A stretch of 64,000 bases of DNA from an uncultured Anaerolinea sp. Lineage in GTDB: Bacteria > Chloroflexota > Anaerolineae > Anaerolineales > UBA4823. The notes under the pieces were generated by a model, which ran no database searches, was not told where the DNA came from, and worked only from the letters and a program-made list of their open reading frames with translations. The stretch covers positions 39,964 through 103,963 of the forward strand of contig CAZDAU010000004.1 in the NCBI GenBank assembly GCA_964503625.1, in the 5' to 3' direction. The position numbers and the translations under genes are program-made. Positions 1 to 64,000 of the stretch are shown in pieces (position 1 is the stretch's first letter; every line of letters starts with the position of its first letter).

Positions 1-2
1 TT

Positions 3-266
3 GGCGGGACAAAAACGGTTGCCTATGGCGGCACTCCTGTGATCGTGCTGCGCACCGCTGAAAGCATCCGTGCGTATTCGATGATCTGCACCCACCTCGG
101 CTGTACGGTGCAGTGGCAGGAAGCGCCTAAAGAGTTTTATTGTCCCTGCCATGATGGGCGCTTTGACCAGTTTGGTGAGGTGCTCGCCGGCCCGCCGCCG
201 GTGCCTCTGGAGCAGATCCCTGTGAGCGTGCAAGGCGAGACAGTCACGGTTGGCGAGCCGGTTTGA
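3..266 (+). CDS. Rieske [2Fe-2S] protein (5' truncated by window edge)
   Basis: CTHLGC and CPCHDG Rieske boxes plus GPPP motif; frame is open back to position 3. Confidence 0.9.
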   Translation, partial: GGTKTVAYGGTPVIVLRTAESIRAYSMICTHLGCTVQWQEAPKEFYCPCHDGRFDQFGEVLAGPPPVPLEQIPVSVQGETVTVGEPV

Positions 267-295
267 GTCCGATTGCAAGAGACGACGAGGCGCGA

Positions 296-673
296 ATGAA
301 ACATTACACGGTATTGATCCTTTTCTCTGCCCTGATTTTGCTGGCTGTGCTGGCAACCCTGGCACACCCACAAGCGGCCAGGGCACTGCCGGAATATTCC
401 GCTCAGACCAGCGAGCCCTGTGCCAGTTGCCACCTCAGCCCATCGGGAGGCGGGCCGCGCGGGCTGCGCGGCCAGGCCTGGGTGGGCAGCGGTAAGCCCG
501 GTGCGGTGCCAGCCCTGGCCGATGCCCTGGAACTGCTTGGCATCCACCTGCAGGTGGACGAGCGTGAGTACCGGGCCAGCGGGGGGCCCATCCCGCCAGC
601 CCAACCCGTGCAGGTTGATCCGGCTCAGGCGCAGGACATGCACGATCATCTGAGCAGCTTCGATGGAAATTAG
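296..673 (+). CDS. Small secreted monoheme cytochrome c
   Basis: ATG at 296 gives signal peptide MKHYTVLILF...AARA; single CASCH heme-binding motif. Confidence 0.75.
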   Translation: MKHYTVLILFSALILLAVLATLAHPQAARALPEYSAQTSEPCASCHLSPSGGGPRGLRGQAWVGSGKPGAVPALADALELLGIHLQVDEREYRASGGPIPPAQPVQVDPAQAQDMHDHLSSFDGN

Positions 674-3062
674 CGCTATGGATGCCAACTACACCTCAAA
701 CACAAAGCCGAACCTGACCCGGCGTGAGTTCATCCGGGCCGGAGCAGCCGTCACTGCCTTGGGAGCAGCGGCGCTGACCCTGGGGCAAAAAATGAACACC
801 GCACCTGCGATGGTGGAGACGTTTGAGGAAGCCGTCGTCAAGACGACCTGCGCCTTGTGCCCATCCGGCTGCGGGTTGGATGTGCGAGTGGTCAATGGAA
901 ATGCGGTGAAAGTAGAGGGCAACGCCCTGCACCCGCTCAACCAGGGCGTGTGTTGCTTGCGCGGCCAGGCATCCTTGGAAGCATTGTACAGCCCAGAACG
1001 CCTGGCCCACCCCCGCCGACAAATGGGGAAGCGGGGCAGCGGCGATTGGCAGGAGATCAGCTGGGATGAGGCCCTGGCCCTGGCTGCAGAGAAGCTCGGG
1101 GTGCTGCGCCAAGAGCGCCAGGCGCATCGCCTGGCGCTGGTGCATGGTGAGCTGCGCGGCCAGATGCGCGCCTTTGTTGGCCGCTTTCTGGAGGCTTATG
1201 GTTCGCCCAACCTGATCAGCCGGGAAAGCCTGGCCAGCCAGGCCGCCCGCCAGGCTATGTTCCTCAGCCAGGGGATCAATGGCTTGCCAGTTTACGATCT
1301 TAACAACGCCAACTATGTGATGACCTTTGGCGGCAACCTGCTGGAGACCAGCCGCAATGTGATTGTTAACCTGGAGGCGATTGCGTTTATGCGCCGCGGC
1401 CGCCCGCAGCGCGGCAAGCTGGTGGCAGCGCACCCGCGCCTCTCACTAACCGGGATCAAGGCCGACGAGTGGGTGCCCATCCGGCCCGGGACTTACGCCG
1501 CCCTGGCTCTGGGCATGGCAAACGTGATCATCAACAGCCAGCTCTACGACAAGAGCTTCGTGCATGATTTCACCTTCGGCTTTGAGGATTTTAAGGACGC
1601 CGATGGCAAGACTCACCAGGGATTCAAGAGCCTGGTGCAAGAGCAGTACGACCTGGAGCGAGTGTCGTCTATCACGGGCGTGCCTACCGAGACTATTGCC
1701 AGGCTGGCGGGTGAGTTTGCCACCAACCGCCCGGCAGTGGCCATCCTGCCTAACGAGATCAGCGAGCTTTCCAGCGGCAACAGCCTGTACACCGCCCTGG
1801 CGGTGCATGCCTTGAACGCCCTGGTTGGCTCGATCGACGTTCCGGGTGGGGTCCTGGTGCAGCGCTTCCCGGAGGTGGCCGAATGGCCCGAGTTCCAGCC
1901 AGACGAGGCGGCACAGGCGAGCCTGAGCCAACCTCGGCTGGACGGCGCAGGGTCGTCAGAGCTGCCCCTGGCAATTTCAGCTTACCAAAACCTGGATGCG
2001 GCCATCCTTTCTGGGCAACCCTACCCGCTGGAGATCTTGATTCTGCTCAACGCTGACCCGCTATTCGATGCACCCAACCATGGACAGATGCTGGCCGCCC
2101 TTAACAAAATCCCCTTCATTATCAGCTTTGCGTCCACCCTGGATGAGAGCGCGGCGATGGCTGACCTGATCCTGCCCGCCAGCACTTTCATGGAACAGTG
2201 GGGCGATGACTATATGGAGGGCGTGGGCTACGCAGGGGTCTCTTTGCGGCGGCCAGTCGTCGAACCGGTGCTGGATAATCGCAACCCAGGAGATGTGCTG
2301 TTGGAGCTGGCAGCACGGCTGGGCAGCCCGATGGCCCAGGCATTGCCCTGGAAGGATTACCAGGAAGTGGTGGCCTACCGGCTGGCCGGAGCGCCGCTGG
2401 AATGGGAGAAACTGGACGCCAATGGTTTCTGGGCCGAAATGGTGCACTTCAACGCCGAGCCGGGCAGTCCTGCCTGGGGCCGGGTAGTTGGCCGAGACCG
2501 GCTGCGCGCGCCCAAAGACGGCCGCTTTGACCTGTTCTCGCGCGAACTCTTTGCTCTGTTCGGAGGGGATCAGGCCCAGGACCTGGCCTGCCTGCCACAC
2601 TTTGAACTGCCGGCATCGCTGGATGAAAGCGCTGCAATGGCTCCGGAATACCCCTATTTGCTGATCCCAGGATCGCTGATCACCGAGTCGCAGTCCTGGC
2701 AGGGTATCTTGCCAACCCTGCAAGAATCGCTGGGGTTGCAGGGCAATGTCAAGTGGTCTAGCTGGCTAGAGATCAATCCCAAGGCTGCTGAGGCGCTGCA
2801 CCTGAAAAATGGCGACCTTGCCTGGGTGGAATCGCCGCTTGGGAAAACCCAGGTGCCGGTGCGGGTCTATCCCGGCATCTGGCCAAACGCGGTGTTCATG
2901 CCATTGGGGCAGGGGCGCCACACGATGGTGCAATGGGGACCCAAATCCCCTGAGCAGATGGTGGTAGGCAGCAACCCCAGCCGCCTGGGCCAGATCTCCA
3001 GCGAGCCAATAAGCGGCCAGGCGGTGAGCAGCCCGATTCGGGTAAAGGTGTACCGGGCCTGA
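663..3062 (+). CDS. Molybdopterin oxidoreductase-family subunit, QrcB/ActB-like, Tat-exported
   Basis: TRREFI Tat motif; CALCPSGC...C N-terminal Fe-S motif; KVEGNALHPLNQG; C-terminal molydop-binding-like domain (LEINPKAAEAL). Confidence 0.88.
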   Translation: MEISAMDANYTSNTKPNLTRREFIRAGAAVTALGAAALTLGQKMNTAPAMVETFEEAVVKTTCALCPSGCGLDVRVVNGNAVKVEGNALHPLNQGVCCLRGQASLEALYSPERLAHPRRQMGKRGSGDWQEISWDEALALAAEKLGVLRQERQAHRLALVHGELRGQMRAFVGRFLEAYGSPNLISRESLASQAARQAMFLSQGINGLPVYDLNNANYVMTFGGNLLETSRNVIVNLEAIAFMRRGRPQRGKLVAAHPRLSLTGIKADEWVPIRPGTYAALALGMANVIINSQLYDKSFVHDFTFGFEDFKDADGKTHQGFKSLVQEQYDLERVSSITGVPTETIARLAGEFATNRPAVAILPNEISELSSGNSLYTALAVHALNALVGSIDVPGGVLVQRFPEVAEWPEFQPDEAAQASLSQPRLDGAGSSELPLAISAYQNLDAAILSGQPYPLEILILLNADPLFDAPNHGQMLAALNKIPFIISFASTLDESAAMADLILPASTFMEQWGDDYMEGVGYAGVSLRRPVVEPVLDNRNPGDVLLELAARLGSPMAQALPWKDYQEVVAYRLAGAPLEWEKLDANGFWAEMVHFNAEPGSPAWGRVVGRDRLRAPKDGRFDLFSRELFALFGGDQAQDLACLPHFELPASLDESAAMAPEYPYLLIPGSLITESQSWQGILPTLQESLGLQGNVKWSSWLEINPKAAEALHLKNGDLAWVESPLGKTQVPVRVYPGIWPNAVFMPLGQGRHTMVQWGPKSPEQMVVGSNPSRLGQISSEPISGQAVSSPIRVKVYRA

Positions 3063-3093
3063 TCGATGGCCGGCCAATCTTGAGGAGGTATGG

Positions 3094-3780
3094 ATGTCAC
3101 GCTGGGGTATGGTAATCGATCTGGACAAGTGCTTTGCCTGCCAGAGCTGCACGGCAGCTTGTCGCATGGAAAATAACACGCCCGTTGCTGGCCCAGACCA
3201 GACCGACATGGGCCGGGCCATCCTGTGGAATGAGGTGCTGCCATTTATTGAAGGGGAATACCCGCTGGTGCACGCCACAATGATCCCCCGGCCATGCATG
3301 CACTGTGATAACCCGCCCTGCACCAAGGTCTGCCCGGTTAAAGCAACGTATAAAAATGAAGAGGGCATTGTGGTGGTGGACTATGACCGCTGCATCGGCT
3401 GCCGCATGTGCACCGTGGCCTGCCCCTATGAGGTGCGCTACTTCAATTGGTACCCGCCCGAATGGCCGGAGGCGCTGAAGCAGCACCTTAATCCTGACCC
3501 GGAGACGGCGCCTCGGCCCAAGGGCGTGGTGGAAAAATGCACCTTCTGCATCCAGCGATTGCGCAAAGCGCGCGAGCGCGCCGCTGCCGAGGGGCGGACT
3601 TTCCAGGCCACCGATTATATGCCTGCCTGCGTGCAGACTTGCACCGGTCACGCCCGCTACTTCGGCGACCTGGATGATCCAAACAGCCTGGTCTCAAAAC
3701 TGGCTCACAGTCCGCGGGCTTTCCGACTATTGGAAGAGCTGGGCACCGAGCCCAAAGTGTACTATCTGAAACAGGGGTAA
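3094..3780 (+). CDS. 4x[4Fe-4S] electron-transfer subunit (QrcC/NrfC/DmsB-like)
   Basis: CFACQSC, CMHCDNPPC, CIGCRMC, KCTFC...PAC motifs; GAGGAGGT RBS. Confidence 0.92.
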   Translation: MSRWGMVIDLDKCFACQSCTAACRMENNTPVAGPDQTDMGRAILWNEVLPFIEGEYPLVHATMIPRPCMHCDNPPCTKVCPVKATYKNEEGIVVVDYDRCIGCRMCTVACPYEVRYFNWYPPEWPEALKQHLNPDPETAPRPKGVVEKCTFCIQRLRKARERAAAEGRTFQATDYMPACVQTCTGHARYFGDLDDPNSLVSKLAHSPRAFRLLEELGTEPKVYYLKQG

Positions 3781-3786
3781 GCGACT

Positions 3787-5109
3787 ATGCACCTGCATAA
3801 CCAACACGAAGATACGATCCTGGCGCCCATCCGCAAGCCTTCCATCGTTGACCGGCTGATCTGGCTGTTGCTGGGAGGCCTGTTTGCGGTGGGCCTGGCT
3901 GCCTGGATACGCCAGTATGTGCTTGGCCTGGGCGTGACCGGGCTGAACCGACCGGTCTACTGGGGTGTGTACATCACCAACTTCGTCTTCTTCATCGGCC
4001 TGGCCCACTCCGGCACCTTCATTTCGGCGATCCTGCGCATCGCCGGACAGGGCTGGCGCAAGCCGCTCACCCGGGCCGCCGAGGCCATAACCGTTTTCAG
4101 CCTGCCCTTTGGTGTGGCCTCCATCCTGGCAGACATGGGGCGCCCGGAACGGGTGTTCAATGTTATCTTCTTTGGACGCTACCAATCGCCCATCCTGTGG
4201 GACTTCACCGCTGTAGGGCTATATTTTCTGTCCAGCATTGTTTTCTTTTATCTCTCATTGATGCCCGATATTGCCCTGTGCCGAGACCGGTTAACCAACT
4301 TGCCCGGTTGGCAACAGCGCATGTACAAAATCATGGCTCTGGGCTGGCAGGGGCGACCGGAGCAATATCATCGCCTGGAGCGCGTATTGGACGGCATGGC
4401 AATCTTCATGACCATGCTGGTAGTCACCGTCCACACGGTGGTTTCCTGGATGTTTGGCATGACCCTGCAGCCCGGCTGGCACACGGCGCTGATCGGGCCT
4501 TTCTTCTTGCTTGGAGCGATCCTTTCCGGGACGGCGGCGGTGGTGATCGTGCTGGCAATCCTGCGTAAGATCTATCATTTCGAGCAAATCCTGCACCTGG
4601 GATTGTTCAATTCGATCCGCAAGCTGCTGATCACCTTCACCCTGGGTTGGATTTACATGATGATCGCTGAATACCTGACCACCGGCTATGGCAACATGAA
4701 AGAAGAAATGGCAGTTTTGCTTGACAAGTTCACCGGCACCTATGCCCAGATGTTCTGGGGCATGGTGATCCTGGTGTTCGTGCTGCCCCTGATCATTCTG
4801 GTCTTTAAGGGGAAGAATCACATCGGCTGGATGGTCACGGCAGGCGTGATGATTAACATCGGCATGTGGATCGAGCGCTACATCGTGATCATCCCCAGCG
4901 AGATCAGCCCGCGCCTGATGACCGAAATGGGTCGGGGGATCTATCTGCCCACCCTGACCGAGTGGCTGATCACCCTGTCTTTCTTCAGCGGGATGATCCT
5001 GCTGTACCTCCTCTTCACCCGCTACTTCCCGATTATCCCGATCTGGGAGACTGCGGAAGAAATGCCAGAAGCGCAAACCATTGAAGGCGAATTGGCAGTT
5101 GGAGATTAG
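3787..5109 (+). CDS. NrfD/PsrC-family membrane subunit (QrcD/ActC-like)
   Basis: About 10 hydrophobic segments; WGVYITNFVFFIGLAHSGTFISAIL and DMGRP NrfD motifs. Confidence 0.9.
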   Translation: MHLHNQHEDTILAPIRKPSIVDRLIWLLLGGLFAVGLAAWIRQYVLGLGVTGLNRPVYWGVYITNFVFFIGLAHSGTFISAILRIAGQGWRKPLTRAAEAITVFSLPFGVASILADMGRPERVFNVIFFGRYQSPILWDFTAVGLYFLSSIVFFYLSLMPDIALCRDRLTNLPGWQQRMYKIMALGWQGRPEQYHRLERVLDGMAIFMTMLVVTVHTVVSWMFGMTLQPGWHTALIGPFFLLGAILSGTAAVVIVLAILRKIYHFEQILHLGLFNSIRKLLITFTLGWIYMMIAEYLTTGYGNMKEEMAVLLDKFTGTYAQMFWGMVILVFVLPLIILVFKGKNHIGWMVTAGVMINIGMWIERYIVIIPSEISPRLMTEMGRGIYLPTLTEWLITLSFFSGMILLYLLFTRYFPIIPIWETAEEMPEAQTIEGELAVGD

Positions 5110-5111
5110 GA

Positions 5112-5285
5112 ATGATGGATATTTCAAGCCTGGCTTACGCCTTTATTAATACCCCCGGTGTGGGCGGTGTTGTGATCCTGCTGGTCTTTCTGACTGCGTG
5201 CAGCATCTATTATGCCCTGACACGGTGGATCATCGCCGGCGGCGACCATCCCACGGACAGGAGTAAACAAGAGCATGAAGGCTAG
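5112..5285 (+). CDS. Unannotated 57-aa single-TM protein
   Basis: Hand translation MMDISSLAYAFINTPGVGGVVILLVFLTACSIYYALTRWIIAGGDHPTDRSKQEHEG; GGAG 7 nt upstream; fills the gap between the NrfD stop and the next start. Confidence 0.65.
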   Translation: MMDISSLAYAFINTPGVGGVVILLVFLTACSIYYALTRWIIAGGDHPTDRSKQEHEG

Positions 5286-7239
5286 AGCAATTACCCCTCC
5301 CGCCATGGTTCTCCTGCCAGTGATTCTGATTACGGTGCTGGCGTTCAGCGCATTCTTAGCAAAGGCAGCGCCGACCGAGGCCCAGAAATCCTGGCAGCCA
5401 GGAGCCAATAATCCAACGCCCATCGCCAGCAATTACTGCCTGAGCTGCCACACCCCCGGCGACTCACGCCTGGATGACCCCACAGCCTGGCAGGGAGGGA
5501 TCGCCGCGGCCAGCAACTCGCCTTGCCCAGCAATGAAAACCATCCAGGAAGAGCTATATTACACGGAGCGCTTGCTCCTGGCAATTGACCGCTACCGGTC
5601 TGACCTGCCAGGCTATGTGGACGCCAGCAGCCTGGATGGCAGGCTGGCTGCCGGGCAGCAGGGCTACCTGCGGCTGCTGGACGCGCCGGTGACCAGCCTG
5701 GACGCCTTCACCGCAGAGGCGCAATCGGTGCGCTACAAGCTTGGAAAAGTGTACAGCGGAATTCAGGCGCTGGACGAGGCGGCCAAGCGGAGGCGTGCCT
5801 TGGTGGCGGGGATCGTGGTCAGTTTGGTCCTGCTTGGCTCGTTGGTTTGGGGGTTATACAACACCCGCCACGTGCGGAAAGCGCAGCCTGTCCGCAGCCG
5901 CACGGCCATCTTGGGCGTGGCTGTTTTCTTAATCCTCGTTTTTGTTTTCTTTGCCCTGCCCTTGCTGCGCGTGCCCGCTGAAGAAGTGGTCACCGATGCC
6001 GAAGCTCAGGCGCTACAGACCACCCTGGATACCGCCCAGCGGGCGGCGACGGCCGGCGACCGATCACAGGCGCGCGCCTGGATCCTGGGCAAGGTAGCTG
6101 CAATGTGGGCGCCAATCGACCCGGACAGGGCTGAGGCAATTCTGGCGGAGGCGCAGGCGGCCTCCAAACAACAGCGCGCGAATGCCCTGGCCCTGTGGGG
6201 CGAGGCGGCTTCCGCCCAGGAAGCAGCCACTGGCGACCTGGCAAAGCTGGAGACTGCCGGGCTGATTTCCAATGAGCTCAATGCAACCCGCGCTCGAACC
6301 TGGGATCTGCGCCTGATCGCCCAGGAATGGCAGCCGATTGACCCCGGGCGGGCAGACCAGATCCTGGAAGGCGCCCTGGAAGCCTCCGCACAGGCACAGG
6401 GCATCTACCGCGATCTGGACCGGCGCGGGATTGCCGCAGCGTTTGCTGGATCGGATCTGCAGCGCGCTCTGGAGATTGCCGGGCAGATTCAGGATCCAGA
6501 GCTGCGCGCCTGGGCCTTGCGGGAGATTCGCGGGGATAGCGCCGAGCCGCAGGCGACCGCAGGCGATCCAGCTGCCCCAGAAGCCCAAACCCTGGCCCTG
6601 CTGCGCAGCGGCCTTGCAGGTGACCGGACCATCTGGCCAGCAGCCTGGGAGGCCAGCCTGGCGATCCCAGACGTTTTTGAGCGCGGGCGCGCCCAGGTGG
6701 AAATTGCCCGCGGCTGGGCAGAGAGCGAGCCAGACCAGGCTCTGATGGTTGCTCAACAAATTGAAATTCCACTGCTGCGTGATCGCGCCCTGCGTTTTGT
6801 CATCCTGAAAACGGGAGATGCGTCACTGTTCAGTCAGATCGAAAACCCCTATGATCAAGTGATGGCGCTTACCGCCCTGGGCCGCTACAGCGAAGCAGAA
6901 GCGCTTGTTGGCGACCTGAAAGAGACCTACCCGGTGGTGAAGCTGGTCCAGGCGCTGGCAAAGGTGGACCTGCAGAAAGCCCTGACCCTGGTGGACGGCC
7001 TGCAGCGTGAGGCAGATAAGGCAGAGGCATTGCGGACCCTGGCCGTGCTCAGCCGAGACCCGGCGCTTTTCGAGCGGGCCCTGGGCATGGCGCTGGCAGC
7101 CCGGGTGCGCAACGACCCGCTGGCCCCAGTCCAGGCTTCGCTGGACCTGGCGGATGCTTTTCTGATGATCGATCCTGCCCTGGCCCAACAGGCCCTGGCG
7201 CAGGCCTATGAGATTGCGCAACGGATATCGGTTAAATAA
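5275..7239 (+). CDS. Membrane-anchored monoheme cytochrome c with long Ala-rich helical-repeat domain
   Basis: N-terminal signal/anchor; CLSCH; two internal TM helices; C-terminal ~400 aa of helical repeat-like sequence. Confidence 0.7.
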   Translation: MKARAITPPAMVLLPVILITVLAFSAFLAKAAPTEAQKSWQPGANNPTPIASNYCLSCHTPGDSRLDDPTAWQGGIAAASNSPCPAMKTIQEELYYTERLLLAIDRYRSDLPGYVDASSLDGRLAAGQQGYLRLLDAPVTSLDAFTAEAQSVRYKLGKVYSGIQALDEAAKRRRALVAGIVVSLVLLGSLVWGLYNTRHVRKAQPVRSRTAILGVAVFLILVFVFFALPLLRVPAEEVVTDAEAQALQTTLDTAQRAATAGDRSQARAWILGKVAAMWAPIDPDRAEAILAEAQAASKQQRANALALWGEAASAQEAATGDLAKLETAGLISNELNATRARTWDLRLIAQEWQPIDPGRADQILEGALEASAQAQGIYRDLDRRGIAAAFAGSDLQRALEIAGQIQDPELRAWALREIRGDSAEPQATAGDPAAPEAQTLALLRSGLAGDRTIWPAAWEASLAIPDVFERGRAQVEIARGWAESEPDQALMVAQQIEIPLLRDRALRFVILKTGDASLFSQIENPYDQVMALTALGRYSEAEALVGDLKETYPVVKLVQALAKVDLQKALTLVDGLQREADKAEALRTLAVLSRDPALFERALGMALAARVRNDPLAPVQASLDLADAFLMIDPALAQQALAQAYEIAQRISVK

Positions 7240-7289
7240 AACCCAAAGGTCTCCTACGACCTTCAGGGACAGAAATATGAGGAGCCATC

Positions 7290-7931
7290 ATGGATCTTGT
7301 CAACATCACCCGCATCATCGCTTGGATCGGCCTGGCCCTCGGATGGCTCGGCATCCTGCTGCGCCTGGGCGAGATCATGCGGCGCCCTTTGAACAAAGAT
7401 TACTCTCCGCGGCGCGGCTCTGACCGCCGCGGCGTCCTTTACGCCTTCACCCTGGGCATGGCGCCCTGGGAAAAGGAGAGCACCCGCAAGCACTGGGTGG
7501 CTTACTTGCGGGGCATTTTCTTTCATGTGGGCGTGTTCACCGCTTTCGGCGTTTTTTTGGCCAGCCCGTGGCTGGAGGCGCTGCCGCCCTTTGTCACCTG
7601 GACCGCCCTGGCGCTGACCGCTGCCGGAGCCCTGTTTGGCTTCGCCGGAATCGGCATGCGCTGGATGGGCGAAAACGAGCGGGCGCTCAGCCTGCCAGAT
7701 GATTATTTTTCAGTCTTTTTGAGCTCACTTTTTACGGCCCTGGCCTGCGGCGTACTGTTTTGGCCTGGGCTGCTGGCGGTTTTCTACCTGGCAACGGCGC
7801 TCCTGTGCGTCTATATCCCCTTCGGTAAAATCCGGCATTGTGTGTATTTCTTCTATTCGAAGTTCTTCTTTGGCAAGAACTTCGGCCACCGAGGCGTGCT
7901 TGGCCCAGACAACCAGAAGGCGTTGGAGTGA
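7290..7931 (+). CDS. NarI/HmcE/DsrM-like membrane cytochrome b subunit
   Basis: FFHVG, SLPDDY and YIPFGKIRH motifs; about 5 TM segments; adjacent to a CCG-domain protein. Confidence 0.75.
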   Translation: MDLVNITRIIAWIGLALGWLGILLRLGEIMRRPLNKDYSPRRGSDRRGVLYAFTLGMAPWEKESTRKHWVAYLRGIFFHVGVFTAFGVFLASPWLEALPPFVTWTALALTAAGALFGFAGIGMRWMGENERALSLPDDYFSVFLSSLFTALACGVLFWPGLLAVFYLATALLCVYIPFGKIRHCVYFFYSKFFFGKNFGHRGVLGPDNQKALE

Positions 7932-7937
7932 ATCGAT

Positions 7938-9293
7938 ATGGCAGATGAGAAACCTACGGATGGTAAATTTGCCGCTGAACGCTATCAGCTTACCGATGAA
8001 AAAGCCAGGCTGGCGTTGGATGTGCTGCGCCAGCGGCTGAACCGCCAACTGGAAGCCTCGCTGGAGGTTTGCGTGCGATGCGGCCTGTGCGCCGACTCCT
8101 GCCATTATTATGTGGCTAACCCCAGGCCAGAATACGTGCCTGCTTACCGCGCCGAACAACTGCGGAAAATTTACCGCAAGCTGAGTGATCCGCTGAGCAA
8201 GGTTTCCCCTGGGTGGACTGGAGCCGCCGAGCTGGACCAGGAGATGGTGGAAAAATTGATCTACACCGCCTTTGGCTCATGCACCATGTGCGGGCGCTGC
8301 GTCATCAATTGCCCGGTGGGTGTGGATACCCGGCACATTGTGCGCACCGCCCGGGCAATGCTGACCGCCATCGACATGACACCGGAGGGATTGAGAGCCA
8401 CCGTCAACGTCCATCTGGAAAGCGGCAATAATATGGGCGTTGGCGAGGAAGATTACATTGAAACGGTCAAGTGGATGGAGGAAGAGCTGCAAGCTGAGCT
8501 GGATGATCCCGGATTGACCATCCCCTTCAACAAAAAGCGCGCCCACGTGGTGTACACTTTCAACCCACGGGAGGTGAAATACTTCCCCTACCTGATCCAG
8601 GCGGCGGCAAAAATCTTCACGGCTGCCGGCGAGGACTGGACATTGAGCACCGAGAACTGGGACGCCACCAACTATGGCTTGTTCTCTGGCGACGATGCCG
8701 CCGCGCGGACCATCGCTGGGAACCTGGAGAAAGCGGTGAACAACCTGGGCGCGGATGTTTTGGTGATGGCGGAGTGTGGGCATGGCTACCGCTCGCAGCG
8801 CTGGGAGGCTGAAAACTGGCTCGGCCGCAGCTATCCCTTTAAGGTCACCAGTTTTGTCGAGATGCAGGCTGAATACATCCGCCAGGGACGTTTAAAGCTT
8901 GACCCCATAGTCAATGCCAAGCGGGTGACCTACCACGACCCCTGCAACCAGGCCCGCCAAGGAGGTGTTATCCACGAGCCGCGCTATATCCTGCGCCACG
9001 TAGCTATTGATTTTGTCGAAATGGAGCCGCACGGGGTGGATAACTTCTGCTGCGGCGGTGGTGGCGGGATGCTCTCGATGAGCGAATTTGCGAAAGACCG
9101 CATTGCTGCTGGCAAGGTGAAAGCAGATCAGATCCAGGCCACCGGCGCAGAGATCGTGGCCACCTCGTGCCATAATTGCCTGGACCAGCTTGACGAAATC
9201 CGCCGGCATTATAAACTAAAGGTGAAGGTCCAGAACCTGAGCGAGCTCACCGCTGCTGCGATCGTCTGGACGAAAACCCAGGACAGAAAATAA
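7938..9293 (+). CDS. Heterodisulfide reductase-like Fe-S protein (HmcF/DsrK/TmcB-like)
   Basis: CVRCGLCADSC and CTMCGRCVINCP; CCG domain CX34CCGX37CX2C (YHDPC...FCCGGGGG...SCHNC). Confidence 0.88.
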   Translation: MADEKPTDGKFAAERYQLTDEKARLALDVLRQRLNRQLEASLEVCVRCGLCADSCHYYVANPRPEYVPAYRAEQLRKIYRKLSDPLSKVSPGWTGAAELDQEMVEKLIYTAFGSCTMCGRCVINCPVGVDTRHIVRTARAMLTAIDMTPEGLRATVNVHLESGNNMGVGEEDYIETVKWMEEELQAELDDPGLTIPFNKKRAHVVYTFNPREVKYFPYLIQAAAKIFTAAGEDWTLSTENWDATNYGLFSGDDAAARTIAGNLEKAVNNLGADVLVMAECGHGYRSQRWEAENWLGRSYPFKVTSFVEMQAEYIRQGRLKLDPIVNAKRVTYHDPCNQARQGGVIHEPRYILRHVAIDFVEMEPHGVDNFCCGGGGGMLSMSEFAKDRIAAGKVKADQIQATGAEIVATSCHNCLDQLDEIRRHYKLKVKVQNLSELTAAAIVWTKTQDRK

Positions 9294-9313
9294 CCCCAGC
9301 GTGGAGGAACTTC

Positions 9314-9514
9314 ATGTACATTATTACCATTGACATCGATAAGTGCCAGGCTTGCGGCGACTGTGTGGATAATTGCCCAAACTTGCTCTTCAGCATCACC
9401 GAAGAAGATGGCCGGAAGTACGCCATGGTCAGCGGAGACCCCGACGAATGCATCGGCTGCCTGTCGTGCGAGGCTTCCTGCAGCGAAGGGGCCATCACCG
9501 TCACTGAGCTCTAA
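9314..9514 (+). CDS. 2x[4Fe-4S] ferredoxin
   Basis: CQACGDCVDNCP and CIGCLSCEASC; GGAGG RBS. Confidence 0.92.
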   Translation: MYIITIDIDKCQACGDCVDNCPNLLFSITEEDGRKYAMVSGDPDECIGCLSCEASCSEGAITVTEL

Positions 9515-9548
9515 GCCACTGAGCCTGAGTTAACCAGCGGACGACCCG

Positions 9549-10958
9549 TTGGCCCCAGCCACCCCTCTACCCCGCCTGGTGATCGCCGCCCCACAAGGGC
9601 GCAGCGGCAAAACCACGCTCTCCTTGGGCATCTGCGCCGCGCTGGCCCGGCGCGGGTTGGATATCCAGCCATTTAAAAAAGGACCCGATTATATCGATCC
9701 TTCCTGGCTCAGCGAAGCTGCCGGGCGCGCCTGCCGCAGCCTGGATCCTTTCTTCCTGCCTGGGGCGGCGGCGTTACGGAAGGCACTCTTGAAAGGCGCC
9801 CGCCGGGGCGAGCAGGCAGCCGACCTCTGCCTGGTGGAAGGCAACCACGGCTTGTACGACTCGCTGGAAGAGGACGGCAGCGGCAGCAGTGCAGCGGTGG
9901 CCCGGATCTTGGGGGCGCCGATAATCCTGGTGGTCAATGCAGCGCGCATGTCGCGCAGCGCAGCCGCCATGGTCCACGGCTACCAGACTTTTGAGCCCGA
10001 TACCCCCATTGCAGCCGTCATCCTGAACAACGTTGCCCAGGGCCGCCACCTGGCCAAGCTGCGCCGCGCCATCGAAAGCCACTGCCGCATCCCTGTGATC
10101 GGCGCACTGCCGCGGGACGCCAACCTGACGATCCCAGACCGCCACCTGGGTCTTGTGCCACGGGGCGAGGACCCCGGCCTGCTCCCGGTCATCCAGGCTT
10201 GCCGCCAGGCTGTGGAGCGCTTTGTGGACCTGGAAGCCCTGCTGGCAATTGCGCGTTCGGCGCCCGCCTGGGAAGTCCCAGGCGAGCCGGTCGAAGCATC
10301 CAGACCTGCGCAAGGCCAGCGCAGCCAACCGGTCATCGGTGTGCTGCGTGACCAGGCCTTCTCCTTTTACTACCCGGAAAACCTGGAAGCGTTGGAAGCC
10401 TGTGGGGCGCGACTGGTGTTTATTGATGCCCTGCACACATCCCGCCTGCCCCGGGTTGACGCCCTGTATATGGGTGGAGGCTTCCCTGAGATCTTTATGG
10501 AGACTCTGAGCCAAAACACAGCCTTCCGCCAGGATGTGCGCCAGGCTGCTGAAGATGGGCTCCCGGTGTACGCCGAGTGCGGTGGCTTGATGTACCTGTC
10601 GCAGCGGATAAGATCAGCCGGTCAGCAGGCAGAGATGGCCGGCGTCCTGCCATGCGAAGTGGAGATGACACTCACCCCACAGGGGCACGGTTATGTGTTG
10701 GCCGAATGCACTGGCCAAAACCCGTTTTTTGCTGTTAACACCCGGCTGCGCGGCCATGAATTTCACAATTCACGCCTGACTGGCCTGCCAGAAGGGTGGC
10801 CAGCCGCCCTGCGGTTGGAGCGCGGGGCGGGCATCGGCGGCGGGCGGGATGGGCTGGTCTATCGCAATGTCTTTGCCAGCTACATGCACCTGCACGCTGC
10901 CGGGGCCCCTGGCTGGGCGCAAAGCCTGGTCGATGCGGCCCAGCGTTTTGCGGCCTAA
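9549..10958 (+). CDS. cbiA: Cobyrinate a,c-diamide synthase family (CbiA/CobB; DsrN-like)
   Basis: GRSGKTT, FKKGPDYID, VEGNHGLYD, AFSFYY, AECGGLMYL, GHEFH motifs. Confidence 0.9.
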   Translation: MAPATPLPRLVIAAPQGRSGKTTLSLGICAALARRGLDIQPFKKGPDYIDPSWLSEAAGRACRSLDPFFLPGAAALRKALLKGARRGEQAADLCLVEGNHGLYDSLEEDGSGSSAAVARILGAPIILVVNAARMSRSAAAMVHGYQTFEPDTPIAAVILNNVAQGRHLAKLRRAIESHCRIPVIGALPRDANLTIPDRHLGLVPRGEDPGLLPVIQACRQAVERFVDLEALLAIARSAPAWEVPGEPVEASRPAQGQRSQPVIGVLRDQAFSFYYPENLEALEACGARLVFIDALHTSRLPRVDALYMGGGFPEIFMETLSQNTAFRQDVRQAAEDGLPVYAECGGLMYLSQRIRSAGQQAEMAGVLPCEVEMTLTPQGHGYVLAECTGQNPFFAVNTRLRGHEFHNSRLTGLPEGWPAALRLERGAGIGGGRDGLVYRNVFASYMHLHAAGAPGWAQSLVDAAQRFAA

Positions 10959-11095
10959 AAGCCATCTGATGCCTCCTTTAGCTACTTGCCAAAGATTCAA
11001 TTTCACCCAGCCCATTTGCCAAATGCCGCCTTAAGACCTGATTAGAGTATTCCCAATTGATAAGAAACTTAGTAAAATAAAGTTGGAATTCATCG

Positions 11096-11136
11096 GGCTG
11101 ACCTTCGCAGCAAGATCAAGGGCAGCCTTTTTTTTT
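11096..11136 (+). terminator. Intrinsic terminator-like hairpin with T9 tail
   Basis: GGCTG-a-CCTT...AAGG-g-CAGCC followed by nine T. Confidence 0.65.
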
Positions 11137-11168
11137 CAATTGCAGGAGCGCGCACCATCAGGTGCAAT

Positions 11169-11768
11169 ATGATTTACCAAAAGGTCGTCGAATACGTTGA
11201 TATCCAGGCGCCGCGCCAGGAGGTGTTCAGCCTGATCACTCATATTGAGCGGCGCTTACAGCTCAGCCCATTGTGGGGCGTAGCCAGCCTGGAGGCCAAA
11301 AACGGTAATTACCCCCAGGTGGGCAGCACCTACAGGGTGCGCCTGGTGGAAGGCGAGCAGCCACCCTACGAAACCATCGTCACCGCTTACGAGCCTTATC
11401 AAAAATTCGCCTATTGCCTGGACGTGGACCGGCAGACAAGCGTCACCTGGACCCTGCAAGAGATCAAGATGGGCACCCGGCTGACCTATGAAGAAATGTT
11501 TTTGGTCGATGAAGAAGCAGAGCAGGACTTTATTAAGTCGGTGCGCGGTGTGGTGCACAATTGGCTGGCAAACATCCAACGCTACGCTGAACTGCGCCAG
11601 AGCAAAGCCAAGCGCCTGGCGCGCTGGCTGGTGGATCATCTGTATCTAGGCCTGCGCCCTGACCAACGGCGGGTGATCCTGACGATCTTGTTCATGCAGG
11701 CCGTGGCCGCAATCGCCTTCATCATGGCTGCCCTGGGCATGGGGCTGGTTTCCCTGTTTATTCGGTGA
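11169..11768 (+). CDS. SRPBCC/polyketide-cyclase-fold protein with C-terminal TM helix
   Basis: VDIQAPRQEVF start typical of SRPBCC; hydrophobic C-terminus. Confidence 0.6.
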   Translation: MIYQKVVEYVDIQAPRQEVFSLITHIERRLQLSPLWGVASLEAKNGNYPQVGSTYRVRLVEGEQPPYETIVTAYEPYQKFAYCLDVDRQTSVTWTLQEIKMGTRLTYEEMFLVDEEAEQDFIKSVRGVVHNWLANIQRYAELRQSKAKRLARWLVDHLYLGLRPDQRRVILTILFMQAVAAIAFIMAALGMGLVSLFIR

Positions 11769-11860
11769 TAACCATTTGATTTTTCTTATTGTGGCGTTTT
11801 CGGGCGAAAAATTTGCCCCAAAACGCCACCGATTTATCTTACCCAAAGTCTGTCAGGCAG

Positions 11861-12676
11861 CTAAGAAGGCTCGTAGCAGCACCGGAAGCCAGTATCATCA
11901 CTGCGGTGCATGGGCGCGGCCCAGCTTCGGTAGGCACAGCGATTCAGGAAGCGGCCTTCCCGCCAGGAACCGCCGCGCAACATGGCTTTATCAAAGGCGG
12001 CTTCGGTAGAATTTACCATCGAGGTACCGCCGGTTTCATGAAAGCGTGGCAGCGCCGAAAGCGTATCCAGCCGGTGTACCAGCGCCTCCCGCCCATCCTC
12101 AGGGTCGTAGGGATACGGCCGATATAGCGAAGAGACCCACTCCTGCACATTGCCCGCCAGGTCGGCCACGCCATAGGGGCTGTCGCCCTGGGGCGAGTAC
12201 TTTGTGACTGGGGTGATAGCTAGCGGCACGCTGCGGTCACGAGTCTCTTTGCCGCTGGCGTTATTGCAACGCCCAGGCTCCCACTGATTCCCCCAGGGGT
12301 ACACCCGCCCATCCGTCCCGCGGGCGGCCTTCTCCCATTCCGGCTCGGTCGGCAGGCGCACCGGCAGGCCGGTGACCTGCCTGGCCCACAGGCAAAACGC
12401 GGCCGCATCCAGGAAGTTCACCCCCACCACGGGGTGGTCGGCCTGGTCATCCGGGAACTTGCCGCCCGCCCAGAATAATGGCGCCCGGTGGCCGGTGGCC
12501 TGGATAAACAAGTGGTACTGAGCGTTTGTAACCGGATAGCGCATGATGTAGAACTCAGAAACCATCAGAATGTGCTGGGGCATCTCAGCTTCAGAGGCTT
12601 CCGGGTCTGCCTGGCGCTTGCTGCCGATGATGAATTCACCAGCCGGGATGTAAACAAAATTCAAATCTAATTGCAT
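11861..12676 (-). CDS. Formylglycine-generating enzyme (SUMF1) domain protein
   Basis: IPAGEFIIGS, YPVTNAQY, RLPTEPEWEKAARG, YPWGN, LAGNVQEW, RGGSW, TGFRC. Confidence 0.88.
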   Translation of the reverse strand: MQLDLNFVYIPAGEFIIGSKRQADPEASEAEMPQHILMVSEFYIMRYPVTNAQYHLFIQATGHRAPLFWAGGKFPDDQADHPVVGVNFLDAAAFCLWARQVTGLPVRLPTEPEWEKAARGTDGRVYPWGNQWEPGRCNNASGKETRDRSVPLAITPVTKYSPQGDSPYGVADLAGNVQEWVSSLYRPYPYDPEDGREALVHRLDTLSALPRFHETGGTSMVNSTEAAFDKAMLRGGSWREGRFLNRCAYRSWAAPMHRSDDTGFRCCYEPS

Positions 12677-12715
12677 AATTTACTCCATGGTAGAAAATTG
12701 GATGATGCTTGAGTT

Positions 12716-13375
12716 TCAGGCGATCCCGTTGGGGGTAACCCAGCCCGCCCGAGCGGCGTAACGCAGCAGATCAACACTGCTGCGCACACCAACTTTGGTC
12801 ATCAGGCTGCTCCGATGGACTGAAACCGTTTTGGGGCTGATGCCCAGAAGATGGGCAATTTCTTTATTACTCTTGCCTTCAATCAAGTAATGGAGGACCT
12901 GCATCTCACGCTGGGTTAAACTCACTTTGGGGTCCGGTTCTTTGGCCTGCGGCTGGGTCAGGTTTTCAATCACCTGACGGGTAATACTGGCTTCCAAATA
13001 GGCGCCATGCTCAAAAACCTGATGAATAGCCGTCACCACTTCCCGGCCGCCTGAACGTTTTAGCACATACCCCGACGCCCCAGCGCGCAGCATTGGCTCA
13101 ACGTACTCGTGGTCATCATGCTGCGTCAGGATCAACACGCGCACCTGTGGGAAACGAGCTTTGATTTGCCGGGTCGCCTCTAATCCATCCATCTCCGGCA
13201 TGGAGACATCCATCAGCACCAGGTCGGGCAATAAAGCCTGGACTCGTTCAATTGCTTCGCGGCCATTGGCGGCCTCGCCCACCACATGGATATCCTCCTG
13301 CCGCTCGAGCAGCGAGCGGATACCATCCCGCAAAATTGCGTGGTCATCCACCACCAAAACCCGAATATCAGCCAT
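12716..13375 (-). CDS. NarL/LuxR-family response regulator
   Basis: REC domain (VVDDH, LMDVSMP) plus LuxR HTH (LTQREMQVL...SNKEIA). Confidence 0.93.
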   Translation of the reverse strand: MADIRVLVVDDHAILRDGIRSLLERQEDIHVVGEAANGREAIERVQALLPDLVLMDVSMPEMDGLEATRQIKARFPQVRVLILTQHDDHEYVEPMLRAGASGYVLKRSGGREVVTAIHQVFEHGAYLEASITRQVIENLTQPQAKEPDPKVSLTQREMQVLHYLIEGKSNKEIAHLLGISPKTVSVHRSSLMTKVGVRSSVDLLRYAARAGWVTPNGIA

Positions 13376-16193
13376 GAGGAGCCTTCCCGTTCCCCAGCGG
13401 CACGCGAATATTTAATTGAGTGCCGCTGCCAGGGGTGGATTGGATTTCCAATTCTCCGCCCAGCAATTCCAAACGTTCCTGCATCCCTAACAGGCCCAGC
13501 CCACGCGGGTTATCTGGGGAGAGGCCCAACTCGTATGGATCAAAGCCAATGCCGTCATCTTCGACGCACACACAGACGTTTTCCGGATCCATCGCATAGG
13601 TAATGGAGACATTACGCGCCGCTGAATGGCGGGATATGTTTGAGACAGCTTCTTGCATCACCCGGAAAATTGCCGTCTCAACTTCGGGGGCCAGGCGGTG
13701 GGTCTCGCCTCGCTCTTCAAAGCGGATGCGCACACCTTTCGCCTCCAGCCGGGTTTTGGTCAGCCAACGAATCGCCGGCACCAGGCCAAGATGATCAAGC
13801 ACCGAGGGGCGCAGGTCAAAAATCAGTTTGTGCACCCCGTCCAGGGTGTGTTGGATGAGCTCGTGCATCCCATCCAGCCGCTGGCGCACGTCTTTCAAGC
13901 TACTCATCTCACGGGCTTCTTCAGAAGCAAAGAGCAGAGCCGTGAGCGACTGGCTGGTCTCGTCGTGCAACTCGCGGGCGATGCGACGGCGCTCTTCTTC
14001 CTGAGCGTTGATCGCCTTCTTAAACAGCTCACCGCGCATGCGCTCTTTGATCTGGCCTTCCTCGTACAGGCGGGCATTCTCGATGGCCACGGCGATCTGG
14101 CTGCCAATGGCTTTGAGCAACTCCTGCTCGTCGACGTCAAAATCCCGATCCTGCCGGGTGCCCACGCACATGCTGCCAAGAACGTAGCCCTTGGCTGTCA
14201 GGGGCACGTGCACCAGCGTGTTCAGCTTTTCCTGCTGCAAAGATTGCGCCCGCCGCCCGTGAAAACGGGAAAGATCAGGCACCACCACCACCCGACCATG
14301 TTCAGCCACGCCGCCGCAAGAGCCATCCAGGAGGCCGGTATCTGCGGCTACCCGAGCGGCTTCTTCCGAAAGGCCGCGGTAAGCCGTCAGGCGCATCTCT
14401 CCACCTTGCTCCTCGATCAGAAAAACTGCGCCAACGTCCACCTGGGTCAAGCGCAGAACGGCATCCAAAGCTCGTTCGAGGATATCTTCCAGCTTGAGAG
14501 ATTGGTTCACCGTGGCAGCGACCGCGTTCAGGATGGATAACTGCTGGTTGCGCCGGATGAGCGACTCTTTGATCTTCTTCTCTTCACTCACATCCCGAGT
14601 CAGCTCCACCACCCGGCTAATCTGGCCATGCAGATCGCGCAAGGGCGAGGCAGTAATTTCACGGTAAATTGGATCATGCCCAGGGCGGCCATCCAACACG
14701 TGGGTAACCCGCACCGTTTCCCCACTTTGCAAGACAACAGGGATGGGGCACTCCACATCGCCAGGAGCGCCGGGCAGCTCCGGATGACAGCCTTGATAGC
14801 AGGGCCGGCCAACAATATCCTGGATCAAGCCGGTATAATTCTGAGCAGCCCGGTTAGCCAGCTCAATACTGAAATCGGCAACTTTGATCACAATCAGCTC
14901 ATCGTCAAGGGCATCGATGATGGCGCGTAAATCATCCCGCACTGCCTGGGCCTGCAGTTGCGCCGCCAGGGCGTCCTGGGTGCGCTCCTGCACACGACGG
15001 TCCAGCTCGCGATTGAGAGAGTTAATCTCCTCAATCGAGGTCTGCAATTGCCGGCGCATTGCTTCAAAATTCTCCGCCAGGGCGCCAATTTCATCCTGCC
15101 GGCGCCGTCGCAAGGCAAACCAGCCGGTGAAGAGCTGATCCAAAGGGGTGGTCAGATCGCCGGCCTTGATCCGCTCGACCGAGTCTTTGAGCATCTGCAC
15201 GGGCTTAATCACACTGTTGGTGGTCACCAACACCAACACCATGGCACCGAGGATGCTTGCCAATCCCAGGCTAAGCGTTTGAATCAGCAGGCGGTTGACT
15301 GGCGCCATCAGCTCGCTGGCTTTTTGGCGCACCACCACCCCCCAGGGCGCCTCGGCAAGCGGGGCAAACGCCACCACCTCTTCATGCGACTCGGCCGTTT
15401 CGCCTCCGCCGCAACCCAGACAGGTCTCCACCATCGGCTCGCCAGACTGGAACATCTTTTGCAGCTCTTGCGGGGCGCTGGCGGCCAGGGCGCGCTCAGG
15501 ATGAGAGCTGATCAGCACCCTTCCCTGGGCATCGATCAGGTCCAATGTGCCGGTTTTACCGAGGTCGATTGCGCTTTGGAAAGGAGCAAGACTGGCGCTG
15601 CGAAAATTCATTGTGACCACCAGCCAGCCATCCAAATTACCGTCCGAGTCCAGGGTGGGCTGTGTGATCATTGCCAGTGGCTCACCAGCCGGCGAGATCA
15701 CAAGCCTGGGTGAAGTTTGGGATTGGGTTTTCAACAAGTCCGGGGGAAATCGTGTCAACCGGTCCCGGTCGCCGGCGCTGCTGATGATTTCCCCAGTCAC
15801 ATCCAATAAATAGATCCCCTGGCCAAACTCGGCCACGTGGCCGAGGGCATCCTGCAGGGCCGCCTGGCGCTCGGCTTCGGTCAGGCTCTGCAATGTGCTG
15901 TGCTCGGCGAACAACTCCAGGACATTGTGCACATGCCTGAATGTTGAGTCCAGGCTGGCAGCGCTCAATCGGGCAAGCTGGACTCGCTCGTTCAAGATTT
16001 GCCGGGTGGATTGGCGGGCGGCGCTGATGCCCAGGAACAGAAAAATCGCAATCAGACCCACCACGCCCACTTCCACCAGCAGGCCCATCTTGGCCCGCAG
16101 GCCCACATTATCCCAGCGCTGCTCCAGGCTGGTGGTGGTGAAACGCCGCAGCCGTTCTTTCCATTTCAAAGAGTGGTTTTCTATTGGGGTCAT
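13368..16193 (-). CDS. Sensor histidine kinase (TM-Cache-TM-HAMP-PAS-GAF-HisKA_3-HATPase)
   Basis: Two TM helices; ERRRIARELHDE H-box; QEAVSN, DDGIGF, GLGLLGM boxes. Confidence 0.92.
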   Translation of the reverse strand: MTPIENHSLKWKERLRRFTTTSLEQRWDNVGLRAKMGLLVEVGVVGLIAIFLFLGISAARQSTRQILNERVQLARLSAASLDSTFRHVHNVLELFAEHSTLQSLTEAERQAALQDALGHVAEFGQGIYLLDVTGEIISSAGDRDRLTRFPPDLLKTQSQTSPRLVISPAGEPLAMITQPTLDSDGNLDGWLVVTMNFRSASLAPFQSAIDLGKTGTLDLIDAQGRVLISSHPERALAASAPQELQKMFQSGEPMVETCLGCGGGETAESHEEVVAFAPLAEAPWGVVVRQKASELMAPVNRLLIQTLSLGLASILGAMVLVLVTTNSVIKPVQMLKDSVERIKAGDLTTPLDQLFTGWFALRRRRQDEIGALAENFEAMRRQLQTSIEEINSLNRELDRRVQERTQDALAAQLQAQAVRDDLRAIIDALDDELIVIKVADFSIELANRAAQNYTGLIQDIVGRPCYQGCHPELPGAPGDVECPIPVVLQSGETVRVTHVLDGRPGHDPIYREITASPLRDLHGQISRVVELTRDVSEEKKIKESLIRRNQQLSILNAVAATVNQSLKLEDILERALDAVLRLTQVDVGAVFLIEEQGGEMRLTAYRGLSEEAARVAADTGLLDGSCGGVAEHGRVVVVPDLSRFHGRRAQSLQQEKLNTLVHVPLTAKGYVLGSMCVGTRQDRDFDVDEQELLKAIGSQIAVAIENARLYEEGQIKERMRGELFKKAINAQEEERRRIARELHDETSQSLTALLFASEEAREMSSLKDVRQRLDGMHELIQHTLDGVHKLIFDLRPSVLDHLGLVPAIRWLTKTRLEAKGVRIRFEERGETHRLAPEVETAIFRVMQEAVSNISRHSAARNVSITYAMDPENVCVCVEDDGIGFDPYELGLSPDNPRGLGLLGMQERLELLGGELEIQSTPGSGTQLNIRVPLGNGKAPHG

Positions 16194-16228
16194 TAGCTAA
16201 CCTGTTCGACACGTAAACATTATGGAAG

Positions 16229-17314
16229 CTACAAGTCAGCAACTTTGGCCATTGGGCCAGGCCACTCGCAATAACGCGCCCGGCCGCAATGCTTGCACAC
16301 ACCCTCTTCCAGCAGTTTCTCGTAAACGCCCTCAAACTCGCCCATCAAATCATACCATTCAAAGGTGCGCCCAATCGTCACCCGCAGGGGTGTTTTGGGC
16401 ATCTTGAAAGCTTGCCGGGCCTTTGACCCATCGAAATAGAACATCTTGGATTCCAAGCGCAGGCGGTTTCCGGTGAGCGGAACCGGGCCGCTGCTCTGCG
16501 GTTGGAGTAAATCAGTCAGGCCGGCGACGAGCGAGACCTGCCAACGGGACATGACCTTGAGCTTCATCCCACAGCCGACCACATTGGCAATCGTGCGGTA
16601 GAGCTGTAAATAAGTCATATTTTCGCCAGCCAGGATGTAGCGCTCTCCGACAATGCCTTTGAGAGCCGCTTCAATGTGTCCTTGGGCAACATCGCAGATC
16701 GGGACCACATTCACCCCGCCGGGGGGAATGAGCGGCGGCACGCAGTGTTTGACCACCTCCACCACCATGCCGCTGGACACTTTGCGGATATCCCTAGGAC
16801 CAATCACCGTGGTCGGGTTAACAATCACCGCCGGCAGTCCTTTTTTGACCAGATCCAGGACAATCTTCTCGGCCAGGAACTTGCTGTGCCCGTAGACGAA
16901 ACGCTCCGGTTTGACGTTGAAAGTATAGCTCTCATCAACAATTACATCTGGGTGAATGCCCATTGCAGCGGTGGAGCTTGTGTGGACCACCCGCCCCACA
17001 CCAGACCGCAGGGCGGCTTCCATCACATTGCGGGTGCCCTCCACATTCACCCGGTACATCCAGTCAACGCCCTGCCGCCAGTAATCCACCACCCCGGCGG
17101 CGTGGAAAAGGACATCAATGCCCTGCATCGCCTGGGGGAGGGTTTCCGGCTCCAGGATGTCTCCGGTCATGTATTCAAAAGGCCCGCCTTCCAGCAAGAT
17201 CCGGTTCGCCCCAGGCCGCTCCAGGATGCGCACCTGCCAGCCATGCTCGATCAGGCGCAAGGCAATGTTCGACCCCAGGAAACCCGTGCCGCCGGTCAGG
17301 AGCGCGACCGCCAT
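16229..17314 (-). CDS. NAD-dependent epimerase/dehydratase (extended SDR, DFR/HpnA-like)
   Basis: TGGTGFLG, HAAG, HTSS, YGHSK motifs. Confidence 0.88.
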   Translation of the reverse strand: MAVALLTGGTGFLGSNIALRLIEHGWQVRILERPGANRILLEGGPFEYMTGDILEPETLPQAMQGIDVLFHAAGVVDYWRQGVDWMYRVNVEGTRNVMEAALRSGVGRVVHTSSTAAMGIHPDVIVDESYTFNVKPERFVYGHSKFLAEKIVLDLVKKGLPAVIVNPTTVIGPRDIRKVSSGMVVEVVKHCVPPLIPPGGVNVVPICDVAQGHIEAALKGIVGERYILAGENMTYLQLYRTIANVVGCGMKLKVMSRWQVSLVAGLTDLLQPQSSGPVPLTGNRLRLESKMFYFDGSKARQAFKMPKTPLRVTIGRTFEWYDLMGEFEGVYEKLLEEGVCKHCGRARYCEWPGPMAKVADL

Positions 17315-18900
17315 TTCACCAAAGCCTCCACCAGGCCTTCGACTGTGTGCTCGCCAGCGACCAGATCAACTCGGACTCCCGCCTGCTCTGCAGCGTGAGC
17401 CGTTGTTGGCCCTACACACGCTGACGTCATCCGGTCCAAGATCGCCAGCGCCTGCTCCCGCTTAACAACCGTCTCAAGCATGCCAAGCAGCCCGCGCACC
17501 GCCGAAGGGCTGAAAAAGACCACCACATCCAGCAAGCCGTTGATCAATTCCTGCATCACCTGCAAATCTGGCTCAGCTGCGGCCACGGAATATGCGATGG
17601 CTGTCTCCACAAAGGCGCCTCTGGCTTGCAAAGCCTGAACCAGGTCGGGAGGGGCGATCTCGGAACGCGGCAGAAGAACACGCTGACCGCTCAGGTCGCC
17701 CACCTCGGCGGCCCAATCCAGGCCCGTGAACCGGGAGGGGACAAAATCCACCCGCAGGTGATAGCCCGCCAGCGCCTGGGCTGTGGCCTTGCCCACCGCC
17801 CCCAGCCGCACCCCAGGCAGGATGCGCGCGTCGTAACCCTGGTCAAACATGCGTTCAAAGAAGAACTGAACTGCGTTGGCGCTGGTGAAGACGATCCAGT
17901 CGTAGGCGGGTCTCATGCCAGATGCAAGCACGCTGCCGGCCGAATGCGCCAGGCGATGAATGGCGCGATCCAGACTGGAGGGATCCACCGCCGGTACGAT
18001 GCGAGTTGCAGGCAGGTTGAGCACTTCGGCTCCCAGGTTGAAAAGACGTTCATCCAGATCATCCCGCTCCAAAGAGGCTTGCGGGCGAGTATTCAATATT
18101 CTTAAGCCCAGCAAGGGCCGCGCCTGGGGCAGGTCAAACCAACGCAGCTGGCTGCGCAGGCGGACCACTTCGCCAACAATGGTGATCGCCGGCGGCTGGA
18201 TATCCTGAGATTGCTCAACAATGTTCTCCAGCGTACCCTCCACCACCTTTTGGTGGGTTGTTGTTCCTTGTTGGATCACCGCCGCGGGAGTATCCGGCGA
18301 GCAACCGCTCTCAATCATACGCTGGACGATGGCGGGCAGGTTGGTCACTCCCATCAAGAAGACCCGGGTGCCCGCGCTCAATGCAGCGCAATCCAGCGCC
18401 CCGGCAATATCATCAATACCCTGCGAGCGGTGTCCGGTGATGATAGCAAGGCTGGCAGCCATTCCGCGTTGGGTCACCGGGATGCCCGCGTAGGCTGGCA
18501 CAGCCACAGCGCTGCTGACGCCAGGGATGACTTCAAATGGGATGCCCGCTTCGACCAGCGCTAAAGCCTCCTCGCCGCCACGCCCAAAAACAAAAGGATC
18601 GCCGCCTTTCAAGCGCACCACCACAAGCCCGGCACGGGCATGCTCAACCAGCAAGGCATTGATTTCTGCTTGAGGGATCGGGTGATGGTCGGGCTGCTTG
18701 CCCACATCGATCCAGCGCGCCTGAGGCGCATGGCGGCGCAACAACGGGCTGACCAGGCGATCAAAGACCACCACCTGGGCCTGCTGCAAACATTCCAGCC
18801 CGCGAACGGTGATCAGGCCTGGGTCACCCGGCCCAGCGCCTACCAGGTAAACCCTTCCAGAATTTCCTGTTTTTGCATGAGGGTCAGCCCAATCGTTCAA
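17296..18900 (-). CDS. cobA-hemD: Uroporphyrinogen-III C-methyltransferase / uroporphyrinogen-III synthase fusion
   Basis: VGAGPGDPGLIT, RLKGGDPFVFGRGGEE; C-terminal FTSANAV, VGKATA, FFSPSAV, CVGPTT. Confidence 0.93.
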   Translation of the reverse strand: MNDWADPHAKTGNSGRVYLVGAGPGDPGLITVRGLECLQQAQVVVFDRLVSPLLRRHAPQARWIDVGKQPDHHPIPQAEINALLVEHARAGLVVVRLKGGDPFVFGRGGEEALALVEAGIPFEVIPGVSSAVAVPAYAGIPVTQRGMAASLAIITGHRSQGIDDIAGALDCAALSAGTRVFLMGVTNLPAIVQRMIESGCSPDTPAAVIQQGTTTHQKVVEGTLENIVEQSQDIQPPAITIVGEVVRLRSQLRWFDLPQARPLLGLRILNTRPQASLERDDLDERLFNLGAEVLNLPATRIVPAVDPSSLDRAIHRLAHSAGSVLASGMRPAYDWIVFTSANAVQFFFERMFDQGYDARILPGVRLGAVGKATAQALAGYHLRVDFVPSRFTGLDWAAEVGDLSGQRVLLPRSEIAPPDLVQALQARGAFVETAIAYSVAAAEPDLQVMQELINGLLDVVVFFSPSAVRGLLGMLETVVKREQALAILDRMTSACVGPTTAHAAEQAGVRVDLVAGEHTVEGLVEALVKWRSRS

Positions 18901-19550
18901 CCACCATTCTCCACACTCGCCGATAAGATTTGTTGCGCCCTGGCACGAGCAGCCTGCTTTCCGGCAGACTTCAGGATCTCCAACAGATCGGAATCCACAA
19001 GGCGCAAAGCGGCTTCCAGGCGCGGCTCACCTGGGGCAAAGCGGGCCTGCAGCTCGGGCCTCAGCTCCGCCAGCAGGCTGGCCAGATCGCCGTATTCCGG
19101 TCCAATAAGCGCTTCCAGTTTCTCGCGCAGGCGGCGCGCCAGGGCCGGGCTGGCTCCACCGGTGGTGATGGCAACTTTGACTTCGCCGCGCTGCACAACC
19201 GCCGGGACAATGAAGTTGCTGTGCCTGGGATCATCCACCACATTGACCAGGCAGCCGCGCCGGACCGCTTCGCTCCACACCGCCCCGTTGACCGGCGGGT
19301 CATCGGTGGCAGCAATCACCAGGAACGCGTCTGCCAGGTCGCCCGCCTGGTACAACCGTGGGACCATCTCCAACCCGGCGTACAAACCAGCCAGGTGATC
19401 AAACTCAGCGCAGAACTGTGGACTGATGACGATAACCGGCGCGCCGGCCTCCAACAGCGCCTCGGCCTTGCGCGCCGCAACCTTGCCGCCGCCAATCACC
19501 ACCACCCGCCGGTTTTCCAAGCCAACCAGACAGATTGGATAAGTCTTCAC
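18897..19550 (-). CDS. Precorrin-2 dehydrogenase / sirohydrochlorin ferrochelatase (CysG-N, SirC/Met8-like)
   Basis: VVIGGGKVAARK, LVIAATDD, VNVVDDP, ITTGGASP. Confidence 0.9.
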   Translation of the reverse strand: MKTYPICLVGLENRRVVVIGGGKVAARKAEALLEAGAPVIVISPQFCAEFDHLAGLYAGLEMVPRLYQAGDLADAFLVIAATDDPPVNGAVWSEAVRRGCLVNVVDDPRHSNFIVPAVVQRGEVKVAITTGGASPALARRLREKLEALIGPEYGDLASLLAELRPELQARFAPGEPRLEAALRLVDSDLLEILKSAGKQAARARAQQILSASVENGG

Positions 19551-19778
19551 GGACTCCTTTGTACCATAGTTGTTATCTTGTCGTCAAATGATAGAAGTCA
19601 TGCTTCGTGGATTATTCTGTTCATCAACTTTCAAGTCTCACTCATCCAATCATGATCTGCTACTCATCAAATCCTTACCATAAGCTCTGGATTTCTCTAT
19701 TTGCAACTGGATTTATCGACGTTATAGTATTATTATTGTAATTAAAAACCAATCTTAACCCGAAAACGGCCGATCATC

Positions 19779-21131
19779 ATGCCTATCCAATGCCTCGGTA
19801 TCGATCACAAAAACGCCCCCATTGAACTGCGTGAAAAGTTGGCTTTTAGCGATGACCAAATCCGGATGTCGCTTTCCCGGATAAGCTGTAGCGCCGATTG
19901 TCCCAATACCAGCAAAATGCTCCAAGAGATGGTCATCCTTTCGACCTGCAACCGCACCGAATTGTACGCGGTCAGCATGGAGCCAGCCTTCGAAGAGCTG
20001 GAAGCGTTTCTGAGCGATAACTGCCGGGGTGTCTTAGGCGCAGAGTTGGATTTTGACGAAATTCGCCCCCGTCTGTTTCGCCTGACCGATCGCGAAACCG
20101 TGGAGCATTTGTTTGCTGTCGCCTGCGGCCTTGAATCGCAGGTGCTGGGAGAGCCACAAATCCTGGGGCAGGTCACGCACGCCCTGGAGCTGGCGCACGG
20201 CGTGGGCGCAGTGGGCACAATACTCACCCGGCTGTTCAAGGCCGCCATCCATGTGGGGAAGCGCGCCCACACCGAAACGCACATCAGCAAGAATCCCACT
20301 TCTATCTCATCATTGGCTGCCCGGCTGTGCGAACAAAGTGTTCGCAACCTGGCAGAGGCCCAGGTGGTCATTGTGGGCGCGGGCGAAATGGCCCAGTTGG
20401 CAGCGGAGGCTTTGCGCAAACGCGGTGCGCAGCACTTGCTGGTACTCAACCGCACCCTGGAGCGGGCTCGAACCCTGGCCGATCACTGGCAGGCATCCTA
20501 CGATACCTTTGAGAATCTGGAACAGGCCCTGCGCGGCGCGGATATTGTCATTGCATCTACCAGCGCGCCGCACCTGGTGATTCATTCCGAGATAGTCACC
20601 CGGGCAATGGTGGGCCGGAAACCGCGCCCGCTGGTGTTGGTGGATATTGCTGTGCCGCGTGATATTGATCCTGAGGTGGGCAACATCCCGCACGTGCGTC
20701 TTTATGACATTGACCATCTCAGCGCGCAGCTACAAGGCGCCCTGGCAGAGCGAGCCAGCCAGATACCGCTGGTGGAGGCCATCCTGGCTGAAGAGACCGG
20801 GCGCTTCATGGGCTTTATGGAATCGCTGGACATGCTGCCGCTGATCGCTGGACTGCACCAACAAGCCGAAGAAATGCGCAAGGCAGAGCTTCAAAAAACA
20901 CTCCGCCACATGCCCGATCTCACCGCTGAAGAGATTGCTCGAATCGATGCGCTGACGCGTGCGCTGGTCAAGAAGATGCTGCACGCCCCCACCCGGCGGC
21001 TGCGCGCCGAGTCGGCTTGCCCCCATGCCCCTCAGTACGCCACTGTGGCCCAAACGCTGTTCGATTTGCCAGGCCAGGACGTGGTGTGCCATTTTTCCGG
21101 CAAGACCTGCCCGATAACAATCGAGAATTAG
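19779..21131 (+). CDS. hemA: Glutamyl-tRNA reductase
   Basis: ILSTCNRTE, GLESQVLGEPQILGQV, GAGEMA, DIAVPRDID. Confidence 0.96.
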   Translation: MPIQCLGIDHKNAPIELREKLAFSDDQIRMSLSRISCSADCPNTSKMLQEMVILSTCNRTELYAVSMEPAFEELEAFLSDNCRGVLGAELDFDEIRPRLFRLTDRETVEHLFAVACGLESQVLGEPQILGQVTHALELAHGVGAVGTILTRLFKAAIHVGKRAHTETHISKNPTSISSLAARLCEQSVRNLAEAQVVIVGAGEMAQLAAEALRKRGAQHLLVLNRTLERARTLADHWQASYDTFENLEQALRGADIVIASTSAPHLVIHSEIVTRAMVGRKPRPLVLVDIAVPRDIDPEVGNIPHVRLYDIDHLSAQLQGALAERASQIPLVEAILAEETGRFMGFMESLDMLPLIAGLHQQAEEMRKAELQKTLRHMPDLTAEEIARIDALTRALVKKMLHAPTRRLRAESACPHAPQYATVAQTLFDLPGQDVVCHFSGKTCPITIEN

Positions 21132-21143
21132 AGAAAAAACTGA

Positions 21144-22088
21144 ATGAAGCTGATCTTTGCCACTCGTCCCTCTCAATTGGCTCGCTGGCAAACCCGCTGG
21201 GTGATTGAAGCGCTGCAGCTGGCCTGGCCCGGATTGGAGTGCGAGGAGAAGATCATCACCACCCAGGGCGATCAGATTCTGGACAAACCCCTGCCCGAAA
21301 TTGGCGGTAAGGGCCTCTTCACCCAGGAGCTGGAATCCGAATTGATTCATGGCAACGTCCACGCTGCTGTACACTCATTGAAAGATTTACCCGTAGACCT
21401 TTCGCCTGGGCTGGCAATCGGCTGCATCCCGGCGCGAGTCGAGGTTCGGGATGCGGTTGTCTCAAGCAACGGTTGGACCCTGGACGGGCTGCCCACTGGG
21501 GCGCGTCTGGGTACGTCGAGCCTGCGTCGGGCTGCCCAGGCGCTGCACCGCCGACCGGACCTGGTTGTAGAGCCGCTGCGTGGCAACATCGACACCCGCC
21601 TGCGCAAGGCCCGCGAAGGTCAATACGACGCCATCCTGCTGGCAGGTGCCGGGTTGATCCGCATGGGCTGGGAGGCGGCTGTCAGTGAATGGCTTGATTT
21701 AGAAGTCATGCTTCCTGCCCCCGGGCAGGGAGCCCTGGCTGTCCAATGCTGCGACCAGGATGCCGACACACGTCGCCTTTTGTCCGCCCTGGAAGACCCG
21801 GCTGCACGCGCGGCTGTCACGGCTGAGCGCGCCTTTCTGCAAGGCCTGGGCGGCGGCTGCTCCGTGCCAGTGGCGGCCTATGCTTGCCCAAAGGTTGGGA
21901 ACCGGGCAAATGACCAGGATTGGCAACTGATCGGACGGGTACTCTCGCCAAACGGCCGGCAGATGATCCAGGTTGAGGGGAATGGCCACGATCCGGTTGA
22001 GTTGGGGGCGCGGCTGGCTCAAAGCGCCCTGGATCAAGGCGCTGCAGCGCTGTTCAGCCTGGAGATCCCAAAGCTTAATAATCCATGA
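21144..22088 (+). CDS. hemC: Hydroxymethylbilane synthase
   Basis: TRPSQLARWQT, GGKGLFT, HSLKDLP, GTSSLRR, RGNIDTR, AERAFL..GGGC. Confidence 0.96.
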   Translation: MKLIFATRPSQLARWQTRWVIEALQLAWPGLECEEKIITTQGDQILDKPLPEIGGKGLFTQELESELIHGNVHAAVHSLKDLPVDLSPGLAIGCIPARVEVRDAVVSSNGWTLDGLPTGARLGTSSLRRAAQALHRRPDLVVEPLRGNIDTRLRKAREGQYDAILLAGAGLIRMGWEAAVSEWLDLEVMLPAPGQGALAVQCCDQDADTRRLLSALEDPAARAAVTAERAFLQGLGGGCSVPVAAYACPKVGNRANDQDWQLIGRVLSPNGRQMIQVEGNGHDPVELGARLAQSALDQGAAALFSLEIPKLNNP

Positions 22089-22119
22089 AGACTGTGGCAC
22101 AAACAAAAATCGTTAAACG

Positions 22120-23193
22120 TTGAATATGGAAATACTTATGAATCCTGAAATCGATATTTCACTTGGATCGCGTCCAACCAACCTGATTCGCCGCCCACGA
22201 CGGCTGCGGCAGAGCGCTGCGCTGCGCGCGATGGTGCGCGAAACGGAGCTGAACCAGGCCGATTTTATTTATCCGTTGTTTGTGCGCCACGCCGCAAAAA
22301 AGGGTCAAAACGACCCCATAGAAATCCGCTCCATGCCGGGCGTTTACCAGTGGCCGGTGAACCTGCTTGCCCAGGAGGCAGAGAGCATCGCCCGGCTGGG
22401 CATTCCGGCGGTCATCCTGTTTGGCATCCCAGAAGAAAAAGACCCGGTGGGGCTGGAGAATTTTGCGCCAGATGGCGTTGTTCAGCAGGCCATCCGGGCC
22501 ATCAAACAGGCTGTGCCAGAGATGGTGGTGATTACCGATGTGTGCCTGTGCGAATACACCGACCACGGGCACTGCGGTCTGTTGAACACTGGCGATAACC
22601 GCCACCCACACCTGGCGGAGGGCTATGTGTTGAATGACCCGACTCTGGAGGTGTTGGGCAAAGTGGCGGTCTCGCACACTCAGGCGGGCGCAGACATCGT
22701 TGCTCCAAGCGGGATGATGGATGGCATGGTGGCGACAATCCGTGCGGCATTGGATGGCGCCGGTTTCAAGAATACCCCCATTCTGTCTTATGCGGTCAAG
22801 TACGCATCGGGGTTCTATGGCCCGTTCCGGGATGCAGCCGAATCGCCGCCCAAATTTGGCGACCGCAAATCCCACCAGATGGACCCAGCCAACGCCCGAG
22901 AGGCGCTCAAAGAGGCCGCCTTAGACGTCGAAGAAGGCGCGGATATGCTCATGGTCAAGCCAGCGCTTCCCTACCTGGACGTGATCTATCGCCTGCGCCA
23001 GGCCCACCCAGAGCTGCCCCTGGCGGCTTACAACGTAAGCGGCGAGTACGCGATGCTCAAGGCAGCCGCAGCCAACGGCTGGCTGGATGAGCGCACCACC
23101 GTCCTGGAAGCTCTAACCGCCATCAAGCGGGCCGGGGCAGATTTGATCCTGACGTATCACGCCAAAGATGCTGCAGCCTGGCTGGCAGGGTAG
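22120..23193 (+). CDS. hemB: Porphobilinogen synthase (start may be ATG 22126 or 22138)
   Basis: [39 protein letters not shown]. Confidence 0.96.
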
Positions 23194-23220
23194 CTGTTTA
23201 TCGATATGAGGTGATATTGT

Positions 23221-24456
23221 ATGAAAGAACCCATTTCACAGGTTTTACCGGTTTCCCCACTCTCGCCCGGACTGAGCCAACCTGCCGCAGCCGAGCGCGG
23301 CTTGCACAACCAGCACATGCAGGCAGCCGATTTTGACCGCGCGCCCTTCACGATTGCCTGGGAGATCACCCGTGCTTGCGCCTTCCGATGCGTCCATTGC
23401 CGGGCCAACGCCCAGCACCAACGCCATCCAGACGAGCTGGATACGCAGGAGGCCATACAGCTGATCGACCAGATTGCCGAGTTCGGCAGCGATGGCTCAA
23501 CCAGCCCAATCCTGATCTTCACCGGCGGCGACCCGATGATGCGCCGCGACCTTTTTGAGCTGATCGCCCACGCGGCGCAAAAGGGCCTGCGCTGCTCGTT
23601 GACCCCCACTGCCACCGCCCTGCCGACCCTGGAGCGCCTGGAGAGGGCCCGCCAGGTTGGCATCCGCCGGATCGCCTTGAGCCTGGACGCGCCGACCGCG
23701 GAAATCCACGATGCCTTCCGCCAGGTGCCCGGATCCTGGGAACGCACCATGAATATCCTGCACGCTGCTCAACAGGCTGGGCTGAGCACCCAGGTGAACA
23801 CCACCGTCTCCAGGCATAACCTGCACCTGCTAAAAGACATGCCGCCCTTCATCCAAGGAGTTGGCGCAGTTCAGTGGTCTGTGTTCTTCCTGGTGCCCAC
23901 CGGCCGGGCGCAGGTGGGCTGGATGATCAGCTCGCAGGAGCATGAGCAGGTTTTCCATTGGCTTTATGATCTTTCAAAAACCTCCCCGTTCGACATCAAA
24001 GCCACAGCCGCGCCAATGTACCGCCGGGTAGCCATCCAGCGGCGCAAAGCTGAAGCTGAAGAGAGCGCAGAGACCAGCTCCTCGGCCATGCCGGTGACTT
24101 TTCAAGGCGCCGGCTTCCAGTATGCCGATGGGCTGCACCGCCCCACTCGAGGCGTCAACGACGGTAATGGTTTTTTGTTCATCAGCCATGTTGGAGATAT
24201 CCAGCCCTCGGGCTTCCTGCCCATCACCGCCGGGAATGCCCGCCAGGATCACATTGTGGAGGTCTATCGCCAATCGCAAATCTTCAAGGATCTGCGCACA
24301 CCGTCGAAGATCAAGGGCAAATGCGGGGTTTGCGAATATCGGGATGTGTGCGGCGGCCAGCGCGGGCGCGCTTATGGCGTCACTGGCGATTACATGGAAA
24401 CCGACCCGGCCTGCGCCTATACACCGGTCCAACCTTTGGAAAGGGAGCTGCCATGA
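23221..24456 (+). CDS. Radical SAM protein, AhbD/BA_1875-like, in heme operon
   Basis: WEITRACAFRCVHCRA (CX3CX2C), TGGDP; C-terminal KCGVC...CGG partial SPASM. Confidence 0.85.
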   Translation: MKEPISQVLPVSPLSPGLSQPAAAERGLHNQHMQAADFDRAPFTIAWEITRACAFRCVHCRANAQHQRHPDELDTQEAIQLIDQIAEFGSDGSTSPILIFTGGDPMMRRDLFELIAHAAQKGLRCSLTPTATALPTLERLERARQVGIRRIALSLDAPTAEIHDAFRQVPGSWERTMNILHAAQQAGLSTQVNTTVSRHNLHLLKDMPPFIQGVGAVQWSVFFLVPTGRAQVGWMISSQEHEQVFHWLYDLSKTSPFDIKATAAPMYRRVAIQRRKAEAEESAETSSSAMPVTFQGAGFQYADGLHRPTRGVNDGNGFLFISHVGDIQPSGFLPITAGNARQDHIVEVYRQSQIFKDLRTPSKIKGKCGVCEYRDVCGGQRGRAYGVTGDYMETDPACAYTPVQPLERELP

Positions 24457-25556
24457 CACTTCCGGCTCCATCCACCGGCCAGGCGGCGACGGCTGAAGCG
24501 CCGCAATCCCGTTTCCTGCGCGCCTGCCAGCGCCTGCCAGTAGACGCCACACCGGTCTGGTTCATGCGCCAGGCAGGGCGCTACATGCCCGAATACCGCG
24601 CCATCCGCGAAAAGCTGACCCTGCTGGAAATCTGCCAGCGTCCCGAGGTGGCAGCGGAGGTCACCCTCCAGCCCGTGCAAGCTTTTGGCGTGGACGCCGC
24701 GATCCTGTTTGCCGATATCCTGCTCCCGTTGATCCCCATGGGTCTGAAGCTGGAGTTCGTTAAGGGCGAAGGCCCGCTGATCCGCAACCCGGTGCGTAGC
24801 ATGGCGGACGTCCATCACCTGCGCCCGGTTGACCCCCAAACCGACCTGGGGCATGTGCTGCAGGCGATTCGCATCTTGCGCAGCGCCCTGGGTGAAACGC
24901 CGCTGATCGGTTTTTGCGGCGCACCCTTTACCGTGGCGGCCTATGCCATCGAGGGTGGGGCCACGCGGGAGTTCATCCAGATCAAGAAAATAATGTACGG
25001 CGCACCGGAAATCTTCCAGGCTTTTATGACCCGCTTGACCGATGTGCTGATCGCTTATCTCTCAGCCCAGATCCAGGCCGGCGCCCAGGCCGTGCAGGTC
25101 TTTGACTCCTGGATTGGGGCGCTCAGCCCGCAGGATTACCAACGCTACATCTTTCCACACTCCACCCGGCTGTTGAAGACCGTCGAGGCGCTGGGCACCC
25201 CGGTGATCCACTTCGGCGCGGGCACGCCCACGCTGCTGCCCTGGATGCGGCAGGCTGGTGGGACTGTTCTGGGTCTGGATTGGCGGATTCCGCTGGATGA
25301 TGGCTGGAAAACCGTGGGAAGCGACCGGGCTATCCAGGGTAACCTGGATCCAGCGGTGCTCTTTGCGCCGCTGCCCGAGTTGCGTCGACAGGTGGAAGAC
25401 GTGCTCCGCCGGGCCGGTAACAAGCCGGGTCACATATTCAACACCGGGCACGGCATCTTCCAGCACACGCCGGTGGAAAGCGTGCGCGCCGTGGTGGAAA
25501 TGGTCCACGAGCTGAGCGCCCGCCTGGACGGGTCCGTAAGGAACAACCAGCAATGA
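24453..25556 (+). CDS. hemE: Uroporphyrinogen decarboxylase
   Basis: PVWFMRQAGRYMPEY, LFADIL, QVFDSW, QGNLDP, FNTGHG; ATG 24453 overlaps upstream TGA. Confidence 0.96.
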   Translation: MTLPAPSTGQAATAEAPQSRFLRACQRLPVDATPVWFMRQAGRYMPEYRAIREKLTLLEICQRPEVAAEVTLQPVQAFGVDAAILFADILLPLIPMGLKLEFVKGEGPLIRNPVRSMADVHHLRPVDPQTDLGHVLQAIRILRSALGETPLIGFCGAPFTVAAYAIEGGATREFIQIKKIMYGAPEIFQAFMTRLTDVLIAYLSAQIQAGAQAVQVFDSWIGALSPQDYQRYIFPHSTRLLKTVEALGTPVIHFGAGTPTLLPWMRQAGGTVLGLDWRIPLDDGWKTVGSDRAIQGNLDPAVLFAPLPELRRQVEDVLRRAGNKPGHIFNTGHGIFQHTPVESVRAVVEMVHELSARLDGSVRNNQQ

Positions 25557-26965
25557 AGCACATCCTGATTATCGGTGGGGGCATCACTGGCCTGGCAGCG
25601 GCCTACTCGCTGCAAAAAAAGGCCCACGAGACCGGCCAGATGATCCACGTGACCCTCCTTGAAGCCAGCAATCAGTGGGGCGGCAAGATCAGCACCGAGC
25701 GGGTGGGGGGTTATGTCATCGAAGGCGGGCCAGACACTTTTCTGGCCACCAAGCCTTGGGGGGTGGCGCTGTGCAAGGAGCTGGGCCTGGGCGAGCGGCT
25801 GCACGGCACCAACCCCCAGCAGAAGAGCACATATGTGCTGCACCACGGGCGCTTGCATCCGCTGCCGGATGGGCTCATGATGATGATCCCCAGCCGGTTT
25901 GGGCCGATGGTGCATACCGATCTGCTTTCCTGGCCGCAAAAAGCCCGCATGGGGCTGGATTTTGTCCTGCCACCGCGGCCACCCAACGGCGATGAGAGCC
26001 TGGGCGAGTTTGTCTCCCGGCGATTGGGACGAGCTGCCTACGAAAACCTGATTGAACCGTTGATGAGCGGGATCTACGCTGGTGATGGCGACCGCCTGAG
26101 CCTGGGCGCCACCTTTCCTTACCTGCGCGACCTGGAGCTTCAATACGGCGGGCTGGCCAAGGGCGCCCTGGCAATGCGCAAAAAGCTGGCCGCCAGCCGT
26201 AGCGCAGCGCCTGGCTCTCGCTCAGCATTCCTGACCCCGCGCACAGGATTAATGGAGATCGTTGAGGCGCTGCTGGATCGCCTGACCGCTGGCGGGGCTG
26301 ACCTGCGCTTGAACTCTCCGATTTGCCGCCTCAGCCGGAAAGACGAAATGTACCAGGCCCACCTGCCGGATGGCTCAATCCTGGCAGCGCAGGGTGTGAT
26401 CCTGGCTGCGCCGGCCTACGCAGCCGGCGAAATGATCCAGGCAATTCAACCAACTCTGGCGGCGGAGTTGCTCGCAATACCCTACACCTCCACTGCCACC
26501 GTCTCGCTGGCATATTCACAGAGTGACCTGGCGCGCCCGCTGGACGGTTACGGTTATGTCATCCCGAGGCGCGAAGGGCGGCGAGCGCTGGCCTGCACCT
26601 GGACCTCCACGAAATTTCCGCACCGCGCCCCAGAGGGCCATGCCCTGGTGCGCGTGTTTGTCGGGCGCGCCGGGCAGGAGGATCAGATCCCCTGGGATGA
26701 GCCGGGCCTGCTGGCCCTGGCACAGGAGGAGCTGGCGCTGACCCTGGGAATCACAGCCAGGCCAACGCTGGCACGGGTTTTTCGCTGGGAACGGGCCATG
26801 CCGCAGTACAACCTGGGCCACCCGGAGCGGTTGGAGCGCATCGATGCGGCGCTGAGAGATCTGCCTGGCCTGGCGCTGGCGGGCAACGGCTATCGTGGCA
26901 TCGGCATCCCAGACTGCATTCGCTCCGGCGAGCTGGCCGCAACCCAGGTACTGGAGGCCATATGA
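25553..26965 (+). CDS. hemY: Protoporphyrinogen/coproporphyrinogen oxidase (HemY/CgoX)
   Basis: [39 protein letters not shown]. Confidence 0.93.
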
Positions 26966-28245
26966 ACACCGAACGATCGCGCAATTATTTTGCTCAAGCT
27001 TTGGAGCTGCTCCCAGGCGGTGTGGACTCGCCCGTGCGGGCATTCCGACCCGTGGGCGGCCAGCCGCTATTTATCGACCGCGGCGAGGCTGCCTATCTGA
27101 TCGACGTTGACGGTAACCGTTTTATCGATTACGTGCTATCCTGGGGGCCGTTGATCTTGGGCCATGCCCACCCGGCGGTTGTGGCCGCCTTGCAGGCCGC
27201 CGCTGAGCGCGGCACCAGCTATGGCGCGCCCAGTCCATTGGAAATCGAGCTGGCCAGGCGGGTGATGACCTTCATGCCGGGCATTGAGATGCTGCGCTTT
27301 GTCAACTCGGGCACCGAGGCCACAATGAGCGCTCTGCGCCTGGCCCGGGCATTCACAAAACGGGATAAGATCATCAAGTTCGAAGGCTGCTACCACGGGC
27401 ACGCCGACCTGCTGCTGGTGCAAGCCGGGTCAGGCGTCGCCACGCTGGGGCTGCCCGATTCTCCCGGTGTTCCGCCCGCCACAGCCCAGGATACACTGGT
27501 CGCTCGCTTCAACGATCTCGACTCGGTGACCGGCATCTTTGCCCGCTACCCGGAGCAGATTGCCGCGGTGATCGTTGAGCCGGTGGCGGGCAATATGGGC
27601 GTTGTCCCACCGCTGGAGGGCTTCCTGCCCGGCCTGCGCCAGATCACTGCTGATCACGGCGCGCTGTTGATCTTTGACGAGGTGATGACCGGTTTCCGAG
27701 TCCACCCCGGCGGCGCCCAGGCGCTCTATGGGGTCCAGCCCGACTTGACCACGCTGGGCAAGGTAATCGGCGGGGGCCTGCCGGTGGGCGCATACGGCGG
27801 AAAACGCCAGATCATGCAACTGATTGCCCCGGCGGGTCCGGTCTACCAGGCAGGAACGCTCTCCGGCAATCCACTGGCGATGACTGCCGGGATCGCCACC
27901 CTGGACATTCTGGCGCAGCCTGGGGTGTGGCCAAAACTGGAAGAGGCCGCGGGGCGCCTGGTGGAAGGGATCGGCCATGCGGCGCAGGAAGCGGGCGTGC
28001 CCATCGTTTCAACCTGCGTCGGCACGATGTTCACAACCTTCTTCACCAGCCAGGCGGTGCAGGATTGGCCCACGGTTAAGACCTGCGACACACAGCGGTT
28101 TGGAAAGTATTTCCAGGCGATGTTAGAAAATGGTGTTTACCTGGCCCCTTCGCAGTTCGAGGCCGGGTTCATTTCCAGCGCTCACACGCCAGATATCATC
28201 GACCAGACCCTCGAGGCAGCCAGGCGGGCCTTTCGAGCGCTATAA
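26962..28245 (+). CDS. hemL: Glutamate-1-semialdehyde 2,1-aminomutase
   Basis: [56 protein letters not shown]. Confidence 0.97.
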
Positions 28246-28340
28246 AGCTGTACGGGCAAAACCACCGCTGGCGGTCGGCTGGCGAATCCGATGACCCAAA
28301 CATCCTTGCCGGCGTCAAATGCAGTCAAGCTGGGGTTTTC

Positions 28341-29009
28341 TTATTCCTCTTTGCGGTAATCGATATGGGCAATGCCAGCCCGCAGGGCATATAAAACCGC
28401 CTGGGTGCGGTTAGAAAGCCCCAGCTTGGCCAGGATGTTGGTGACGTGCGTGCGAACCGTCCGCTCGCTCAGCACCAGGACATCGGCAATCTCCTGGTTG
28501 GTCAAACCCAGGGCCATCTGCTGCAAGATCTCCACCTCCCGATCAGTCAACGCCCCGGCGGTGCTCGTCGCCCCTTCCTCGCCCTGGATTTCTTCCACCA
28601 GCTTGCGGGCGATCTCTGGCCCCAGGACTGGCTTGTTGCGGTAGGTATCCTGGATCGCCTGGAGCAAATCTTGCGAAGAGGTGTCCTTGATTAAATACCC
28701 AATTGCGCCGGCGCGAATGGCAGAGATCACCATGTGATCCTCAGCAAAACTGGTCAGCACCAGAATACGCGCCTGCGGATAGACTTTCTTTATTTCCAGG
28801 GTAGCCTGTACGCCATCCATGCGCGGCATGACCAGGTCCAGCAGAATGACATCCGGCTGCAGGTCTTTGGCCATGTGCACCGCTTCAAGGCCGTCCCCGG
28901 CAACCCCAATCACTTTCATCCCAGGCTCGGCCGAGATCAATGCCTTTAACCCGTCCCGCACCACGGTATGGTCGTCCACAATTAAGATACAAATCGGTCT
29001 CAGCGTCAT
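28341..29009 (-). CDS. NarL/LiaR-family response regulator
   Basis: IVDDH, LLDLVMP; LTDREVEIL...TNQEIA...RTHVTNIL. Confidence 0.93.
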   Translation of the reverse strand: MTLRPICILIVDDHTVVRDGLKALISAEPGMKVIGVAGDGLEAVHMAKDLQPDVILLDLVMPRMDGVQATLEIKKVYPQARILVLTSFAEDHMVISAIRAGAIGYLIKDTSSQDLLQAIQDTYRNKPVLGPEIARKLVEEIQGEEGATSTAGALTDREVEILQQMALGLTNQEIADVLVLSERTVRTHVTNILAKLGLSNRTQAVLYALRAGIAHIDYRKEE

Positions 29010-29043
29010 TGGGTCACCTCACTGGATGGAGATCTGGTCCTAC

Positions 29044-31557
29044 TTAGCGGATGACTCGCACCGTCACCCGGGTCCCTTGCCCGGCAACGGAGTCGAGCTC
29101 AAGCTGCCCGCCAAGGGCGGCAGCGCGCTCACGCATATTGGCCAGACCCATTCCGCCGTGGGATTTGTCGGCCGGGTCAAAGCCCTGGCCGTTGTCAATG
29201 ATCTCCAGGGTCACCCGGCCATTTTCGGCCCGCAGCGTAACCCGGACGGTGGAAGCATGGGCATGCTTCAGGGTGTTGTTCAATGCTTCTTCTGCTATGC
29301 GAAATAGATTCAAGGTCAGGGTAGGATCCAGGTCTGGATCGCCCTGGACGACCAGACGGGCATCGATACCCGAACGCTTTTCCACCGCTTCCAACCGCCG
29401 CTGCAAGGCGCGGCCCAGTCCTTCATCCAGGTCATTAGAGGGGCGCAGCTCATAAACCAGCAAGCGCATTTCTTTGAGCGCCTGCTGGGCAGCCTGCTCA
29501 ATGCGGGCCAGATGCTGCTCAGCCAATGGTGCATTCCCCTGGCGAAGGACCTTCATACTGGCGCCCGAAAACAATACCTGGCTGTAGAGCAACTGGGTCA
29601 CCGAGTCGTGCAGCTCACGCGCCAGGCGCTGTCGTTCTTGAACCACCGCAGCCAGCTCGGCTTGCTGGGCCAGGCGGGCCCGCTCCACCAGGGCGCCAAT
29701 CTGGTCGGCGATCGTCATGAACAGGGTGATATCTTCTATGGTGTAGTCCAGAATCGTCTCGCCAAACAGGCTGATCAATCCCAACACCTGGCCCTTTGCC
29801 CGCAGGGGCGCTCCAATGTAAGCCCGGCTGCCCCAGCCATCCAAGCCAGCCAGCTCCACAGCGAGGCCAGGCTGGGCATACAGGTCGGGCAACACGAGTG
29901 GATTTGGCGAGCGGATCAAGTTTTGCCAGAAAGCATCCTTTACCGGCAGCTCTTGCAGGGTGGCGGCTGTCCCTGTGGGCAGGTCGCGTTGTGCAGCCAG
30001 GACCAGCATTTGTCCTTTGTCATCCAGGAAGTGAATAGCACCTGAGCGGCTTTTCATTGCCTCCAGGGTGATGGCCAGAACCTGATCAAGCAAAGGATCC
30101 AATGGTAGCGGCTCGCTGGCCACCGCGTTGATCCGGTACAGGGTAGATAGGTGTTGGGTGCGAATGGCGACCTGCTTTTCCAGGGCTTCCAGCACCACCG
30201 CTCGCCGGAGCGAGGCGCCGGCAATCTCAGCCACAGCATTAAAAAGACGGATGCTGCGGACAGTGAACCTGCGCCGAGCATCGAAGACCAGGCACAGCAA
30301 ACCAAAGACCGCCTCACCCGTCTTGAGCGGCACCAAGACGGCAGACTGACCCTGACCAAAGAGGGCTGAAAAGAAGCCGGGGATCGAGGGACTTTCGGCT
30401 GCGGCGCGCTGGAGAAATTCGGCTGTCTCTGGGATGACCAGGAGCTGTCCGCTGTGCATGGTCTTCCACAGGACATCGTTTTCAGGGTCTTGGGTCTCTT
30501 TGAATGGATCGCGATAGGGATGAGACAACCCAACCAGCCGCTCATCCAGGCTGGCTTTGACCACCAGGCGGGTGCCTGTCCGGTCTGGGGAAAGGAGCGC
30601 GCTGCGGCTGGCTTCAAAAAAACGGGTGATGTGATCCAAGATCGCCAGCAGGGTATTGGAGCCTGAGCGCTCTGCACCGCTGCTTTCTGCCTGCCCCAAG
30701 GCAAAAGAGATGGTGGAGAGCACTTCTAGCTCTTCAGTGCGGCGGTGTGATTGCTCGCTCAGCCACACCCGCTCCAGGACCTGGGCTACCTGGGAAGCAA
30801 ACATCTGCATCGTTTTTGCGTCATCCTGGCTGTAAGCGTTGGGGGTCAGGGCTCCCAGCGAGATGAAGCCCAACATTTGCTGCCCAGCCAGAAGCGGCGC
30901 GCCCAGCCAACCGCGCACCGATTGGATATCTGGCCAGCGATCGAAGCGATGGTCGCTCTGGACATCGGCCACGATCAGCGGCCGGCCGGCGCTGCGCATC
31001 TCTGCAACCAACGGGTCTTCGTCCAGGTGAATTGCAGCAGATATTTCAGCGTTGCGGTCTGCCAGGACAATGCGCTCATTTTCATCTACCAGGAATAGCC
31101 CGGCGCGGTCATAATGGATCAATCCATGCAAGTTGACCAGCAGCGCCTCCAGGGTCTGTTTCAGATCGCCAGCGCCTGCCAGGGCGGCCATCACATCGCG
31201 CATCACTTCAGCTTCCTGCCGGCGCTGGTGTTCGCCGCGGCGGTCCACCCAGAGCAATTGCAGCGCAGGCTCACCCCGATAGATCGATTGGGAGATCAGG
31301 ATATCCACACAGCCGGCAACCTGCCCCCAATTTGTTGGACAGATTCCTTCCAGCAGGACCGGTTGCTCACGCTCTGCCAGGCGCAAGGCCTGGCGCACCC
31401 GCTTGCGATCCCTGGGATGGAAGATCTTTATCAGTTCCGCGCCCAAAGCAAAATTTGGATCGCCCGCGCACATGCGGTCAGCCTGGGGATCGGCAAAGAC
31501 GATGCACCCATCCTGAACAAGGATGAAACCATACGGCGTTCCGTCTGGAATGGTCAT
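29044..31557 (-). CDS. Cytoplasmic sensor histidine kinase (PAS-like, three GAF, HisKA_3, HATPase)
   Basis: ERQRLARELHDSV; EEALNN, DNGQGF, GMGLANM; repeated GAF-like segments; no TM. Confidence 0.9.
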   Translation of the reverse strand: MTIPDGTPYGFILVQDGCIVFADPQADRMCAGDPNFALGAELIKIFHPRDRKRVRQALRLAEREQPVLLEGICPTNWGQVAGCVDILISQSIYRGEPALQLLWVDRRGEHQRRQEAEVMRDVMAALAGAGDLKQTLEALLVNLHGLIHYDRAGLFLVDENERIVLADRNAEISAAIHLDEDPLVAEMRSAGRPLIVADVQSDHRFDRWPDIQSVRGWLGAPLLAGQQMLGFISLGALTPNAYSQDDAKTMQMFASQVAQVLERVWLSEQSHRRTEELEVLSTISFALGQAESSGAERSGSNTLLAILDHITRFFEASRSALLSPDRTGTRLVVKASLDERLVGLSHPYRDPFKETQDPENDVLWKTMHSGQLLVIPETAEFLQRAAAESPSIPGFFSALFGQGQSAVLVPLKTGEAVFGLLCLVFDARRRFTVRSIRLFNAVAEIAGASLRRAVVLEALEKQVAIRTQHLSTLYRINAVASEPLPLDPLLDQVLAITLEAMKSRSGAIHFLDDKGQMLVLAAQRDLPTGTAATLQELPVKDAFWQNLIRSPNPLVLPDLYAQPGLAVELAGLDGWGSRAYIGAPLRAKGQVLGLISLFGETILDYTIEDITLFMTIADQIGALVERARLAQQAELAAVVQERQRLARELHDSVTQLLYSQVLFSGASMKVLRQGNAPLAEQHLARIEQAAQQALKEMRLLVYELRPSNDLDEGLGRALQRRLEAVEKRSGIDARLVVQGDPDLDPTLTLNLFRIAEEALNNTLKHAHASTVRVTLRAENGRVTLEIIDNGQGFDPADKSHGGMGLANMRERAAALGGQLELDSVAGQGTRVTVRVIR

Positions 31558-31581
31558 CTGCGCTCAAGCGATAAAATCAAC

Positions 31582-31626
31582 CTGGCTCACGAAGAGACAG
31601 GCAGAATGCCCATCTTCGTGAGCCAG
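31582..31626 (-). terminator. Perfect 14-bp inverted repeat, terminator-like
   Basis: CTGGCTCACGAAGA (31582-31595) / TCTTCGTGAGCCAG (31613-31626); GTTGATTTTAT follows on the minus strand. Confidence 0.6.
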
Positions 31627-31698
31627 TTACGGTCTTACCTGAGTCACACCACAGAAATGCAGCTAAATTGCGCCGCCCAAGGGGGTGTGAATGTCGTT

Positions 31699-32262
31699 TC
31701 AAGCGGCTGGGGCAGGCTCGGCGGTCTCAGCAACCGGCTCGAGGTTGCCACGGCCATTGCTTTTTTCGCCAGCCGGTCCATCCAATTTTTGCCCGGTCTT
31801 CCTGGCTGCATCGCTGTTCTTTGCCGCCTGTTGTTGAGCCTGGCGGGCGCGGCGATACGCCGGGCTGTAAACAACGATTGCCTCGACAAAGACCTGGCGC
31901 ATTCTCGGATCCTGATCCAGGCTGCCATCAATCAGTTGCGCCAGGTTAAAATCCAGGCTGTCGGCAAATTCTTCCAAGGAGCGCCGAAAGGCCCAGGCTT
32001 CAGATTCCGAGAGGCTGGAAAGCCAGGTTTTGAAATCCTGGGGAAACAGGGCTGCGCCCTGGCCAAGTGCCCAGGCGCGGAAAGCTTCCGTTTCAGCCCG
32101 GCGGTTGAAAAGCCCACGCCAGCGCTCCCCCAGCCACCCAGTCCAGCGTTTGGTGGAAGCAACGGCTCTGCCTGTTGCACCATCCAGACGCTCGCCAAAA
32201 CGGCTAGACGCCAGCAGATAGCCCAGCAGGGCAAATAAAACCAACAGACTAAGCAGGTACAT
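31699..32262 (-). CDS. Hypothetical protein with N-terminal TM helix
   Basis: GGAG 6 nt before ATG; hydrophobic N-terminus ending GYLLASSRF. Confidence 0.7.
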   Translation of the reverse strand: MYLLSLLVLFALLGYLLASSRFGERLDGATGRAVASTKRWTGWLGERWRGLFNRRAETEAFRAWALGQGAALFPQDFKTWLSSLSESEAWAFRRSLEEFADSLDFNLAQLIDGSLDQDPRMRQVFVEAIVVYSPAYRRARQAQQQAAKNSDAARKTGQKLDGPAGEKSNGRGNLEPVAETAEPAPAA

Positions 32263-32274
32263 TCCAGGCTCCGA

Positions 32275-32349
32275 TCAGGATTTGCGGCTTTTGCCCAGCA
32301 AATATCCAACCACAAGTGCAATCAGCACCAAAATGACCAGTTCAAACAT
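32275..32349 (-). CDS. 24-aa single-TM micro-protein (not in ORF track)
   Basis: MFELVILVLIALVVGYLLGKSRKS; GGAGGT 5 nt before ATG; TGTTATAAT at 32405-32397. Confidence 0.7.
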   Translation of the reverse strand: MFELVILVLIALVVGYLLGKSRKS

Positions 32350-32411
32350 ACAACACCTCCAGAGATCAAGATAGCCTATGGATTGACAACATTTGCATTA
32401 TAACACAGCCG

Positions 32412-35255
32412 TCAGGACAAGTTTTTTGCCCGAGCGTTTGCATCGCTTTCAGCCAGCAGGCCGCCATCCAGGGTGAACTTACGCCATTCCGCACTGGCCC
32501 ACAACTCCTGGCGGACCGCCTGTTCAGCCGCCAGCAGGCTGGCATAGCGAGAACCCGGCTGTTTTGCCAGCACTTCCGGCATGCCATCCTCAACGATCCT
32601 GCCGTTTTCGATCACCAGGACACGGGGAAAAGCCAGCGTCTCGCCGACATCGTGGGTGATACAGAGCAGGGTGACGCCATCCCAATGCCGGCGGGCCTGC
32701 TCCAGAAGATTGCGCCGCTTTTCACGGTCCAGGCCGCGGAAAGGCTCATCCAGGATTACCAGGCGGGCCCCAACGCGGAGCATGGCTCTTCCCAGGCGCA
32801 CGCGCTGGCCCTCGCCACCGGAAACCAGGCCGCCTCCTTCGCCCAGGGGGGTCTTCAACCCGTCAGGCAGCCGATCCAGCACATCGTACAGGTCCGCCGA
32901 TTGGATCACTTCGCTCAACGGCCGGGCTTCGCTTTGCTCCATGCCATAGCGTAAATTATCGTACAAGGAGCGGTTCCAGAGCTGCACTGCCGGGTCCACC
33001 CAGGTGGTCTGGCGGCGCAAAGACTGCAGGCTGTTTCCATCCAGGGGCTGGCCATCCACTTGGATGCTACCCTGCGATGGCCGGTGCCAGCCCAAGAGCA
33101 AGCCAACCAGGCTGGATTTGCCTGCGCCTGACGGACCGACGATGGCCAGATGCTCGCCTGGCTGGATGTTCAGATTGATCCCCTCCAGGATAACGTGCCC
33201 GCCCGCTTGCAAGGTCACTTGCTGGATATCGATGCTCACCGGGGCAGAGACGGCTGGCTGAAGCATATCTTTTTGCTTCTCTGGGCTTTGAGACTCTATC
33301 GGCTGCGCCGCCCAGGCTTCTTCCTCATCCGGCGCGGTCAGTGGCTCCAGCAAGCGCAGGACCAAGTTGCGCTGCATGGGATACTGCTGAATCAAATCTG
33401 CCAGCGACTGGCCCAGAGCTGGTAGGCTGAGAGTCCAGTAGAAGAGCAGCAGGATCTCGTTGACATCACCGCCTTTCAAGAGGTAATTGACAATTATCAA
33501 AATGGCAAAGGCAGAGTACATCAAGGCGCCCAGAGCCTGTAAAATTGAGGCCAGGTTGTAGGATTCTCGCCCTGTGCGCACCCATTCATAGAGCTGGGTC
33601 TCGTGCTGACGGCGCATGGCCCGCTCAGCGCCATGGGTGCGCACAGGCACCAGTCCAAGCAGGGCGTCCAGGTAAAAGCGGCTCAAAGCCCCCGTGTGCG
33701 TGCGCAGGCGCAGGTCGCGCTCTTCCAGCAGCGGGCGGCTGGCAAAGGACAGGCCTACGAAGAAGGCCGTGCCCAAGATCGCCAATGGCGCGCTGATCGG
33801 ATCCAGCCAGATCACCCCAATCATGGTCAGGATGAGCTGGAAACCCGTCCGCAACAGGCCCACCCCCAGGTTGGGCAACGAGCGCAGGGCGCGCAGGTCA
33901 TGAGCGCGCTGGGTCATGTCGGAAGTCAGGCGGCTGCGGAAGTAGCGATCACCCAGGCGCGGGATTTTCTCCAGGAAGGCGATCCGCAGGCGGGCCTCCA
34001 GCCGCCGGCCCATGCGCAAAACCGTGGCGCTGATCGGAAATTCCAGCAGCAGAAGCGCCAGGACAAAAGCCAGCAAAGACAGGGAAGCCAGGATCCGCTG
34101 CGAGACCAGGGTCAGGTTCTGGCCAATGCGGATCATCCCCTGGAAAAGCAACGCTTCAATCAACACGCCCAGGGTTGCCAGGAACAAGGAAAGGACCAAC
34201 AAAGCAGGCGTGAGCAGGCCATCCTGGCGCAGGGCTTTCCAGACTTCTCTTTCCGGCCGCTGGACCGGCTCCTTGAGCGCTGCTTCCAGATCGGGGGGCA
34301 GCAAGACAGCCTGCGATATGCCGGCATCTTCTTGCGGGCCAGCCATTGCCGCGGCAGGTTTGCGTCCCAAAATGCGCACAAGCACTGCGCCACGCAAAAG
34401 CAGGTGCTGCAGCGGCTCTGTGCCGCTGGCCTGGGCTTCATTCTCAATAACGGGCAAGACCGACCAATAAGCCGCCGGGATCACCAGGCTCTCTGGGGCC
34501 TGATCTTGCAGCACCGATCCCTGGCGGCTTTCAACTTCGGGGAGAGGGCCAACCAGGTTGAGGCGATAGAAACGCTCCAGCACCCGACCCGCCTCGCTGC
34601 CAGCGAGCAGGCCGCGCGCCCGCACCAGGGAGGCGGTCATGCGCGTGGCTGCGTCCAGGGTGGCCAGGGCGCGCCAGCCAGGATCTTGCAGCGCGTCTTC
34701 AATCAACCGAGAGGCTTCCTGGTCGGCGATTTTTAAATCGGCCATCCGCCGGCGCAATGGCGCCAGCAAGCCTTCCGAACCAGCCCAAGCGCGCCAATCC
34801 TGGACCGGCACCGGAAACGAATGAATGTATAACTCTTGCTGGAAACGCTTCCAGCTTGGCCAGCGCCGTCCGGTAGCCGGATCCATCACCTGCAGCCTGT
34901 TCCCCACCCGGTTCCAGACCACCAGGAAGTGGGTCAATCCACTGGGCCGCTGAACCACCACAATGGCCGGCAGAGCCTGGGCTTCATCGAGCACCAGATG
35001 GTCCGCAGGGAGCATCACCTGTTCCGCCTGCAGGCCAAGCTGGATGGCAATATCTTCAATTGTGTTGATCGAAGTGCCGTCCACATCGGTCTGGCAGGCT
35101 TCGCGCAGGCGCCCGTAGCTCACCGGGATGTTGAAACCCTCCAGCAGGGATTTAAGCGCCGCCGGCCCGCAATCCATCGCTGAGGTCTGTACTACCTCAG
35201 GGGCAAAGAAACGTTGGCCCGGAACTGGCACTTCAAGACGCATGATGTGGGTCAA
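32412..35255 (-). CDS. Peptidase C39-containing ABC exporter (PCAT)
   Basis: QTSAMDCG, THFLVV, VMDP catalytic motifs; TMD; GPSGAGKS, VSGGE, ILDEP, ITHD. Confidence 0.92.
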   Translation of the reverse strand: MTHIMRLEVPVPGQRFFAPEVVQTSAMDCGPAALKSLLEGFNIPVSYGRLREACQTDVDGTSINTIEDIAIQLGLQAEQVMLPADHLVLDEAQALPAIVVVQRPSGLTHFLVVWNRVGNRLQVMDPATGRRWPSWKRFQQELYIHSFPVPVQDWRAWAGSEGLLAPLRRRMADLKIADQEASRLIEDALQDPGWRALATLDAATRMTASLVRARGLLAGSEAGRVLERFYRLNLVGPLPEVESRQGSVLQDQAPESLVIPAAYWSVLPVIENEAQASGTEPLQHLLLRGAVLVRILGRKPAAAMAGPQEDAGISQAVLLPPDLEAALKEPVQRPEREVWKALRQDGLLTPALLVLSLFLATLGVLIEALLFQGMIRIGQNLTLVSQRILASLSLLAFVLALLLLEFPISATVLRMGRRLEARLRIAFLEKIPRLGDRYFRSRLTSDMTQRAHDLRALRSLPNLGVGLLRTGFQLILTMIGVIWLDPISAPLAILGTAFFVGLSFASRPLLEERDLRLRTHTGALSRFYLDALLGLVPVRTHGAERAMRRQHETQLYEWVRTGRESYNLASILQALGALMYSAFAILIIVNYLLKGGDVNEILLLFYWTLSLPALGQSLADLIQQYPMQRNLVLRLLEPLTAPDEEEAWAAQPIESQSPEKQKDMLQPAVSAPVSIDIQQVTLQAGGHVILEGINLNIQPGEHLAIVGPSGAGKSSLVGLLLGWHRPSQGSIQVDGQPLDGNSLQSLRRQTTWVDPAVQLWNRSLYDNLRYGMEQSEARPLSEVIQSADLYDVLDRLPDGLKTPLGEGGGLVSGGEGQRVRLGRAMLRVGARLVILDEPFRGLDREKRRNLLEQARRHWDGVTLLCITHDVGETLAFPRVLVIENGRIVEDGMPEVLAKQPGSRYASLLAAEQAVRQELWASAEWRKFTLDGGLLAESDANARAKNLS

Positions 35256-35746
35256 TCCTGGGGGTTCTGCGGACTGACAGGCAGCTGGCTGCGGTTGAGG
35301 AATTTACCCGAGGTGCGCAAAACCAGCTCTGCAGGCGTGACATATTCCACTTCCACATCCACCTGGCCGGAGATCTCGCCCTGCTGCACATCAACTGGCA
35401 GCCCGCCAGAAAGCACCATGATTTCAACTTGTTCCCCCTCCCGTGGCAAATCCCAGACCACAGCCGAAAGAGTCAGCGCGGGTTGGTCGGGTCCCTGGCT
35501 CAAGCGCAGGATGGCGGGCATTCCAGGGCGCAGGCGTGAGCGGGACTCTTTTGGGAAAGTGACCAGAATTTTTCCGTCGGCGGCCATTTCCACCGAGTTG
35601 CTGATTTCGTACAGCGTCACTTTGGCCAGGAAAAACCACAGGATCAAGGCCAGCATGATGAAGATGGCAAAAACTAAGCCAATGCGCGTGGCACGGAAAC
35701 TATCCAGGCGCAAGGCGCGCATTGAGCGAGAGAATTGAATGGACAC
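35252..35746 (-). CDS. Truncated HlyD-like membrane-fusion/adaptor protein
   Basis: One N-terminal TM; RLRPGMPA and GQVDVEVEYVTPAELVLR beta-barrel-like segments; only 164 aa; stop overlaps PCAT start. Confidence 0.6.
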   Translation of the reverse strand: MSIQFSRSMRALRLDSFRATRIGLVFAIFIMLALILWFFLAKVTLYEISNSVEMAADGKILVTFPKESRSRLRPGMPAILRLSQGPDQPALTLSAVVWDLPREGEQVEIMVLSGGLPVDVQQGEISGQVDVEVEYVTPAELVLRTSGKFLNRSQLPVSPQNPQD

Positions 35747-35766
35747 CCTAATGCTCCATGAGCCAA

Positions 35767-35862
35767 CACTACAATTTGACCAATTATAAATGAGATTTCA
35801 AAGCCACAACCGAAAGATGCGACAAATGACATAGCTAAAACCCATTCCCCCCTGCGACAAAT
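35767..35862. promoter_or_regulatory. Divergent promoter region with TATAAT (minus, 35788-35783) and two TGCGACAAAT boxes
   Basis: TGCGACAAAT at 35818 and 35853; motif set shared with 43854-43959. Confidence 0.6.
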
Positions 35863-35996
35863 TCCTCTTGTCCCTTGTCTGTGCACATGATAAGATTTCA
35901 AGAGACTGAGTGCGGGTGCGGCTTTTGCGCCCACCTGTTTTTTGACTTTCCAACCTGGCAGGTGTTGCCTGCCATTTCCAGCCTGGGACCGCTTGC

Positions 35997-38201
35997 ATGG
36001 CAGCCAGAGAGCCCAATCTTGAACAGATCGCCTGGCCGGTGACCCGTCTGGGTGAGTTAACCGAAAATCTGGCGCGTAAAGCCGGGCTGACTGCCCGGCT
36101 GGTTCAGTTGCCTCAGCCGCCCGACGGTTTGGGCTTATCCAGCGACGCGGAACTCGGCGCCTGGCTGGACAACGCCGCCGGCTACCTGGGGCTGGAAGCG
36201 GAGCCGGTGAGCGCGCAATACGCCGATCTGGACCTTTTGCTCCAGGCCGGCGGCCCGGCGATCCTGAGGCTGCCAGGCACATCTCCGACAGGCGAATCGC
36301 TCGCCGGCCCTGCTTTTGTGGCGCTGGTGCGCGGCGCATCTAACAAGGTTTCCATCCTGTGCCCAGATCTGCGCGTGCGCCGCCTGAACCTGGCAACGCT
36401 GCAGGCCTTGCTCACCCGGCCTTATGACGCTTATCTGGGGGAGCAAATTGATCAACTGCTGGTCGATGCCGATGTGCCGGCGGAACGGCTGCAGCGTGCC
36501 CGGGCGGCTGTTTTGCGCGACCAGCTCGGCCCTCTGCGGATAGAGGCGGGCTGGCTGCTGCGCCTGCCGCCCTCGGCCAGCCTGCACAACCAGTTCCACC
36601 ATGCCGGGGTTTATCGACCGGTCAGGATCATGCTGTTCATGTATTTTATCCAGCAGTTGCTCTCGGTGGCTTCCTGGTTTGTCATCGGCCGGGGAATTTT
36701 CCAGGGCCATTTTGACCTGGGTTGGCTGGCAGCCTGGGCCATCCTGTTGCTCTCATCTATTCCGGTACAAATCGTTGTCAGCGATGCCCAAAGCGAGCTC
36801 TCGATGAGCGCAGGTGCGCTGTTCAAGCAACGGCTGATCCTGGGCACCCTGAAGCTGGATCCAGAAGAAATTCGCCACCAGGGCATGGGCCAGTTTCTGA
36901 ACCGGGTGATGGAATCTGAGGCGGTGGAGATGCTGGCTCTGAGCGGCGGTTTCACTGCCCTGCTCTCATTTATTGAGCTGGGCCTGGCCGTTGTGATCCT
37001 CTTCAATGGCTCTGGCGGAGCTATCAGCGCCGCCAGCCTGGTGATCTGGGTGTTGCTCACCCTGGTGATGCTGTGGCGCTACTATCAAAACAGCCGCGAA
37101 TGGACTGAGGCCTACCGGGAGATGACCAATCACCTGGTGGAGGAGATGGTTGGCCACCGCACCCGCCTGATCCAGCAAGACCCGCGCCGCTGGCATGAAG
37201 ATGAGGATCAGGAATTGGATCGCTATCTTAAGCTCTCCGAAAGCATGGATCAAACAGGTATCGGGATCAGCTCTTTCATCACCCGGGGCTGGATCCTGGT
37301 CGGCCTGGCGGGGATTGCCCTGGCCTATGTGGCGGGCAATCCCACTCCACAATCGCTGGCGATCAGCCTGGGTGGGATGCTGCTGGCCTCGCAAGGCTTG
37401 GGCAAGCTCACCGCCGGAACACAGAGCTTATCCAGCCTGGCCAACGCCTGGCAACAGGTTGGGCCGCTGTTCAAAGCCGCTGCCCGCCCGCGCCAGTTAC
37501 CTGCCCTGGGCTTCGTCCCGCCGGCTCGCGGCCGGATGCCAGACTCATCGGCTGCAGGGCAGGTCCAGACGGCACCTGCTAACGGACAGCAAGCGTTGAT
37601 TCAGGCCAGGGATGTGAGCTTTCGCTACCGGCCGCAAGGCCGGTCGATCTTGCAGGATTGCACCTTACAGATTTACCCTGGAGATCGACTCTTGTTGGAA
37701 GGACCTTCGGGCGGCGGAAAATCCACCCTTGCGGCTGTGCTCACCGGCTTGCGAGCGCCCGAATCCGGCTCGCTTTTGCTCTGGGGCTTCGACCGCCAAT
37801 TGCTTGGCGTGGAGGAATGGCGCAAACGAGTGGTCATGGCGCCCCAATTCCAGGAAAACTACGTGTTTTCTGAGACGCTGGCGTTTAACTTGCTGATGGG
37901 GCGAGGTTGGCCACCTAAACCCGAGGACCTTGAGGAAGCCGAGAGCATTTGCCAGGAACTGGGCCTGGGCGAGGTGCTCCAGCGTATGCCCTCCGGATTC
38001 CAGCAGATGGTCGGCGAGAGCGGCTGGCAGCTTTCGCATGGCGAGCGCAGCCGGCTGTTCATTGCCCGCACCTTGCTGCAGAAAGCCGACCTGATCGTAT
38101 TGGACGAGAGCTTCGGCGCGTTGGACCCCGAGAACCTGGAGCGCGCTTTGCAGTGTGTGCTGCGACGTGCGCCAACTTTGCTGGTCATCGCACACCCATA
38201 G
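35997..38201 (+). CDS. ABC exporter with inactive C39-like domain (probable heterodimer partner)
   Basis: LGLEAEPV...PAI aligns with the C39 domain but the Cys/His/Asp motifs are absent; GPSGGGKST, LSHGE, VLDES; ends at IAHP. Confidence 0.85.
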   Translation: MAAREPNLEQIAWPVTRLGELTENLARKAGLTARLVQLPQPPDGLGLSSDAELGAWLDNAAGYLGLEAEPVSAQYADLDLLLQAGGPAILRLPGTSPTGESLAGPAFVALVRGASNKVSILCPDLRVRRLNLATLQALLTRPYDAYLGEQIDQLLVDADVPAERLQRARAAVLRDQLGPLRIEAGWLLRLPPSASLHNQFHHAGVYRPVRIMLFMYFIQQLLSVASWFVIGRGIFQGHFDLGWLAAWAILLLSSIPVQIVVSDAQSELSMSAGALFKQRLILGTLKLDPEEIRHQGMGQFLNRVMESEAVEMLALSGGFTALLSFIELGLAVVILFNGSGGAISAASLVIWVLLTLVMLWRYYQNSREWTEAYREMTNHLVEEMVGHRTRLIQQDPRRWHEDEDQELDRYLKLSESMDQTGIGISSFITRGWILVGLAGIALAYVAGNPTPQSLAISLGGMLLASQGLGKLTAGTQSLSSLANAWQQVGPLFKAAARPRQLPALGFVPPARGRMPDSSAAGQVQTAPANGQQALIQARDVSFRYRPQGRSILQDCTLQIYPGDRLLLEGPSGGGKSTLAAVLTGLRAPESGSLLLWGFDRQLLGVEEWRKRVVMAPQFQENYVFSETLAFNLLMGRGWPPKPEDLEEAESICQELGLGEVLQRMPSGFQQMVGESGWQLSHGERSRLFIARTLLQKADLIVLDESFGALDPENLERALQCVLRRAPTLLVIAHP

Positions 38202-38229
38202 ACGCGCTTACTCAGCTTGAATTGACCAC

Positions 38230-38238
38230 TGATATAAT
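38230..38238 (+). promoter_or_regulatory. Extended -10 promoter element
   Basis: TGATATAAT about 30 nt upstream of ATG 38268; AAAGGA RBS between them. Confidence 0.55.
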
Positions 38239-38267
38239 ACACAAGATTGGTAAAGGAAACTTACACG

Positions 38268-38450
38268 ATGAAAATTCGCACCGGATTGAAAGCAGGCCAG
38301 GGGTTAGGAGACACCGTTGCCGACCTGGCTCACCTGACCGGCATGGACCAGTTGGCCAGGGTATATGAACAAACCACCGGAAAAAGCTGCGGCTGCGATC
38401 AGCGCCGACAGACGCTCAACCAGCTATTTCCATTCAGACAGAGCGCTTGA
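38268..38450 (+). CDS. 60-aa peptide, candidate PCAT substrate
   Basis: MKIRTGLKAG-QGLGDTVADLAHLTGMDQLARVYEQTTGKSCGCDQRRQTLNQLFPFRQSA; own RBS and extended -10. Confidence 0.75.
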   Translation: MKIRTGLKAGQGLGDTVADLAHLTGMDQLARVYEQTTGKSCGCDQRRQTLNQLFPFRQSA

Positions 38451-38463
38451 CTGAAAACCAGGC

Positions 38464-39483
38464 ATGCCCTTTAGAAGGCTGATTTTCCTTATCTTTGTGG
38501 TTGCCCTGCTGGCCGGGTGTCAGTCTGGGTCGCAACGCAATTGCCCGGATCAGTGTATCAGTGTCAATCTGAATAGCGCCAATTTGCGCGACCAGGATTT
38601 CAGCAACGCCCAGATGATGAATGCAAATTTGACCAAGGCCAACCTGGTTGAAGCCGACCTGAGCAACGCCAACCTGACTGGCGCCACACTCTCGCAAGCA
38701 GACATGGAAAGCGCAAACCTGACCGGGGCGCGCCTGGTTGGGAGCGACCTTTCGCTGGCTAACCTGCGCAATGCCTACCTGGACCAGGCTGATCTGAGCG
38801 GCGCTGATTTGAGCGGGGTCTCGATGATCCGCGTTGACCTGACCAGGACCTTGATGAACGGCGTCCGGCTGGGCGGCGCAGAAATGATTGGCTGCAACCT
38901 GGGCGGTGTGAACCTGAACGGCGTCGAGATGTATGAAGCCAACCTGAGCGGCGCCCTGCTGAATGACAGCAGTCTGAACGGGAGTGTGCTCAGCCTGTCC
39001 AATTTTAACGGCGCCGACCTGCGCCGGGCGCGACTCTCTGGCTCGTGGATAAACCTCGGCCAACTGGTGGGCGCAAACCTGCAAAGCGCCGACCTCACCG
39101 GCAGTACCTTCTTTGGCACCAATCTGACTGGCGCTGATCTTTCCAACGCCAAACTCAACGGCGCTTTTCTGGCCGGGACAGACCTGAGTGGTGCAGACCT
39201 GCGCGGAGCGGACCTGACCGGAGCAATCCTGGAACTGCCGTATCCCCCAAATGCTCCGGCAGGCTTCTCTTATGAAAACCTGACCGGCAGCGAATTTTTA
39301 CAGGCGCTTAACCAGACCGAAATGAGCCGCATCCTGGCCGACCGACGAGTGGCTGCCCTGACCGAGGTGCGCCTGAAGCCATACCTGCATAACGCTATCC
39401 TGCAAGGCGTAATCTACGATGAGAACACGGCCTGGCCCCTGGGCTTTGATATCCCCTCTTCGGCTATCTACCAGGGAAAGTGA
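38464..39483 (+). CDS. Pentapeptide-repeat lipoprotein
   Basis: LLAGC lipobox; many A(D/N)LXX repeats; CPDQC N-cap; YDENTAWPLGF C-cap. Confidence 0.9.
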   Translation: MPFRRLIFLIFVVALLAGCQSGSQRNCPDQCISVNLNSANLRDQDFSNAQMMNANLTKANLVEADLSNANLTGATLSQADMESANLTGARLVGSDLSLANLRNAYLDQADLSGADLSGVSMIRVDLTRTLMNGVRLGGAEMIGCNLGGVNLNGVEMYEANLSGALLNDSSLNGSVLSLSNFNGADLRRARLSGSWINLGQLVGANLQSADLTGSTFFGTNLTGADLSNAKLNGAFLAGTDLSGADLRGADLTGAILELPYPPNAPAGFSYENLTGSEFLQALNQTEMSRILADRRVAALTEVRLKPYLHNAILQGVIYDENTAWPLGFDIPSSAIYQGK

Positions 39484-41315
39484 CTTTGGACATGGTTGAT
39501 AAATCACCTGCTCAGAAAAAGAAATTTGTCTGGCGTGAATGGCTTGATGAAGCCGCGGTGCTGCTGGTGGTCCTGGCAGTCATTGGCAGCATTTATCTGT
39601 TTCGCAACCTGAGCTGCCCGCCGCGCTGCACCAATGCCAACCTGACTGGCAGGGATTTCCGTGACAAACCGCTGGACGGCGCTGACTTCACCAATGCCAT
39701 CCTGAATGGCGCGGATTTCACCGGCGCATCCCTGCGCGGTGCCAAACTTAACGGGGCCGACCTGAGCGGCTCGGTCCTGGTCTCCTCAAACCTGGCTGAG
39801 GCCGATTTTACCGACGCCATCCTGTTGGGCGCTCAACTGAACGGCGCCAACCTGACCGGGGCAACCCTGCAGAACACCAACCTGAGCAGCGCCGACCTCT
39901 CCAGCGCCATTCTCAAAGATGTCGACCTGACCCAAGATGTTCAGCTCACCGCCATCCGGTTGAACAAGGCCAACCTGATCGGGGCTAAGCTGAATGGGGC
40001 CAGGCTGAGCGGGGCGCTGATCACGGATGCCAATTTAAACGGGGCCGATCTTTCCGGCGCTGAACTGAGCGGGGTGAACCTGGAAGGTTCCGAAATGTAC
40101 GGCGCCAACCTGACCAAAGCAAACTTGCTCGGTGCCACCCTGGACCGAGCAAACCTGGTGGGGGCATCCTTGCCTGGAGCCAACCTGGCCGGCGCCAGCT
40201 TTTTCAACGCTGACCTCTCCGGATCTGATCTGACCAATGCTGACCTGACCGGGATTGTAAGCACCTCCGGGTATTTCGATGGCTCGATCATGACCGGCGC
40301 AAAGCTCAACCGGGCCCGGTTTTATGGCTCCGGGTTGGCCGGGGTGGTGCTGGAAAACGCCGACCTGACGGACGCCCGCTTTGATATTTACGAGCAAAAC
40401 GGCCAAATCACGCGCACTAATCTGGATGGTTCCCTGTTAAACCGGTCCGATCTCTCCGGCAGTTACCTGGCCGGCGCAACCCTTGCCGGGGCAGATTTGA
40501 CCCAGGCAGACCTGAGCCGCAGCGACTCGGCACCGGTCACGATTGTCGACAACCGCCAGATCGGTGGGATTACCCAAACCCTGAAAGCCGTGCTCTACGG
40601 CGCTAACCTTTCTGGAGCCGATTTCCAGGCTGCCAAGCTGGCAAACGCTGATTTGCGTGGCCTGAACCTTTCCAGGGCTAACTTCCGCCATGCTGATTTA
40701 CGCGGCGCTGACCTGAGCGCCGTGAACATGTCTGGAGCCGACCTGCGAGGCGCAAACATGGCAGGCGCTGACCTGGCTAACACCGACATGCTTGGCGCCA
40801 GGCTTGCCGGGGCCAACCTTTCTGGCACCGACCTCTCGGAAGTCAACCTGGATGGCGCTGCCCTGTGGAGCAGCACGCCGGTGACATTCACCGCCGACCT
40901 GACCTACGCAGAGCTGTTTCGTTTCCTGGCGCAAAGCGATTGCTTTAATGGGGATTTTCTGGTGGCGAATAACGGCACAGTAGCCAACGTGCCGGTGCGC
41001 TTTGATGAAGATGCAGGCAGCAACTTTTACTACAGCGAGATCTGGCGCAACGCCCGCGCCTATGTCTGCGCGGCCGACCTGAGCGATACCCGAATGTGGG
41101 GAAAACGTCTCTTGCCAACCTCGCTGGCTGGCGTGAACCTCACTGGCGCCGATCTGCGCTTCACCAATCTTCAGAATGTAAAATTTCAGGAAGAAATCAA
41201 GCTGGAAGACAACCTGAGCTATCTTTTAAAGGCGAACCTGGGCAAAATCGTTTACAACAGCTTCACGTCCTGGCCGAGCGATTTCATCCCCCCAGCCTCG
41301 GCCTCTACAGAGTAG
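39480..41315 (+). CDS. TM-anchored pentapeptide-repeat protein
   Basis: N-terminal TM; CPPRC; long A(D/N)LXX tracts; YNSFTSWPSDF C-cap. Confidence 0.9.
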   Translation: MTLDMVDKSPAQKKKFVWREWLDEAAVLLVVLAVIGSIYLFRNLSCPPRCTNANLTGRDFRDKPLDGADFTNAILNGADFTGASLRGAKLNGADLSGSVLVSSNLAEADFTDAILLGAQLNGANLTGATLQNTNLSSADLSSAILKDVDLTQDVQLTAIRLNKANLIGAKLNGARLSGALITDANLNGADLSGAELSGVNLEGSEMYGANLTKANLLGATLDRANLVGASLPGANLAGASFFNADLSGSDLTNADLTGIVSTSGYFDGSIMTGAKLNRARFYGSGLAGVVLENADLTDARFDIYEQNGQITRTNLDGSLLNRSDLSGSYLAGATLAGADLTQADLSRSDSAPVTIVDNRQIGGITQTLKAVLYGANLSGADFQAAKLANADLRGLNLSRANFRHADLRGADLSAVNMSGADLRGANMAGADLANTDMLGARLAGANLSGTDLSEVNLDGAALWSSTPVTFTADLTYAELFRFLAQSDCFNGDFLVANNGTVANVPVRFDEDAGSNFYYSEIWRNARAYVCAADLSDTRMWGKRLLPTSLAGVNLTGADLRFTNLQNVKFQEEIKLEDNLSYLLKANLGKIVYNSFTSWPSDFIPPASASTE

Positions 41316-41342
41316 GCTCCCGGCCGGTCAACGGGAGGTATC

Positions 41343-42101
41343 ATGACTCAAACGATCACTGTGGCAAATCAGAAGGGCGGGGTGGGTAAGACCACAACCG
41401 CGGTCAACCTGGCGCATGGCCTGGTCTTGCAGGGTAAACGCGTCTTGCTCGTCGATCTGGACCCGCAGGGCCAGTGCGCCACGATCCTGGGATTAAAGCC
41501 CGAGCCGGGCACATTCAACCTGTTAGTGGCTGAATCCCCGTTCAAGCAAGTGACGCGCCTGACCGATCGGAAAGGTCTGCTGGTCATATTGGGAGACCGG
41601 AAGACCTCAACTGCGCAGACCGTGCTCAACGTCCAGCGCACGCCCATTTCGTTCATCCACAGCAAGCTGGTCGTCCCGGCCCAAAAGGATGGACTGGATT
41701 ACATTGTCATCGATACTTCTCCCAGTGTGGGGGAATTGCAAGAACAGGCGCTGTGGGCTGCGGATGGCGTACTGATCCCTTGCGCCGTCGATTACCTGGC
41801 GACCGATGGGGTGTACAACATTGCCCAAACCCTCAAGCGCATCCAGGAGGAGTACAAATGGCAGGGCCGTGTTCTGGGCATCTTGCCCACATTCTATGAT
41901 ACGGTTACCCGAGAGAGTAAAGCCACGTTACAGGACCTGCAAAAGCGCTTTTCCGGCGCCATGCTCAGCCCCATTCACCGTGCCACGATCCTGCGCGAAT
42001 GCGCCGTAGAGGGCAAAACAATTTTCGAGATGGCCCCCGAAAGCCGAGCTGCAAAACAATACCTGGGGCTGGTGGAACATGTCTTGAATTGGGGAGGTTA
42101 G
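41343..42101 (+). CDS. ParA/Soj-family ATPase (no parB nearby)
   Basis: NQKGGVGKTTT, VDLDPQG, IDTSP; GGGAGGT RBS. Confidence 0.9.
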   Translation: MTQTITVANQKGGVGKTTTAVNLAHGLVLQGKRVLLVDLDPQGQCATILGLKPEPGTFNLLVAESPFKQVTRLTDRKGLLVILGDRKTSTAQTVLNVQRTPISFIHSKLVVPAQKDGLDYIVIDTSPSVGELQEQALWAADGVLIPCAVDYLATDGVYNIAQTLKRIQEEYKWQGRVLGILPTFYDTVTRESKATLQDLQKRFSGAMLSPIHRATILRECAVEGKTIFEMAPESRAAKQYLGLVEHVLNWGG

Positions 42102-42130
42102 AAAGCTGATGCTATGAATATTAATGCAAT

Positions 42131-42170
42131 AAGACCAGACTATCTTAACCCAGACAGCCTGGTCTTTTAA
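42131..42170. terminator. Hairpin between convergent genes
   Basis: AAGACCAG (42131-42138) / CTGGTCTT (42159-42166) followed by TTAATTT. Confidence 0.45.
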
Positions 42171-42190
42171 TTTACCTGGTTGAGCAAAAC

Positions 42191-42475
42191 TTATTCGCTG
42201 GTTTCGGACTCTGCCTCTGAACTCTTGCGGCGGCTGGGCTGCTTCTCGGCGGGTTGCGGGCTTGCATCCACCGCTGAGCCTTCGATCACCTCGCTGGCTG
42301 GTTGCTCTTTCTTCTGACGAAAAGTCCTGCGCCACCATCCCTCGGCCTTGTCCGCCGCACCGCGGGATACATCAGCCACCTTCTCTGTTGCGCTGTCGAT
42401 CGGCTTGCTGAATCTGCTGCGCGCAACAAAATAACCAATCACCCCCGCAATTAGCAGAAGAACAAGTAATTGCAT
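42191..42475 (-). CDS. 94-aa protein with N-terminal TM helix
   Basis: AAGGAG RBS; TM ending GYFVARSRF; TGTTATAAT at 42538-42530. Confidence 0.75.
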   Translation of the reverse strand: MQLLVLLLIAGVIGYFVARSRFSKPIDSATEKVADVSRGAADKAEGWWRRTFRQKKEQPASEVIEGSAVDASPQPAEKQPSRRKSSEAESETSE

Positions 42476-42560
42476 GTTTCTCTCCTTCCAAAGCTAAACT
42501 TTGATATATTCAGGATGCTAGACGGCAGAATTATAACATACTCCTCTTTGCCAGCGCCGC

Positions 42561-43721
42561 TCAAGGGGTTGGCGAGGGGGCTATGGTGGGCGTGGGGGTG
42601 GGTGTACTGATCACAGGAGGAATGGTCAATGTGTTGGTGATAGTGCCTGTTATGGCCGTCGAGGGCGCACCCACTGTCCCCAGATCGCCGGTCAGGTCGG
42701 GCACCGACAGAATGAAGGGCGCATCGTTGGGCAGCAGCATCACCCGCAGGTTGGGCGAGAGCTTCTCAATATAGCGATACAGCAACAGCGATGGGTCACG
42801 TTGCAATGCCTGGTTGATCAACCGCAAGGCGTCGGAGTCTGCTTTGGCCTGCAGCACCGTCGCCGTAGCTTTGGCCTGGGCTTCGCGCTCGATTGCAGCT
42901 GCCCGGCCTTCAGCCTCAATCTTTTGCCGGTCGCGCTCACCCTCAGCCAGCTTGCGTATTTGCTCAGCCTGGTATTCGCGCTGGATGCGTTCTTGCTCAG
43001 CGACCTGTTTCTGCTCGATGGCAGACGAGAACGCCTGCGAGAAGGCAATATTGCGCAGCAAAAAGCGGTCTAGGATGAAGCCCTTATCCCCAAGAGCGCC
43101 TCGCAGCAGATCTTCCAGGTTAGCCTCCAGGTTCTTGCGTCGGGAGCTGTTAATCTCCTCGGCGGTGAACTGAGAGACCTCCGTGCGGATCACCCCGCGC
43201 ATCACTGGGCGGATGAAGTCTTCCACGTATCGGTTCTGCAAGTCCGTGTGCACCCGGATGACCTCGTTGGGGTCAATCCGGTAGATGATTGAGCTGTCCA
43301 GATAAACCACCTGGCCATCCGAGGTTCGGGCAGCAATCGCGTCATTCCCCGATTTCGCCCCTTCCTGGGCATCGGAGGACATGGTATAGGTCTGCCAGTA
43401 GATCGGATAGCGCACCACCCGCTCCGCCAGCGGCACAATGGCCCGCAAACCCGAGCGCAGTGGCTGTTCGCGATAACCACTGGGACTGGTGATCGAGATC
43501 ACCACCCCGGCTTCTTGCGGCTCAATGAACACCAGGCTGGCGCTGAGCATTGACAGGCCGACAGCCACCAACAGACCTACCAAAACTCGGAAGGAGAGAA
43601 AAGACCGCAAGGCCTGGCGCATCCCACCTGCCCGGTACGCATGGAGCAACACCGAAAACAGGAAGACCACAAACCAGACCCAGGCTAAGACAGCAATGAC
43701 AGCGAGCAGTTGATCCAACAT
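42561..43721 (-). CDS. SPFH/prohibitin-family membrane protein with Pro/Thr-rich tail
   Basis: Two N-terminal TMs; ARTSDGQVVYLD, LLRNIAF, AIEQKQVAEQ, coiled AE repeats. Confidence 0.88.
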   Translation of the reverse strand: MLDQLLAVIAVLAWVWFVVFLFSVLLHAYRAGGMRQALRSFLSFRVLVGLLVAVGLSMLSASLVFIEPQEAGVVISITSPSGYREQPLRSGLRAIVPLAERVVRYPIYWQTYTMSSDAQEGAKSGNDAIAARTSDGQVVYLDSSIIYRIDPNEVIRVHTDLQNRYVEDFIRPVMRGVIRTEVSQFTAEEINSSRRKNLEANLEDLLRGALGDKGFILDRFLLRNIAFSQAFSSAIEQKQVAEQERIQREYQAEQIRKLAEGERDRQKIEAEGRAAAIEREAQAKATATVLQAKADSDALRLINQALQRDPSLLLYRYIEKLSPNLRVMLLPNDAPFILSVPDLTGDLGTVGAPSTAITGTITNTLTIPPVISTPTPTPTIAPSPTP

Positions 43722-43804
43722 AGATCAATTTCCAATTCTTTTGAACGATTCGTCCGTATTTTTCCACATCAACTAGTGTTCAGTCAATGAGAAAATGATG
43801 GATT

Positions 43805-43860
43805 TGTAGTGACGGCTTTAGCCGTTACAGGCGCAAAAAACGACGAAAGTCGTCACTACA
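43805..43860 (-). promoter_or_regulatory. Structured 5' leader candidate (branched hairpin)
   Basis: 10-bp outer IR TGTAGTGACG/CGTCACTACA enclosing two 5-bp tetraloop hairpins. Confidence 0.45.
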
Positions 43861-43872
43861 GCCCATCGAAAT

Positions 43873-43959
43873 CAATTTGACTGACTACCAGTTATGTTGG
43901 TCTATTATAAATGAGTAAAACCGATTTCAACGCTGGATCGAATGAATTTGCGACAAATG
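43873..43959 (-). promoter_or_regulatory. Promoter sharing motifs with 35767-35828
   Basis: TATAAT (43909-43904), TTGAAA, ATTTG-cga-CAAAT palindrome. Confidence 0.6.
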
Positions 43960-44022
43960 TATTAAGCCGGAATGACCCGAACAGCCCTTTCTCACCCGGC
44001 CATCCCAGCCAATGCCAGGCTC

Positions 44023-45546
44023 TCAGCGTGAAAGTGGGATGCTGACCTCGCAGACTTGCTCATTAAACTCGCTGCCAGGACGCAAGACAAATGTCCATCC
44101 CTGGCCTGCCGGCGCCACATCGAAGGCCAACGCTGTACGCCATGTCTCCCCCGGCTGGATCAGATCCTGGTAGAGGTTCGAAGGCTGCTCAATGTAAAGG
44201 TAGCCGGTTGCGGCCGCATGCGGGGAATAGGTTACGATCTCACCATCCACCTCACCCTGCACAAAATAATCCTGATCCCAAATCTGGATCGGGAAGTTGC
44301 TCTGGTTTGCCAGCTCCAGGCGCAGGGTCAAAAAAGTGCCCGACGCATGGTGCTCAAACAGGTCTTTTTGGAACCGGGGCGAGTCAATCAAACGAGCGGT
44401 GAGGGCCTGGCCACAGGCGTGCGGAAAGGTGTATCCAGGACCAGGCGTTGGGCCAGCCTGGGTTGGCTCGGGGAGCGGCGTGACGGGGATGTAGGTGGCG
44501 GCTGGCGTTGGCAGGCTGGCCTGCGTAAACGCAAATTGACTGATCAGCGCATTGTAGATGTAATTTTGCCACAGGGCTACCATGTCATTGTGATGATATT
44601 CATGCGAGCGAAAAGTCTGCAAGATCATTCGCCCACCCAGACACGAAACCAGCAAACCACGATCCTGAGTCCAGGAGCGGTTGACATCGGCTAAAATGAG
44701 CGGATCCCCAGAGGGCGCACCGATGACCGGTTCAATTTGGAGCAGGTCGCCCACGTCCCCGCGCCAGAGCGGGGCAGCGTTGCGCAAGCCGGAGGCCAGA
44801 TCATTGGGCTGATTGAAAATCGGGTGGGCCGGGTCGGTCCAATAGAAGACCCTCATCTCCGGCTCATACCAGTCACTCTGCACAGCCACACCGCAGCGAG
44901 CCAGCAAGGGCCTCACCCGGCCATCTGGGGCGCTATCCAGGTCCCAGCTTTCGAGGATCACGGCTGCCCCGCGCCCCAGGTGATCATCGAGATATTCATA
45001 AAGCTCCCCGCCAAACTCGCGCTCTGCCTCCGCCGAAGCGATGATCAGATCCCACTTTTCCCCCGAAAGCAGTTGCGACTTGAACCAACCCTTGGCGCTA
45101 CCCACATCCAGGTAAAAATAACCAGCCTCATCCAGAGCCTCCTTGACCAGCCTTATCTGTCGTGAGGCCGACATGTCTTCAAAAAGCAAGATCCGGGCCG
45201 AATTCAGCAGGCGCTCTTCGGCCAGATTTGGCTCTGTCATGGTATGGGTAACGATGATCAGTGGAGTGGGGCTGGCCGCTTCAAGAGTGCCTGTCGCGTC
45301 TGGGGTGACCAACAGTTGTGCCTGAGGCGGCAATGTCTGTGAGCCAACTCCCAGGGCAATGGCAGAAACCGTCTGGGCAAGGCTGGTCTGTTGGGCATTG
45401 ACGGCTGAAGCAGTGGCCTGCAACCCATCCTGTGCAGCAAACAAGTTGCACGAGATCAGGAGCAGGACCAAACTGATAAGCCAGATAAGAAAAGCGGCGC
45501 GGTGCAATGAATAGCGATTCACGGCGAACCTGGGGCGATGTCCCAA
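44023..45546 (-). CDS. Lipoprotein of unknown function, C-terminal DUF4352-like Ig-fold segment
   Basis: LLLISCNLF lipobox; Thr/Pro-rich linkers; FLTLRLELAN...TALAFDV. Confidence 0.6.
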   Translation of the reverse strand: MGHRPRFAVNRYSLHRAAFLIWLISLVLLLISCNLFAAQDGLQATASAVNAQQTSLAQTVSAIALGVGSQTLPPQAQLLVTPDATGTLEAASPTPLIIVTHTMTEPNLAEERLLNSARILLFEDMSASRQIRLVKEALDEAGYFYLDVGSAKGWFKSQLLSGEKWDLIIASAEAEREFGGELYEYLDDHLGRGAAVILESWDLDSAPDGRVRPLLARCGVAVQSDWYEPEMRVFYWTDPAHPIFNQPNDLASGLRNAAPLWRGDVGDLLQIEPVIGAPSGDPLILADVNRSWTQDRGLLVSCLGGRMILQTFRSHEYHHNDMVALWQNYIYNALISQFAFTQASLPTPAATYIPVTPLPEPTQAGPTPGPGYTFPHACGQALTARLIDSPRFQKDLFEHHASGTFLTLRLELANQSNFPIQIWDQDYFVQGEVDGEIVTYSPHAAATGYLYIEQPSNLYQDLIQPGETWRTALAFDVAPAGQGWTFVLRPGSEFNEQVCEVSIPLSR

Positions 45547-45587
45547 CGCTTTCGATTGTAACAGATTTTATGTTATGATCAAAATCT

Positions 45588-46364
45588 ATGAATTCAAATG
45601 TGCTATCCAATTATCTGAAGTTTGCCACAGAGACTGCCTATCTGGCAGGCCGGCTGACCCTGGGATACTACCAATCCAGCCTATCCGTGGATTACAAAGC
45701 CGACGATTCACCGGTCACCATCGCTGACCGCAAGGCCGAAGAGCTGATCCGCAGCCGGATTGAAGATGCCTATCCTGGTCACGCCATTATCGGCGAAGAG
45801 TTTGGCCTGAAAGAAAGCCAGGGCGCCACGCATCGCTGGATCATTGACCCCATCGACGGCACCAAATCATTCATTCGCGGCGTCCCGTTGTATGGTGTGC
45901 TTTTGGGGCTTGAAATTGAAGGCCGGGTTGAAGTCGGCGCAGCCTATTTCCCAGCGTTGGATGAGATGATCGCCGCTGCCACCGGCGCAGGCTGCTGGTG
46001 GAATGGACGGCCAGCGCAGGTCTCTCCCATCACCGACCTGAAAAGAGCTTACTTCTCCACCACCAGCGCGCAAGCCTTTGAGAAGCATGGCCGCATCCAG
46101 ACCTTCAACCGACTGATCAGAAACTGTTACTACCAGGTTGGCTGGAGCGACGCTTACGGCTACTTGCTCGTAGCTACCGGCCGGGTGGACATTATGCTCG
46201 ATCCGGTTATGAACATATGGGACTGCGGCCCCTTCCCGCCAATCCTGAGCGAGGCAGGTGGTTATTTTGGGGATTGGAAAGGCAATCCCACCATTTATGC
46301 CCATGAGTCTCTGGCGACCACCCAGGCCTTGCTTCCTAACGTGCTCGAACTGATCAACTCGTAG
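45588..46364 (+). CDS. hisN: Inositol-monophosphatase family, histidinol-phosphatase-like
   Basis: PVTIADRKAE, IIGEE, WIIDPIDGTKSF, WDCG...EAGG. Confidence 0.75.
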   Translation: MNSNVLSNYLKFATETAYLAGRLTLGYYQSSLSVDYKADDSPVTIADRKAEELIRSRIEDAYPGHAIIGEEFGLKESQGATHRWIIDPIDGTKSFIRGVPLYGVLLGLEIEGRVEVGAAYFPALDEMIAAATGAGCWWNGRPAQVSPITDLKRAYFSTTSAQAFEKHGRIQTFNRLIRNCYYQVGWSDAYGYLLVATGRVDIMLDPVMNIWDCGPFPPILSEAGGYFGDWKGNPTIYAHESLATTQALLPNVLELINS

Positions 46365-46378
46365 AAAGTGGTAAGCCC

Positions 46379-46822
46379 ATGCCATCAAACCTGAAAGTCG
46401 CTCAAAAACCGCTGGTGCGCGCTTTTTTGGACGGCGCTCACCTGGCCCGCCTGGCCACCTGCAACCCTGCCACCCTGCAGCCGCATGTCGTGCCGGTTTG
46501 GTACGAATGGGATGGCGAGTTCATTTGGATCAGCTCGTTCGGCTCGACCCGCAAAGTGCGCGAAATCCGGAAAAACCCACGCGTTTCTTTGGTGATTGAC
46601 ACGCCTGGCGGGAGTGGCCCAGCGCCTGGCGTGGTTTTTGAAGGCCAGGCGGAGCTGATCGCCGATCCGGTCATGGGCATTGAACGCGGCGCCCGCATTT
46701 ATACTCGCTACCTGGGCCCGCAGGGTGTATTGGAAGCCGAACCGCAATCCTGGCTGCATGATCCCGAACATTTATTGATCCGGATCAATCCACAACATGT
46801 ATATGCCTGGGGCCTGGACTGA
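46379..46822 (+). CDS. Pyridoxamine 5'-phosphate oxidase-like split-barrel protein
   Basis: ARLAT...PHVVPVWY, RKVREIRKNPRVSL. Confidence 0.8.
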   Translation: MPSNLKVAQKPLVRAFLDGAHLARLATCNPATLQPHVVPVWYEWDGEFIWISSFGSTRKVREIRKNPRVSLVIDTPGGSGPAPGVVFEGQAELIADPVMGIERGARIYTRYLGPQGVLEAEPQSWLHDPEHLLIRINPQHVYAWGLD

Positions 46823-46833
46823 ACCCCCGCCCT

Positions 46834-47820
46834 TTAGAGTTTCAATTCGACGATATCTCCATCCTGGAGAACATAATCGCGCTGGACCATTTGCCCTTCG
46901 AAAGCGCTGCTGCCCCACACGCGCGCCGATTTCAGCTTCTCGTAAAAGTCGCGATGGATCTTGCGCGCCAGGTCAGACACCGTGCTGCCTTTCTTCAAAA
47001 CAAAAGGACGCTCCAGATCGGGTTCCTTCCCTGGCGGCCGGGCGTAAACTCGAATGATGCCCAGCGCCTGATAGACTCGCTCTTTGAGCAGGTCGAAATT
47101 CCTGCCGGTCATTGCAGAAACCGCGATCATCGGGCAATCCTCGCCTAGCAAGGCGCAAAACAGGTCATAGATTTCATCCTGGCTTTCGTCGTCGCACTTA
47201 TTTGCCAGAATAAGCAGGGGTAAGAATACCATCCGATCCTGGCTGGCATATCGCTCGCGGCGGTCCATCGAAGCAATTCGGTGAACCTCCAGCAACAAGA
47301 GCGTGTCTGCCAGTTGCTGCAAGGGGTCGGATTGCAAATCCACCATCACAAGGACCAGATCAGCCCGCCGGATCAGGTCAAACAGGGCAGGCTCAACAAA
47401 TTCGCGGTCCGTGGGCGGTGTATCGACCAGTTGAACCTGGATATCTTTCACCGGCATCATCCCGGGAATCGGCTTCCAGGTGGTGAAAGGCGCCGATGAA
47501 ATTTCTGGCTCAGCATGGGTCAGCGCGGCCACCAGCGTGGATTTGCCCACGTTTGTCGGTCCAATCACCACGGCCTGCCCGCCGCCTTCTTTCTCAATTT
47601 GGAATGTTGCCTGATGCGCGCTATGTTTCTTGTGCGCCTGAGCTTCCTCCTTGAGCCTGGAGAGCTGACGGCGCAAATCTGCGCGCAGCTTATCGGTGCC
47701 TTTGTGTTTCGGCACCGTACTGATCAGGTCTTCAAGGCAGGCAATTTTATCCGCCGGCGATTGTGCCTCTCGATATCGCTTATCCGCTTCAAAATATTCC
47801 GGTGGCAGGTTTGTTGGCAT
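46834..47820 (-). CDS. DRG/Obg-family GTPase with TGS domain
   Basis: PKHKGT, GPTNVGKST, PFTT, NKCD; C-terminal RVYA...LQDGDIVEL. Confidence 0.88.
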   Translation of the reverse strand: MPTNLPPEYFEADKRYREAQSPADKIACLEDLISTVPKHKGTDKLRADLRRQLSRLKEEAQAHKKHSAHQATFQIEKEGGGQAVVIGPTNVGKSTLVAALTHAEPEISSAPFTTWKPIPGMMPVKDIQVQLVDTPPTDREFVEPALFDLIRRADLVLVMVDLQSDPLQQLADTLLLLEVHRIASMDRRERYASQDRMVFLPLLILANKCDDESQDEIYDLFCALLGEDCPMIAVSAMTGRNFDLLKERVYQALGIIRVYARPPGKEPDLERPFVLKKGSTVSDLARKIHRDFYEKLKSARVWGSSAFEGQMVQRDYVLQDGDIVELKL

Positions 47821-47978
47821 CTTCGCCTTTCTTGAAATTGCTATCTCGAACCATGCCGGCGATTTAATTATACTGATATTCCAGATTGCCAGGTTAAAAA
47901 AAGCGCTGCGGTTTCATTCAACCGCAGCGACAGGATCAGTAAAGAATAGAACGTTTCATCCGCCGATATGGCGGCCTT

Positions 47979-49631
47979 TTAGCCTGGATTCGCCTCATCT
48001 GCGGCGGCTGGCTGATTCGCATCCACTTTAGCGTGCCTGGATCCCAGGGGGATAGATAGCTTTCCCAGCCGGAGCGAGCGCTTCGCATCGGCAGGAAGGC
48101 CATAATCGTAATGATAAAGTTTATAGTAACCCTTGTTGCTGCGGGGAATGCGGTTTAATACCACACCAGCAAATTTTACTCCCACGCTTTCCAGGCGCCT
48201 CAAGGCCACAATAGCTTCCGACTTACGGGTAAGGCCATATCCAACCACGATCAAAATTTCATCCACTTCGTTAGCCAGGAGGGTGGAATCGGTCACCAGC
48301 ATGGGCGGGCCATCCACAATCAGAATATCAGCGTGATCGGACAGATCGCTCAGCAGATCTCTCATGTGCTCTGATCCGATCAGATCGGCAGGGTATCCTT
48401 TGATCTCGCCAGTCGTGATCACAGAAAGATTCTTGTCTGGCATCTCATTCATACATTCCTGAAGGGTATCCTCGCCACTGAGCAGCGTACTCAGGCCTTT
48501 TTCATTGGGTAGCTTGAGGTAAGTGTGCAGACTGGGACGCCTCAAGTCGGCATCCAGTAAAATCACCTTCTTGCCACTCTTGGCCAGGGTCAGCGCCAGG
48601 TTGGATGCAACCACAGACTTGCCCTCGGTCTTGCTCACGCTGGCGACCAGGATCGATTTGAACGGGGCATCGACCTGAGCAAGGTCCAGGCTGACTTTCA
48701 AAGCCCGAAAGGCTTCCGCTACCAACGACTTCGGCTGTTCTACCACGATTGTGGCTTTATCGACTTCTTTATCGATCTCAGGGATGAAGCCGATCACAGG
48801 CAGATGTAAGGCCCGGTTTATCTCCTCAGGAGTTTCAAGCGTATCATCCAGGTATTCAATCAGGTATGCTGCCCCGGCGGAGATCAGGAATGCAATGGCA
48901 ATTGACAACAGGACAACCGTGCCCCGGTTAGGGCCAATCGGACGGTTGGGCAACCGCGCAGCCTCAAGCAAGTTTAAGCTGTTTGGAGCGCGGCCAAGCG
49001 AGCTGCTGAGCATCGTGGCGTAATTTGACTGCAGGGTGGTGAGCTTTTGTCGCAGGGTGGTGACCTCCGCCTGAGCCTGGGCAATCTGCCGAGCGCTGTT
49101 CAAGCCGCCTAGCTCATTTTCCTTCTGGGCGATTTCCTCCTGCGTATCCTTGATCTGTGCCTCCAGCAATTCCAGTTGTCCGCGAATGAACTCTTGCCGT
49201 TGTTGCTCCTGCAGATCGGGGTTAGACGGGCTTTGCTTGATGAGCTGATTGGCAAGCTCATTGGCAACCGCTTGAGCGCGGTAAGGGTCGGTATCGGTCA
49301 CTGAAATTTCAATGATCTGGCTGTTCGGCACCGCCTGGGACGTGTATTCTGGCAACCAGGCCAGGTTTAGGGCTTCCATGGTGGCCGCTCGTATGACATC
49401 GCGCGTGGCAAGGTTGGCATAGTAAGTAGCCAGTTGCTGCGCCAGCCCGAGCTCACCCCCCGAAGGGTTTGGCTCATAGACTGCCCGCCCAATCACAATA
49501 GAAGTGCGCGTCTGGTAGATCGGCGGTTGACGGCTGATTACCCAAAAGCTGGAGATTCCTGCCAGCAGACAGGCCATAAAAATCAACTTCCACCACTTAA
49601 ACAGTGGCTCAAAATATTGCTTGATCGCCAT
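47979..49631 (-). CDS. Polysaccharide co-polymerase / tyrosine autokinase (Wzc, CpsCD-like)
   Basis: Two TM segments around a coiled coil; EAFRAL, EGKS, DADLRRP; Tyr-rich tail YYKLYHYDY; start taken at MAIKQY. Confidence 0.88.
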   Translation of the reverse strand: MAIKQYFEPLFKWWKLIFMACLLAGISSFWVISRQPPIYQTRTSIVIGRAVYEPNPSGGELGLAQQLATYYANLATRDVIRAATMEALNLAWLPEYTSQAVPNSQIIEISVTDTDPYRAQAVANELANQLIKQSPSNPDLQEQQRQEFIRGQLELLEAQIKDTQEEIAQKENELGGLNSARQIAQAQAEVTTLRQKLTTLQSNYATMLSSSLGRAPNSLNLLEAARLPNRPIGPNRGTVVLLSIAIAFLISAGAAYLIEYLDDTLETPEEINRALHLPVIGFIPEIDKEVDKATIVVEQPKSLVAEAFRALKVSLDLAQVDAPFKSILVASVSKTEGKSVVASNLALTLAKSGKKVILLDADLRRPSLHTYLKLPNEKGLSTLLSGEDTLQECMNEMPDKNLSVITTGEIKGYPADLIGSEHMRDLLSDLSDHADILIVDGPPMLVTDSTLLANEVDEILIVVGYGLTRKSEAIVALRRLESVGVKFAGVVLNRIPRSNKGYYKLYHYDYGLPADAKRSLRLGKLSIPLGSRHAKVDANQPAAADEANPG

Positions 49632-49644
49632 AGACAGGTTGCCT

Positions 49645-50256
49645 TTATTCCTCCCGATTCTCACCTGTTTCCAGGTTTTGAATCAATTTCACACCGTCGT
49701 ACAGACTGCTGACAGTGTGATCTGGCTGAACAAGATGGCGGCTGAGTTCTTCACAAATATAACATTTAAAGCTGGAATAAACCAGGATATTCGTCGTACC
49801 AGCTGCCTGCCCTGCTTGCATATCCGTAATCCCGTCGCCAATAAAATATGATCGATCCAGGGCGATGCCCATCTCTGCAGATGCCTGCAACAACATACCT
49901 GGCTTCGGCTTGCGGCACTCACAAACCTGACGATATTGCCGGATCACCCCATCTGGATGATGATAGCAATAATAAACTGCATCCAGGATCGCTCCGTGAG
50001 CCGCCAGCTCAGAGCGCATGAGATGAGTCATCGCCTCCAGCAGGGCAAGTGAAAATTTTCCCTTGGCAATTCCGGGTTGATTAGAAATCACTACCGCCAG
50101 GAAACCCAACTGGTTGATCCAGCGGATTGCATCCGCTGCGCCAGGCAGCAAACGAAACTCCCGCGGGTTGGCAGGAGAATCCACCAGACCAAATTCGGTG
50201 TTGTAGACCATGGCGTTGATCACCCCGTCACGGTCCAGAAAAACGGCCCGGTTCAT
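49645..50256 (-). CDS. gmhB: D-glycero-D-manno-heptose-1,7-bisphosphate phosphatase
   Basis: FLDRDGVIN, SNQPG, CYHHP, CECRKPKPG, IGDGITD. Confidence 0.88.
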   Translation of the reverse strand: MNRAVFLDRDGVINAMVYNTEFGLVDSPANPREFRLLPGAADAIRWINQLGFLAVVISNQPGIAKGKFSLALLEAMTHLMRSELAAHGAILDAVYYCYHHPDGVIRQYRQVCECRKPKPGMLLQASAEMGIALDRSYFIGDGITDMQAGQAAGTTNILVYSSFKCYICEELSRHLVQPDHTVSSLYDGVKLIQNLETGENREE

Positions 50257-50305
50257 CCTGGCTTATTCACCTACCCCTTGTCTGATTGGGCAATGGAAGA
50301 CACTG

Positions 50306-50926
50306 CTATGCCGATTCTACCAGTTTCTTGAGGGTATTTGCAATGGCATGTTCAGCAATCAGGTGACAATCCTCTTGCTGGCAAATATTTCCAGTGGGCG
50401 TTAACACGCAGTGATCCACCATTCCTTTGAGTTTACCGCCGCTGTCCCCGGTAAGCCCAACCGTCACTGCGCCGTGCTCCCGTGCTGTTGCCACTGCCCG
50501 CAGCACATTGGGCGAATTTCCACTGGCAGAGATCGCCACAACCACATCCCCAGGGCGGATAAAATTGATCAACTGTTCGGAAAAAACATCCTCGTAGGAC
50601 GAGTCGTTCCCCCAGGCAGTCATCAATGGCACATTATCTGTGAGGGCAATCACTTTGAAGCGCGGTTTGCCCGGTGTGATCGTCAGCTTATTCAGATCGT
50701 TGGCCATGTGAGAAGCCGTTGCTGCGCTCCCGCCATTGCCGAGGACAAAGATCTGCGCTTCGCGCCGCCAGGCATCAAACAAGACCTGAGTGGCCTGCCA
50801 GAGCGTATCGCGCCGCAGCAGGCGCACGGCTTCTTCCAGCTCCACCAGATACTGATTCAGAGGGTCTTTGGATTGCGTGGTGCCTTCCACAACATCCGGC
50901 TTAACCGAACCGGGATAGTTTGTCAT
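50306..50926 (-). CDS. gmhA: Phosphoheptose isomerase
   Basis: GNGGSAATASH, TAWGND, ISASGNSPN, EDCH; AGGAG RBS before ATG 50926. Confidence 0.88.
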   Translation of the reverse strand: MTNYPGSVKPDVVEGTTQSKDPLNQYLVELEEAVRLLRRDTLWQATQVLFDAWRREAQIFVLGNGGSAATASHMANDLNKLTITPGKPRFKVIALTDNVPLMTAWGNDSSYEDVFSEQLINFIRPGDVVVAISASGNSPNVLRAVATAREHGAVTVGLTGDSGGKLKGMVDHCVLTPTGNICQQEDCHLIAEHAIANTLKKLVESA

Positions 50927-50992
50927 ATCTTTATCTCCTGTCACAAAACTACCAAGAATTAATGAGCAAGTTTACTACTGTATTACTGTAAC

Positions 50993-51970
50993 TTAGCCTT
51001 CATAACCGCCTGGGTGCCGCAAGTGCCATTGCCAGGCGCTGTTCAAAATATCCTCCAGCCTGGGATATTGCGGCTGCCAGCCCAACTCCCGGCGGATCCG
51101 CTCCGAACTAGCGATGAGCGTGGCCGGGTCGCCCGGCCGGCGATCGCGAACCACATAGGGGATCGGGCGCCCGGTCACCTGGCGGGCTGTTTCAATCACC
51201 TGCTTCACGCTGAAACCCTGGCCGTTGCCCAGGTTGTACAGGCGGCTGCCGCGGTCAAGCGCCTGCAATGCCAGGATATGGGCCTGAGCCAGATCGATCA
51301 CGTGAATATAATCGCGCACGCAGGTGCCATCCGGTGTGGGGTAATCTCCGCCGAACACCTGAATCTGAGGCAGTTGGCCCAGCGCCACCTTGAGAACCAA
51401 GGGGATCAGGTGAGTCTCCGGGTTGTGGTCCTCGCCAAAGCGCTCGCTGGCGCCGGCGGCGTTGAAATAGCGCAATGCCGCGAATTTCAAGCCCGCGGTG
51501 CGATCCAACCAGGCCAGGATCCTCTCCAACAAGTACTTGCTCTCACCATAAGGGCTTCCGGGCACAATTTGTTCATCTTCATCAATGGGCATACGAGCCG
51601 GACGGTCAAACAGGTTGGCGGTGGAGGAGAGAATAAACCGCCGCACACCATGCGCAACCGTCTCCTGAAGCAGATTTAACCCATTGGTGACGTTATCGCC
51701 AATGTATTTGAACGGCTTTTCCATCGATTCGCCCACCAGGGTGTAAGAGGCGAAGTGCATCACGGCATCGATTGGGTTCTCGTCAAACACCTGCTTGACC
51801 GCCGCGCGATCTGCCAGGTCGCCCTGGATGAATTTCGCCCGCGGGTGCACCGCCGGGCGATGGCCCTGGTAAAGATTATCAAAAACGATCACCTGTTCGC
51901 CGCGCTCAATGAGCTGCTCGGAAACAATTGACCCAATATAACCGGCTCCGCCGGTTAGCAGAATATTCAT
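50993..51970 (-). CDS. galE: UDP-glucose 4-epimerase
   Basis: [40 protein letters not shown]. Confidence 0.94.
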
Positions 51971-52025
51971 CGATTATTTCTCCATCAACGTTTGTGAAGG
52001 TTATTGGGGTCTGGAGGAAGCGCGC

Positions 52026-53003
52026 CTACCGCCGGTAGTTGAAGATCACCTTCGAGCCATCTGGCTCCAGGTTAAAGGGGACCTCTTCAAGGGAGCTCAG
52101 GGCATCTCGCACCGCTTCACGCTTTTCATAAGGGCAATAGAGCAGGAAAAAGCCACCACCGCCAGCCCCAGTTATTTTACCGCCAATTGCCCCAGCTTTG
52201 AGCGCCGCCTCATATATGGCATCAATGGTGGGGTTGCTCACCCGGCTGGCCAGTTGCTTCTTGAGTATCCAGTTTTCATGCAGCAGTTCGCCGATGATAT
52301 CCAGGTTGCCCGCCATCAGCTCTTCCCTGGCCAGACAGGCCATGTGCTTGATCTGATGAAGCAGCTTGCGGCTGTTGTGAATGTTCTCCTTCTGCTCTCC
52401 CAGAATCGAATCAGCCTGGCGAGTCATCCCGGTGTAAAAGAGGAGCAGGCTCTCATTCAGACGATTGCGCAAACGCGGCTCCAGCTCAATTCGCTCGCTG
52501 ATGACCTTGCCGTCAGGGTGAAACTCCAGAAAGCGAAAACCACCCAAAGCGCAAATGTATTGGTCTTGCAAGCCGATGGGTTTGTTCAGGCGGGTAATCT
52601 CGATATCGCAGGCTTCCTTCGCCAACTGGTGAGCAGTGACCGACTCACCCAGGTAGGTGTACATCGCGTGCAGTGCTCCTACCGTGACGGCGCTCGAGGA
52701 GGCCAGGCCAGCGCCCGCCGGGATATCGCCCATGGTGGTAACCTCGACACCTTTTTGGATACCCGTCAGGTGCATTGCCTCCCGAATCAGTTCATGTTGG
52801 ACTTCGTCAACTGAGTCAACAATCTCTGTGCGGGTGTACCCAACGCGTATCTTGGCATCAAAACGCTTTTTGATCGTCACAAAAATGTACTTGTCGATGG
52901 CAGAACTCAAAATGTTTGTCCCCCCCTCTTCCATAAAATAGGAAGGGAAATCGGTTCCGCCGCCCAAGAAACTAACCCGTAGCGGAGTCTGTACAATGAT
53001 CAT
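52026..53003 (-). CDS. hddA: D-glycero-D-manno-heptose-7-phosphate kinase (GHMP family)
   Basis: [38 protein letters not shown]. Confidence 0.85.
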
Positions 53004-53019
53004 AATGTTGGCCTCTTTG

Positions 53020-54546
53020 TTAGTAAGCCCCCCGGCTCCTGAGAACGGCTGGGATTGTTTGCACCAACAGCTGCAAATCCAGCCAGATGCTCCAGTTGCG
53101 GATATATTGCATATCCAGGCGGACCCGGTCTGCATAGGTCAAGTCGGAGCGGCCGCTCACCTGCCACAGGCCGGTGATCCCCGGCCGTACCGTGAGCAGG
53201 TTCATGCCCCACTGGTTGTATTCTTTCATCTCATCCGGGTGAATCATGCGCGGCCCTACCAACGACATTTCGTATCGCAAGACGTTGAACAGTTGCGGCA
53301 GTTCATCCAGGCTTAGTTTGCGCAGGATTGCGCCCAGGCGGGTGACGCGCGGATCCCTTTTGAGTTTTCGCTTTGTGTTCAGCTCTTTCTGAAGCTCGGC
53401 ATTATTTGCCAGGATCTGATCGCCATCCACGTACATGGTGCGAAACTTGAAGGCGTCAAACATGCGGTTGTTAACCCCCATCACCCGGCGACGGTAAATG
53501 ATTGGACCTGGCGAATCCAGCTTAACCGCAATGGCAATCAGCAGCATGAGTGGTGAGAGAAGGATGACCGCCGGGATGGTCAGCCCGTAGTCCAACAGCA
53601 ACTTCAAGAAGTTATCAAACCCTGTCAGGCGAACCTTATTCACACAAACCAGCGGCACAAAAGCAAACTCGCGCACGCGCAGCCCGGTGGTCATGATTTC
53701 ATACAACCCGGAAGACATCCGCACGCTGACTTTGTCTGACATCCCATAAGTCTGGAAAATTTCCAACAATTTATCCCGGCTGGTGATGGAGCTGCTGGCA
53801 AGGATCACCTCTTTGACGCCATAGCTCTGGATAATGCTATCCAGGTGGCTCATGTTGCCCAGGACACGCAGGCCGCGGGTGGGTACAGTATCCGGCGAGA
53901 ACTTCTTATCCACAAAACCGACAATTTGCAGGCCAGAATATTGCGGGTTTGAAAGCTGATTGGCCAGCAAGATCCCTTCATTGTTCGCGCCAATGATGAC
54001 TGCACGTGAGATAAACAATCCGTAACGGCGTAAGTAGTAGATCACCCGGCGCAACCAGAAGCGGCCACTGGCAATCATGATGAAAGACAGGCTCCAGGCC
54101 AGGATGAGCCAGCCGCGGGCGATCAAAAACATGGGTTGCAAGAAGTCGAAGATGATGACAAGCAAGATTGCAACGGTGGTAGCCCGAAAAACAAGGGCAT
54201 ATTCTTGGGGTCCGCCCAGCAACTGTTCTTTGTTGTATAGCCCCAAGATGACAAAGATCACAAACCAAAAGACGGCGATGAACAATGTCACCATCTGGTA
54301 GTACTGAATATTAGGGATGACATCCGTTTCAAAGATGGGTATTGATAAATTAAAACGAATGAAATAAGCCAGCCGGAAAGCAAAGCCCATCATCAATACA
54401 TCGTTGAAGATCAAAGCCAGGATATACCCCGCCCATTGGATTTTTTCTGGCGAGAGACTCTTCACCCAGCTTGCTTCTGATCGTTGAGCTTTTTCCCTGC
54501 GGAGTTCATCCCTGGAGAGCTGTGCCATTGATTTCGATGACTCCAT
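53020..54546 (-). CDS. Initiating polyprenyl glycosylphosphotransferase (WcaJ/WbaP-like)
   Basis: N-terminal TMs; [36 protein letters not shown]. Confidence 0.93.
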
Positions 54547-55762
54547 GATAAACCTCTTCCAATTGTGTTACAAGTCGATCCCAGGAGAAATGCCGCTCTA
54601 CATAGCGGCGCCCAGATTCGCCCACAGCCTGACGCAGGTGGGCGTTATCCAGCAGCCGGATGGCCTGATCGGCAAAATCATCCGGTTCCTGGGCAACCAG
54701 CACATCCTGGTCATGGACAACACCGGTCAGCGCAGAAACCGCCAACGGCGTCGCCACAACCGGGGTGGCGCAAGCCATGCTTTCAATGACTTTAAACTGC
54801 ATACCGGCGCCATAAGTCAACGGCGCAACTGCCACGGTAGCGCGCTGCATGTATGGGCGCAAATCCGGCACCATGCCGGTGACCTTGACGTTTGGGTGCG
54901 CAGCCATGTCTTTGATTTCTTGCGTCGGGTCCTTCCCCACAATCCAAAGCTTCACTTCTGGGTGTTTGCTCCAGATACGCGGCATGATCTGCTCAAACAG
55001 ATGGATGACCATTGAAACGTTAGCATGGTAGCTCATTTTGCCGCTCACCAAAAGGGTGGACGATTCACGTTTTTGCTGCGGATCGGGGCGAAAGTAATCC
55101 AGGTCAACACCGATCGGAAAAACCCTCAATTTCGCAGCTTTTGTGGTTGCACCCTTCAGCGAAAGCAACGCATTCTGATCCTTCTGCGAGGTGACCAGAA
55201 TGACCGGAAATTGCCTGGTCAGATCTGCTTCAAACTTCTCCGTCCGCTTTAGCTCAAGCTGGGTGATCCAGCGATAAGCCTGGCGCCTGCTCTGCACCGA
55301 TGACTGCCTGAACAAGTATGAAATACAATCAACGCTGTCCCAGACAATTGGCGGGCAGGGCTTCCCACTTCCCCCATCACCAGGCCACCAGGACCGGAGT
55401 GACAGGGCATACTTTGAACCACGCAGATGTTCAACGTGAACAACATCGATCTTTTCTTTCTGGATAGTAGCGATGATCTGCCTGGCCATTTGCGGGTTCC
55501 AACTATACCAGGCCTGTAAGGGCTGTGAAGTTGGCAGCGCTATCAGGCTATTCACCAGCGAGCGCCAGGCAGGCATCGAAAAGGCCTGGACCGAGCCACA
55601 ATATTGTTTTAACTCTTCGGCATCCCTCCTTTCTTCGTCATTGGACCAAAGCGTGATGAGATGAACCTGGTTTCCATGCTCCACCAACTTGCGAATTATG
55701 TTATAGGAGCGCGAGCGAATTAAATTCGGTACATACGGAACTACAAAAAGAATATTCATCAT
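54506..55762 (-). CDS. Glycosyltransferase family 4
   Basis: VPYVP N-terminus; GMQFKVIESMACATPVV. Confidence 0.88.
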   Translation of the reverse strand: MMNILFVVPYVPNLIRSRSYNIIRKLVEHGNQVHLITLWSNDEERRDAEELKQYCGSVQAFSMPAWRSLVNSLIALPTSQPLQAWYSWNPQMARQIIATIQKEKIDVVHVEHLRGSKYALSLRSWWPGDGGSGKPCPPIVWDSVDCISYLFRQSSVQSRRQAYRWITQLELKRTEKFEADLTRQFPVILVTSQKDQNALLSLKGATTKAAKLRVFPIGVDLDYFRPDPQQKRESSTLLVSGKMSYHANVSMVIHLFEQIMPRIWSKHPEVKLWIVGKDPTQEIKDMAAHPNVKVTGMVPDLRPYMQRATVAVAPLTYGAGMQFKVIESMACATPVVATPLAVSALTGVVHDQDVLVAQEPDDFADQAIRLLDNAHLRQAVGESGRRYVERHFSWDRLVTQLEEVYHGVIEINGTALQG

Positions 55763-55959
55763 TCACTCAACGTTGAGGCTGTCCATCCCATTCACAAACC
55801 GAATGATTGCAAAACAATAGATGCGTATAAAAAAGGGTGGGACGAACAACTATCTAATTGTAAGACGTAAATGCAAAAGAATTGTTACGAATTTGGTAGG
55901 ATTAAGAATCGTTAACGTCAAATTTACGTGATCATCTATTCTCGGCAAAAGCGCCCACC

Positions 55960-57264
55960 TCATAACCTGGACGCAAACCAGGTGGACAGGTCCGTAAAGG
56001 CCAGGCCTGCATAGATCATCAACACCGCATCCACCGGCAGGCGATAGCGCACAAGCGCCCAGGAGAGCAAATGGATGGCTGTGTAGAACAGGATAAACAG
56101 CAGCAACAGGTTCGAAGTTGAGCTAAGGCTGAAACGTTGGACCGGTGGATTTGGAATAAAAGAGCGCGCCAGCCCGTACAGCATGAACGGCAGTAGCAGG
56201 CCAAAACCGCCGGCGCGAGCGATGTTGCTGATCAGATCAGAATCTCTGGACGGCCAGAACATAAAGAACGCCGGGAAGCGGCTGATGGATAACAACACAT
56301 AGCGCCCGGGGTCCTGCTGAATAAACTTCAACCCCTCGCCCAACAGGGCCTGGTCCAGGGCAGCTTCATCCAGCCTGCGCAGATCTTTGGGGATCAAATC
56401 CAGATAGCTGCCCATCTCCGCTGGCAGGATGGGGATGAAGTGCGTCCCATAGATTGGATGATTGGCCCAGAAAAAAGCAAACCCGGCATTGGTGTTCAGC
56501 AGCACAAAGCGTTCAAAGCGCTGGTAGTTATAAAGAGTGAAAGGCAGAATTGCCAGGATTACCAATGCCCCAGAGATGAGCGTCGAGTAAACCAGCCGTG
56601 TGGTGATCCGCCAGCCATTGGCCATCCAGATCCAGAAGAACAACACCGGAATGAAAAGGAGAAACAACTGGCGCAGCAAGACTGTCAGGCTGAGAGCCAG
56701 GCCCAGCGCCAGGCTGTATAATAGAACTTGGCAGTTCATCCCCCCGGACCCGGCCCGGATTGCCTCCCGCAGCAGGATGCCAAAGCTGAGCGTTGCCAGG
56801 ATGCCCGTGATATAAAACGGCTCGGTCATGAGCGTGGCGGCGTAGTAGATAAAGTACGGGTAGATTGCGGTCAGCGCGGCGGCAAACAGCCCCACCGTTA
56901 CAGAAAACACCCGCTTGCCCAGCCAATACGCCAGGTACGGCTGCAACAGGCCCACCAGCACAGCCTGGATCAGGCGCGCAGCCAGGGGATGAGGCCCAGC
57001 CAGCCGATAGATCAAAGCCACAAAGAAGGTGTAGAGATAGCTCCAGTGGGCGGTGGGCGCGCCGGCGGCCGTAACCGGCCACCATGGCTCACCAAAGGTG
57101 AAACCGTGGCCGGCCAGCAGGCGCAAGGCCAGAGTGTGATAAGAGAGCTGGTCAGCTGTGCCGGGCAGCTCTTTCACCACATCGCCCAGGTAAAAGGCAG
57201 CAGCCACGCGCAGCAGAACTGCCAGCGCCAATGTTGCACCTAAAAGCAGGCTAGTTCTTTTCAT
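55960..57264 (-). CDS. Polytopic ArnT/PMT-like glycosyltransferase (GT-C)
   Basis: About 11 TMs; ADQLSY, TLMTEP, RYRLP motifs; start taken at MKRTS. Confidence 0.7.
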   Translation of the reverse strand: MKRTSLLLGATLALAVLLRVAAAFYLGDVVKELPGTADQLSYHTLALRLLAGHGFTFGEPWWPVTAAGAPTAHWSYLYTFFVALIYRLAGPHPLAARLIQAVLVGLLQPYLAYWLGKRVFSVTVGLFAAALTAIYPYFIYYAATLMTEPFYITGILATLSFGILLREAIRAGSGGMNCQVLLYSLALGLALSLTVLLRQLFLLFIPVLFFWIWMANGWRITTRLVYSTLISGALVILAILPFTLYNYQRFERFVLLNTNAGFAFFWANHPIYGTHFIPILPAEMGSYLDLIPKDLRRLDEAALDQALLGEGLKFIQQDPGRYVLLSISRFPAFFMFWPSRDSDLISNIARAGGFGLLLPFMLYGLARSFIPNPPVQRFSLSSTSNLLLLFILFYTAIHLLSWALVRYRLPVDAVLMIYAGLAFTDLSTWFASRL

Positions 57265-58507
57265 CCAAAGGCCTAAAAACCTGGTCCAATTTTTTGAGTA
57301 CCACGCGCCAATCGTAGGCACGCTCGGCCAATGACCGGCCATTGCGAGCCAGCCTGGCCTGCAATTCAGCATCGTCCATCAGGCGGATGACCTCGGCAGC
57401 AAAAGCATCTGCATTATCTGCCACCAGCACTTCCTGGCCATGCTGCGCGTCAATGCCTTCCAGGCCAATTGTCGTGGTCACCATGGGCATGGCCTGCGCC
57501 AGAGCTTCCAGGATGCGCACGCGCATCCCGCTGCCCGCGCGCACCGGGATGACCATCAAGGCAGCCTGCTCCAAATAGGGCTTCAGTTCTGGTACATAAC
57601 CGGTGACGGTGATTACCCCAGGATTTTCGCTCGCCATCTGCAGGAAGTCTGCCGGCGGGTTCTTTCCAACGATAGTCAGGGTCACTTCGGGTATCTGACG
57701 AGAGATGAGCGGAAAGACCTCGCTGGCAAACCAGCGAATGCCGTCGGCGTTGGGCGGGTAATGCAGGGTGCCCAGCGTGAGGATGTTGCGCGAGCCTGGC
57801 TGCCGCTGGATCGGCGCCAGGCGTTGGGTATCCACCGCGATTGGAATGACGGTGATCTTTTCAGCGCAGGCCTGCTCAGAACCGGGCGAAGTCTCACGCA
57901 CAGCGGTGAGCAGGTCATTCTGGTCAATCGAAGTCACAGCCAGAGTGTGCTCAAAATCGCGCACCAGCATGGCCTCATAACGCTTCACACGCTGCGCTTC
58001 GATGCCAGCCAAAGGCTTCAAATACCAGGGGGCATTTTGACGCATGCGCTCGACAATGGTCCAGACCGCGTTGTGGGCATCAAAAATGCGCTTTGGGTGA
58101 GGCTGGCTTTCCCCACCCTTGGGGCCACCCTTCGGGATGAGGAACTGGGTCATGGTGAGCTGGTCCGCCAGGGCATAGTCGAAGGTTTCGTTTTGCAGCA
58201 GCCCATCCACCAGGTTGCGCATCGGTGCCAGGTCATCCCGCTCAATCAAGAACGGCCGTCGGGTGAGCTGACTGTTGAACAGATAGTACACATCCTTAAA
58301 TTTGGAGCGCCGGATCGGGACAGTGTGCACCTGGGCGCACACTTGCTTCAATTCAGGAACGTGAGCCTGCTCTTCGGGTCGGACGAAAGAAGCCAGGGTG
58401 ATCTCATAGCCATGCTCTGCCAGGTAATTCAGCACATGCCAGGTTTTGATCTTGGGACCCGAATCGGGCGGATATGGAATAATCTGCGTGAGAAACAGGA
58501 TCCGCAT
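57251..58507 (-). CDS. Glycosyltransferase family 4
   Basis: PYPPDSG, PNADGIRWF, GMRVRILEALA. Confidence 0.9.
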   Translation of the reverse strand: MRILFLTQIIPYPPDSGPKIKTWHVLNYLAEHGYEITLASFVRPEEQAHVPELKQVCAQVHTVPIRRSKFKDVYYLFNSQLTRRPFLIERDDLAPMRNLVDGLLQNETFDYALADQLTMTQFLIPKGGPKGGESQPHPKRIFDAHNAVWTIVERMRQNAPWYLKPLAGIEAQRVKRYEAMLVRDFEHTLAVTSIDQNDLLTAVRETSPGSEQACAEKITVIPIAVDTQRLAPIQRQPGSRNILTLGTLHYPPNADGIRWFASEVFPLISRQIPEVTLTIVGKNPPADFLQMASENPGVITVTGYVPELKPYLEQAALMVIPVRAGSGMRVRILEALAQAMPMVTTTIGLEGIDAQHGQEVLVADNADAFAAEVIRLMDDAELQARLARNGRSLAERAYDWRVVLKKLDQVFRPLDEKN

Positions 58508-58510
58508 GAC

Positions 58511-59515
58511 TTATGAAAGCGATGTTTGCGGTTCGGTGAGCTGGATGGGCGGCAAGCGCAGGTAATCTGTTGTGCGCTGTTTGCGGGTGAAGTCATTATA
58601 AGCGCGCTGCACCTGGATTTCTTCCAGCTCCATCGACCGGGCCACTTCGGCAATAGGAACATTGTGTTCCATGGCATACCACAGCACATCCATCACCGCA
58701 AACGGCAGGCGGAAGAAGAACTCCTCCTGTGTACACGCCGCGCTGTAGGTATCGCTGGTCGGCGGGCGCTGGCGGATTTCATCTGGAACGCCCAGGTACT
58801 CCGCAAGCTGGTAAACCTGGGTCTTGAACAGGTGCACAATCGGCTGGATATCCACGCCGCCATCTCCCCATTTGACAAAGAAGCCCTGGTCATGCTCGTT
58901 CTTATTCGCCGTGCCCACCACCGCAAAGTTGCGCAACTCAGCGTGGTAATACAGCATCGCCATGCGCGTGCGCTGCTTGAAGTTGGACGCCGCTACAATC
59001 TGCGAATACTCGCGCACCGGTAGCCGGCGCGTTTTCTCCTCGCCATCAGGGGTGATAATCGTAAGCGAAAAGAAGTTAAGTGTATCTTCGTCCAGCAGGT
59101 TTTGCGGCAGCACGATCTTTGCTTTATAGCCCAAGGCTGCGTCATATTCCGGGAAAAGCCTGCGAATGGCCTCGTCGCGCCGCGGATAACAGCCAAAGCC
59201 ATCCAACACCGGCGTGATCACTTCAAGCAGCGGCTCAACGCCAAAATGCCCAGCAACCATGCGCCCCAGCCGCTCGCTCTCCGGATCCGAATCTTTTTCT
59301 GGGAGCAACAAAGCCGTCACATTCTGCGGGCCAAAGGCGCGCACGCAGAGGGCCAGAACAACCGACGAGTCAACACCGCCGCTGATGCCCAGCACCACCC
59401 CCCGCCGGTGCAGCACCTGGTGGACTTGCTGGCGCAGGAAGTGGACAATGCGCTCAACTTCCTTCTCCGGGTTGATATCAAGTGAATGTCGCGTAAATGT
59501 CATAGAGTTTATCAC
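58511..59515 (-). CDS. NadE-like ATP pyrophosphatase/amidotransferase
   Basis: GISGGVDSS, ASNFKQRTRM, GTANKNE..GFFVKWGDG, PPTSDT. Confidence 0.82.
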   Translation of the reverse strand: MINSMTFTRHSLDINPEKEVERIVHFLRQQVHQVLHRRGVVLGISGGVDSSVVLALCVRAFGPQNVTALLLPEKDSDPESERLGRMVAGHFGVEPLLEVITPVLDGFGCYPRRDEAIRRLFPEYDAALGYKAKIVLPQNLLDEDTLNFFSLTIITPDGEEKTRRLPVREYSQIVAASNFKQRTRMAMLYYHAELRNFAVVGTANKNEHDQGFFVKWGDGGVDIQPIVHLFKTQVYQLAEYLGVPDEIRQRPPTSDTYSAACTQEEFFFRLPFAVMDVLWYAMEHNVPIAEVARSMELEEIQVQRAYNDFTRKQRTTDYLRLPPIQLTEPQTSLS

Positions 59516-59516
59516 C

Positions 59517-61496
59517 TTAGTTCGTAGGTTTTGTGCATTCCCTGGTCAGCTCATCCGGCCGGGCCGGCGGCGGCATGTGGCGGCGAAAATCGACCACAAA
59601 CTGGCGCCAGACTAATTGAGTGGAAAGAACACCAGCCAGGGCCATGTCATCCGTTTCGCCAATCCGCTTGCCCTGGGACAGCTTCTGAACCATCTGCTGC
59701 ACCGCAGCCGGATGAAACAGACCGGGGGCTTCCAGGCACTCCGCTGAAAGAAGCTCGCTGACATAATCCAACGGGCCGTCCGCTCCAAAAAAGCTGCGAT
59801 GGATCGGCGCCCGGTAAGGGCGCTTGCGGCGCTGCCAGATCTCATCCGGCAGCCATTTGCTCGCCAATCGACGCAGCAAGAACTTCTCGTTCAGGCCAAA
59901 CAGCTTCACCTCCGGCGGCAGCTTGCTGCAGAACTCGACCACCCGGTAATCCAGGAAGGGGAAACGCCCCTCCACCGAGTGCGCCATCCCCACCCGGTCG
60001 CCCTGGGAGGAAAGCAGGTATTGCGGCAAGAAAATCGAAGACTCAAGGTACTGCGCCTGCCCCAGCGGACCCCAACGATCGAAATCGGCCGGGTAGAACA
60101 CCGGTTGAGCGGCGAGACGTCTGGCCAGCTCGTCCCTCAGCGCAGCCGAGAAGAAACGCTTGGCACGGCTGGTTGCCCGCCAACGCACCTGGTGGGAATA
60201 ATCGGGCGCGGCAATGTCCTTCAGCCCTGCGCCAAAGAATGAGGCCAGGTAGGCATTGCTGTTAGGCATGTGCGAGATCTCTGGGTACAGGCGGTTGAAA
60301 AGCAAGGGCCGTAGCTCTGAATCCGGTTGTTTGGCCCAAAAGCGCCTGATTTTAGCTTCTTTGTAGATGTCATAACCCGCCAGGATTTCATCGGCGCCTT
60401 CGCCAGTGAGCACGACCTTGTAATGGTTCTGGCGCACCAGCTCAGACAATTTGTACAGCGGCACCGGCGCAGTGCGCAAGATGGGGACCTCGGTGTGCCA
60501 GATCACCTCAGGGAACAGGTTGCCAATATCGATATGGCGGGTGTACACCACCTGGTGCTGGGTGCCCAGAAACTCAGCCATCTGGCGCTGGAAGGGGCTT
60601 TCGTCGAACTCTGGATCACTGAAAGAGATCGAGAATGTGTCCAATGGCGTGTCGGTGAAGTTGCGGATGATTGCGGTGATGGTGGATGAGTCCAGCCCGC
60701 CGGACAAATATGCGCCAACCGGGACATCCGCCCGCAGGCGGATGCGCGTCGCATCCACCAGCAAAGCCTCCAATTCATCCTGGTACTCCTGCAGGGTGGC
60801 ACGGCTGGTCAAATCTTCGCCGAAGTCCAACGACCAGTAGGCGTGAGAGGCAACCTGATCGCCCTGGGCAATCAGGAAGTGACCTGGAGGCACCTCAAGG
60901 ATGTTTTTGAAAACCGAACGAGGCGCCAGGGTGCTCCAGTAGGTGAATATTTGGTCCAGGGATTCGGGATCGAACTCCGCCTGAACGCCGGGATAGGCCA
61001 GCAAAGTCTTGATCTCGGAGCCAAAGATCAACTGCCCATGATGCGTGGTGTAGAATAACGGCCGGATGCCCAGCCGGTCGCGCGCCAGGAATAGCCGCTG
61101 CTGATGAGCGTCCCAGATAGCTATGGCAAATTGGCCATTGAGATGTTTCAGGCAACCTGGGCCATAATCCTCGTACAGATGCACGATGACTTCGGTATCG
61201 CTGTGGGTGGTAAAGCGATGCCCCCGGGCCTCCAGAGTTGGACGCAGCTCAACGTAATTAAAAATTTCACCATTGAAAACAATCCAGATGCTGCCATCCT
61301 CGTTACTGATCGGCTGGTCGCCACCGCTCAGATCAATGATACTCAGCCGGGCGCTTCCCAGAGCGACATCTTCATCCCGGTAGATGCCAAAGCCGTCCGG
61401 GCCGCGATGACGGATCATGGCCAACATTTGCAGCAGGACTTCCCGGTCAACCAGGTTTTTCTCAGCTTGATTGTAAACACCTATAATACCGCACAT
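59517..61496 (-). CDS. asnB: Asparagine synthetase-like amidotransferase (glutamine-hydrolysing)
   Basis: N-terminal MCGI, HRGPD, FNGEIFN, SDTEV, LSGGLDSS, SVEGRFPFLD. Confidence 0.93.
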   Translation of the reverse strand: MCGIIGVYNQAEKNLVDREVLLQMLAMIRHRGPDGFGIYRDEDVALGSARLSIIDLSGGDQPISNEDGSIWIVFNGEIFNYVELRPTLEARGHRFTTHSDTEVIVHLYEDYGPGCLKHLNGQFAIAIWDAHQQRLFLARDRLGIRPLFYTTHHGQLIFGSEIKTLLAYPGVQAEFDPESLDQIFTYWSTLAPRSVFKNILEVPPGHFLIAQGDQVASHAYWSLDFGEDLTSRATLQEYQDELEALLVDATRIRLRADVPVGAYLSGGLDSSTITAIIRNFTDTPLDTFSISFSDPEFDESPFQRQMAEFLGTQHQVVYTRHIDIGNLFPEVIWHTEVPILRTAPVPLYKLSELVRQNHYKVVLTGEGADEILAGYDIYKEAKIRRFWAKQPDSELRPLLFNRLYPEISHMPNSNAYLASFFGAGLKDIAAPDYSHQVRWRATSRAKRFFSAALRDELARRLAAQPVFYPADFDRWGPLGQAQYLESSIFLPQYLLSSQGDRVGMAHSVEGRFPFLDYRVVEFCSKLPPEVKLFGLNEKFLLRRLASKWLPDEIWQRRKRPYRAPIHRSFFGADGPLDYVSELLSAECLEAPGLFHPAAVQQMVQKLSQGKRIGETDDMALAGVLSTQLVWRQFVVDFRRHMPPPARPDELTRECTKPTN

Positions 61497-61560
61497 AACG
61501 TCTCCAGGTTCTCTGCCCCAAAGAGTGCCAGGGCGGGCATTCGGGCAGCTTGTACGCCAA

Positions 61561-63111
61561 TCACTTCAGCGGTTTTTTATCGATCTTGCCTGAAGGAGTC
61601 TTGGGCAATTCATCGCGGATTTCAACCTTTTGAGGCACCATGAAATCCTCCAAATTGGCGCGGCAGTGCGCCAGGATCTGGGCTTCGGTCAGCCTGGTCC
61701 GATCGGCCACCACAACGGCTTTGACCGCCTCGCCTAAAACCGGATCGGGGATGCCGACAACCGCCGCCTCGATGATGCCATCCAACCGGTACAGGACAGT
61801 CTCCACCTCTTTCGGCGCCACTTTTTCGCCGCGGGTTTTGATGATGTCATCCTTGCGGCCCACAAAATAGAAAAAACCTTCCTGATCCATTCGAAACAGA
61901 TCGCCGGTGTAGCACAGACGCTCGCCGGGCAGCTCACCGGGTCGATACCGTTGAGCAGTCAATACCGGGTCCTCCCAATAGCCGCGCATGACATGCCTGC
62001 CGCGAACCACCAGCTCGCCCACTTCTCCTGGTGGAAGACGGTTGCCCTGCTCATCCACCACCCAGCACTCTGTGCCCGGGATGGGGATGCCCACCGAATC
62101 GGCCCGCCGATCGAGCTCCTCGGGCGGCAGGTAAAGTGTGCGCTTGGTCTCTGTCAGGCCATACATCGAGTAGACCGTCACCCAGGGAAATTTCTCCCGC
62201 AGTTGCTGGATGTGACTGGGGGGCAGCGCCGCAGCCGTATTGGAGAGATAGCGCAGGCTGGACAGGTCAAACTCGCTTAAGTCCATTTGCAGCAGCATGG
62301 CATAGATGGTGGGTACACCAGGAAAGCCGGTAACCCGTTCATCCTGGATGCGCTTCAGGATGGCAGCAGGATAAGTAAACGAGCGCTCCAGCACCAGCGT
62401 GCCGCCAAACTTGAACACCATCAATAACTGATACAGGCCATAATCAAAGGAAAGCGGCAACATGCCAATCACAATATCCGATTCGACATTGTGCAAATAT
62501 TCGATGATCGAGCTGGCAGCAAAAACCACATTGCTGTGATCGCTCATCACGCCTTTGGGTTCGCCTGTGCTGCCAGAGGTATAGATCAGGCAAGCCAGGT
62601 CCAGGTCAATGTTCAGGCGCGGCGGACGAGTGGCAGGCGATTCGCTCTGGATCTGGCCGTAGTTCAGGAAGACAGCGCTGCTACTGGCGACGCCGGTATC
62701 CTGCTCCGCATCTCCTGGCGCCAAACCGCTCAGAACGCACACACGGACCGATGGCGCCTGCGCTAACACGGCTTTGGCCAGCTCGCGGTTGCGCCCGGAA
62801 GTCACCAATGCCGCTGCCCGGCAATTGTTTATGATGCTCACCAGCTTATCCTGCTTGGTGGTGCTGTTGATCACCACAAACACACCACCAGCCTTGAGAG
62901 TCGCAAAGATGCTGACCACGCTGGCCACCGAGTTGGGCAGGTAAATGGCAACCCGGTCGCCCCGCTTTACGCCCTGGGCGCGCAGGGCATTTGCCAGGCG
63001 GTTCGCCATTTGCTCAATCTCGGCATAGGTCAGGCGCTGGTCTTCACAGATCAGGGCGATCTTATCGGGCAGGCGGTCAGCGCTGTTTTGCAGAAAATCT
63101 TGGACCAGCAT
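61561..63111 (-). CDS. AMP-dependent ligase (acyl/aminoacyl adenylation enzyme)
   Basis: YTSGSTGEPKG, MYGLTE, YTGDL, GRKDD, KTPSGKIDK; GAGGTG RBS before ATG 63111. Confidence 0.92.
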   Translation of the reverse strand: MLVQDFLQNSADRLPDKIALICEDQRLTYAEIEQMANRLANALRAQGVKRGDRVAIYLPNSVASVVSIFATLKAGGVFVVINSTTKQDKLVSIINNCRAAALVTSGRNRELAKAVLAQAPSVRVCVLSGLAPGDAEQDTGVASSSAVFLNYGQIQSESPATRPPRLNIDLDLACLIYTSGSTGEPKGVMSDHSNVVFAASSIIEYLHNVESDIVIGMLPLSFDYGLYQLLMVFKFGGTLVLERSFTYPAAILKRIQDERVTGFPGVPTIYAMLLQMDLSEFDLSSLRYLSNTAAALPPSHIQQLREKFPWVTVYSMYGLTETKRTLYLPPEELDRRADSVGIPIPGTECWVVDEQGNRLPPGEVGELVVRGRHVMRGYWEDPVLTAQRYRPGELPGERLCYTGDLFRMDQEGFFYFVGRKDDIIKTRGEKVAPKEVETVLYRLDGIIEAAVVGIPDPVLGEAVKAVVVADRTRLTEAQILAHCRANLEDFMVPQKVEIRDELPKTPSGKIDKKPLK

Positions 63112-63172
63112 GGTCACCTCACCATTGGTCGAATCATCCAGACAGACCGGGTTAGAAACACTTCTGGGGCTC

Positions 63173-63415
63173 TTATTGCTTGCGCCGGACGTAGGCAGAA
63201 AGCCGGTTAACGGAGTCGAAATTATCTGGGATGATTTCGGTATCTTTGACCTGGATGTTGAAGTTCTCTTCAACAAAGAGAACCAGCTCCATCACCCCCT
63301 GCGAATCGATAATCCCTTCTTCAAGGAAAGATGCATCATCGCTGTATTTAAATCCATCGCTGCTGAACAGCAGGTTTTTAGCGATGTAATCTTTGATTTG
63401 TGCTTCGATAGTCAT
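63173..63415 (-). CDS. Acyl carrier protein
   Basis: 80 aa acidic protein; GIIDSQGVMELV phosphopantetheine-Ser motif. Confidence 0.9.
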   Translation of the reverse strand: MTIEAQIKDYIAKNLLFSSDGFKYSDDASFLEEGIIDSQGVMELVLFVEENFNIQVKDTEIIPDNFDSVNRLSAYVRRKQ

Positions 63416-63514
63416 CTGTCAACCTCATGAATTTGAATCATAGAATAATGGCGATTAAACCTGGCAGCCCGTTGAGCCTGCACCAGGCGAATCACTCATC
63501 CAAAGGCGCTCATT

Positions 63515-64000
63515 TCACAGTTCTGGCAGCGCCCGCAGCAGGCGCCGGTAGTTTGTGGCAATTGCCCGGTGCTTTTCACCCCGAACCGCTGGCTCCAAAT
63601 GGGCAACCAGCGCCAGGGCCAGCCGCGGCAAGCCTGTCATATAGAGGATCAGCTTATAAAGCCCAACAGTAAACGGGTCATGATATTTCCGAAAGTAGGT
63701 GACCTTGGCGCGATACAATTGAACGAACATCTCAGCCGCCATTTGACGGGTGCTCTGGCCGCCATAGTGAGTCACCTGCGCCTGCGGCACCCAATAGATC
63801 TTCCAACCATCCTGGCGGATGCGATGGCAAAGGTCAGTTTCCTCGTTGTACATAAAAAATTTCTCGTCAAACAGGCCAACCTGGTCAACAACCTGCTTTC
63901 GCAAGACCATGCAGGCCCCCAGGATGACATCCACAGTCCGTGGAATCTCCGGGTTCCAAGTCTCCATGGCATAGTAACCATCGGGGCGCACGCCAAGATG
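63515..64000 (-). CDS. Glycosyltransferase family 2 (5' truncated by window edge)
   Basis: GACMVLR, FDEKFFMYNEETDLC, VTHYGGQST. Confidence 0.88.
   Translation of the reverse strand, partial: HLGVRPDGYYAMETWNPEIPRTVDVILGACMVLRKQVVDQVGLFDEKFFMYNEETDLCHRIRQDGWKIYWVPQAQVTHYGGQSTRQMAAEMFVQLYRAKVTYFRKYHDPFTVGLYKLILYMTGLPRLALALVAHLEPAVRGEKHRAIATNYRRLLRALPEL

Follow-up and report, generated by a model that had tools for sequence, protein, structure and literature searches.

Adaptors of the HlyD/CvaA/ComB/LcnD type, typically about 350-480 aa long, have a cytoplasmic N-terminal tail, a single transmembrane (TM) anchor, and an extracytoplasmic portion with a beta-barrel, a lipoyl domain, and an alpha-helical hairpin, and are encoded beside a C39-peptidase ABC exporter; the hairpin tip reportedly carries the TolC-binding motif. 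Gram-positive adaptors in general retain the hairpin, and the accessory proteins of ComAB/BlpAB-type exporters are full-length (about 450 aa). The reason for such full-length, hairpin-bearing adaptors in Gram-positive bacteria remains unclear, and what adaptors do apart from TolC bridging is an open question. Hairpin-less forms were expected in Gram-positive bacteria and had not been found there, and removal of the HlyD N-terminus abolishes both TolC recruitment and HlyB activation (PMC4446572). According to Zhao et al. 2022, as relayed in PMC10386944, the cytosolic segment 35-50 of HlyD makes a contact with the C39-like domain of HlyB on which secretion depends.

The window (the whole 64-kb stretch of DNA analysed here) encodes a 164-aa protein that has the tail, the anchor, the barrel, and the neighbouring exporter gene in common with HlyD-type adaptors, but it lacks the lipoyl domain and the hairpin and could form no TolC-docking hairpin tube. 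BesA of Borrelia burgdorferi (an RND adaptor; PDB 4KKS-4KKU) is likewise a natural adaptor without the alpha-hairpin, described as atypical on that account (PMC3807786, PMC4446572, PMC8277102), and its barrel is among the Foldseek matches of the window protein. However, BesA retains lipoyl, barrel, and membrane-proximal domains, whereas the window protein has the barrel only; BesA also serves an RND pump and, in a diderm cell, works together with the outer-membrane channel BesC, whereas the window protein is paired with an ABC exporter of the peptidase-containing type (PCAT). The MFS adaptor EmrA (PDB 4TKO) is similarly TM-anchored, with no membrane-proximal domain and the barrel next to the membrane, but unlike the window protein it carries a lipoyl domain as well as a coiled coil of 127 A (PMC4158417).

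The adaptor gene and its conservation

The barrel-only HlyD-family adaptor gene (the "mini-adaptor" gene) lies on the minus strand at positions 35252..35746 and encodes 164 aa between a GTG start and a TGA stop, as the first-pass annotation had it. GGAG is found 7 nt 5' of the GTG. By alignment, the GTG is the right start, because the motif FSRSxRSLxxDS (residues 5-16) begins before Met9 and is conserved in both short and long relatives; gene callers that choose Met9 (156 aa) cut this motif off. The frame is judged to be more than a chance ORF, since word-index search gave 128 homologues (E<=1e-3), profile search gave 1630 cluster representatives, and dN/dS within Anaerolineae is 0.087-0.11. 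An alignment of 45 family sequences has 9 invariant and 23 nearly invariant columns. Family members are proteins of ~165 aa; relatives at 88% to ~25% identity are all ~155-200 aa.

One alternative is a decaying remnant, in which a full-length HlyD gene was recently truncated or became a pseudogene. Such decay has some precedent among the acidobacterial short forms, which are 74% identical to neighbouring long forms, show a relaxed dN/dS of 0.29 (vs. 0.077 for those long forms), and adjoin fragmented transporter genes (PCAT and ABC), although this combination could reflect either decay or long-read sequencing error. In the window, by contrast, an intact reading frame follows a ribosome-binding site, and the PCAT and ABC genes are intact as well. 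Estimates of dN/dS in the Anaerolineae clade are 0.087 for the adaptors of L009 and L012 and 0.11 for those of the window and L008 (a pair in which dS is saturated), which indicates, at the level of codon comparison, that the short form is conserved under purifying selection. All 14 Chloroflexota-labelled genomes found carry the short form, relatives in this phylum remaining short down to ~25% identity, and together with the low dN/dS this means that the gene is neither a pseudogene nor a recent truncation. Uniform shortness, low dN/dS, and intact genes thus contradict the remnant explanation for the Anaerolineae clade and leave it very improbable overall; the first-pass judgement that the ORF is not a decaying pseudogene is upheld.

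Architecture of the mini-adaptor

Residues 1-21 (35684..35746, minus strand) form a basic cytoplasmic tail with the motif FSRSxRSLxxDSFR, as delineated by alignments and charge count, in which R10 and D15 are invariant. A single TM helix follows at residues 22-41 (35624..35683, minus strand; hydropathy and AlphaFold2); it contains the lone hydrophobic segment of the protein (residues 22-40, mean Kyte-Doolittle hydropathy 2.98) and the invariant W37. An N-in, C-out topology is predicted because the N-terminal flank has five K/R and one D/E, vs. two K/R and three D/E on the C-terminal flank. The remainder, residues 42-146 (35309..35623, minus strand), is assigned by AlphaFold2, Foldseek, and hhalign to an extracytoplasmic six-stranded beta-barrel with a capping helix, and includes the conserved motif GQVEVEVEYVTPAxLVLR. 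AlphaFold2 models (pLDDT 79 for the whole protein and 83 for the soluble part alone) show one long helix at residues 5-40 (pLDDT 92-97), then six strands and the short capping helix, with the first strand placed directly after the TM helix. The models contain no coiled coil, and no helix interrupts the barrel after its first strand, in agreement with the original description of a TM helix followed by barrel-like segments.

Pfam and NCBIfam scans of the 164-aa protein return no family at E<=1, and the curated adaptor models (HlyD_3, HlyD_D23, Biotin_lipoyl_2, TIGR01843, TIGR01730, and TIGR01000) do not match it. One of 45 family members matches HlyD_3, at E 0.093, and where a source gives family members a name, it is "hypothetical protein". 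Because neither Pfam nor NCBIfam detects the family, Chloroflexota PCAT loci appear adaptor-less when they are not.

Derivation from full-length HlyD adaptors

The equivalent operon position in Acidobacteriota, Myxococcota, Planctomycetota, and other phyla is taken by a HlyD_3 protein of ~390-410 aa. Profile search recovered full-length orthologues such as P0252 (410 aa) and P0259 (398 aa), and both of these, the long forms scanned, pass the Pfam HlyD_3 cut-off of 22.2 bits (58 and 53 bits, respectively). P0259 additionally matches Biotin_lipoyl_2 at residues 63-92 (E 3.6e-4), at 20.7 bits and thus under the 29.8-bit cut-off, and the long orthologues match TIGR01843 and TIGR00998 with E values of 1e-20 to 1e-25, under the curated cut-offs.

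Alignment of the window protein with these long forms falls into two blocks (residues 1-58 and 62-153), a split that is common to all long loci. In BLASTP with P0259, residues 1-54 match 1-54 (43% identity, E 2e-15) and residues 59-139 match 285-370 (E 2e-6). With a profile built from 53 full-length orthologues, the match to the window ORF (E 3.7e-24) is confined to profile positions 2-58 and 288-384, and hhalign aligns the window protein with the barrel of the 53 long forms at 99.8% probability. The junction falls at residues 52-58 (VEMAADG; 35573..35593, minus strand), where alignment and the long-form profile place ~229 missing positions. Long-form positions 59-287, which include the lipoyl (barrel-sandwich hybrid) domain, have no counterpart in the window protein, and the ~150 coiled-coil residues that make up the hairpin contacting the outer-membrane factor are likewise missing. 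The first-pass annotation was therefore right that the hairpin has been lost, but the deletion is larger than stated there, because the lipoyl domain is also gone. A split gene was considered and rejected: searching with a profile of the missing middle recovered 66 ORFs in other loci, but neither the 64-kb window nor the Chloroflexota loci contained a match.

The structural comparison is compatible with an adaptor barrel. Among adaptors, EmrA (4tko) scores best in Foldseek (TMq 0.53, rmsd 3.9 A over 82 columns), but the adaptor barrels (EmrA, MacA, and BesA; E 5e-3 to 8e-2) are found among generic small barrels, and the top matches are the barrels of Upf1 1B and F1-ATPase, so that the fold alone is not specific. 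These top matches, with weak PilZ matches in three family members (E 0.011), could instead point to an unrelated small membrane protein whose barrel (e.g., PilZ-like or OB-like) has converged on that of adaptors. Convergence would not account for two-block sequence homology to HlyD_3-positive orthologues at the same operon position; the profile comparisons contradict it, and we regard it as exceedingly improbable. It is the sequence homology, rather than the fold, that is decisive for HlyD descent, and on these alignments the window protein is a HlyD-family derivative reduced by internal deletion to a tail, a TM anchor, and a beta-barrel.

The PCAT partner and proposed function

Directly downstream of the adaptor gene and co-oriented with it is a gene for a PCAT (32412..35243, minus strand) that comprises a C39 peptidase, a TM domain, and a nucleotide-binding domain. 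The assignment draws on Pfam (Peptidase_C39 at 72.5 bits, ABC_membrane, and ABC_tran), on the catalytic Cys and His motifs legible in the translation (SAMDCGPAAL and HFLVV..DP), and on a match to PCAT1 (4ry2; E 2e-41) among PDB relatives. The protein would be 947 aa long from a TTG at 35255 or 943 aa from an ATG at 35243; the ATG is the more likely start because of N-terminal homology (MRLEVPVPGQRF vs. MRLLETPIPGQRF in the closest relative). The overlap of adaptor stop and PCAT start that had been reported (TTGA) exists with the TTG, but not with the likelier ATG, which is 8 nt past the stop. Either start leaves the two genes tightly coupled, and more distant relatives have overlaps of the forms GTGA, ATGA, and TAATG.

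In every locus with enough flanking sequence, the adaptor gene adjoins an orthologous ~940-aa C39-ABC exporter; in most loci it is upstream of the PCAT gene, but in the L034/L045/L081 group it is downstream. A second ABC half-transporter (734 aa, Pfam ABC_tran, no C39 match) completes the module as its third member; it is divergently transcribed in the window (35997..38201, plus strand) and comes after the PCAT gene in most loci, short-form and long-form alike. The adaptor-PCAT-ABC module is kept with both short and long adaptors, with phmmer E values of ~1e-165 to 0 for intact PCATs. An adaptor, a peptidase-ABC protein, and a second ABC protein without the peptidase are also found in NHLP/NHLM bacteriocin export (TIGR03794/TIGR03796/TIGR03797); the best NCBIfam matches of the window PCAT are TIGR03796 and TIGR03797, and long-form adaptors match TIGR03794. 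Scores nevertheless fall well short of the curated equivalog cut-offs for the PCAT (197 vs. 853 bits), the ABC protein (122 vs. 709 bits), and long-form adaptors (33-52 vs. 156 bits), and no NHLP or Nif11 precursor was seen. The window system is an orthologous group separate from NHLP/NHLM. Among 10 ORFs upstream of the modules in seven loci (five long-form and two short-form), there is no OEP gene.

It is likely that the mini-adaptor is a reduced member of the HlyD/membrane-fusion lineage that still serves as an accessory subunit of the adjacent PCAT exporter, and we infer such a continued role for the family, with the second ABC protein taking part in most loci. The TM helix would pack against the TM helices of the transporter, and the tail (FSRSxRSLxxDS) would contact the cytoplasmic N-terminal domain of the transporter, in the manner of the HlyD tail on the HlyB C39-like domain. 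On the outer face of the membrane, the barrels would make up a low collar. With no lipoyl ring or hairpin tube, the protein would neither reach nor open a TolC-type channel, and the cargo (presumably a peptide whose leader has been cleaved) would leave the exporter at the outer side of the cytoplasmic membrane, which would be enough for a cell without an outer membrane.

A HlyD descendant repurposed for another task (e.g., immunity, anchoring, or regulation as a membrane protein) and merely co-transcribed with the PCAT gene would be in keeping with the loss of two of the three extracytoplasmic domains and with divergence beyond the reach of any family model. However, the best-conserved parts are the tail and the TM helix, which in HlyB/HlyD make the contact with the transporter and which the long forms have as well, and the immediate, often overlapping, place upstream of the PCAT gene is kept across phyla despite rearrangement of other genes. 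We therefore consider repurposing improbable, and retain the reading of the mini-adaptor as an exporter subunit.

Distribution and repeated loss of the lipoyl-hairpin module

The short form is found in all 14 Chloroflexota-labelled loci, vs. four of 64 other labelled loci (Fisher p = 3e-12, a value that carries no phylogenetic correction), and is near-fixed in the sampled Chloroflexota. The Chloroflexota loci belong to several deep clades with differing gene orders. Short forms also occur in a few diderm lineages: L023 and L036 are on Acidobacteriota contigs of >1 Mb, L088 shares a Deltaproteobacteria-labelled contig with a secretin gene, and L022 (Acidobacteriota) and L019 (labelled Betaproteobacteria) are likewise short and have orthologous PCATs. 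The PCATs and adaptors of L020, L019, and L022/L023/L036 are nearest to long-form operons, and the breakpoints differ; the lipoyl domain and hairpin were thus lost in at least 3-4 independent events.

From best hits, synteny, and the literature, we infer an Anaerolineae host that has no outer membrane. The earlier suggestion that the short adaptor suits a cell without an outer-membrane channel agrees with the contrast between Chloroflexota and other phyla, but not with L023, L036, and L088; because of such diderm lineages, the link between the short form and a missing outer membrane is strong but not exclusive. Shortening could instead be set by the type or destination of the cargo, with a product (e.g., a signalling peptide, or one associated with the wall or membrane) that leaves the exporter on the outer side of the inner membrane or in the periplasm, Chloroflexota having merely inherited one such lineage. 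This would accommodate the diderm-lineage short forms with orthologous PCATs (L022, L023, L036, L019, and L088 with its secretin), as well as the extracytoplasmic pentapeptide-repeat proteins, small conserved protein, and two-component system that are particular to the Anaerolineae cluster and absent from long-form loci. Against it, 14 of 14 Chloroflexota are short across several deep clades, with L020 nearest to long-form operons, a pattern that points to phylum-specific repeated loss or fixation; furthermore, the diderm short forms are rare (4/64), and some lie on short contigs that may be misbinned or next to transporter genes that are fragmented. A cargo-driven origin is accordingly somewhat unlikely.

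The repeated, independent loss of exactly the lipoyl-hairpin module suggests that what the ABC transporter itself needs from an HlyD-type adaptor is the tail, TM helix, and barrel. A broader proposition, plausible but tentative, is that barrel-only proteins are natural minimal adaptors, with the tail, TM helix, and barrel required by ABC/PCAT exporters for assembly or activation, and that the lipoyl domain and hairpin are a separable outer-membrane-bridging cassette, excised cleanly and repeatedly when bridging is not needed, its loss having become essentially fixed in Chloroflexota. The family bears on the role of adaptors apart from TolC bridging: its members are natural deletion mutants of the expected kind, in a short state conserved under selection, and the window protein may show the minimal working core of a HlyD adaptor. 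If the minimal-adaptor reading is true, the family would provide the first clear instance of a form predicted, but not found, for monoderm adaptors. Adaptor architecture might also mark envelope type in the debate on the Chloroflexota envelope, a use limited by the diderm exceptions. Orthologous operons with or without the lipoyl-hairpin cassette provide a candidate minimal transporter-interacting core, and matched long and short adaptor pairs are usable for biochemistry and cryo-EM.

Other genes of the cluster

A conserved ~60-aa protein (38247..38450, plus strand; start MKIRTG at 38268, motif GLGD...TGKSCGC), recognised by alignment, is encoded beside the ABC gene in most, although not all, Anaerolineae-type loci. 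It has no family match in Pfam or NCBIfam and no canonical double-glycine leader in the alignment, and is a candidate for the cargo or signal of the exporter. It is followed on the plus strand (38464..42101; Pfam and synteny) by co-conserved genes for two pentapeptide-repeat proteins, a 339-aa lipoprotein and a TM-anchored protein of 611 aa, and for a ParA-like ATPase (252 aa).

In ComAB/BlpAB-type exporter loci of Gram-positive bacteria, genes for a PCAT, an adaptor-family accessory protein, a small peptide, and a histidine kinase/response regulator pair are similarly found together, and these systems are a functional analogy for the window locus; unlike the ComD-like membrane receptor, however, the window kinase is of the GAF type. 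Downstream of the PCAT gene on the minus strand (28341..32262), the window encodes a 187-aa TM protein (no Pfam match), the GAF histidine kinase (837 aa), and a LuxR-type response regulator (222 aa), assigned from synteny and the Pfam matches of relatives, and this set is co-conserved in relatives.

Gene structure, conservation, and predicted topology

The mini-adaptor gene (window 35252..35746 (-)) encodes a 164-aa protein with a GTG start and a TGA stop, and translation of the ORF bears out its earlier description. A GGAG precedes the GTG by 7 nt. Alignments place the motif FSRSxRSLxxDS (residues 5–16) among the best-conserved parts of the family; because this motif precedes the first internal Met, we take the GTG as the correct start. 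Public gene calls for the window gene and its relatives P0001, P0004, and P0027 often begin at Met9 (156 aa), by which window 35722-35746 (-) is omitted and half of the conserved cytoplasmic FSRSxRSL motif is lost. The stop codon, previously described as overlapping the start of the adjacent C39-peptidase ABC exporter gene (PCAT; window 32412-35243 (-); 943 or 947 aa, depending on the start), does so only if TTG 35255 is used; N-terminal homology makes ATG 35243, 8 nt downstream of the stop, the likelier start. The adaptor and PCAT genes do overlap in more distant relatives. Scans of the locus for promoters and terminators yielded nothing above shuffled expectation, and the locus is present in DNA runs from freshwater metagenomes only.

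A word-index search returned 128 homologues at E<=1e-3, nearly all of 140–200 aa, and those bearing a source name are called "hypothetical protein." An exhaustive profile search recovered 1630 cluster representatives at E<=1e-3 (896 at E<=1e-10), and 148 of the best 150 of these representatives are 83–233 aa long. Nine columns are invariant over 45 diverse members (R10, L12, D15, W37, F64, G75, R81, P138, and G147), and another 23 are >=90% conserved. The dN/dS ratio is 0.087 for two Anaerolineales mini-adaptor genes and 0.11 for the window gene against that of locus L008, the latter with saturated dS. Both homologue sets and both ratios argue for a real conserved gene rather than a remnant, and bear out the first-pass annotation in regarding the ORF as intact and not as a decaying pseudogene.

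The protein has a single hydrophobic stretch (residues 22–40), flanked by five basic residues and one acidic residue on its N-terminal side and by two basic and three acidic residues on its C-terminal side, from which an N-in, C-out topology is predicted. The AlphaFold2 model built from the 45-sequence alignment (mean pLDDT 79; 83 for residues 42–152 modeled alone) comprises a helix at residues 5–40 followed by six beta-strands plus a short capping helix; neither the full nor the barrel-only model has a coiled coil.

Descent from full-length HlyD adaptors

Scans of the 164-aa protein against Pfam and NCBIfam gave no family at E<=1, and when all 45 family members were run against Pfam, nothing beyond noise came up (YebO, DUF4492, PilZ, and, once, HlyD_3 at E 0.09). 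A profile search of PDB sequences with the family found nothing significant, the top match being CesT (E 1.6). The exhaustive profile search also recovered two proteins of ~400 aa, P0252 and P0259, each matched in two stretches. Both exceed the Pfam HlyD_3 gathering score of 22.2 (58 and 53 bits, respectively) and match type_I_hlyD, EmrA/EmrK, and NHLM_micro_HlyD (NCBIfam) below the curated cut-offs; P0259 additionally has a sub-threshold Biotin_lipoyl_2 match at residues 63–92 (E 3.6e-4; 20.7 bits vs. a cut-off of 29.8). By BLASTP, residues 1–54 of the window protein align with residues 1–54 of P0259 (43% identity, E 2e-15), and residues 59–139 align with residues 285–370 (E 2e-6).

This two-block relationship extends across the 80 loci returned by a scan of one genome per species, which the short-family profile divides into two classes. 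In the contiguous class (short forms), the protein is ~160–190 aa, counting from where the profile match begins, whereas in the split class (long forms), it is ~385–415 aa, with profile positions 1–58 at residues ~1–60 and 59–152 at ~290–390. In the reverse direction, a profile built from 53 long forms aligns to the window ORF over profile positions 2–58 and 288–384 (E 3.7e-24), and hhalign pairs the short and long alignments with 99.8% probability. The identification as a HlyD-type adaptor is thus upheld by the two-block match to HlyD_3-positive orthologues together with the hhalign result. The protein had been described as lacking the hairpin, which is indeed absent, but this understates the deletion: in the multiple alignment, the missing ~229 positions (59–287 of the long form; hereafter, the cassette) comprise the first lipoyl half, ~150 coiled-coil residues, and the second lipoyl half. 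The cytoplasmic tail and TM helix are retained, as is the whole barrel, whose first strand directly follows the helix. In adaptors, the hairpin is nested within the lipoyl domain, and the lipoyl domain within the barrel (PMC4446572); it is this nesting that would allow the barrel to be kept despite loss of the cassette.

Structural comparison had been proposed as a check on this identity. Foldseek searches with the full and barrel-only models retrieve EmrA (4tko; TMq 0.53), MacA, and BesA, but these adaptors are interspersed among mainly generic small barrels (Upf1 1B, the N-terminal barrels of F1-ATPase and FliI, and FAD-reductase barrels), with Upf1 1B and F1-ATPase ranking top. The outcome is consistent with an adaptor barrel without discriminating it from other small barrels. 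F1-ATPase N-terminal barrels have the same topology as the adaptor barrel (PMC4446572).

A split gene, with the cassette encoded nearby, was also considered. A profile of the lipoyl and hairpin region matches 66 ORFs in non-Chloroflexota loci but no ORF, in any of the six frames, of the window or the Chloroflexota loci; thus, the missing part is not encoded separately nearby, and we reject this idea in favor of deletion.

Taxonomic distribution and independent losses

Ten-gene synteny and best matches suggest that the window locus belongs to the Anaerolineae. Loci L008 and L015, which carry the names of the cultured species Anaerolinea thermophila and Caldilinea aerophila, respectively, derive from MAGs. 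The short form occurs in all 14 Chloroflexota-labelled loci (Anaerolineales, Caldilineaceae, Ardenticatenaceae, and "Chloroflexia") and in one unlabelled MAG, and the long form in about 60 loci from Acidobacteriota, Myxococcota, Planctomycetota, and Gemmatimonadota, as well as one Heliomicrobium-labelled contig. Short/long counts of 14/0 in Chloroflexota vs. 4/60 elsewhere differ at p = 3e-12 (Fisher's test, without phylogenetic correction). The long adaptor and PCAT of the Heliomicrobium sp. contig (L055) are 86–90% identical to genes of Blastocatellia MAGs; this contig is probably misbinned or recently transferred, and therefore does not make a good case for monoderms having the long form.

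The four short-form exceptions are L023 (Terriglobia; 1.15-Mb contig), L036 (Acidobacteriaceae; 1.84-Mb contig), L022 (Bryobacteraceae; 4-kb contig), and L019 (labelled Betaproteobacteria; 9-kb contig). The P0152 type represents another short group, with the NCBI label Deltaproteobacteria; its contig (L088) encodes a PCAT 56% identical to that of the window and a secretin (L088 12230-13645 (-)), the latter implying that the organism has an outer membrane.

The cassette appears to have been lost more than once. By nearest neighbours, L022, L023, and L036 are nested among acidobacterial long-form operons (up to 74% identity for the adaptor and 65–77% for PCAT); the adaptor and PCAT of L020, a Chloroflexota chromosome, have acidobacterial and myxobacterial long forms as their nearest relatives; and those of L019 are likewise closest to long-form operons. 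The breakpoints also differ: at this point the window clade carries a non-homologous linker of 7 residues, while five residues are kept after the first strand in L020, ~18 in L023, and ~27 in the P0152 type. Together, nearest neighbours and breakpoints indicate that this same cassette was deleted independently at least three or four times. The count relies on the breakpoints and on the closest relatives of the adjoining PCAT, and not on a tree; neighbour joining on the short stretch of shared adaptor columns gave zero-length sister pairs between phyla, which are obvious artefacts, and its result was discarded.

The acidobacterial short forms have a dN/dS of 0.29 vs. 0.077 in neighbouring long forms, and fragmented transporter genes adjoin them. 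In many loci of the "MFD" long-read MAGs (L023, L036, L083, L071, L029, L030, and others), PCAT and the ABC gene are in 2–7 pieces, irrespective of whether the adaptor is short or long. Because frameshifts are common in those long-read assemblies, decay in the acidobacterial loci is indistinguishable from sequencing error, and a broken frame in any of the MFD loci is by itself no sign of pseudogenisation.

Proposed function and comparison with known adaptors

The cytosolic segment of HlyD makes an essential contact with the C39-like domain of HlyB, and residues near the adaptor TM helix touch HlyB TM1/2 (Zhao et al. 2022, as summarised in PMC10386944); without its N-terminus, HlyD neither activates HlyB nor recruits TolC (PMC4446572). 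The tail, TM helix, and membrane-adjacent barrel are also the best-conserved parts between short and long forms. On the basis of this conservation and of the HlyB/HlyD contacts, we propose that the mini-adaptor still serves the exporter as an accessory subunit. Its tail and TM helix would dock onto the PCAT/ABC pair, and the barrels would sit on the membrane's outer face as a low collar; with neither lipoyl ring nor hairpin tube, cargo would be freed on the outer side of the cytoplasmic membrane. This would suffice if no outer membrane is present, and Chloroflexota are described in a preprint as increasingly regarded as monoderm (bioRxiv 10.1101/2025.08.19.671072). The first-pass view of an adaptor suited to a cell without an outer-membrane channel is well supported statistically by the 14/0 vs. 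4/60 distribution, but the short state is found in diderms as well. There, it may reflect periplasmic release, decay, or help from another adaptor; with regard to the last, L088 encodes, 4.5 kb upstream of the short adaptor and PCAT, a 731-aa protein (L088 1347-3542 (+)) that weakly matches Peptidase_M50 and HlyD_3. A comparison of long-form with short-form loci for an outer-membrane-factor gene beside the module found none among 10 upstream ORFs in seven loci (five long-form and two short-form), and so does not tell the two classes apart.

The mini-adaptor, which belongs to the HlyD lineage by descent, may be likened in its working to the HlyD/ComB-type accessory proteins of peptide exporters, but lacks two defining features of the family architecture (the lipoyl domain and hairpin), and curated models miss it. 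BesA, the one solved hairpin-less adaptor, differs in that it keeps the lipoyl and membrane-proximal domains and uses an outer-membrane channel; EmrA is without a membrane-proximal domain but has a very long hairpin. The NHLP export system has a similar three-gene layout, but all scores here are far below the NHLP cut-offs. The searchable literature, of which coverage was incomplete, yielded no description of a barrel-only adaptor, and we rate the mini-adaptor as a new architectural variant within the known HlyD family.

The exporter module and its neighbours

Wherever a locus includes enough flank, the adaptor gene lies directly next to a PCAT orthologue, upstream of it in most loci and downstream in the L034/L045/L081 group. 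Most loci also have a second ABC half-transporter (~730 aa) in the module. Both statements apply whether the adaptor is short or long (phmmer E-values ~1e-165 to 0 for intact PCAT genes, and ~1e-130 to 0 for intact second ABC genes). The window PCAT, a relative of PCAT1, has the C39 motifs SAMDCGPAAL and HFLVV..DP. Between its C39 domain (21–141) and TM domain (from ~343) are ~200 extra residues (~142–342), which have no family matches and are conserved in orthologues, including that of the Deltaproteobacteria-labelled contig (56% identity over 940 aa). The second ABC (window 35997-38201 (+)) has the degenerate signature LSHGE instead of LSGGQ, and its ORF stops two residues past the H-loop (…LLVIAHP*), with relatives of equal length; these features suggest an asymmetric heterodimer with PCAT. 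Its first ~200 aa have no family match, and a BLASTP comparison of this region with the PCAT C39 domain gave no significant similarity, so that a Cys-less C39-like domain at the N-terminus is unsupported.

Anaerolineae-type loci usually add a ~60-aa protein, two pentapeptide-repeat proteins, a ParA-like ATPase, a 187-aa TM protein, and a GAF kinase/LuxR pair, although not every such locus has the full set. The ~60-aa conserved protein (window 38247-38450 (+); MKIRTGLKAGQGLGD...TGKSCGC...LN), directly after the second ABC in most of these loci, has neither a family match nor a canonical double-glycine leader, and is a possible candidate for a cargo or signal peptide of the exporter. The pentapeptide-repeat proteins, followed by the ParA-like ATPase (window 38464-42101 (+)), are both predicted to be extracytoplasmic: one (339 aa) has a lipoprotein signal with the lipobox LAGC, and the other (611 aa) an N-terminal TM anchor. 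These three genes usually accompany the exporter in Chloroflexota loci, and long-form loci lack them. The 187-aa protein (window 31699-32262 (-)), which has an N-terminal TM segment and no Pfam match, is conserved directly downstream of PCAT in several relatives. Elsewhere in the window, a 941-aa sensor kinase (Cache-HAMP-PAS-GAF-HisKA_3) and a LuxR-type response regulator (12716-16193 (-)) form another pair of the same type as the exporter-adjacent kinase/regulator pair (28341-31557).

Follow-up and report, generated by a model that had tools for sequence, protein, structure and literature searches.

Peptide pheromone loci of the Firmicutes, among them ComCDE, BlpRH, and PlnABCD, have several promoters under a common operator, each with a good -10 box downstream of it and a poor -35. 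These circuits combine a LytTR regulator, an operator of two 9-bp direct repeats, a polytopic peptide-sensing kinase, and peptides with a double-glycine leader. A gene cluster of an uncultured Anaerolineae bacterium, contained in a 64 kb window (the window being the whole stretch of DNA analysed, 64,000 nucleotides), is composed along similar lines, with small peptides, a C39 ABC exporter plus a single-TM protein, and a kinase/regulator pair brought together at one locus, and its promoters likewise have an operator in common. The components differ, however: the cluster has a regulator of GerE/NarL type instead of a LytTR protein, an inverted 7-2-7 repeat in place of two 9-bp direct repeats, and a peptide N terminus, MKxRTxLKAG, that is no canonical double-glycine leader. 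The kinase, moreover, carries cytoplasmic GAF domains in place of a polytopic peptide-sensing domain, and sensing of extracellular peptide is therefore not evident. Genes for SPFH, ParA-like, and pentapeptide-repeat proteins are additions of the cluster.

The operator itself invites comparison with Escherichia coli NarL, whose output domain occupies 7-2-7 sites as a dimer, at around -40 to -49 in napF and yeaR (PMC4549865); dimer binding is likewise proposed for the cluster operator. As with NarL/NarP, the heptamers are inverted and 2 bp apart with TA at both ends, the operator lies upstream of or overlaps the -35 position, and a NarL-family regulator is encoded beside the putative targets. 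The heptamer is TAnG(A/T)CA rather than TACYYMT, sharing the leading TA (TAC in some sites) but with a core of G(A/T)CA instead of YYMT; because the heptamers depart from the TACYYMT consensus, the likeness to E. coli NarL is one of geometry only. The sensor is also a cytoplasmic multi-GAF HisKA_3 kinase and not NarX or NarQ, and the targets would be a peptide exporter, an SPFH protein, and a ParA/pentapeptide module rather than respiratory genes.

Shared motifs in two promoter regions

A first-pass annotation of this DNA had reported five identical motifs in the same order in two regions 8 kb apart, here termed region 1 (upstream of p156) and region 2 (upstream of the SPFH gene), and all five are indeed exact plus-strand matches at both places (Table 1). 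Both regions lie upstream of minus-strand genes, with p156 and the C39 ABC exporter read from 35722 downward and the SPFH gene from 43721 downward. Across the window, the 9-, 11-, and 12-mers are exclusive to these two places and CACTACA is found once more, in inverted orientation, at 43805; GATTTCAA, with six occurrences, is on its own at chance level.

The collinear chain of exact matches of at least 9 nt between regions 1 and 2 totals 32 nt. When the window's 22 intergenic regions are compared with one another, this ranks first of 462 comparisons, ahead of chains of 20 and 19 nt. The length was attained in 0 of 20,000 shuffles (maximum 28). With a cruder statistic, the 7-mer count, the observed value was reached in 2 of 2000 shuffles; gapped local alignment of the two regions needs six gaps (z = 3.3), and MAFFT fails to align region 1 with region 2. 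The weak gapped alignment and the 7-mer statistic thus locate the signal in the 12-mer and the 11-mer and not in a continuous alignment. The motif match as a set is non-chance.

As one shared unit, however, the five motifs do not stand: three of them (CACTACA, CAATTTGAC, and GATTTCAA) are not conserved in the orthologues. Their sharing is coincidental, and in one case the match arose through a REPIN-like insertion. Only two of the five, to judge by sequence conservation, are functional signals, namely TGCGACAAATG as one half of the operator and ATTATAAATGAG as the -10 box.

Table 1. Features of the cluster and its promoter regions (positions are those of the window)
Feature	Position	Strand	Remarks
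NarL/GerE-type response regulator	28341-29009	-	Pfam Response_reg and GerE; candidate operator-binding factor
GAF/HisKA_3 histidine kinase	29044-31557		Partner of the regulator; cytoplasmic, multi-GAF
C39-peptidase ABC exporter	32412-35255	-	Pfam Peptidase_C39, ABC_membrane, ABC_tran; target of promoter 1
p156	35252-35722	-	Single-TM protein without family match; target of promoter 1
CACTACA	35767 / 43854	+	Exact match at both
CAATTTGAC	35772 / 43873	+	Exact match at both
ATTATAAATGAG	35783 / 43904	+	Exact match at both; equals minus-strand -10 box CTCATTTATAAT
-10 box of p156 promoter, CTCATTTATAAT	35783-35794	-	TATAAT = 35788 to 35783; predicted start near 35776
GATTTCAA	35794 / 43923	+	Exact match at both
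TGCGACAAATG	35818 / 43949	+	Exact match at both; right half of 16-bp inverted repeat
Proximal operator, p156/C39-ABC promoter	35818-35833	-	TATGTCA-TT-TGTCGCA; contains TGCGACAAATG
Distal conserved block	35853-35873	+	Heptamer TGCGACA (35853-35859), then -35 TTGTCC (35868-35873) of divergent promoter
Extended -10 of divergent promoter, TGATAAGAT	35888-35896	+	Predicted start near 35903
p94	42191-42475		Downstream of SPFH gene
SPFH/Band-7 gene	42561-43721	-	Pfam Band_7 at 6e-35; target of promoter 2
REPIN-like doublet	43792-43875	.	Two GTAG-tagged REP units (43805-43826 and 43839-43860) in SPFH 5′ leader
-10 box of SPFH promoter, CTCATTTATAAT	43904-43915	-	TATAAT = 43909 to 43904; predicted start near 43897
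Operator, SPFH promoter	43949-43964	-	TAATACA-TT-TGTCGCA; contains TGCGACAAATG

The 16-bp operator

Read on the minus strand, the operator consists of two inverted heptamers 2 bp apart, TAnG(A/T)CA-WW-TG(A/T)CnnA. A position weight matrix (PWM) trained on other species only, with the window's own sites left out, ranks the SPFH operator best in the window at 25.1 bits and the p156 operator second at 22.2 bits; the next match scores 11.5 bits, the maximum over 200 null sequences is 21.1 bits, and the only significant sites in the 64 kb are those of the two cluster promoters. Information content peaks symmetrically at positions 2, 6, 10, 11, and 13, and dyad symmetry is clearest in the near-perfect palindrome of locus L221, TAAGTCA-AT-TGACGTA. 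The palindrome originally proposed, ATTTG-cga-CAAAT, is not maintained, its right arm varying to TCTT, ACTT, and TATT in L089, L005, and L006; the conserved dyad is the 7-2-7 repeat TAATACA-TT-TGTCGCA, whose axis lies 6 nt from that of the earlier palindrome.

Operator and -10 box are conserved upstream of SPFH and p156 orthologues in more than 15 related Anaerolineae species. The p156 copy is kept in L089, L091, L093, L215, L217, L219, L220, and L221, and the SPFH copy upstream of the SPFH orthologues of L003-L016, L089, L093, L215, L219, and L221, with distant orthologues retaining it as TAAGACATTTGACTGA and similar variants. When intergenic regions are aligned between species whose proteins are 67%-85% identical, the sequence diverges except at three invariant elements: operator, -10 12-mer, and divergent extended -10. 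At both promoters, the TGCGACAAAT box and the 12-mer stand out as phylogenetic footprints in many species, and these comparative data fit the earlier suggestion that the exporter operon and the SPFH gene are under the control of one and the same factor. Loci outside the training set (L219, L220, and L221) have the site upstream of SPFH and/or p156 homologues in the same orientation. Over the 12-20 kb loci of eight other species, hits of at least 13 bits all fall in cluster intergenic promoter regions, the lone exception being a 14.7-bit match in L221. Among the matches listed from a metagenome pattern scan for the operator, most are chance AT-rich sequence.

Promoter architecture and spacing

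Both TATAAT boxes are perfect, and the sigma-70 scan found no -35 box with either. At the p156 promoter, which lacks a consensus -35, the scan recognises no complete promoter, as would fit a need for an activator. Four species retain the -10 box here, always 37 bp from the operator centre; that of the SPFH promoter is conserved in 13 species at 45-48 bp, and its distance to the ATG varies between orthologues, as expected of a promoter element. Distances from operator centre to TATAAT fall overall into classes of 37, 45-48, and 56-58 bp, fixed within each promoter type, and these steps of around 10 bp thus place the operators on the same helix face, with the exception of L215, whose site lies 30 bp from TATAAT and off the 10-bp series. 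The difference of one helical turn noted in the first-pass annotation is borne out, since the start-to-start distances from box to TATAAT (34 versus 44) differ by 10 nt, and it is conserved in orthologues. The implied operator centre of the p156 promoter is at -49.5, which is no classical activator position. A good -10, a poor -35, and an operator at fixed helical phase are together the features of an activator-dependent sigma-70-type promoter.

A further copy of TGCGACAAAT, noted earlier at 35853, is present and conserved, and sits just upstream of the -35 box of the divergent ABC operon. The surrounding block, GGACAAGnGGAATTTGWCGCAG, is kept in all region-1 orthologues, and its spacing from the proximal operator is 35-36 nt in every species examined (counted by eye). 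In four species the divergent-promoter block GAAATCTTATCATGCGC shows no change at all, and L215 and L016 have it too. On the plus strand, the operon encodes ABC734, the p60 peptide, two pentapeptide-repeat proteins, and a ParA-like ATPase.

A REPIN-like insertion in the SPFH leader

REP elements are defined by a GTAG tag followed by an imperfect palindrome of 20-40 bp, with units paired in inverted orientation (PMC3733652). They are known mostly from Proteobacteria and are reported to occur in eight phyla. The doublet in the SPFH leader has this structure: its units, GTAGTGACGGCTTTAGCCGT and GTAGTGACGACTTTCGTCGT, are inverted and 12 nt apart, its arms are 22 nt long and 86% complementary, and the fold z-scores are -4.3 for the DNA and -5.9 for the RNA leader. 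Like GTAG-tagged REPs and REPINs, which pair inverted GTAG and imperfect-palindrome units in a long hairpin (PMC3733652, PMC3337134), it folds into a hairpin of this kind. It is high-copy in the metagenome; in metagenome X1, word depth is around 2100 at the doublet versus around 9 on its flanks, and contigs break there, with many variant contigs. Unlike described REPs, it has one copy only in the 64 kb window, and no RAYT transposase gene was seen. The doublet is absent from all orthologues outside this species. The CACTACA of region 2 is its GTAG head, and CAATTTGAC straddles its edge. The element is a bystander to the operator finding.

The gene cluster and its candidate regulator

The syntenic cluster spans 19 kb, and there the operator co-occurs with the GAF kinase and the NarL-type regulator. 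The p156 family is confined to this clade. Small cluster peptides have the common N terminus MK(I/V)RTxLKAG(Q/G/S) and match no family model. Three cluster genes are transcribed in the single, very small metatranscriptome that holds the locus. The suggestion that members of one small-TM family lie in both transcription directions is only partly right: p94 and p187 are paralogues, but both are downstream of minus-strand promoters and not in opposite directions.

Besides the window, seven other species have the kinase/regulator pair with the syntenic cluster, namely L089, L091, L093, L215 (with the kinase seen at the contig end), L217, L219, and L220. The kinase/regulator operon of L217 is separate and carries its own two operators 35 nt apart; its regulator is 69% identical to the cluster regulator of the window, with a near-identical HTH, and 36% identical to the window's other NarL-type regulator. 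Conversely, the L214 cluster, which is without the pair, has no site of 13 bits or more, and what is left of the operator there is decayed, this negative case being a single species whose pair could lie elsewhere in the genome. Ahead of the window species' own kinase/regulator genes, the PWM scan finds no operator. Operator and -10 elements thus exist, are conserved and cluster-specific, and co-occur with the kinase/regulator pair. The two NarL-family regulators of the window had been singled out earlier as possible binding factors, and synteny, co-occurrence, and the L217 identity make the cluster regulator the best candidate.

Proposed mechanism and alternative explanations

The two regions are best read as promoters of one locally regulated gene cluster, sharing a conserved operator and an identical -10 box, and the operator is probably the binding site of the in-cluster response regulator. 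The spacing between each operator and the perfect TATAAT downstream of it, which lacks a good -35, is a constant number of helical turns. The NarL/GerE-type regulator, with the GAF kinase as partner, would bind there as a dimer and switch on transcription by RNA polymerase from the SPFH promoter and from that of p156 and the C39 exporter. By way of the additional heptamer beside the -35 of the distal block, the regulator would also activate the divergent promoter, with a second ABC protein, a small MKxRTxLKAG peptide, two pentapeptide-repeat proteins, and a ParA-like ATPase as targets. That the cluster regulator binds the operators and activates all three promoters is considered rather likely; the identity of the binding protein, activation rather than repression, and the transcription start positions are predictions.

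The operator might instead be bound by a global or elsewhere-encoded regulator, such as the second NarL-type regulator (12716-13375), with the neighbouring pair unrelated. The missing operator before the window species' own kinase/regulator genes and the departure from TACYYMT favour such a factor, which is nevertheless on the unlikely side: significant sites in the window are limited to the two cluster promoters, hits of at least 13 bits in the eight other species' loci keep to cluster promoter regions bar the one in L221, the site is decayed where the cluster lacks the pair (L214), the relocated operon of L217 bears its own site pair, and the second regulator shares no more than 36% identity with the one that travels with the cluster. 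Common descent alone, in which the boxes are remnants of a duplicated promoter segment and no regulator is shared, is very unlikely. Upstream of SPFH, the distant relatives L008, L009, L012, and L016 have the full divergent two-box layout of region 1, and the two regions may therefore share an ancestor; neutral remnants, however, would not persist unchanged between species with proteins 50%-85% identical while spacers diverge completely, and descent explains the origin of the boxes and not their maintenance. The duplicated promoter of the first-pass annotation is improbable as a recent event, given spacers that are unalignable and differ by exactly 10 nt, and segmental duplication was rejected for want of continuous similarity beyond the boxes (the failed MAFFT alignment, and six gaps at z = 3.3).

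Coincidence between AT-rich, promoter-like sequences, TATAAT words being common in intergenic DNA, would accommodate the 7-mer and 8-mer at chance level, the gapped-alignment z of only 3.3, and the three unconserved motifs. For those three motifs it stands; for the 11-mer and 12-mer, it is refuted by their conservation in orthologues of both regions, and with the shuffles and the top rank of the pair also against it, its chance as a general account is slim indeed. It is scarcely credible, too, that the conserved blocks function at the RNA level, within a leader or a small RNA, and not as DNA operators. An upstream gene of the same strand ends around 60 nt before the region-2 operator, and read-through RNA could therefore contain the operator. 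The region-1 boxes, however, lie between two divergent -10 elements and outside either predicted transcript, spacing is fixed to TATAAT and not to the start codon, and Rfam gives no match at gathering score, nor at E ≤ 1 apart from noise; nor is any small ORF conserved, since regions 1 and 2 carry the shared words in different frames.

Implications for the Anaerolineae

The shared operator is a real but ordinary regulatory motif, and its effect would be ordinary co-regulation; the peptide-export cluster itself is uncharacterised and previously unstudied. Its layout resembles a loop of peptide export, sensing, and auto-induction. A peptide-based circuit for cell-cell signalling or differentiation in filamentous Anaerolineae (Chloroflexota) is a tentative and rather doubtful reading of it, in which small MKxRTxLKAG-leader peptides would undergo processing and export by a twin ABC/C39 system and the GAF kinase and NarL-type regulator would drive auto-induction via the 7-2-7 operator. 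Were such a circuit to exist, the auto-induced set would comprise the peptide genes together with those of the exporter and of an SPFH scaffold plus ParA/pentapeptide module, governed by a NarL-type regulator instead of the LytTR type of the Firmicutes.

Shared boxes in two promoter regions

The first-pass annotation had placed five strings, the first being CACTACA, in the same order in the promoter region of p156 and the C39-peptidase ABC exporter (region 1) and in that of the SPFH gene (region 2), at 35767/43854, 35772/43873, 35783/43904, 35794/43923, and 35818/43949. Every string occurs exactly there, and each region sits upstream of genes on the minus strand. Within the 64-kb window, the 9-, 11-, and 12-mers each occur twice, both times in these regions, CACTACA appears once more, inverted, at 43805, and GATTTCAA is found at six places. 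Among 462 pair-and-orientation comparisons of the window's 22 intergenic regions, the collinear chain of exact matches of at least 9 nt between regions 1 and 2 ranks first at 32 nt (the next reach 20 and 19), a length attained in 0 of 20,000 shuffles. The sharing of motifs is real.

Orthologous intergenic DNA was aligned for region 2 in seven species, with SPFH proteins 67%–85% identical, and for region 1 in four. Only two blocks, TAA(T/G)ACATTTG(T/A)CGCA and CTCATTTATAAT, are kept in region 2 and their flanks diverge; region 1 retains four blocks (see table). Conservation in these alignments marks ATTATAAATGAG, TGCGACAAATG, and the repeat copy at 35853 as footprints, the last of which had been noted as a recurrence and proves conserved in region-1 orthologues. 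Reverse-complemented, the fourth region-1 block gives the extended −10 serving the plus-strand operon and GGACAA gives that operon's −35, the two promoter elements being separated by a 17-nt spacer. CACTACA, CAATTTGAC, and GATTTCAA are conserved in neither the region-1 nor the region-2 ortholog set. Two of the five shared motifs are informative and three are not, the latter being coincidence or mobile repeat, which made one of them.

A duplicated promoter segment had been offered as one origin of the resemblance. Continuous alignment of the two regions is weak (z = 3.3, six gaps), which, together with the top-ranking chain, argues that discrete boxes are common to both and that no segment was duplicated. 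Direct repeats of the attL/attR type around an 8-kb island are ruled out, since synteny extends over the entire 19-kb cluster in many species and each box is conserved in place. The idea that the shared words code for a small ORF or peptide fails because the frames differ between ATG-AGA-TTT-CAA in region 1, where the ORF has 14 codons, and ATG-AGT...GAT-TTC-AAC in region 2. TTGAAATC was rejected as a −35 common to both promoters: its distance to TATAAT is 7 nt in region 1 versus 15 nt in region 2, and region-1 orthologues do not keep it. Words shared by region 1 with intergenic 63277-63514 and 32263-32411 are not collinear and were dismissed as chance matches.

Features discussed; coordinates are those of the window unless an orthologous locus (L-number) is named
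Feature	Position	Strand	Description
Region 1	35723-35996		divergent promoter region
Region 2	43722-44022		precedes SPFH/Band-7 gene and p94
p156 operator	35818-35833	-	PWM 22.2 bits
SPFH operator	43949-43964	-	PWM 25.1 bits
Region-1 block 1			CTATGTCATTTG(T/A)CGCATCTTT, four-species alignment
Region-1 block 2			T(C/T)T(C/A)ATTTATAATTGGT, four-species alignment
Region-1 block 3			GGACAAGnGGAATTTG(T/A)CGCAG, four-species alignment
Region-1 block 4			GAAATCTTATCATGCGC, four-species alignment
−35, plus-strand operon	35868-35873	+	TTGTCC
Extended −10, plus-strand operon	35888-35896	+	TGATAAGAT
Terminator-like hairpin	35914-35940	+	GGGTGCGGCTTTTGCGCCC, then T-run
Second hairpin	~35950-35975		ABC734 leader
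Extended −10, p60 peptide gene	38230-38238	+	TGATATAAT
Extended −10, upstream of p187	32396-32404	-	TGTTATAAT
REPIN-like doublet	43792-43875		two inverted units, each GTAG plus short palindrome: GTAGTGACGGCTTTAGCCGT, GTAGTGACGACTTTCGTCGT
Peptide gene (p60)	38268-38450	+	
Peptide genes, L016	2236-2427 and 2486-2779	-	
Peptide gene, L008	2432-2659	-	
Peptide gene, L217	9461-9819	-	
p94	42191-42475	-	
p187	31699-32262	-	
507-aa protein	44023-45546	-	N-terminal TM or signal segment
ABC protein, 734 aa (ABC734)	35997-38201	+	
C39-peptidase ABC exporter	32412-35255	-	

The 16-bp operator and its spacing

Pooled sites yield a 16-bp element, TAnG(A/T)CA-WW-TG(A/T)CnnA, composed of inverted heptamers 2 bp apart. 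This 7-2-7 dyad replaces the palindrome ATTTG-cga-CAAAT proposed earlier, whose right arm differs among species. In more distant orthologues the box takes the forms TAAGACATTTGACTGA, TAAGACATTTGTCTGA, GAAGACAAATGACGCA, and the like, and the site in L221 is an almost perfect palindrome (TAAGTCA-AT-TGACGTA). An operator PWM built from other species only, and then scanned across the window, recovers the SPFH and p156 operators, with the third-best match at 11.5 bits and a null maximum of 21.1 bits over 200 null sequences. L219, L220, and L221, all outside the PWM training set, also carry a site in the same orientation upstream of their SPFH and/or p156 homologues. A metagenome scan for further regulon members with the pattern ATTTGWCGCA-N20-40-CATTTATAAT gave at least 120 matches; among those listed, six are true region 1/2 orthologues and the remainder are chance AT-rich sequence.

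With the operator centre and the first T of TATAAT as end points, spacing is 37 bp at the p156 promoter (four species), 45–48 bp at the SPFH promoter (13 species), 56–58 bp at six further promoters, and 30 bp at one, that of p156 in L215. These 10-bp steps indicate that helical face probably matters, and the spacing classes across species back the one-turn offset first noticed between the window's two promoters. Counts made by eye put the distal heptamer at 35–36 nt from the proximal operator in all species examined, and its distance to the divergent −10 block at 22 nt throughout. If transcription starts 7 nt past the hexamer, the predicted operator centres fall at approximately −49.5 (p156) and −59.5 (SPFH), and the distal heptamer at approximately −47 of the divergent promoter. 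A promoter scan found no −35 for the TATAAT boxes. One 16-Mb metatranscriptome contains three short contigs within cluster genes, indicating weak transcription, and none over the promoters; no RNA run covering SPFH was found in public RNA data.

A candidate regulator

NarL 7-2-7 sites are bound by a dimer of GerE-type output domains (PMC4549865); the operator described here has the same geometry, but its heptamer differs in sequence from the NarL heptamer TACYYMT. The cluster's only recognisable DNA-binding protein is its NarL-type regulator. Three natural rearrangements or comparisons bear on the identity of the factor. In L217, the kinase and regulator genes have been relocated beside a thioredoxin-like gene, and their operon possesses its own pair of operators at a distance of 35 nt from each other, with one further site downstream of the regulator gene. 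The L217 regulator shares 69% identity with the window's cluster regulator, versus 36% with the window's other NarL-type regulator. L214, the single species whose cluster is without the kinase/regulator genes, has no operator site of 13 bits or more in 20.5 kb—decayed remnants only, at changed distances. The case for the cluster's NarL-type regulator as the candidate factor is circumstantial but consistent, and comparative evidence backs the original proposal of one factor and co-regulated promoters for two of the five motifs.

A REPIN-like insertion in the SPFH leader

The SPFH leader in the window contains an insertion of ~100 nt that is absent from the other species aligned and that matches GTAG-tagged REPs (PMC3733652) and REPIN doublets (PMC3337134). 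The doublet is present once in the 64-kb window; in the source metagenome, word depth across it is ~2100, compared with ~9 for the genome, and contigs break there. CACTACA of region 2 represents the GTAG head in reverse complement; CAATTTGAC spans the element's edge. Together, the two units make up a long hairpin that, lying within the predicted leader, could affect mRNA stability or translation. No known RNA family was found at gathering score, hits at E ≤1 being noise only (mir-548 on the REPIN hairpin), and no tRNA genes were found.

The gene cluster and the proposed circuit

The window belongs to an uncultured member of the Anaerolineae (Chloroflexota). The genomes closest to it are Anaerolinea and Chloroflexi MAGs, and contigs identical to it are present in freshwater metagenomes. 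Leftward of region 1 lie p156—a single-TM protein without a match in Pfam or NCBIfam—the C39-peptidase ABC exporter, p187, a multi-GAF HisKA_3 kinase, and the NarL/GerE response regulator; rightward are the second ABC protein, a 60-aa peptide, two pentapeptide-repeat proteins, and a ParA-like ATPase. This arrangement of ~19 kb is syntenic in several species. The paralogues p94, which follows SPFH, and p187, which follows the C39 exporter, share the motif GY(F/L)(V/L)A(R/S)SRF as well as a TM helix at the N terminus; in distant relatives, a longer p187-like form sits after SPFH. The 507-aa protein, also without a match in Pfam or NCBIfam, is kept upstream of SPFH in closer relatives and is replaced elsewhere by penicillin-binding protein or peptide genes.

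Between its predicted start (~35903) and the ATG (35997), the 5′ leader predicted for the ABC734 operon contains the terminator-like hairpin, which may be an attenuator and is followed by a second hairpin. An extended −10 belonging to the p60 peptide gene itself comes straight after the stop codon of ABC734, so that transcription of the peptide may not depend solely on the regulated promoter. A further extended −10 just past the C39 exporter stop codon suggests that p187, and perhaps also the kinase/regulator genes, are transcribed from a separate promoter without an operator.

The small peptides (~60 aa) are conserved at the N terminus, MK(I/V)RTxLKAG(Q/G/S), and vary towards the C terminus; GGGYVNGVxYxDKSGVC repeats are present in one member. 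The family, for which no model was found in Pfam or NCBIfam, always occurs within this cluster, at times in two copies; in the distant relatives L008 and L016, its genes are divergent from SPFH. These peptides may be substrates of the C39 exporter. ABC734 and the C39 exporter have their best or near-best NCBIfam similarity, far below family cut-offs, to NHLM_micro_ABC2 and ABC1, which form a pair of NHLP-bacteriocin exporters. In ABC734, a ~200-aa N-terminal region without a family match stands where ABC1 has its C39 domain.

In the proposed circuit, the GAF kinase would phosphorylate the NarL-type regulator, which would then bind the predicted operators and activate three cluster promoters. 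Because small peptides accompany NHLP-like paired ABC proteins, this circuit looks like a peptide-export and auto-induction loop; it would differ from Firmicute systems in its NarL-type regulator, inverted-repeat operator, and cytoplasmic sensor.

Anaerolineae are abundant, filamentous, and mostly uncultured bacteria, and we know of no cis-regulatory data for them. The cluster, which encodes an SPFH protein, a ParA-like ATPase, pentapeptide-repeat proteins, two ABC/C39 exporters, small peptides, and a kinase/regulator pair, is uncharacterised and widely conserved in this group, and the regulation is of a well-known type, encountered here in a new case, its core interpretation being supported by comparative sequence evidence. 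For this conserved 19-kb cluster, an operator concrete enough to be tested is now proposed together with a candidate regulator; the operator PWM could serve to delimit the regulon across complete MAGs, and the promoter/regulator pair could be transferred to a heterologous host for finding the signal.

Follow-up and report, generated by a model that had tools for sequence, protein, structure and literature searches.

Among the closest described relatives of the system reported here are the exporters of substrates with double-glycine leaders. The canonical leader follows the pattern L(-12)xxxE(-8)L(-7)xxxxG(-2)G(-1), is helical from positions -10 to -4, and carries two leucines that form a hydrophobic knot with the peptidase (PMC6959990). 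The peptidase-containing ABC transporter (PCAT) PCAT1 exports a 66-residue cargo, and its transmembrane domains are unselective for cargo (PMC6959990). LahT150 requires only the last 13 residues of its leader (PMC6363468), and in cyanobacteria the leader consensus is M(R/K)ELX3E(I/L)X2(I/V)XG(G/A) (PMC3140520). In addition, a three-gene cluster for the export of NHLP/Nif11 bacteriocins has been defined by TIGR03796, TIGR03797 and TIGR03794 (Haft et al. 2010, PMC2887384).

The window, by which we mean the whole 64-kb stretch of DNA that was analysed, contains a small gene beside an ABC transporter set. The gene and its start region comprise the following features:

38230..38238, + strand: extended -10-like element TGATATAAT, read from the sequence and matched by TGnTATAAT-like elements across orthologous loci
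38252..38257, + strand: ribosome-binding site AAAGGA, read from the sequence, 10 nt 5' of the ATG, with the purine-rich block kept in orthologues
38268..38450, + strand: gene for a 60-aa peptide, translation MKIRTGLKAGQGLGDTVADLAHLTGMDQLARVYEQTTGKSCGCDQRRQTLNQLFPFRQSA, then a stop codon
38268..38297, + strand: ten-residue leader MKIRTGLKAG with a putative cut after Gly10, a motif also found on unrelated cargo
38298..38450 including the stop codon, + strand: 50-residue cargo, a three-helix domain with C41-G42-C43 (AlphaFold2, phmmer, IMG/VR, BFVD)

The leader, whose consensus among related proteins is M-K-[VI]-[RK]-T-x-[LIV]-[KR]-[AS]-G and which we refer to as the tag, shares several traits with the double-glycine leaders of ComC/ComA, CtA/PCAT1, ProcA/LahT and colicin V/CvaB. 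These likewise end in a small residue followed by Gly (A9-G10 here), adjoin an ABC exporter with an intact C39 Gln/Cys/His/Asp set, and use one tag for many unrelated cargoes; the 50-aa cargo also falls inside the known size range (CtA, 66 aa). The preliminary description had read the AG end as a double-glycine-type site, and this reading held throughout the tagged ORFs described below, with [AS]-G at -2/-1 in all 35 from related loci and at least 168 from metagenomes, and GG instead of AG in the homologues P0048 and P0060. Its remark that the leader is much shorter than canonical ones was equally borne out, since double-glycine leaders span about 15-80 residues whereas the tag has 10, below the 13-residue minimum of LahT150. 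Moreover, double-glycine leaders are acidic but the tag is basic (Lys2, Arg4, Lys8); it lacks the canonical Leu(-12), Glu(-8) and Leu(-7), with Val/Ile at -8 and Arg/Lys/Gln at -7, and instead has an invariant Thr at -6 and a Leu/Ile hydrophobic residue at -4, in an alternating pattern that is strand-like where the canonical leader is helical. Judged by its sequence, the tag would thus play a double-glycine-leader-like role but departs from canonical leaders in two defining features, the L/E/L consensus and the length. As it has no knot residues and fewer than 13 residues, its recognition by a C39 domain would have to differ.

The 60-aa ORF is a genuine, conserved gene, and its conservation goes well beyond chance. 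Its division into a 10-aa leader ending in KAG and a GLGDT...CGC core, as first described, was confirmed by the window sequence and by 47 homologues of about 60 aa from metagenomes and MAGs (61-91% identity), every one of them annotated 'hypothetical protein'. The gene was found in 26 genome loci, nearly all from Anaerolineae/Chloroflexota, with the addition of Desulfonema magnum and one Bacteroidetes MAG. Fifteen columns of the homologue alignment are invariant (G10, G12, L13, G14, D15, A18, D27, A30, Y33, C41, G42, C43, R46, L50 and N51). In the leader the codons differ synonymously from locus to locus, and selection therefore acts at the level of the peptide. A 67-aa reading from a TTG at 38247 was also considered and is unsupported, because conservation begins at the ATG. 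Two homologues of the window peptide, P0001 and P0005, have in-frame upstream sequence with duplicated leader units (MEIRTGLKTRTGLKIHTGLKAG...), a pattern that suggests slippage-type duplication inside the leader-coding region in some strains. Independent expression had been proposed from the extended -10 element and the AAAGGA ribosome-binding site. Both are present, and a TGnTATAAT-like -10 together with a purine-rich ribosome-binding site is kept in most orthologous loci, about 25-35 nt 5' of the ATG, in a spacer that has otherwise diverged. A scan for two-hexamer (-35/-10) consensus promoters and terminators found nothing, and cross-locus conservation is the one line of evidence for the promoter.

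To follow the tag beyond this gene, we searched start codons in the window and 32 cellular loci with the pattern [MVL][KRNHQ][VIL][RKNQHE][TS][GDNK][ILVMF].[AGS]G. The tag occurred 35 times in 490 kb of non-redundant related-locus sequence, compared to 0 in 30 shuffles; the peptide ORF is the sole tagged gene of the window. Besides 21 ORFs with the C-G-C domain, there were 14 with unrelated cargo, including helical peptides of about 50 aa, Cys/Tyr-rich proteins and one true LysM domain (PF01476, 34.5 bits against a cutoff of 20.9), which directly follows the tag and has no Sec signal. The substrate of LysM domains, peptidoglycan, is extracytoplasmic. A metagenome scan with a leader-only DNA pattern, in which K was fixed at position 8, covered at least 120 loci and returned at least 168 distinct complete tagged ORFs, with a median of 26 aa among the matches listed. 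Among these listed matches, 72 had cores of up to 12 aa, often in tandem (SALWGS-type; VPPDPC x4; PRDCGGGG x8), 36 had cores of 13-25 aa, 18 were of an NHN(Q/E)T type that included repeated (LKVKTNVKAGG...NHNQT..RG)n cassettes, 14 were helical peptides, five had C-G-C domains and one had a LysM domain. Homologues of residues 1-10 thus occur on both the 35 start-codon ORFs and the metagenome ORFs, and by its sequence distribution the tag is modular and heads many unrelated small proteins. None of the NCBIfam models covers it, and neither the leader, the NHNQT cassettes nor the phage-domain motif is described in the literature searched, which took in few subscription journals. Most probably the tag represents an undescribed type of secretion leader that is very short.

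The boundary that had been proposed after G10 coincides with three breaks. Mutual similarity between the cargo classes stops exactly at G10, several C-G-C homologues have 1-13 additional residues that separate G10 from GLGD, and the confidently predicted fold starts at this point. Some distant family members have further residues ahead of the tag motif.

Several of the tagged ORFs have unusual architectures. At L142 two ORFs (43-267 and 518-784, both + strand) begin with MKIRTx[VI]K[AS]G and also contain an NHNE motif, a leader of the class I lanthipeptide type and a Cys-rich core. These lanthipeptide leaders score 33-34 bits with NF038153 (cutoff 22), so a known RiPP leader can stand behind the short tag. 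ORFs of the form (LKVKTNVKAGG - 3 aa - NHNQT - 2 aa - RG)n, reaching 275-450 aa, were found at ten loci (L120, L128, L133, L161, L202, L208, L209, L222, L227 and L234). In these the leader-like motif is repeated within the ORF, with Leu replacing Met, and their sequence suggests multi-site processing of a polyprotein-like precursor. A tandem array on a Desulfobacterota-like contig (L137:2365-3609, - strand) encodes four tagged Lys-rich cationic peptides, e.g. MKVKTDVKAG|GFFGKLKKGLASIKGKMSGRKKSK..., and also one tagged C-G-C gene that resembles the Desulfonema magnum copy. The shortest tagged ORFs, of 16-31 aa, have conserved 6-aa cores such as SALWGS, NVLWGS and NALWGT and are often in tandem (L124, L138, L139, L150, L140, L197 and others); the same group includes VPPDPC x4 and PRDCGGGG... 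x8, and its products are pheromone- or RiPP-sized. One such ORF, at L150, adjoins a homologue of the window's C39 transporter.

We examined the cargo by structure prediction and family searches. In an AlphaFold2 model built from a 70-sequence alignment, residues 11-50 have a pLDDT of 89-95 and form helices at 13-24, 26-37 and 43-53, with C-G-C in the loop preceding helix 3, while residues 1-10 have a pLDDT below 50 and lie outside the predicted fold. An exhaustive phmmer search (E <= 0.001) recovered a family of 802 cluster representatives, nearly all of which align to query residues 10-57 alone. Most family members have no N-terminal tag. The consensus of the representatives is [SK][RK]GLGDT[VI]AK[IV]T.ATG[LI]DK[LV]A..Y..[IV]TGK.CGC..R...LN.L.PY, and the C-G-C domain is usually C-terminal in proteins of 50-160 aa whose N-terminal extensions are unrelated to each other. 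Three matches of more than 1,200 aa (P0178, P0182 and P0195) are WD40 repeat proteins that were matched via a short TGKP repeat, and were discarded as spurious.

The domain is also found in phages. It occurs in Microcystis phage Mel-JY01 and one uncultured podovirus (tblastn against the two genomes, E 4e-7 and 4e-6) and on at least 549 IMG/VR contigs, which were scanned with alignment A3, as A2 was too diverse. The IMG/VR copies are either standalone (about 54 aa) or the N- or C-terminal part of longer proteins. The window peptide itself had no direct match in Pfam, NCBIfam or PHROGs, and the phage-type members match no Pfam family; phage-type and intermediate members match phrog_32048 and phrog_27568, both PHROGs of unknown function. 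A fold search of the PDB with the peptide model gave no meaningful match, and the BFVD matches were solely uncharacterised viral proteins of the same family (TM 0.71-0.79). The statement in the preliminary description that GLGDT...CGC..R...LN..FP resembles a widespread small phage protein was therefore correct, with homologues of residues 11-60 found by phmmer and in IMG/VR, and by sequence and model these residues are a domain homologous to a widespread, uncharacterised family of small phage proteins. The phrog_32048/phrog_27568 proteins (e.g. WWT39382.1 of Microcystis phage Mel-JY01) share about 48 residues with the window peptide at 35-50% identity, in the same order of GLGD, helix, TG turn, helix, C-G-C and R...LN..P[YF]. 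Unlike the window peptide, they have no MKxRTxxKAG tag and usually Ser-Arg/Lys ahead of GLGD, carry unrelated N- or C-terminal extensions, and have no ABC transporter nearby. Export signals are absent from the phage homologues, which presumably function within cells. In 31 of the IMG/VR loci L035-L114 the phage gene directly follows a 163-aa sigma-factor-like ORF and precedes small- and large-terminase-like ORFs, and about 20 others have it flanked by capsid-like and tail-fibre-like ORFs. Phage variants of about 130 aa have an extra C-terminal part with a second Cys pair (CSSC).

The genes around the peptide gene are as follows:

32412..35255, - strand: 947-aa peptidase-containing ABC transporter (C39-ABC), with Pfam Peptidase_C39 (PF03412), ABC_membrane (PF00664) and ABC_tran (PF00005)
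35252..35746, - strand: 164-aa membrane protein, a TM helix and beta-barrel in its AlphaFold2 model, possibly a minimal adaptor
35997..38201, + strand: second ABC transporter (ABC2), 734 aa, with Pfam ABC_tran and a non-catalytic N-terminal domain of about 200 aa
38464..39483, + strand: lipoprotein-type pentapeptide-repeat protein (Pfam), after a 13-nt gap behind the peptide gene
39480..41315, + strand: TM-anchored pentapeptide-repeat protein (Pfam), overlapping the preceding gene by 4 nt
41343..42101, + strand: ParA-like ATPase (Pfam)

The peptide gene lies 66 nt 3' of ABC2 and is divergent from the genes for the 164-aa protein and C39-ABC. The C39 domain aligns with the peptidase domains of ComA, PCAT1 and LahT (3K8U, 4RY2, 6MPZ), and among the homologues beside tagged genes the catalytic residues Gln23, Cys29 and His109 are present in 31 of 31 and Asp125 in 30 of 31. 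With its C39 domain bearing Gln/Cys/His/Asp, transmembrane domain and ATPase, the 947-aa protein is, by its sequence, a PCAT. The 164-aa protein, whose gene adjoins C39-ABC in all loci compared, has no match to Pfam, NCBIfam or HlyD and no coiled-coil hairpin; its AlphaFold2 model (pLDDT 79) consists of a TM helix at 3-39 and a six-stranded barrel. Of the parts of an HlyD-type membrane fusion protein (TM anchor, beta-barrel, lipoyl domain and alpha-helical hairpin) the model shows the first two. Foldseek matched the barrel to those of the adaptors BesA, EmrA and MacA at E 2e-3 to 4e-2, with generic barrels scoring equally well, so that the protein may be a minimal adaptor. For the N-terminal domain of ABC2 a sequence search of the PDB was empty, and its homologues have no conserved Cys or His. 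Comparison with the C39 profile was weak but congruent (hhalign, E 6e-4, probability 29%), and the domain may be a degenerate C39-like domain.

This gene set is the same as in the NHLP/Nif11 cluster, namely an ABC protein with peptidase, an ABC protein without it and a small membrane adaptor-like protein, and in NCBIfam the two ABC proteins come closest, or nearly so, to TIGR03796 and TIGR03797. However, the scores lie far under the cutoffs (197.2 against 853.3 for TIGR03796 and 122.1 against 709.4 for TIGR03797), TIGR03794 does not match the 164-aa protein, and NHLP/Nif11 substrates have leader domains of 70-80 aa rather than a 10-aa tag. The peptide also resembles class II microcins and unmodified class II bacteriocins in being a small unmodified protein with a putative cleavable N-terminal tag, its own promoter and an adjoining exporter. 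It differs from them in that its cargo is a conserved folded domain instead of a variable membrane-active peptide, no immunity gene was identified here, and it is not known to have antibacterial activity. Compared to RiPP precursors, it has no maturase nearby, and its core is conserved and folded, not variable.

About 20 Anaerolineae loci share the block of transporter and peptide genes in synteny. Since this also holds for unrelated neighbours (Band7, inositol phosphatase), rearranged loci are the informative cases, and the adjacency in Anaerolineae could be largely inherited synteny. At L017 the peptide gene stays by the transporter genes while the pentapeptide and ParA genes are elsewhere. 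At L025 and L028 it directly follows the C39-ABC and 164-aa genes, with the pentapeptide genes 5 kb off, and at L116 the gene for a 46%-identical peptide has homologues of C39-ABC and ABC2 on its two sides, in a new orientation. Four tagged ORFs without the C-G-C domain (at L017, L018, L019 and L025) are part of the transporter locus itself, between the 164-aa gene and the ABC2 or peptide gene. The linkage extends to other cargo: of 34 contigs of at least 5 kb that were retrieved with the leader pattern alone and carry tagged non-CGC cargo, 10 encode transporter-set homologues among the matches listed. Alignments of these homologues begin near residue 14 for C39-ABC (37-63% identity) and near residue 5 for ABC2, and some of the contigs also encode a 164-aa-like protein. 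This bears out the earlier statement that MKxKTxxKAG N-termini occur on small ORFs beside similar ABC pairs, as many unrelated tagged ORFs do have adjoining transporter homologues. No transporter-set homologue was found in the 80 viral loci (710 kb) that carry the domain without a leader. Two cellular loci, L022 (a Chloroflexota MAG) and L030 (Desulfonema magnum), keep the N-terminal motif and have no ABC gene within 10 kb. No modification enzymes were found in the conserved neighbourhood of the peptide gene. The arrangement at L029 is unreliable, as a masked stretch interrupts the peptide gene.

We propose, and consider it likely, that the peptide is a precursor whose tag is read by the C39 domain, which would cut after Gly10 and export the 50-residue three-helix C-G-C domain. 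The proposal builds on the observed ORF and its conservation, the modular tag, the linked transporter set, whose peptidase has its catalytic residues intact, and the family and predicted fold of the cargo. Transcription would start from the gene's own conserved -10 element and possibly include the downstream pentapeptide-repeat genes. MKIRTGLKAG would act as an unstructured leader recognised by the cytoplasmic C39 domain of the 947-aa transporter, and a cut after Ala9-Gly10 would give a mature product beginning QGLGDT. The leader/cargo junction peptide around this putative cut site reads MKIRTGLKAGQGLGDTVADL. The 50-residue domain would pass out through C39-ABC, which probably works with ABC2 and the small TM-plus-beta-barrel protein; the tag would be the generic address tag of this transporter clade, and the cargo a domain otherwise mainly phage-borne and tagless. 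We infer the cleavage after G10, the export and the three-protein partnership from sequence. The idea in the preliminary description that a phage-like domain has been fused to an export leader is supported in silico by the modular tag, the phage homology and the transporter linkage, with export as its inferred part. Because the L137 array mixes C-G-C cargo with cationic peptides and the layout is class-II-bacteriocin-like, we lean by analogy towards a bacteriocin-like role of the mature domain as an effector in competition or interaction. The invariant C-G-C at a helix N-terminus makes a metal-binding or redox-active disulfide role plausible.

Three other explanations address the same observations. 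One accepts targeting to the transporter but not the cut after G10: the tag could be bound by the ABC2 N-domain, and the product exported uncleaved, cut elsewhere or cut by another protease. The tag indeed lacks canonical C39 recognition features, the repeat-cassette ORFs carry the motif internally, and the conserved, non-catalytic N-domain of ABC2 may be C39-like; HlyB-type transporters have a non-catalytic C39-like N-domain. Nevertheless, the catalytic residues are strictly conserved in the transporters beside tagged genes (save for the one Asp125 exception among 31), [AS]-G or G-G is invariant at -2/-1, and similarity and linkers break exactly past that Gly, which makes this explanation improbable in our view.

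We regard it as quite unlikely that the product is a cytoplasmic phage-type C-G-C protein, with residues 1-10 as a lineage-specific structural or regulatory extension and the ABC genes adjacent through inherited synteny. Such an explanation would suit the leaderless, phage-borne nature of most family members, the absence of a nearby transporter at L022 and L030 and the equal synteny of the Band7 and inositol phosphatase genes, but it does not account for the same ten residues on unrelated cargo, including LysM, or for a transporter linkage that outlasts rearrangements and holds for other cargo on unrelated contigs, and it has to contend with an N-terminus outside the predicted fold. The idea that the tag is a RiPP leader for a modifying enzyme, with the C-G-C cysteines modified before export, draws on the many tagged ORFs with 6-12-aa cores in tandem arrays, which are typical of RiPPs, on the tag that precedes a class I lanthipeptide leader (NF038153) at L142, and on the invariance of both cysteines. 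With no maturase in the conserved neighbourhood, a core conserved over its full length in a confident three-helix fold common to leaderless phage proteins, and the transporter set as the tag's recurrent neighbour, we consider this very unlikely.

If the tag is a true leader for export by C39-ABC, as we propose, its consequences could reach beyond this gene. A broader reading, which we put forward tentatively and hold to have somewhat less than an even chance of being right, is that an undescribed, widespread branch of peptidase-ABC transporters uses MK[VI][KR]Tx[ILV]K[AS]G as its address tag. This tag would be the shortest known leader of the kind, be recognised without a knot and serve hundreds of cargo families, from pheromone-sized cores, cationic peptides and LysM to lanthipeptide precursors, and within the branch Anaerolineae and some Desulfobacterota would have recruited a phage domain to serve as secreted effector. 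The tag seems to label a large secretome without annotation, whose products are missed by current double-glycine models and family libraries. As a true leader, it would be a sequence handle for mining hidden secreted peptides and small proteins in Chloroflexota and other poorly studied soil and sediment phyla. C39 domains that read a short basic signal would broaden the recognition rules of PCATs and yield a minimal secretion tag, and an extracellular role in bacteria would be a first functional foothold for a very common small-protein domain of phages.

Finally, we considered the remaining neighbours of the block. The genes from 38464 to 42101 are possibly co-transcribed with the peptide gene, and most Anaerolineae loci keep the pentapeptide and ParA genes in synteny. 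Both pentapeptide-repeat domains are predicted to face outward. A role for the pentapeptide-repeat proteins as obligate partners is unsupported, because they are separated from the peptide at L017, L025 and L028. Three further genes, all on the minus strand, lie on either side:

29044-31557, - strand: 837-aa histidine kinase with PAS, three GAF and HisKA_3 domains
31699-32262, - strand: 187-aa protein with an N-terminal TM helix and a charged segment
42191-42475, - strand: 94-aa paralogue of the 187-aa protein, with an N-terminal TM helix and a similar charged segment

The two paralogues, which have no family match, flank the block, one of them just downstream of C39-ABC. A conserved peptide-pheromone circuit with the neighbouring GAF histidine kinase was rejected, since L004 and other loci lack the kinase at this position. 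At L001, a homologue of the kinase is paired with a LuxR-type response regulator and adjoins the transporter.
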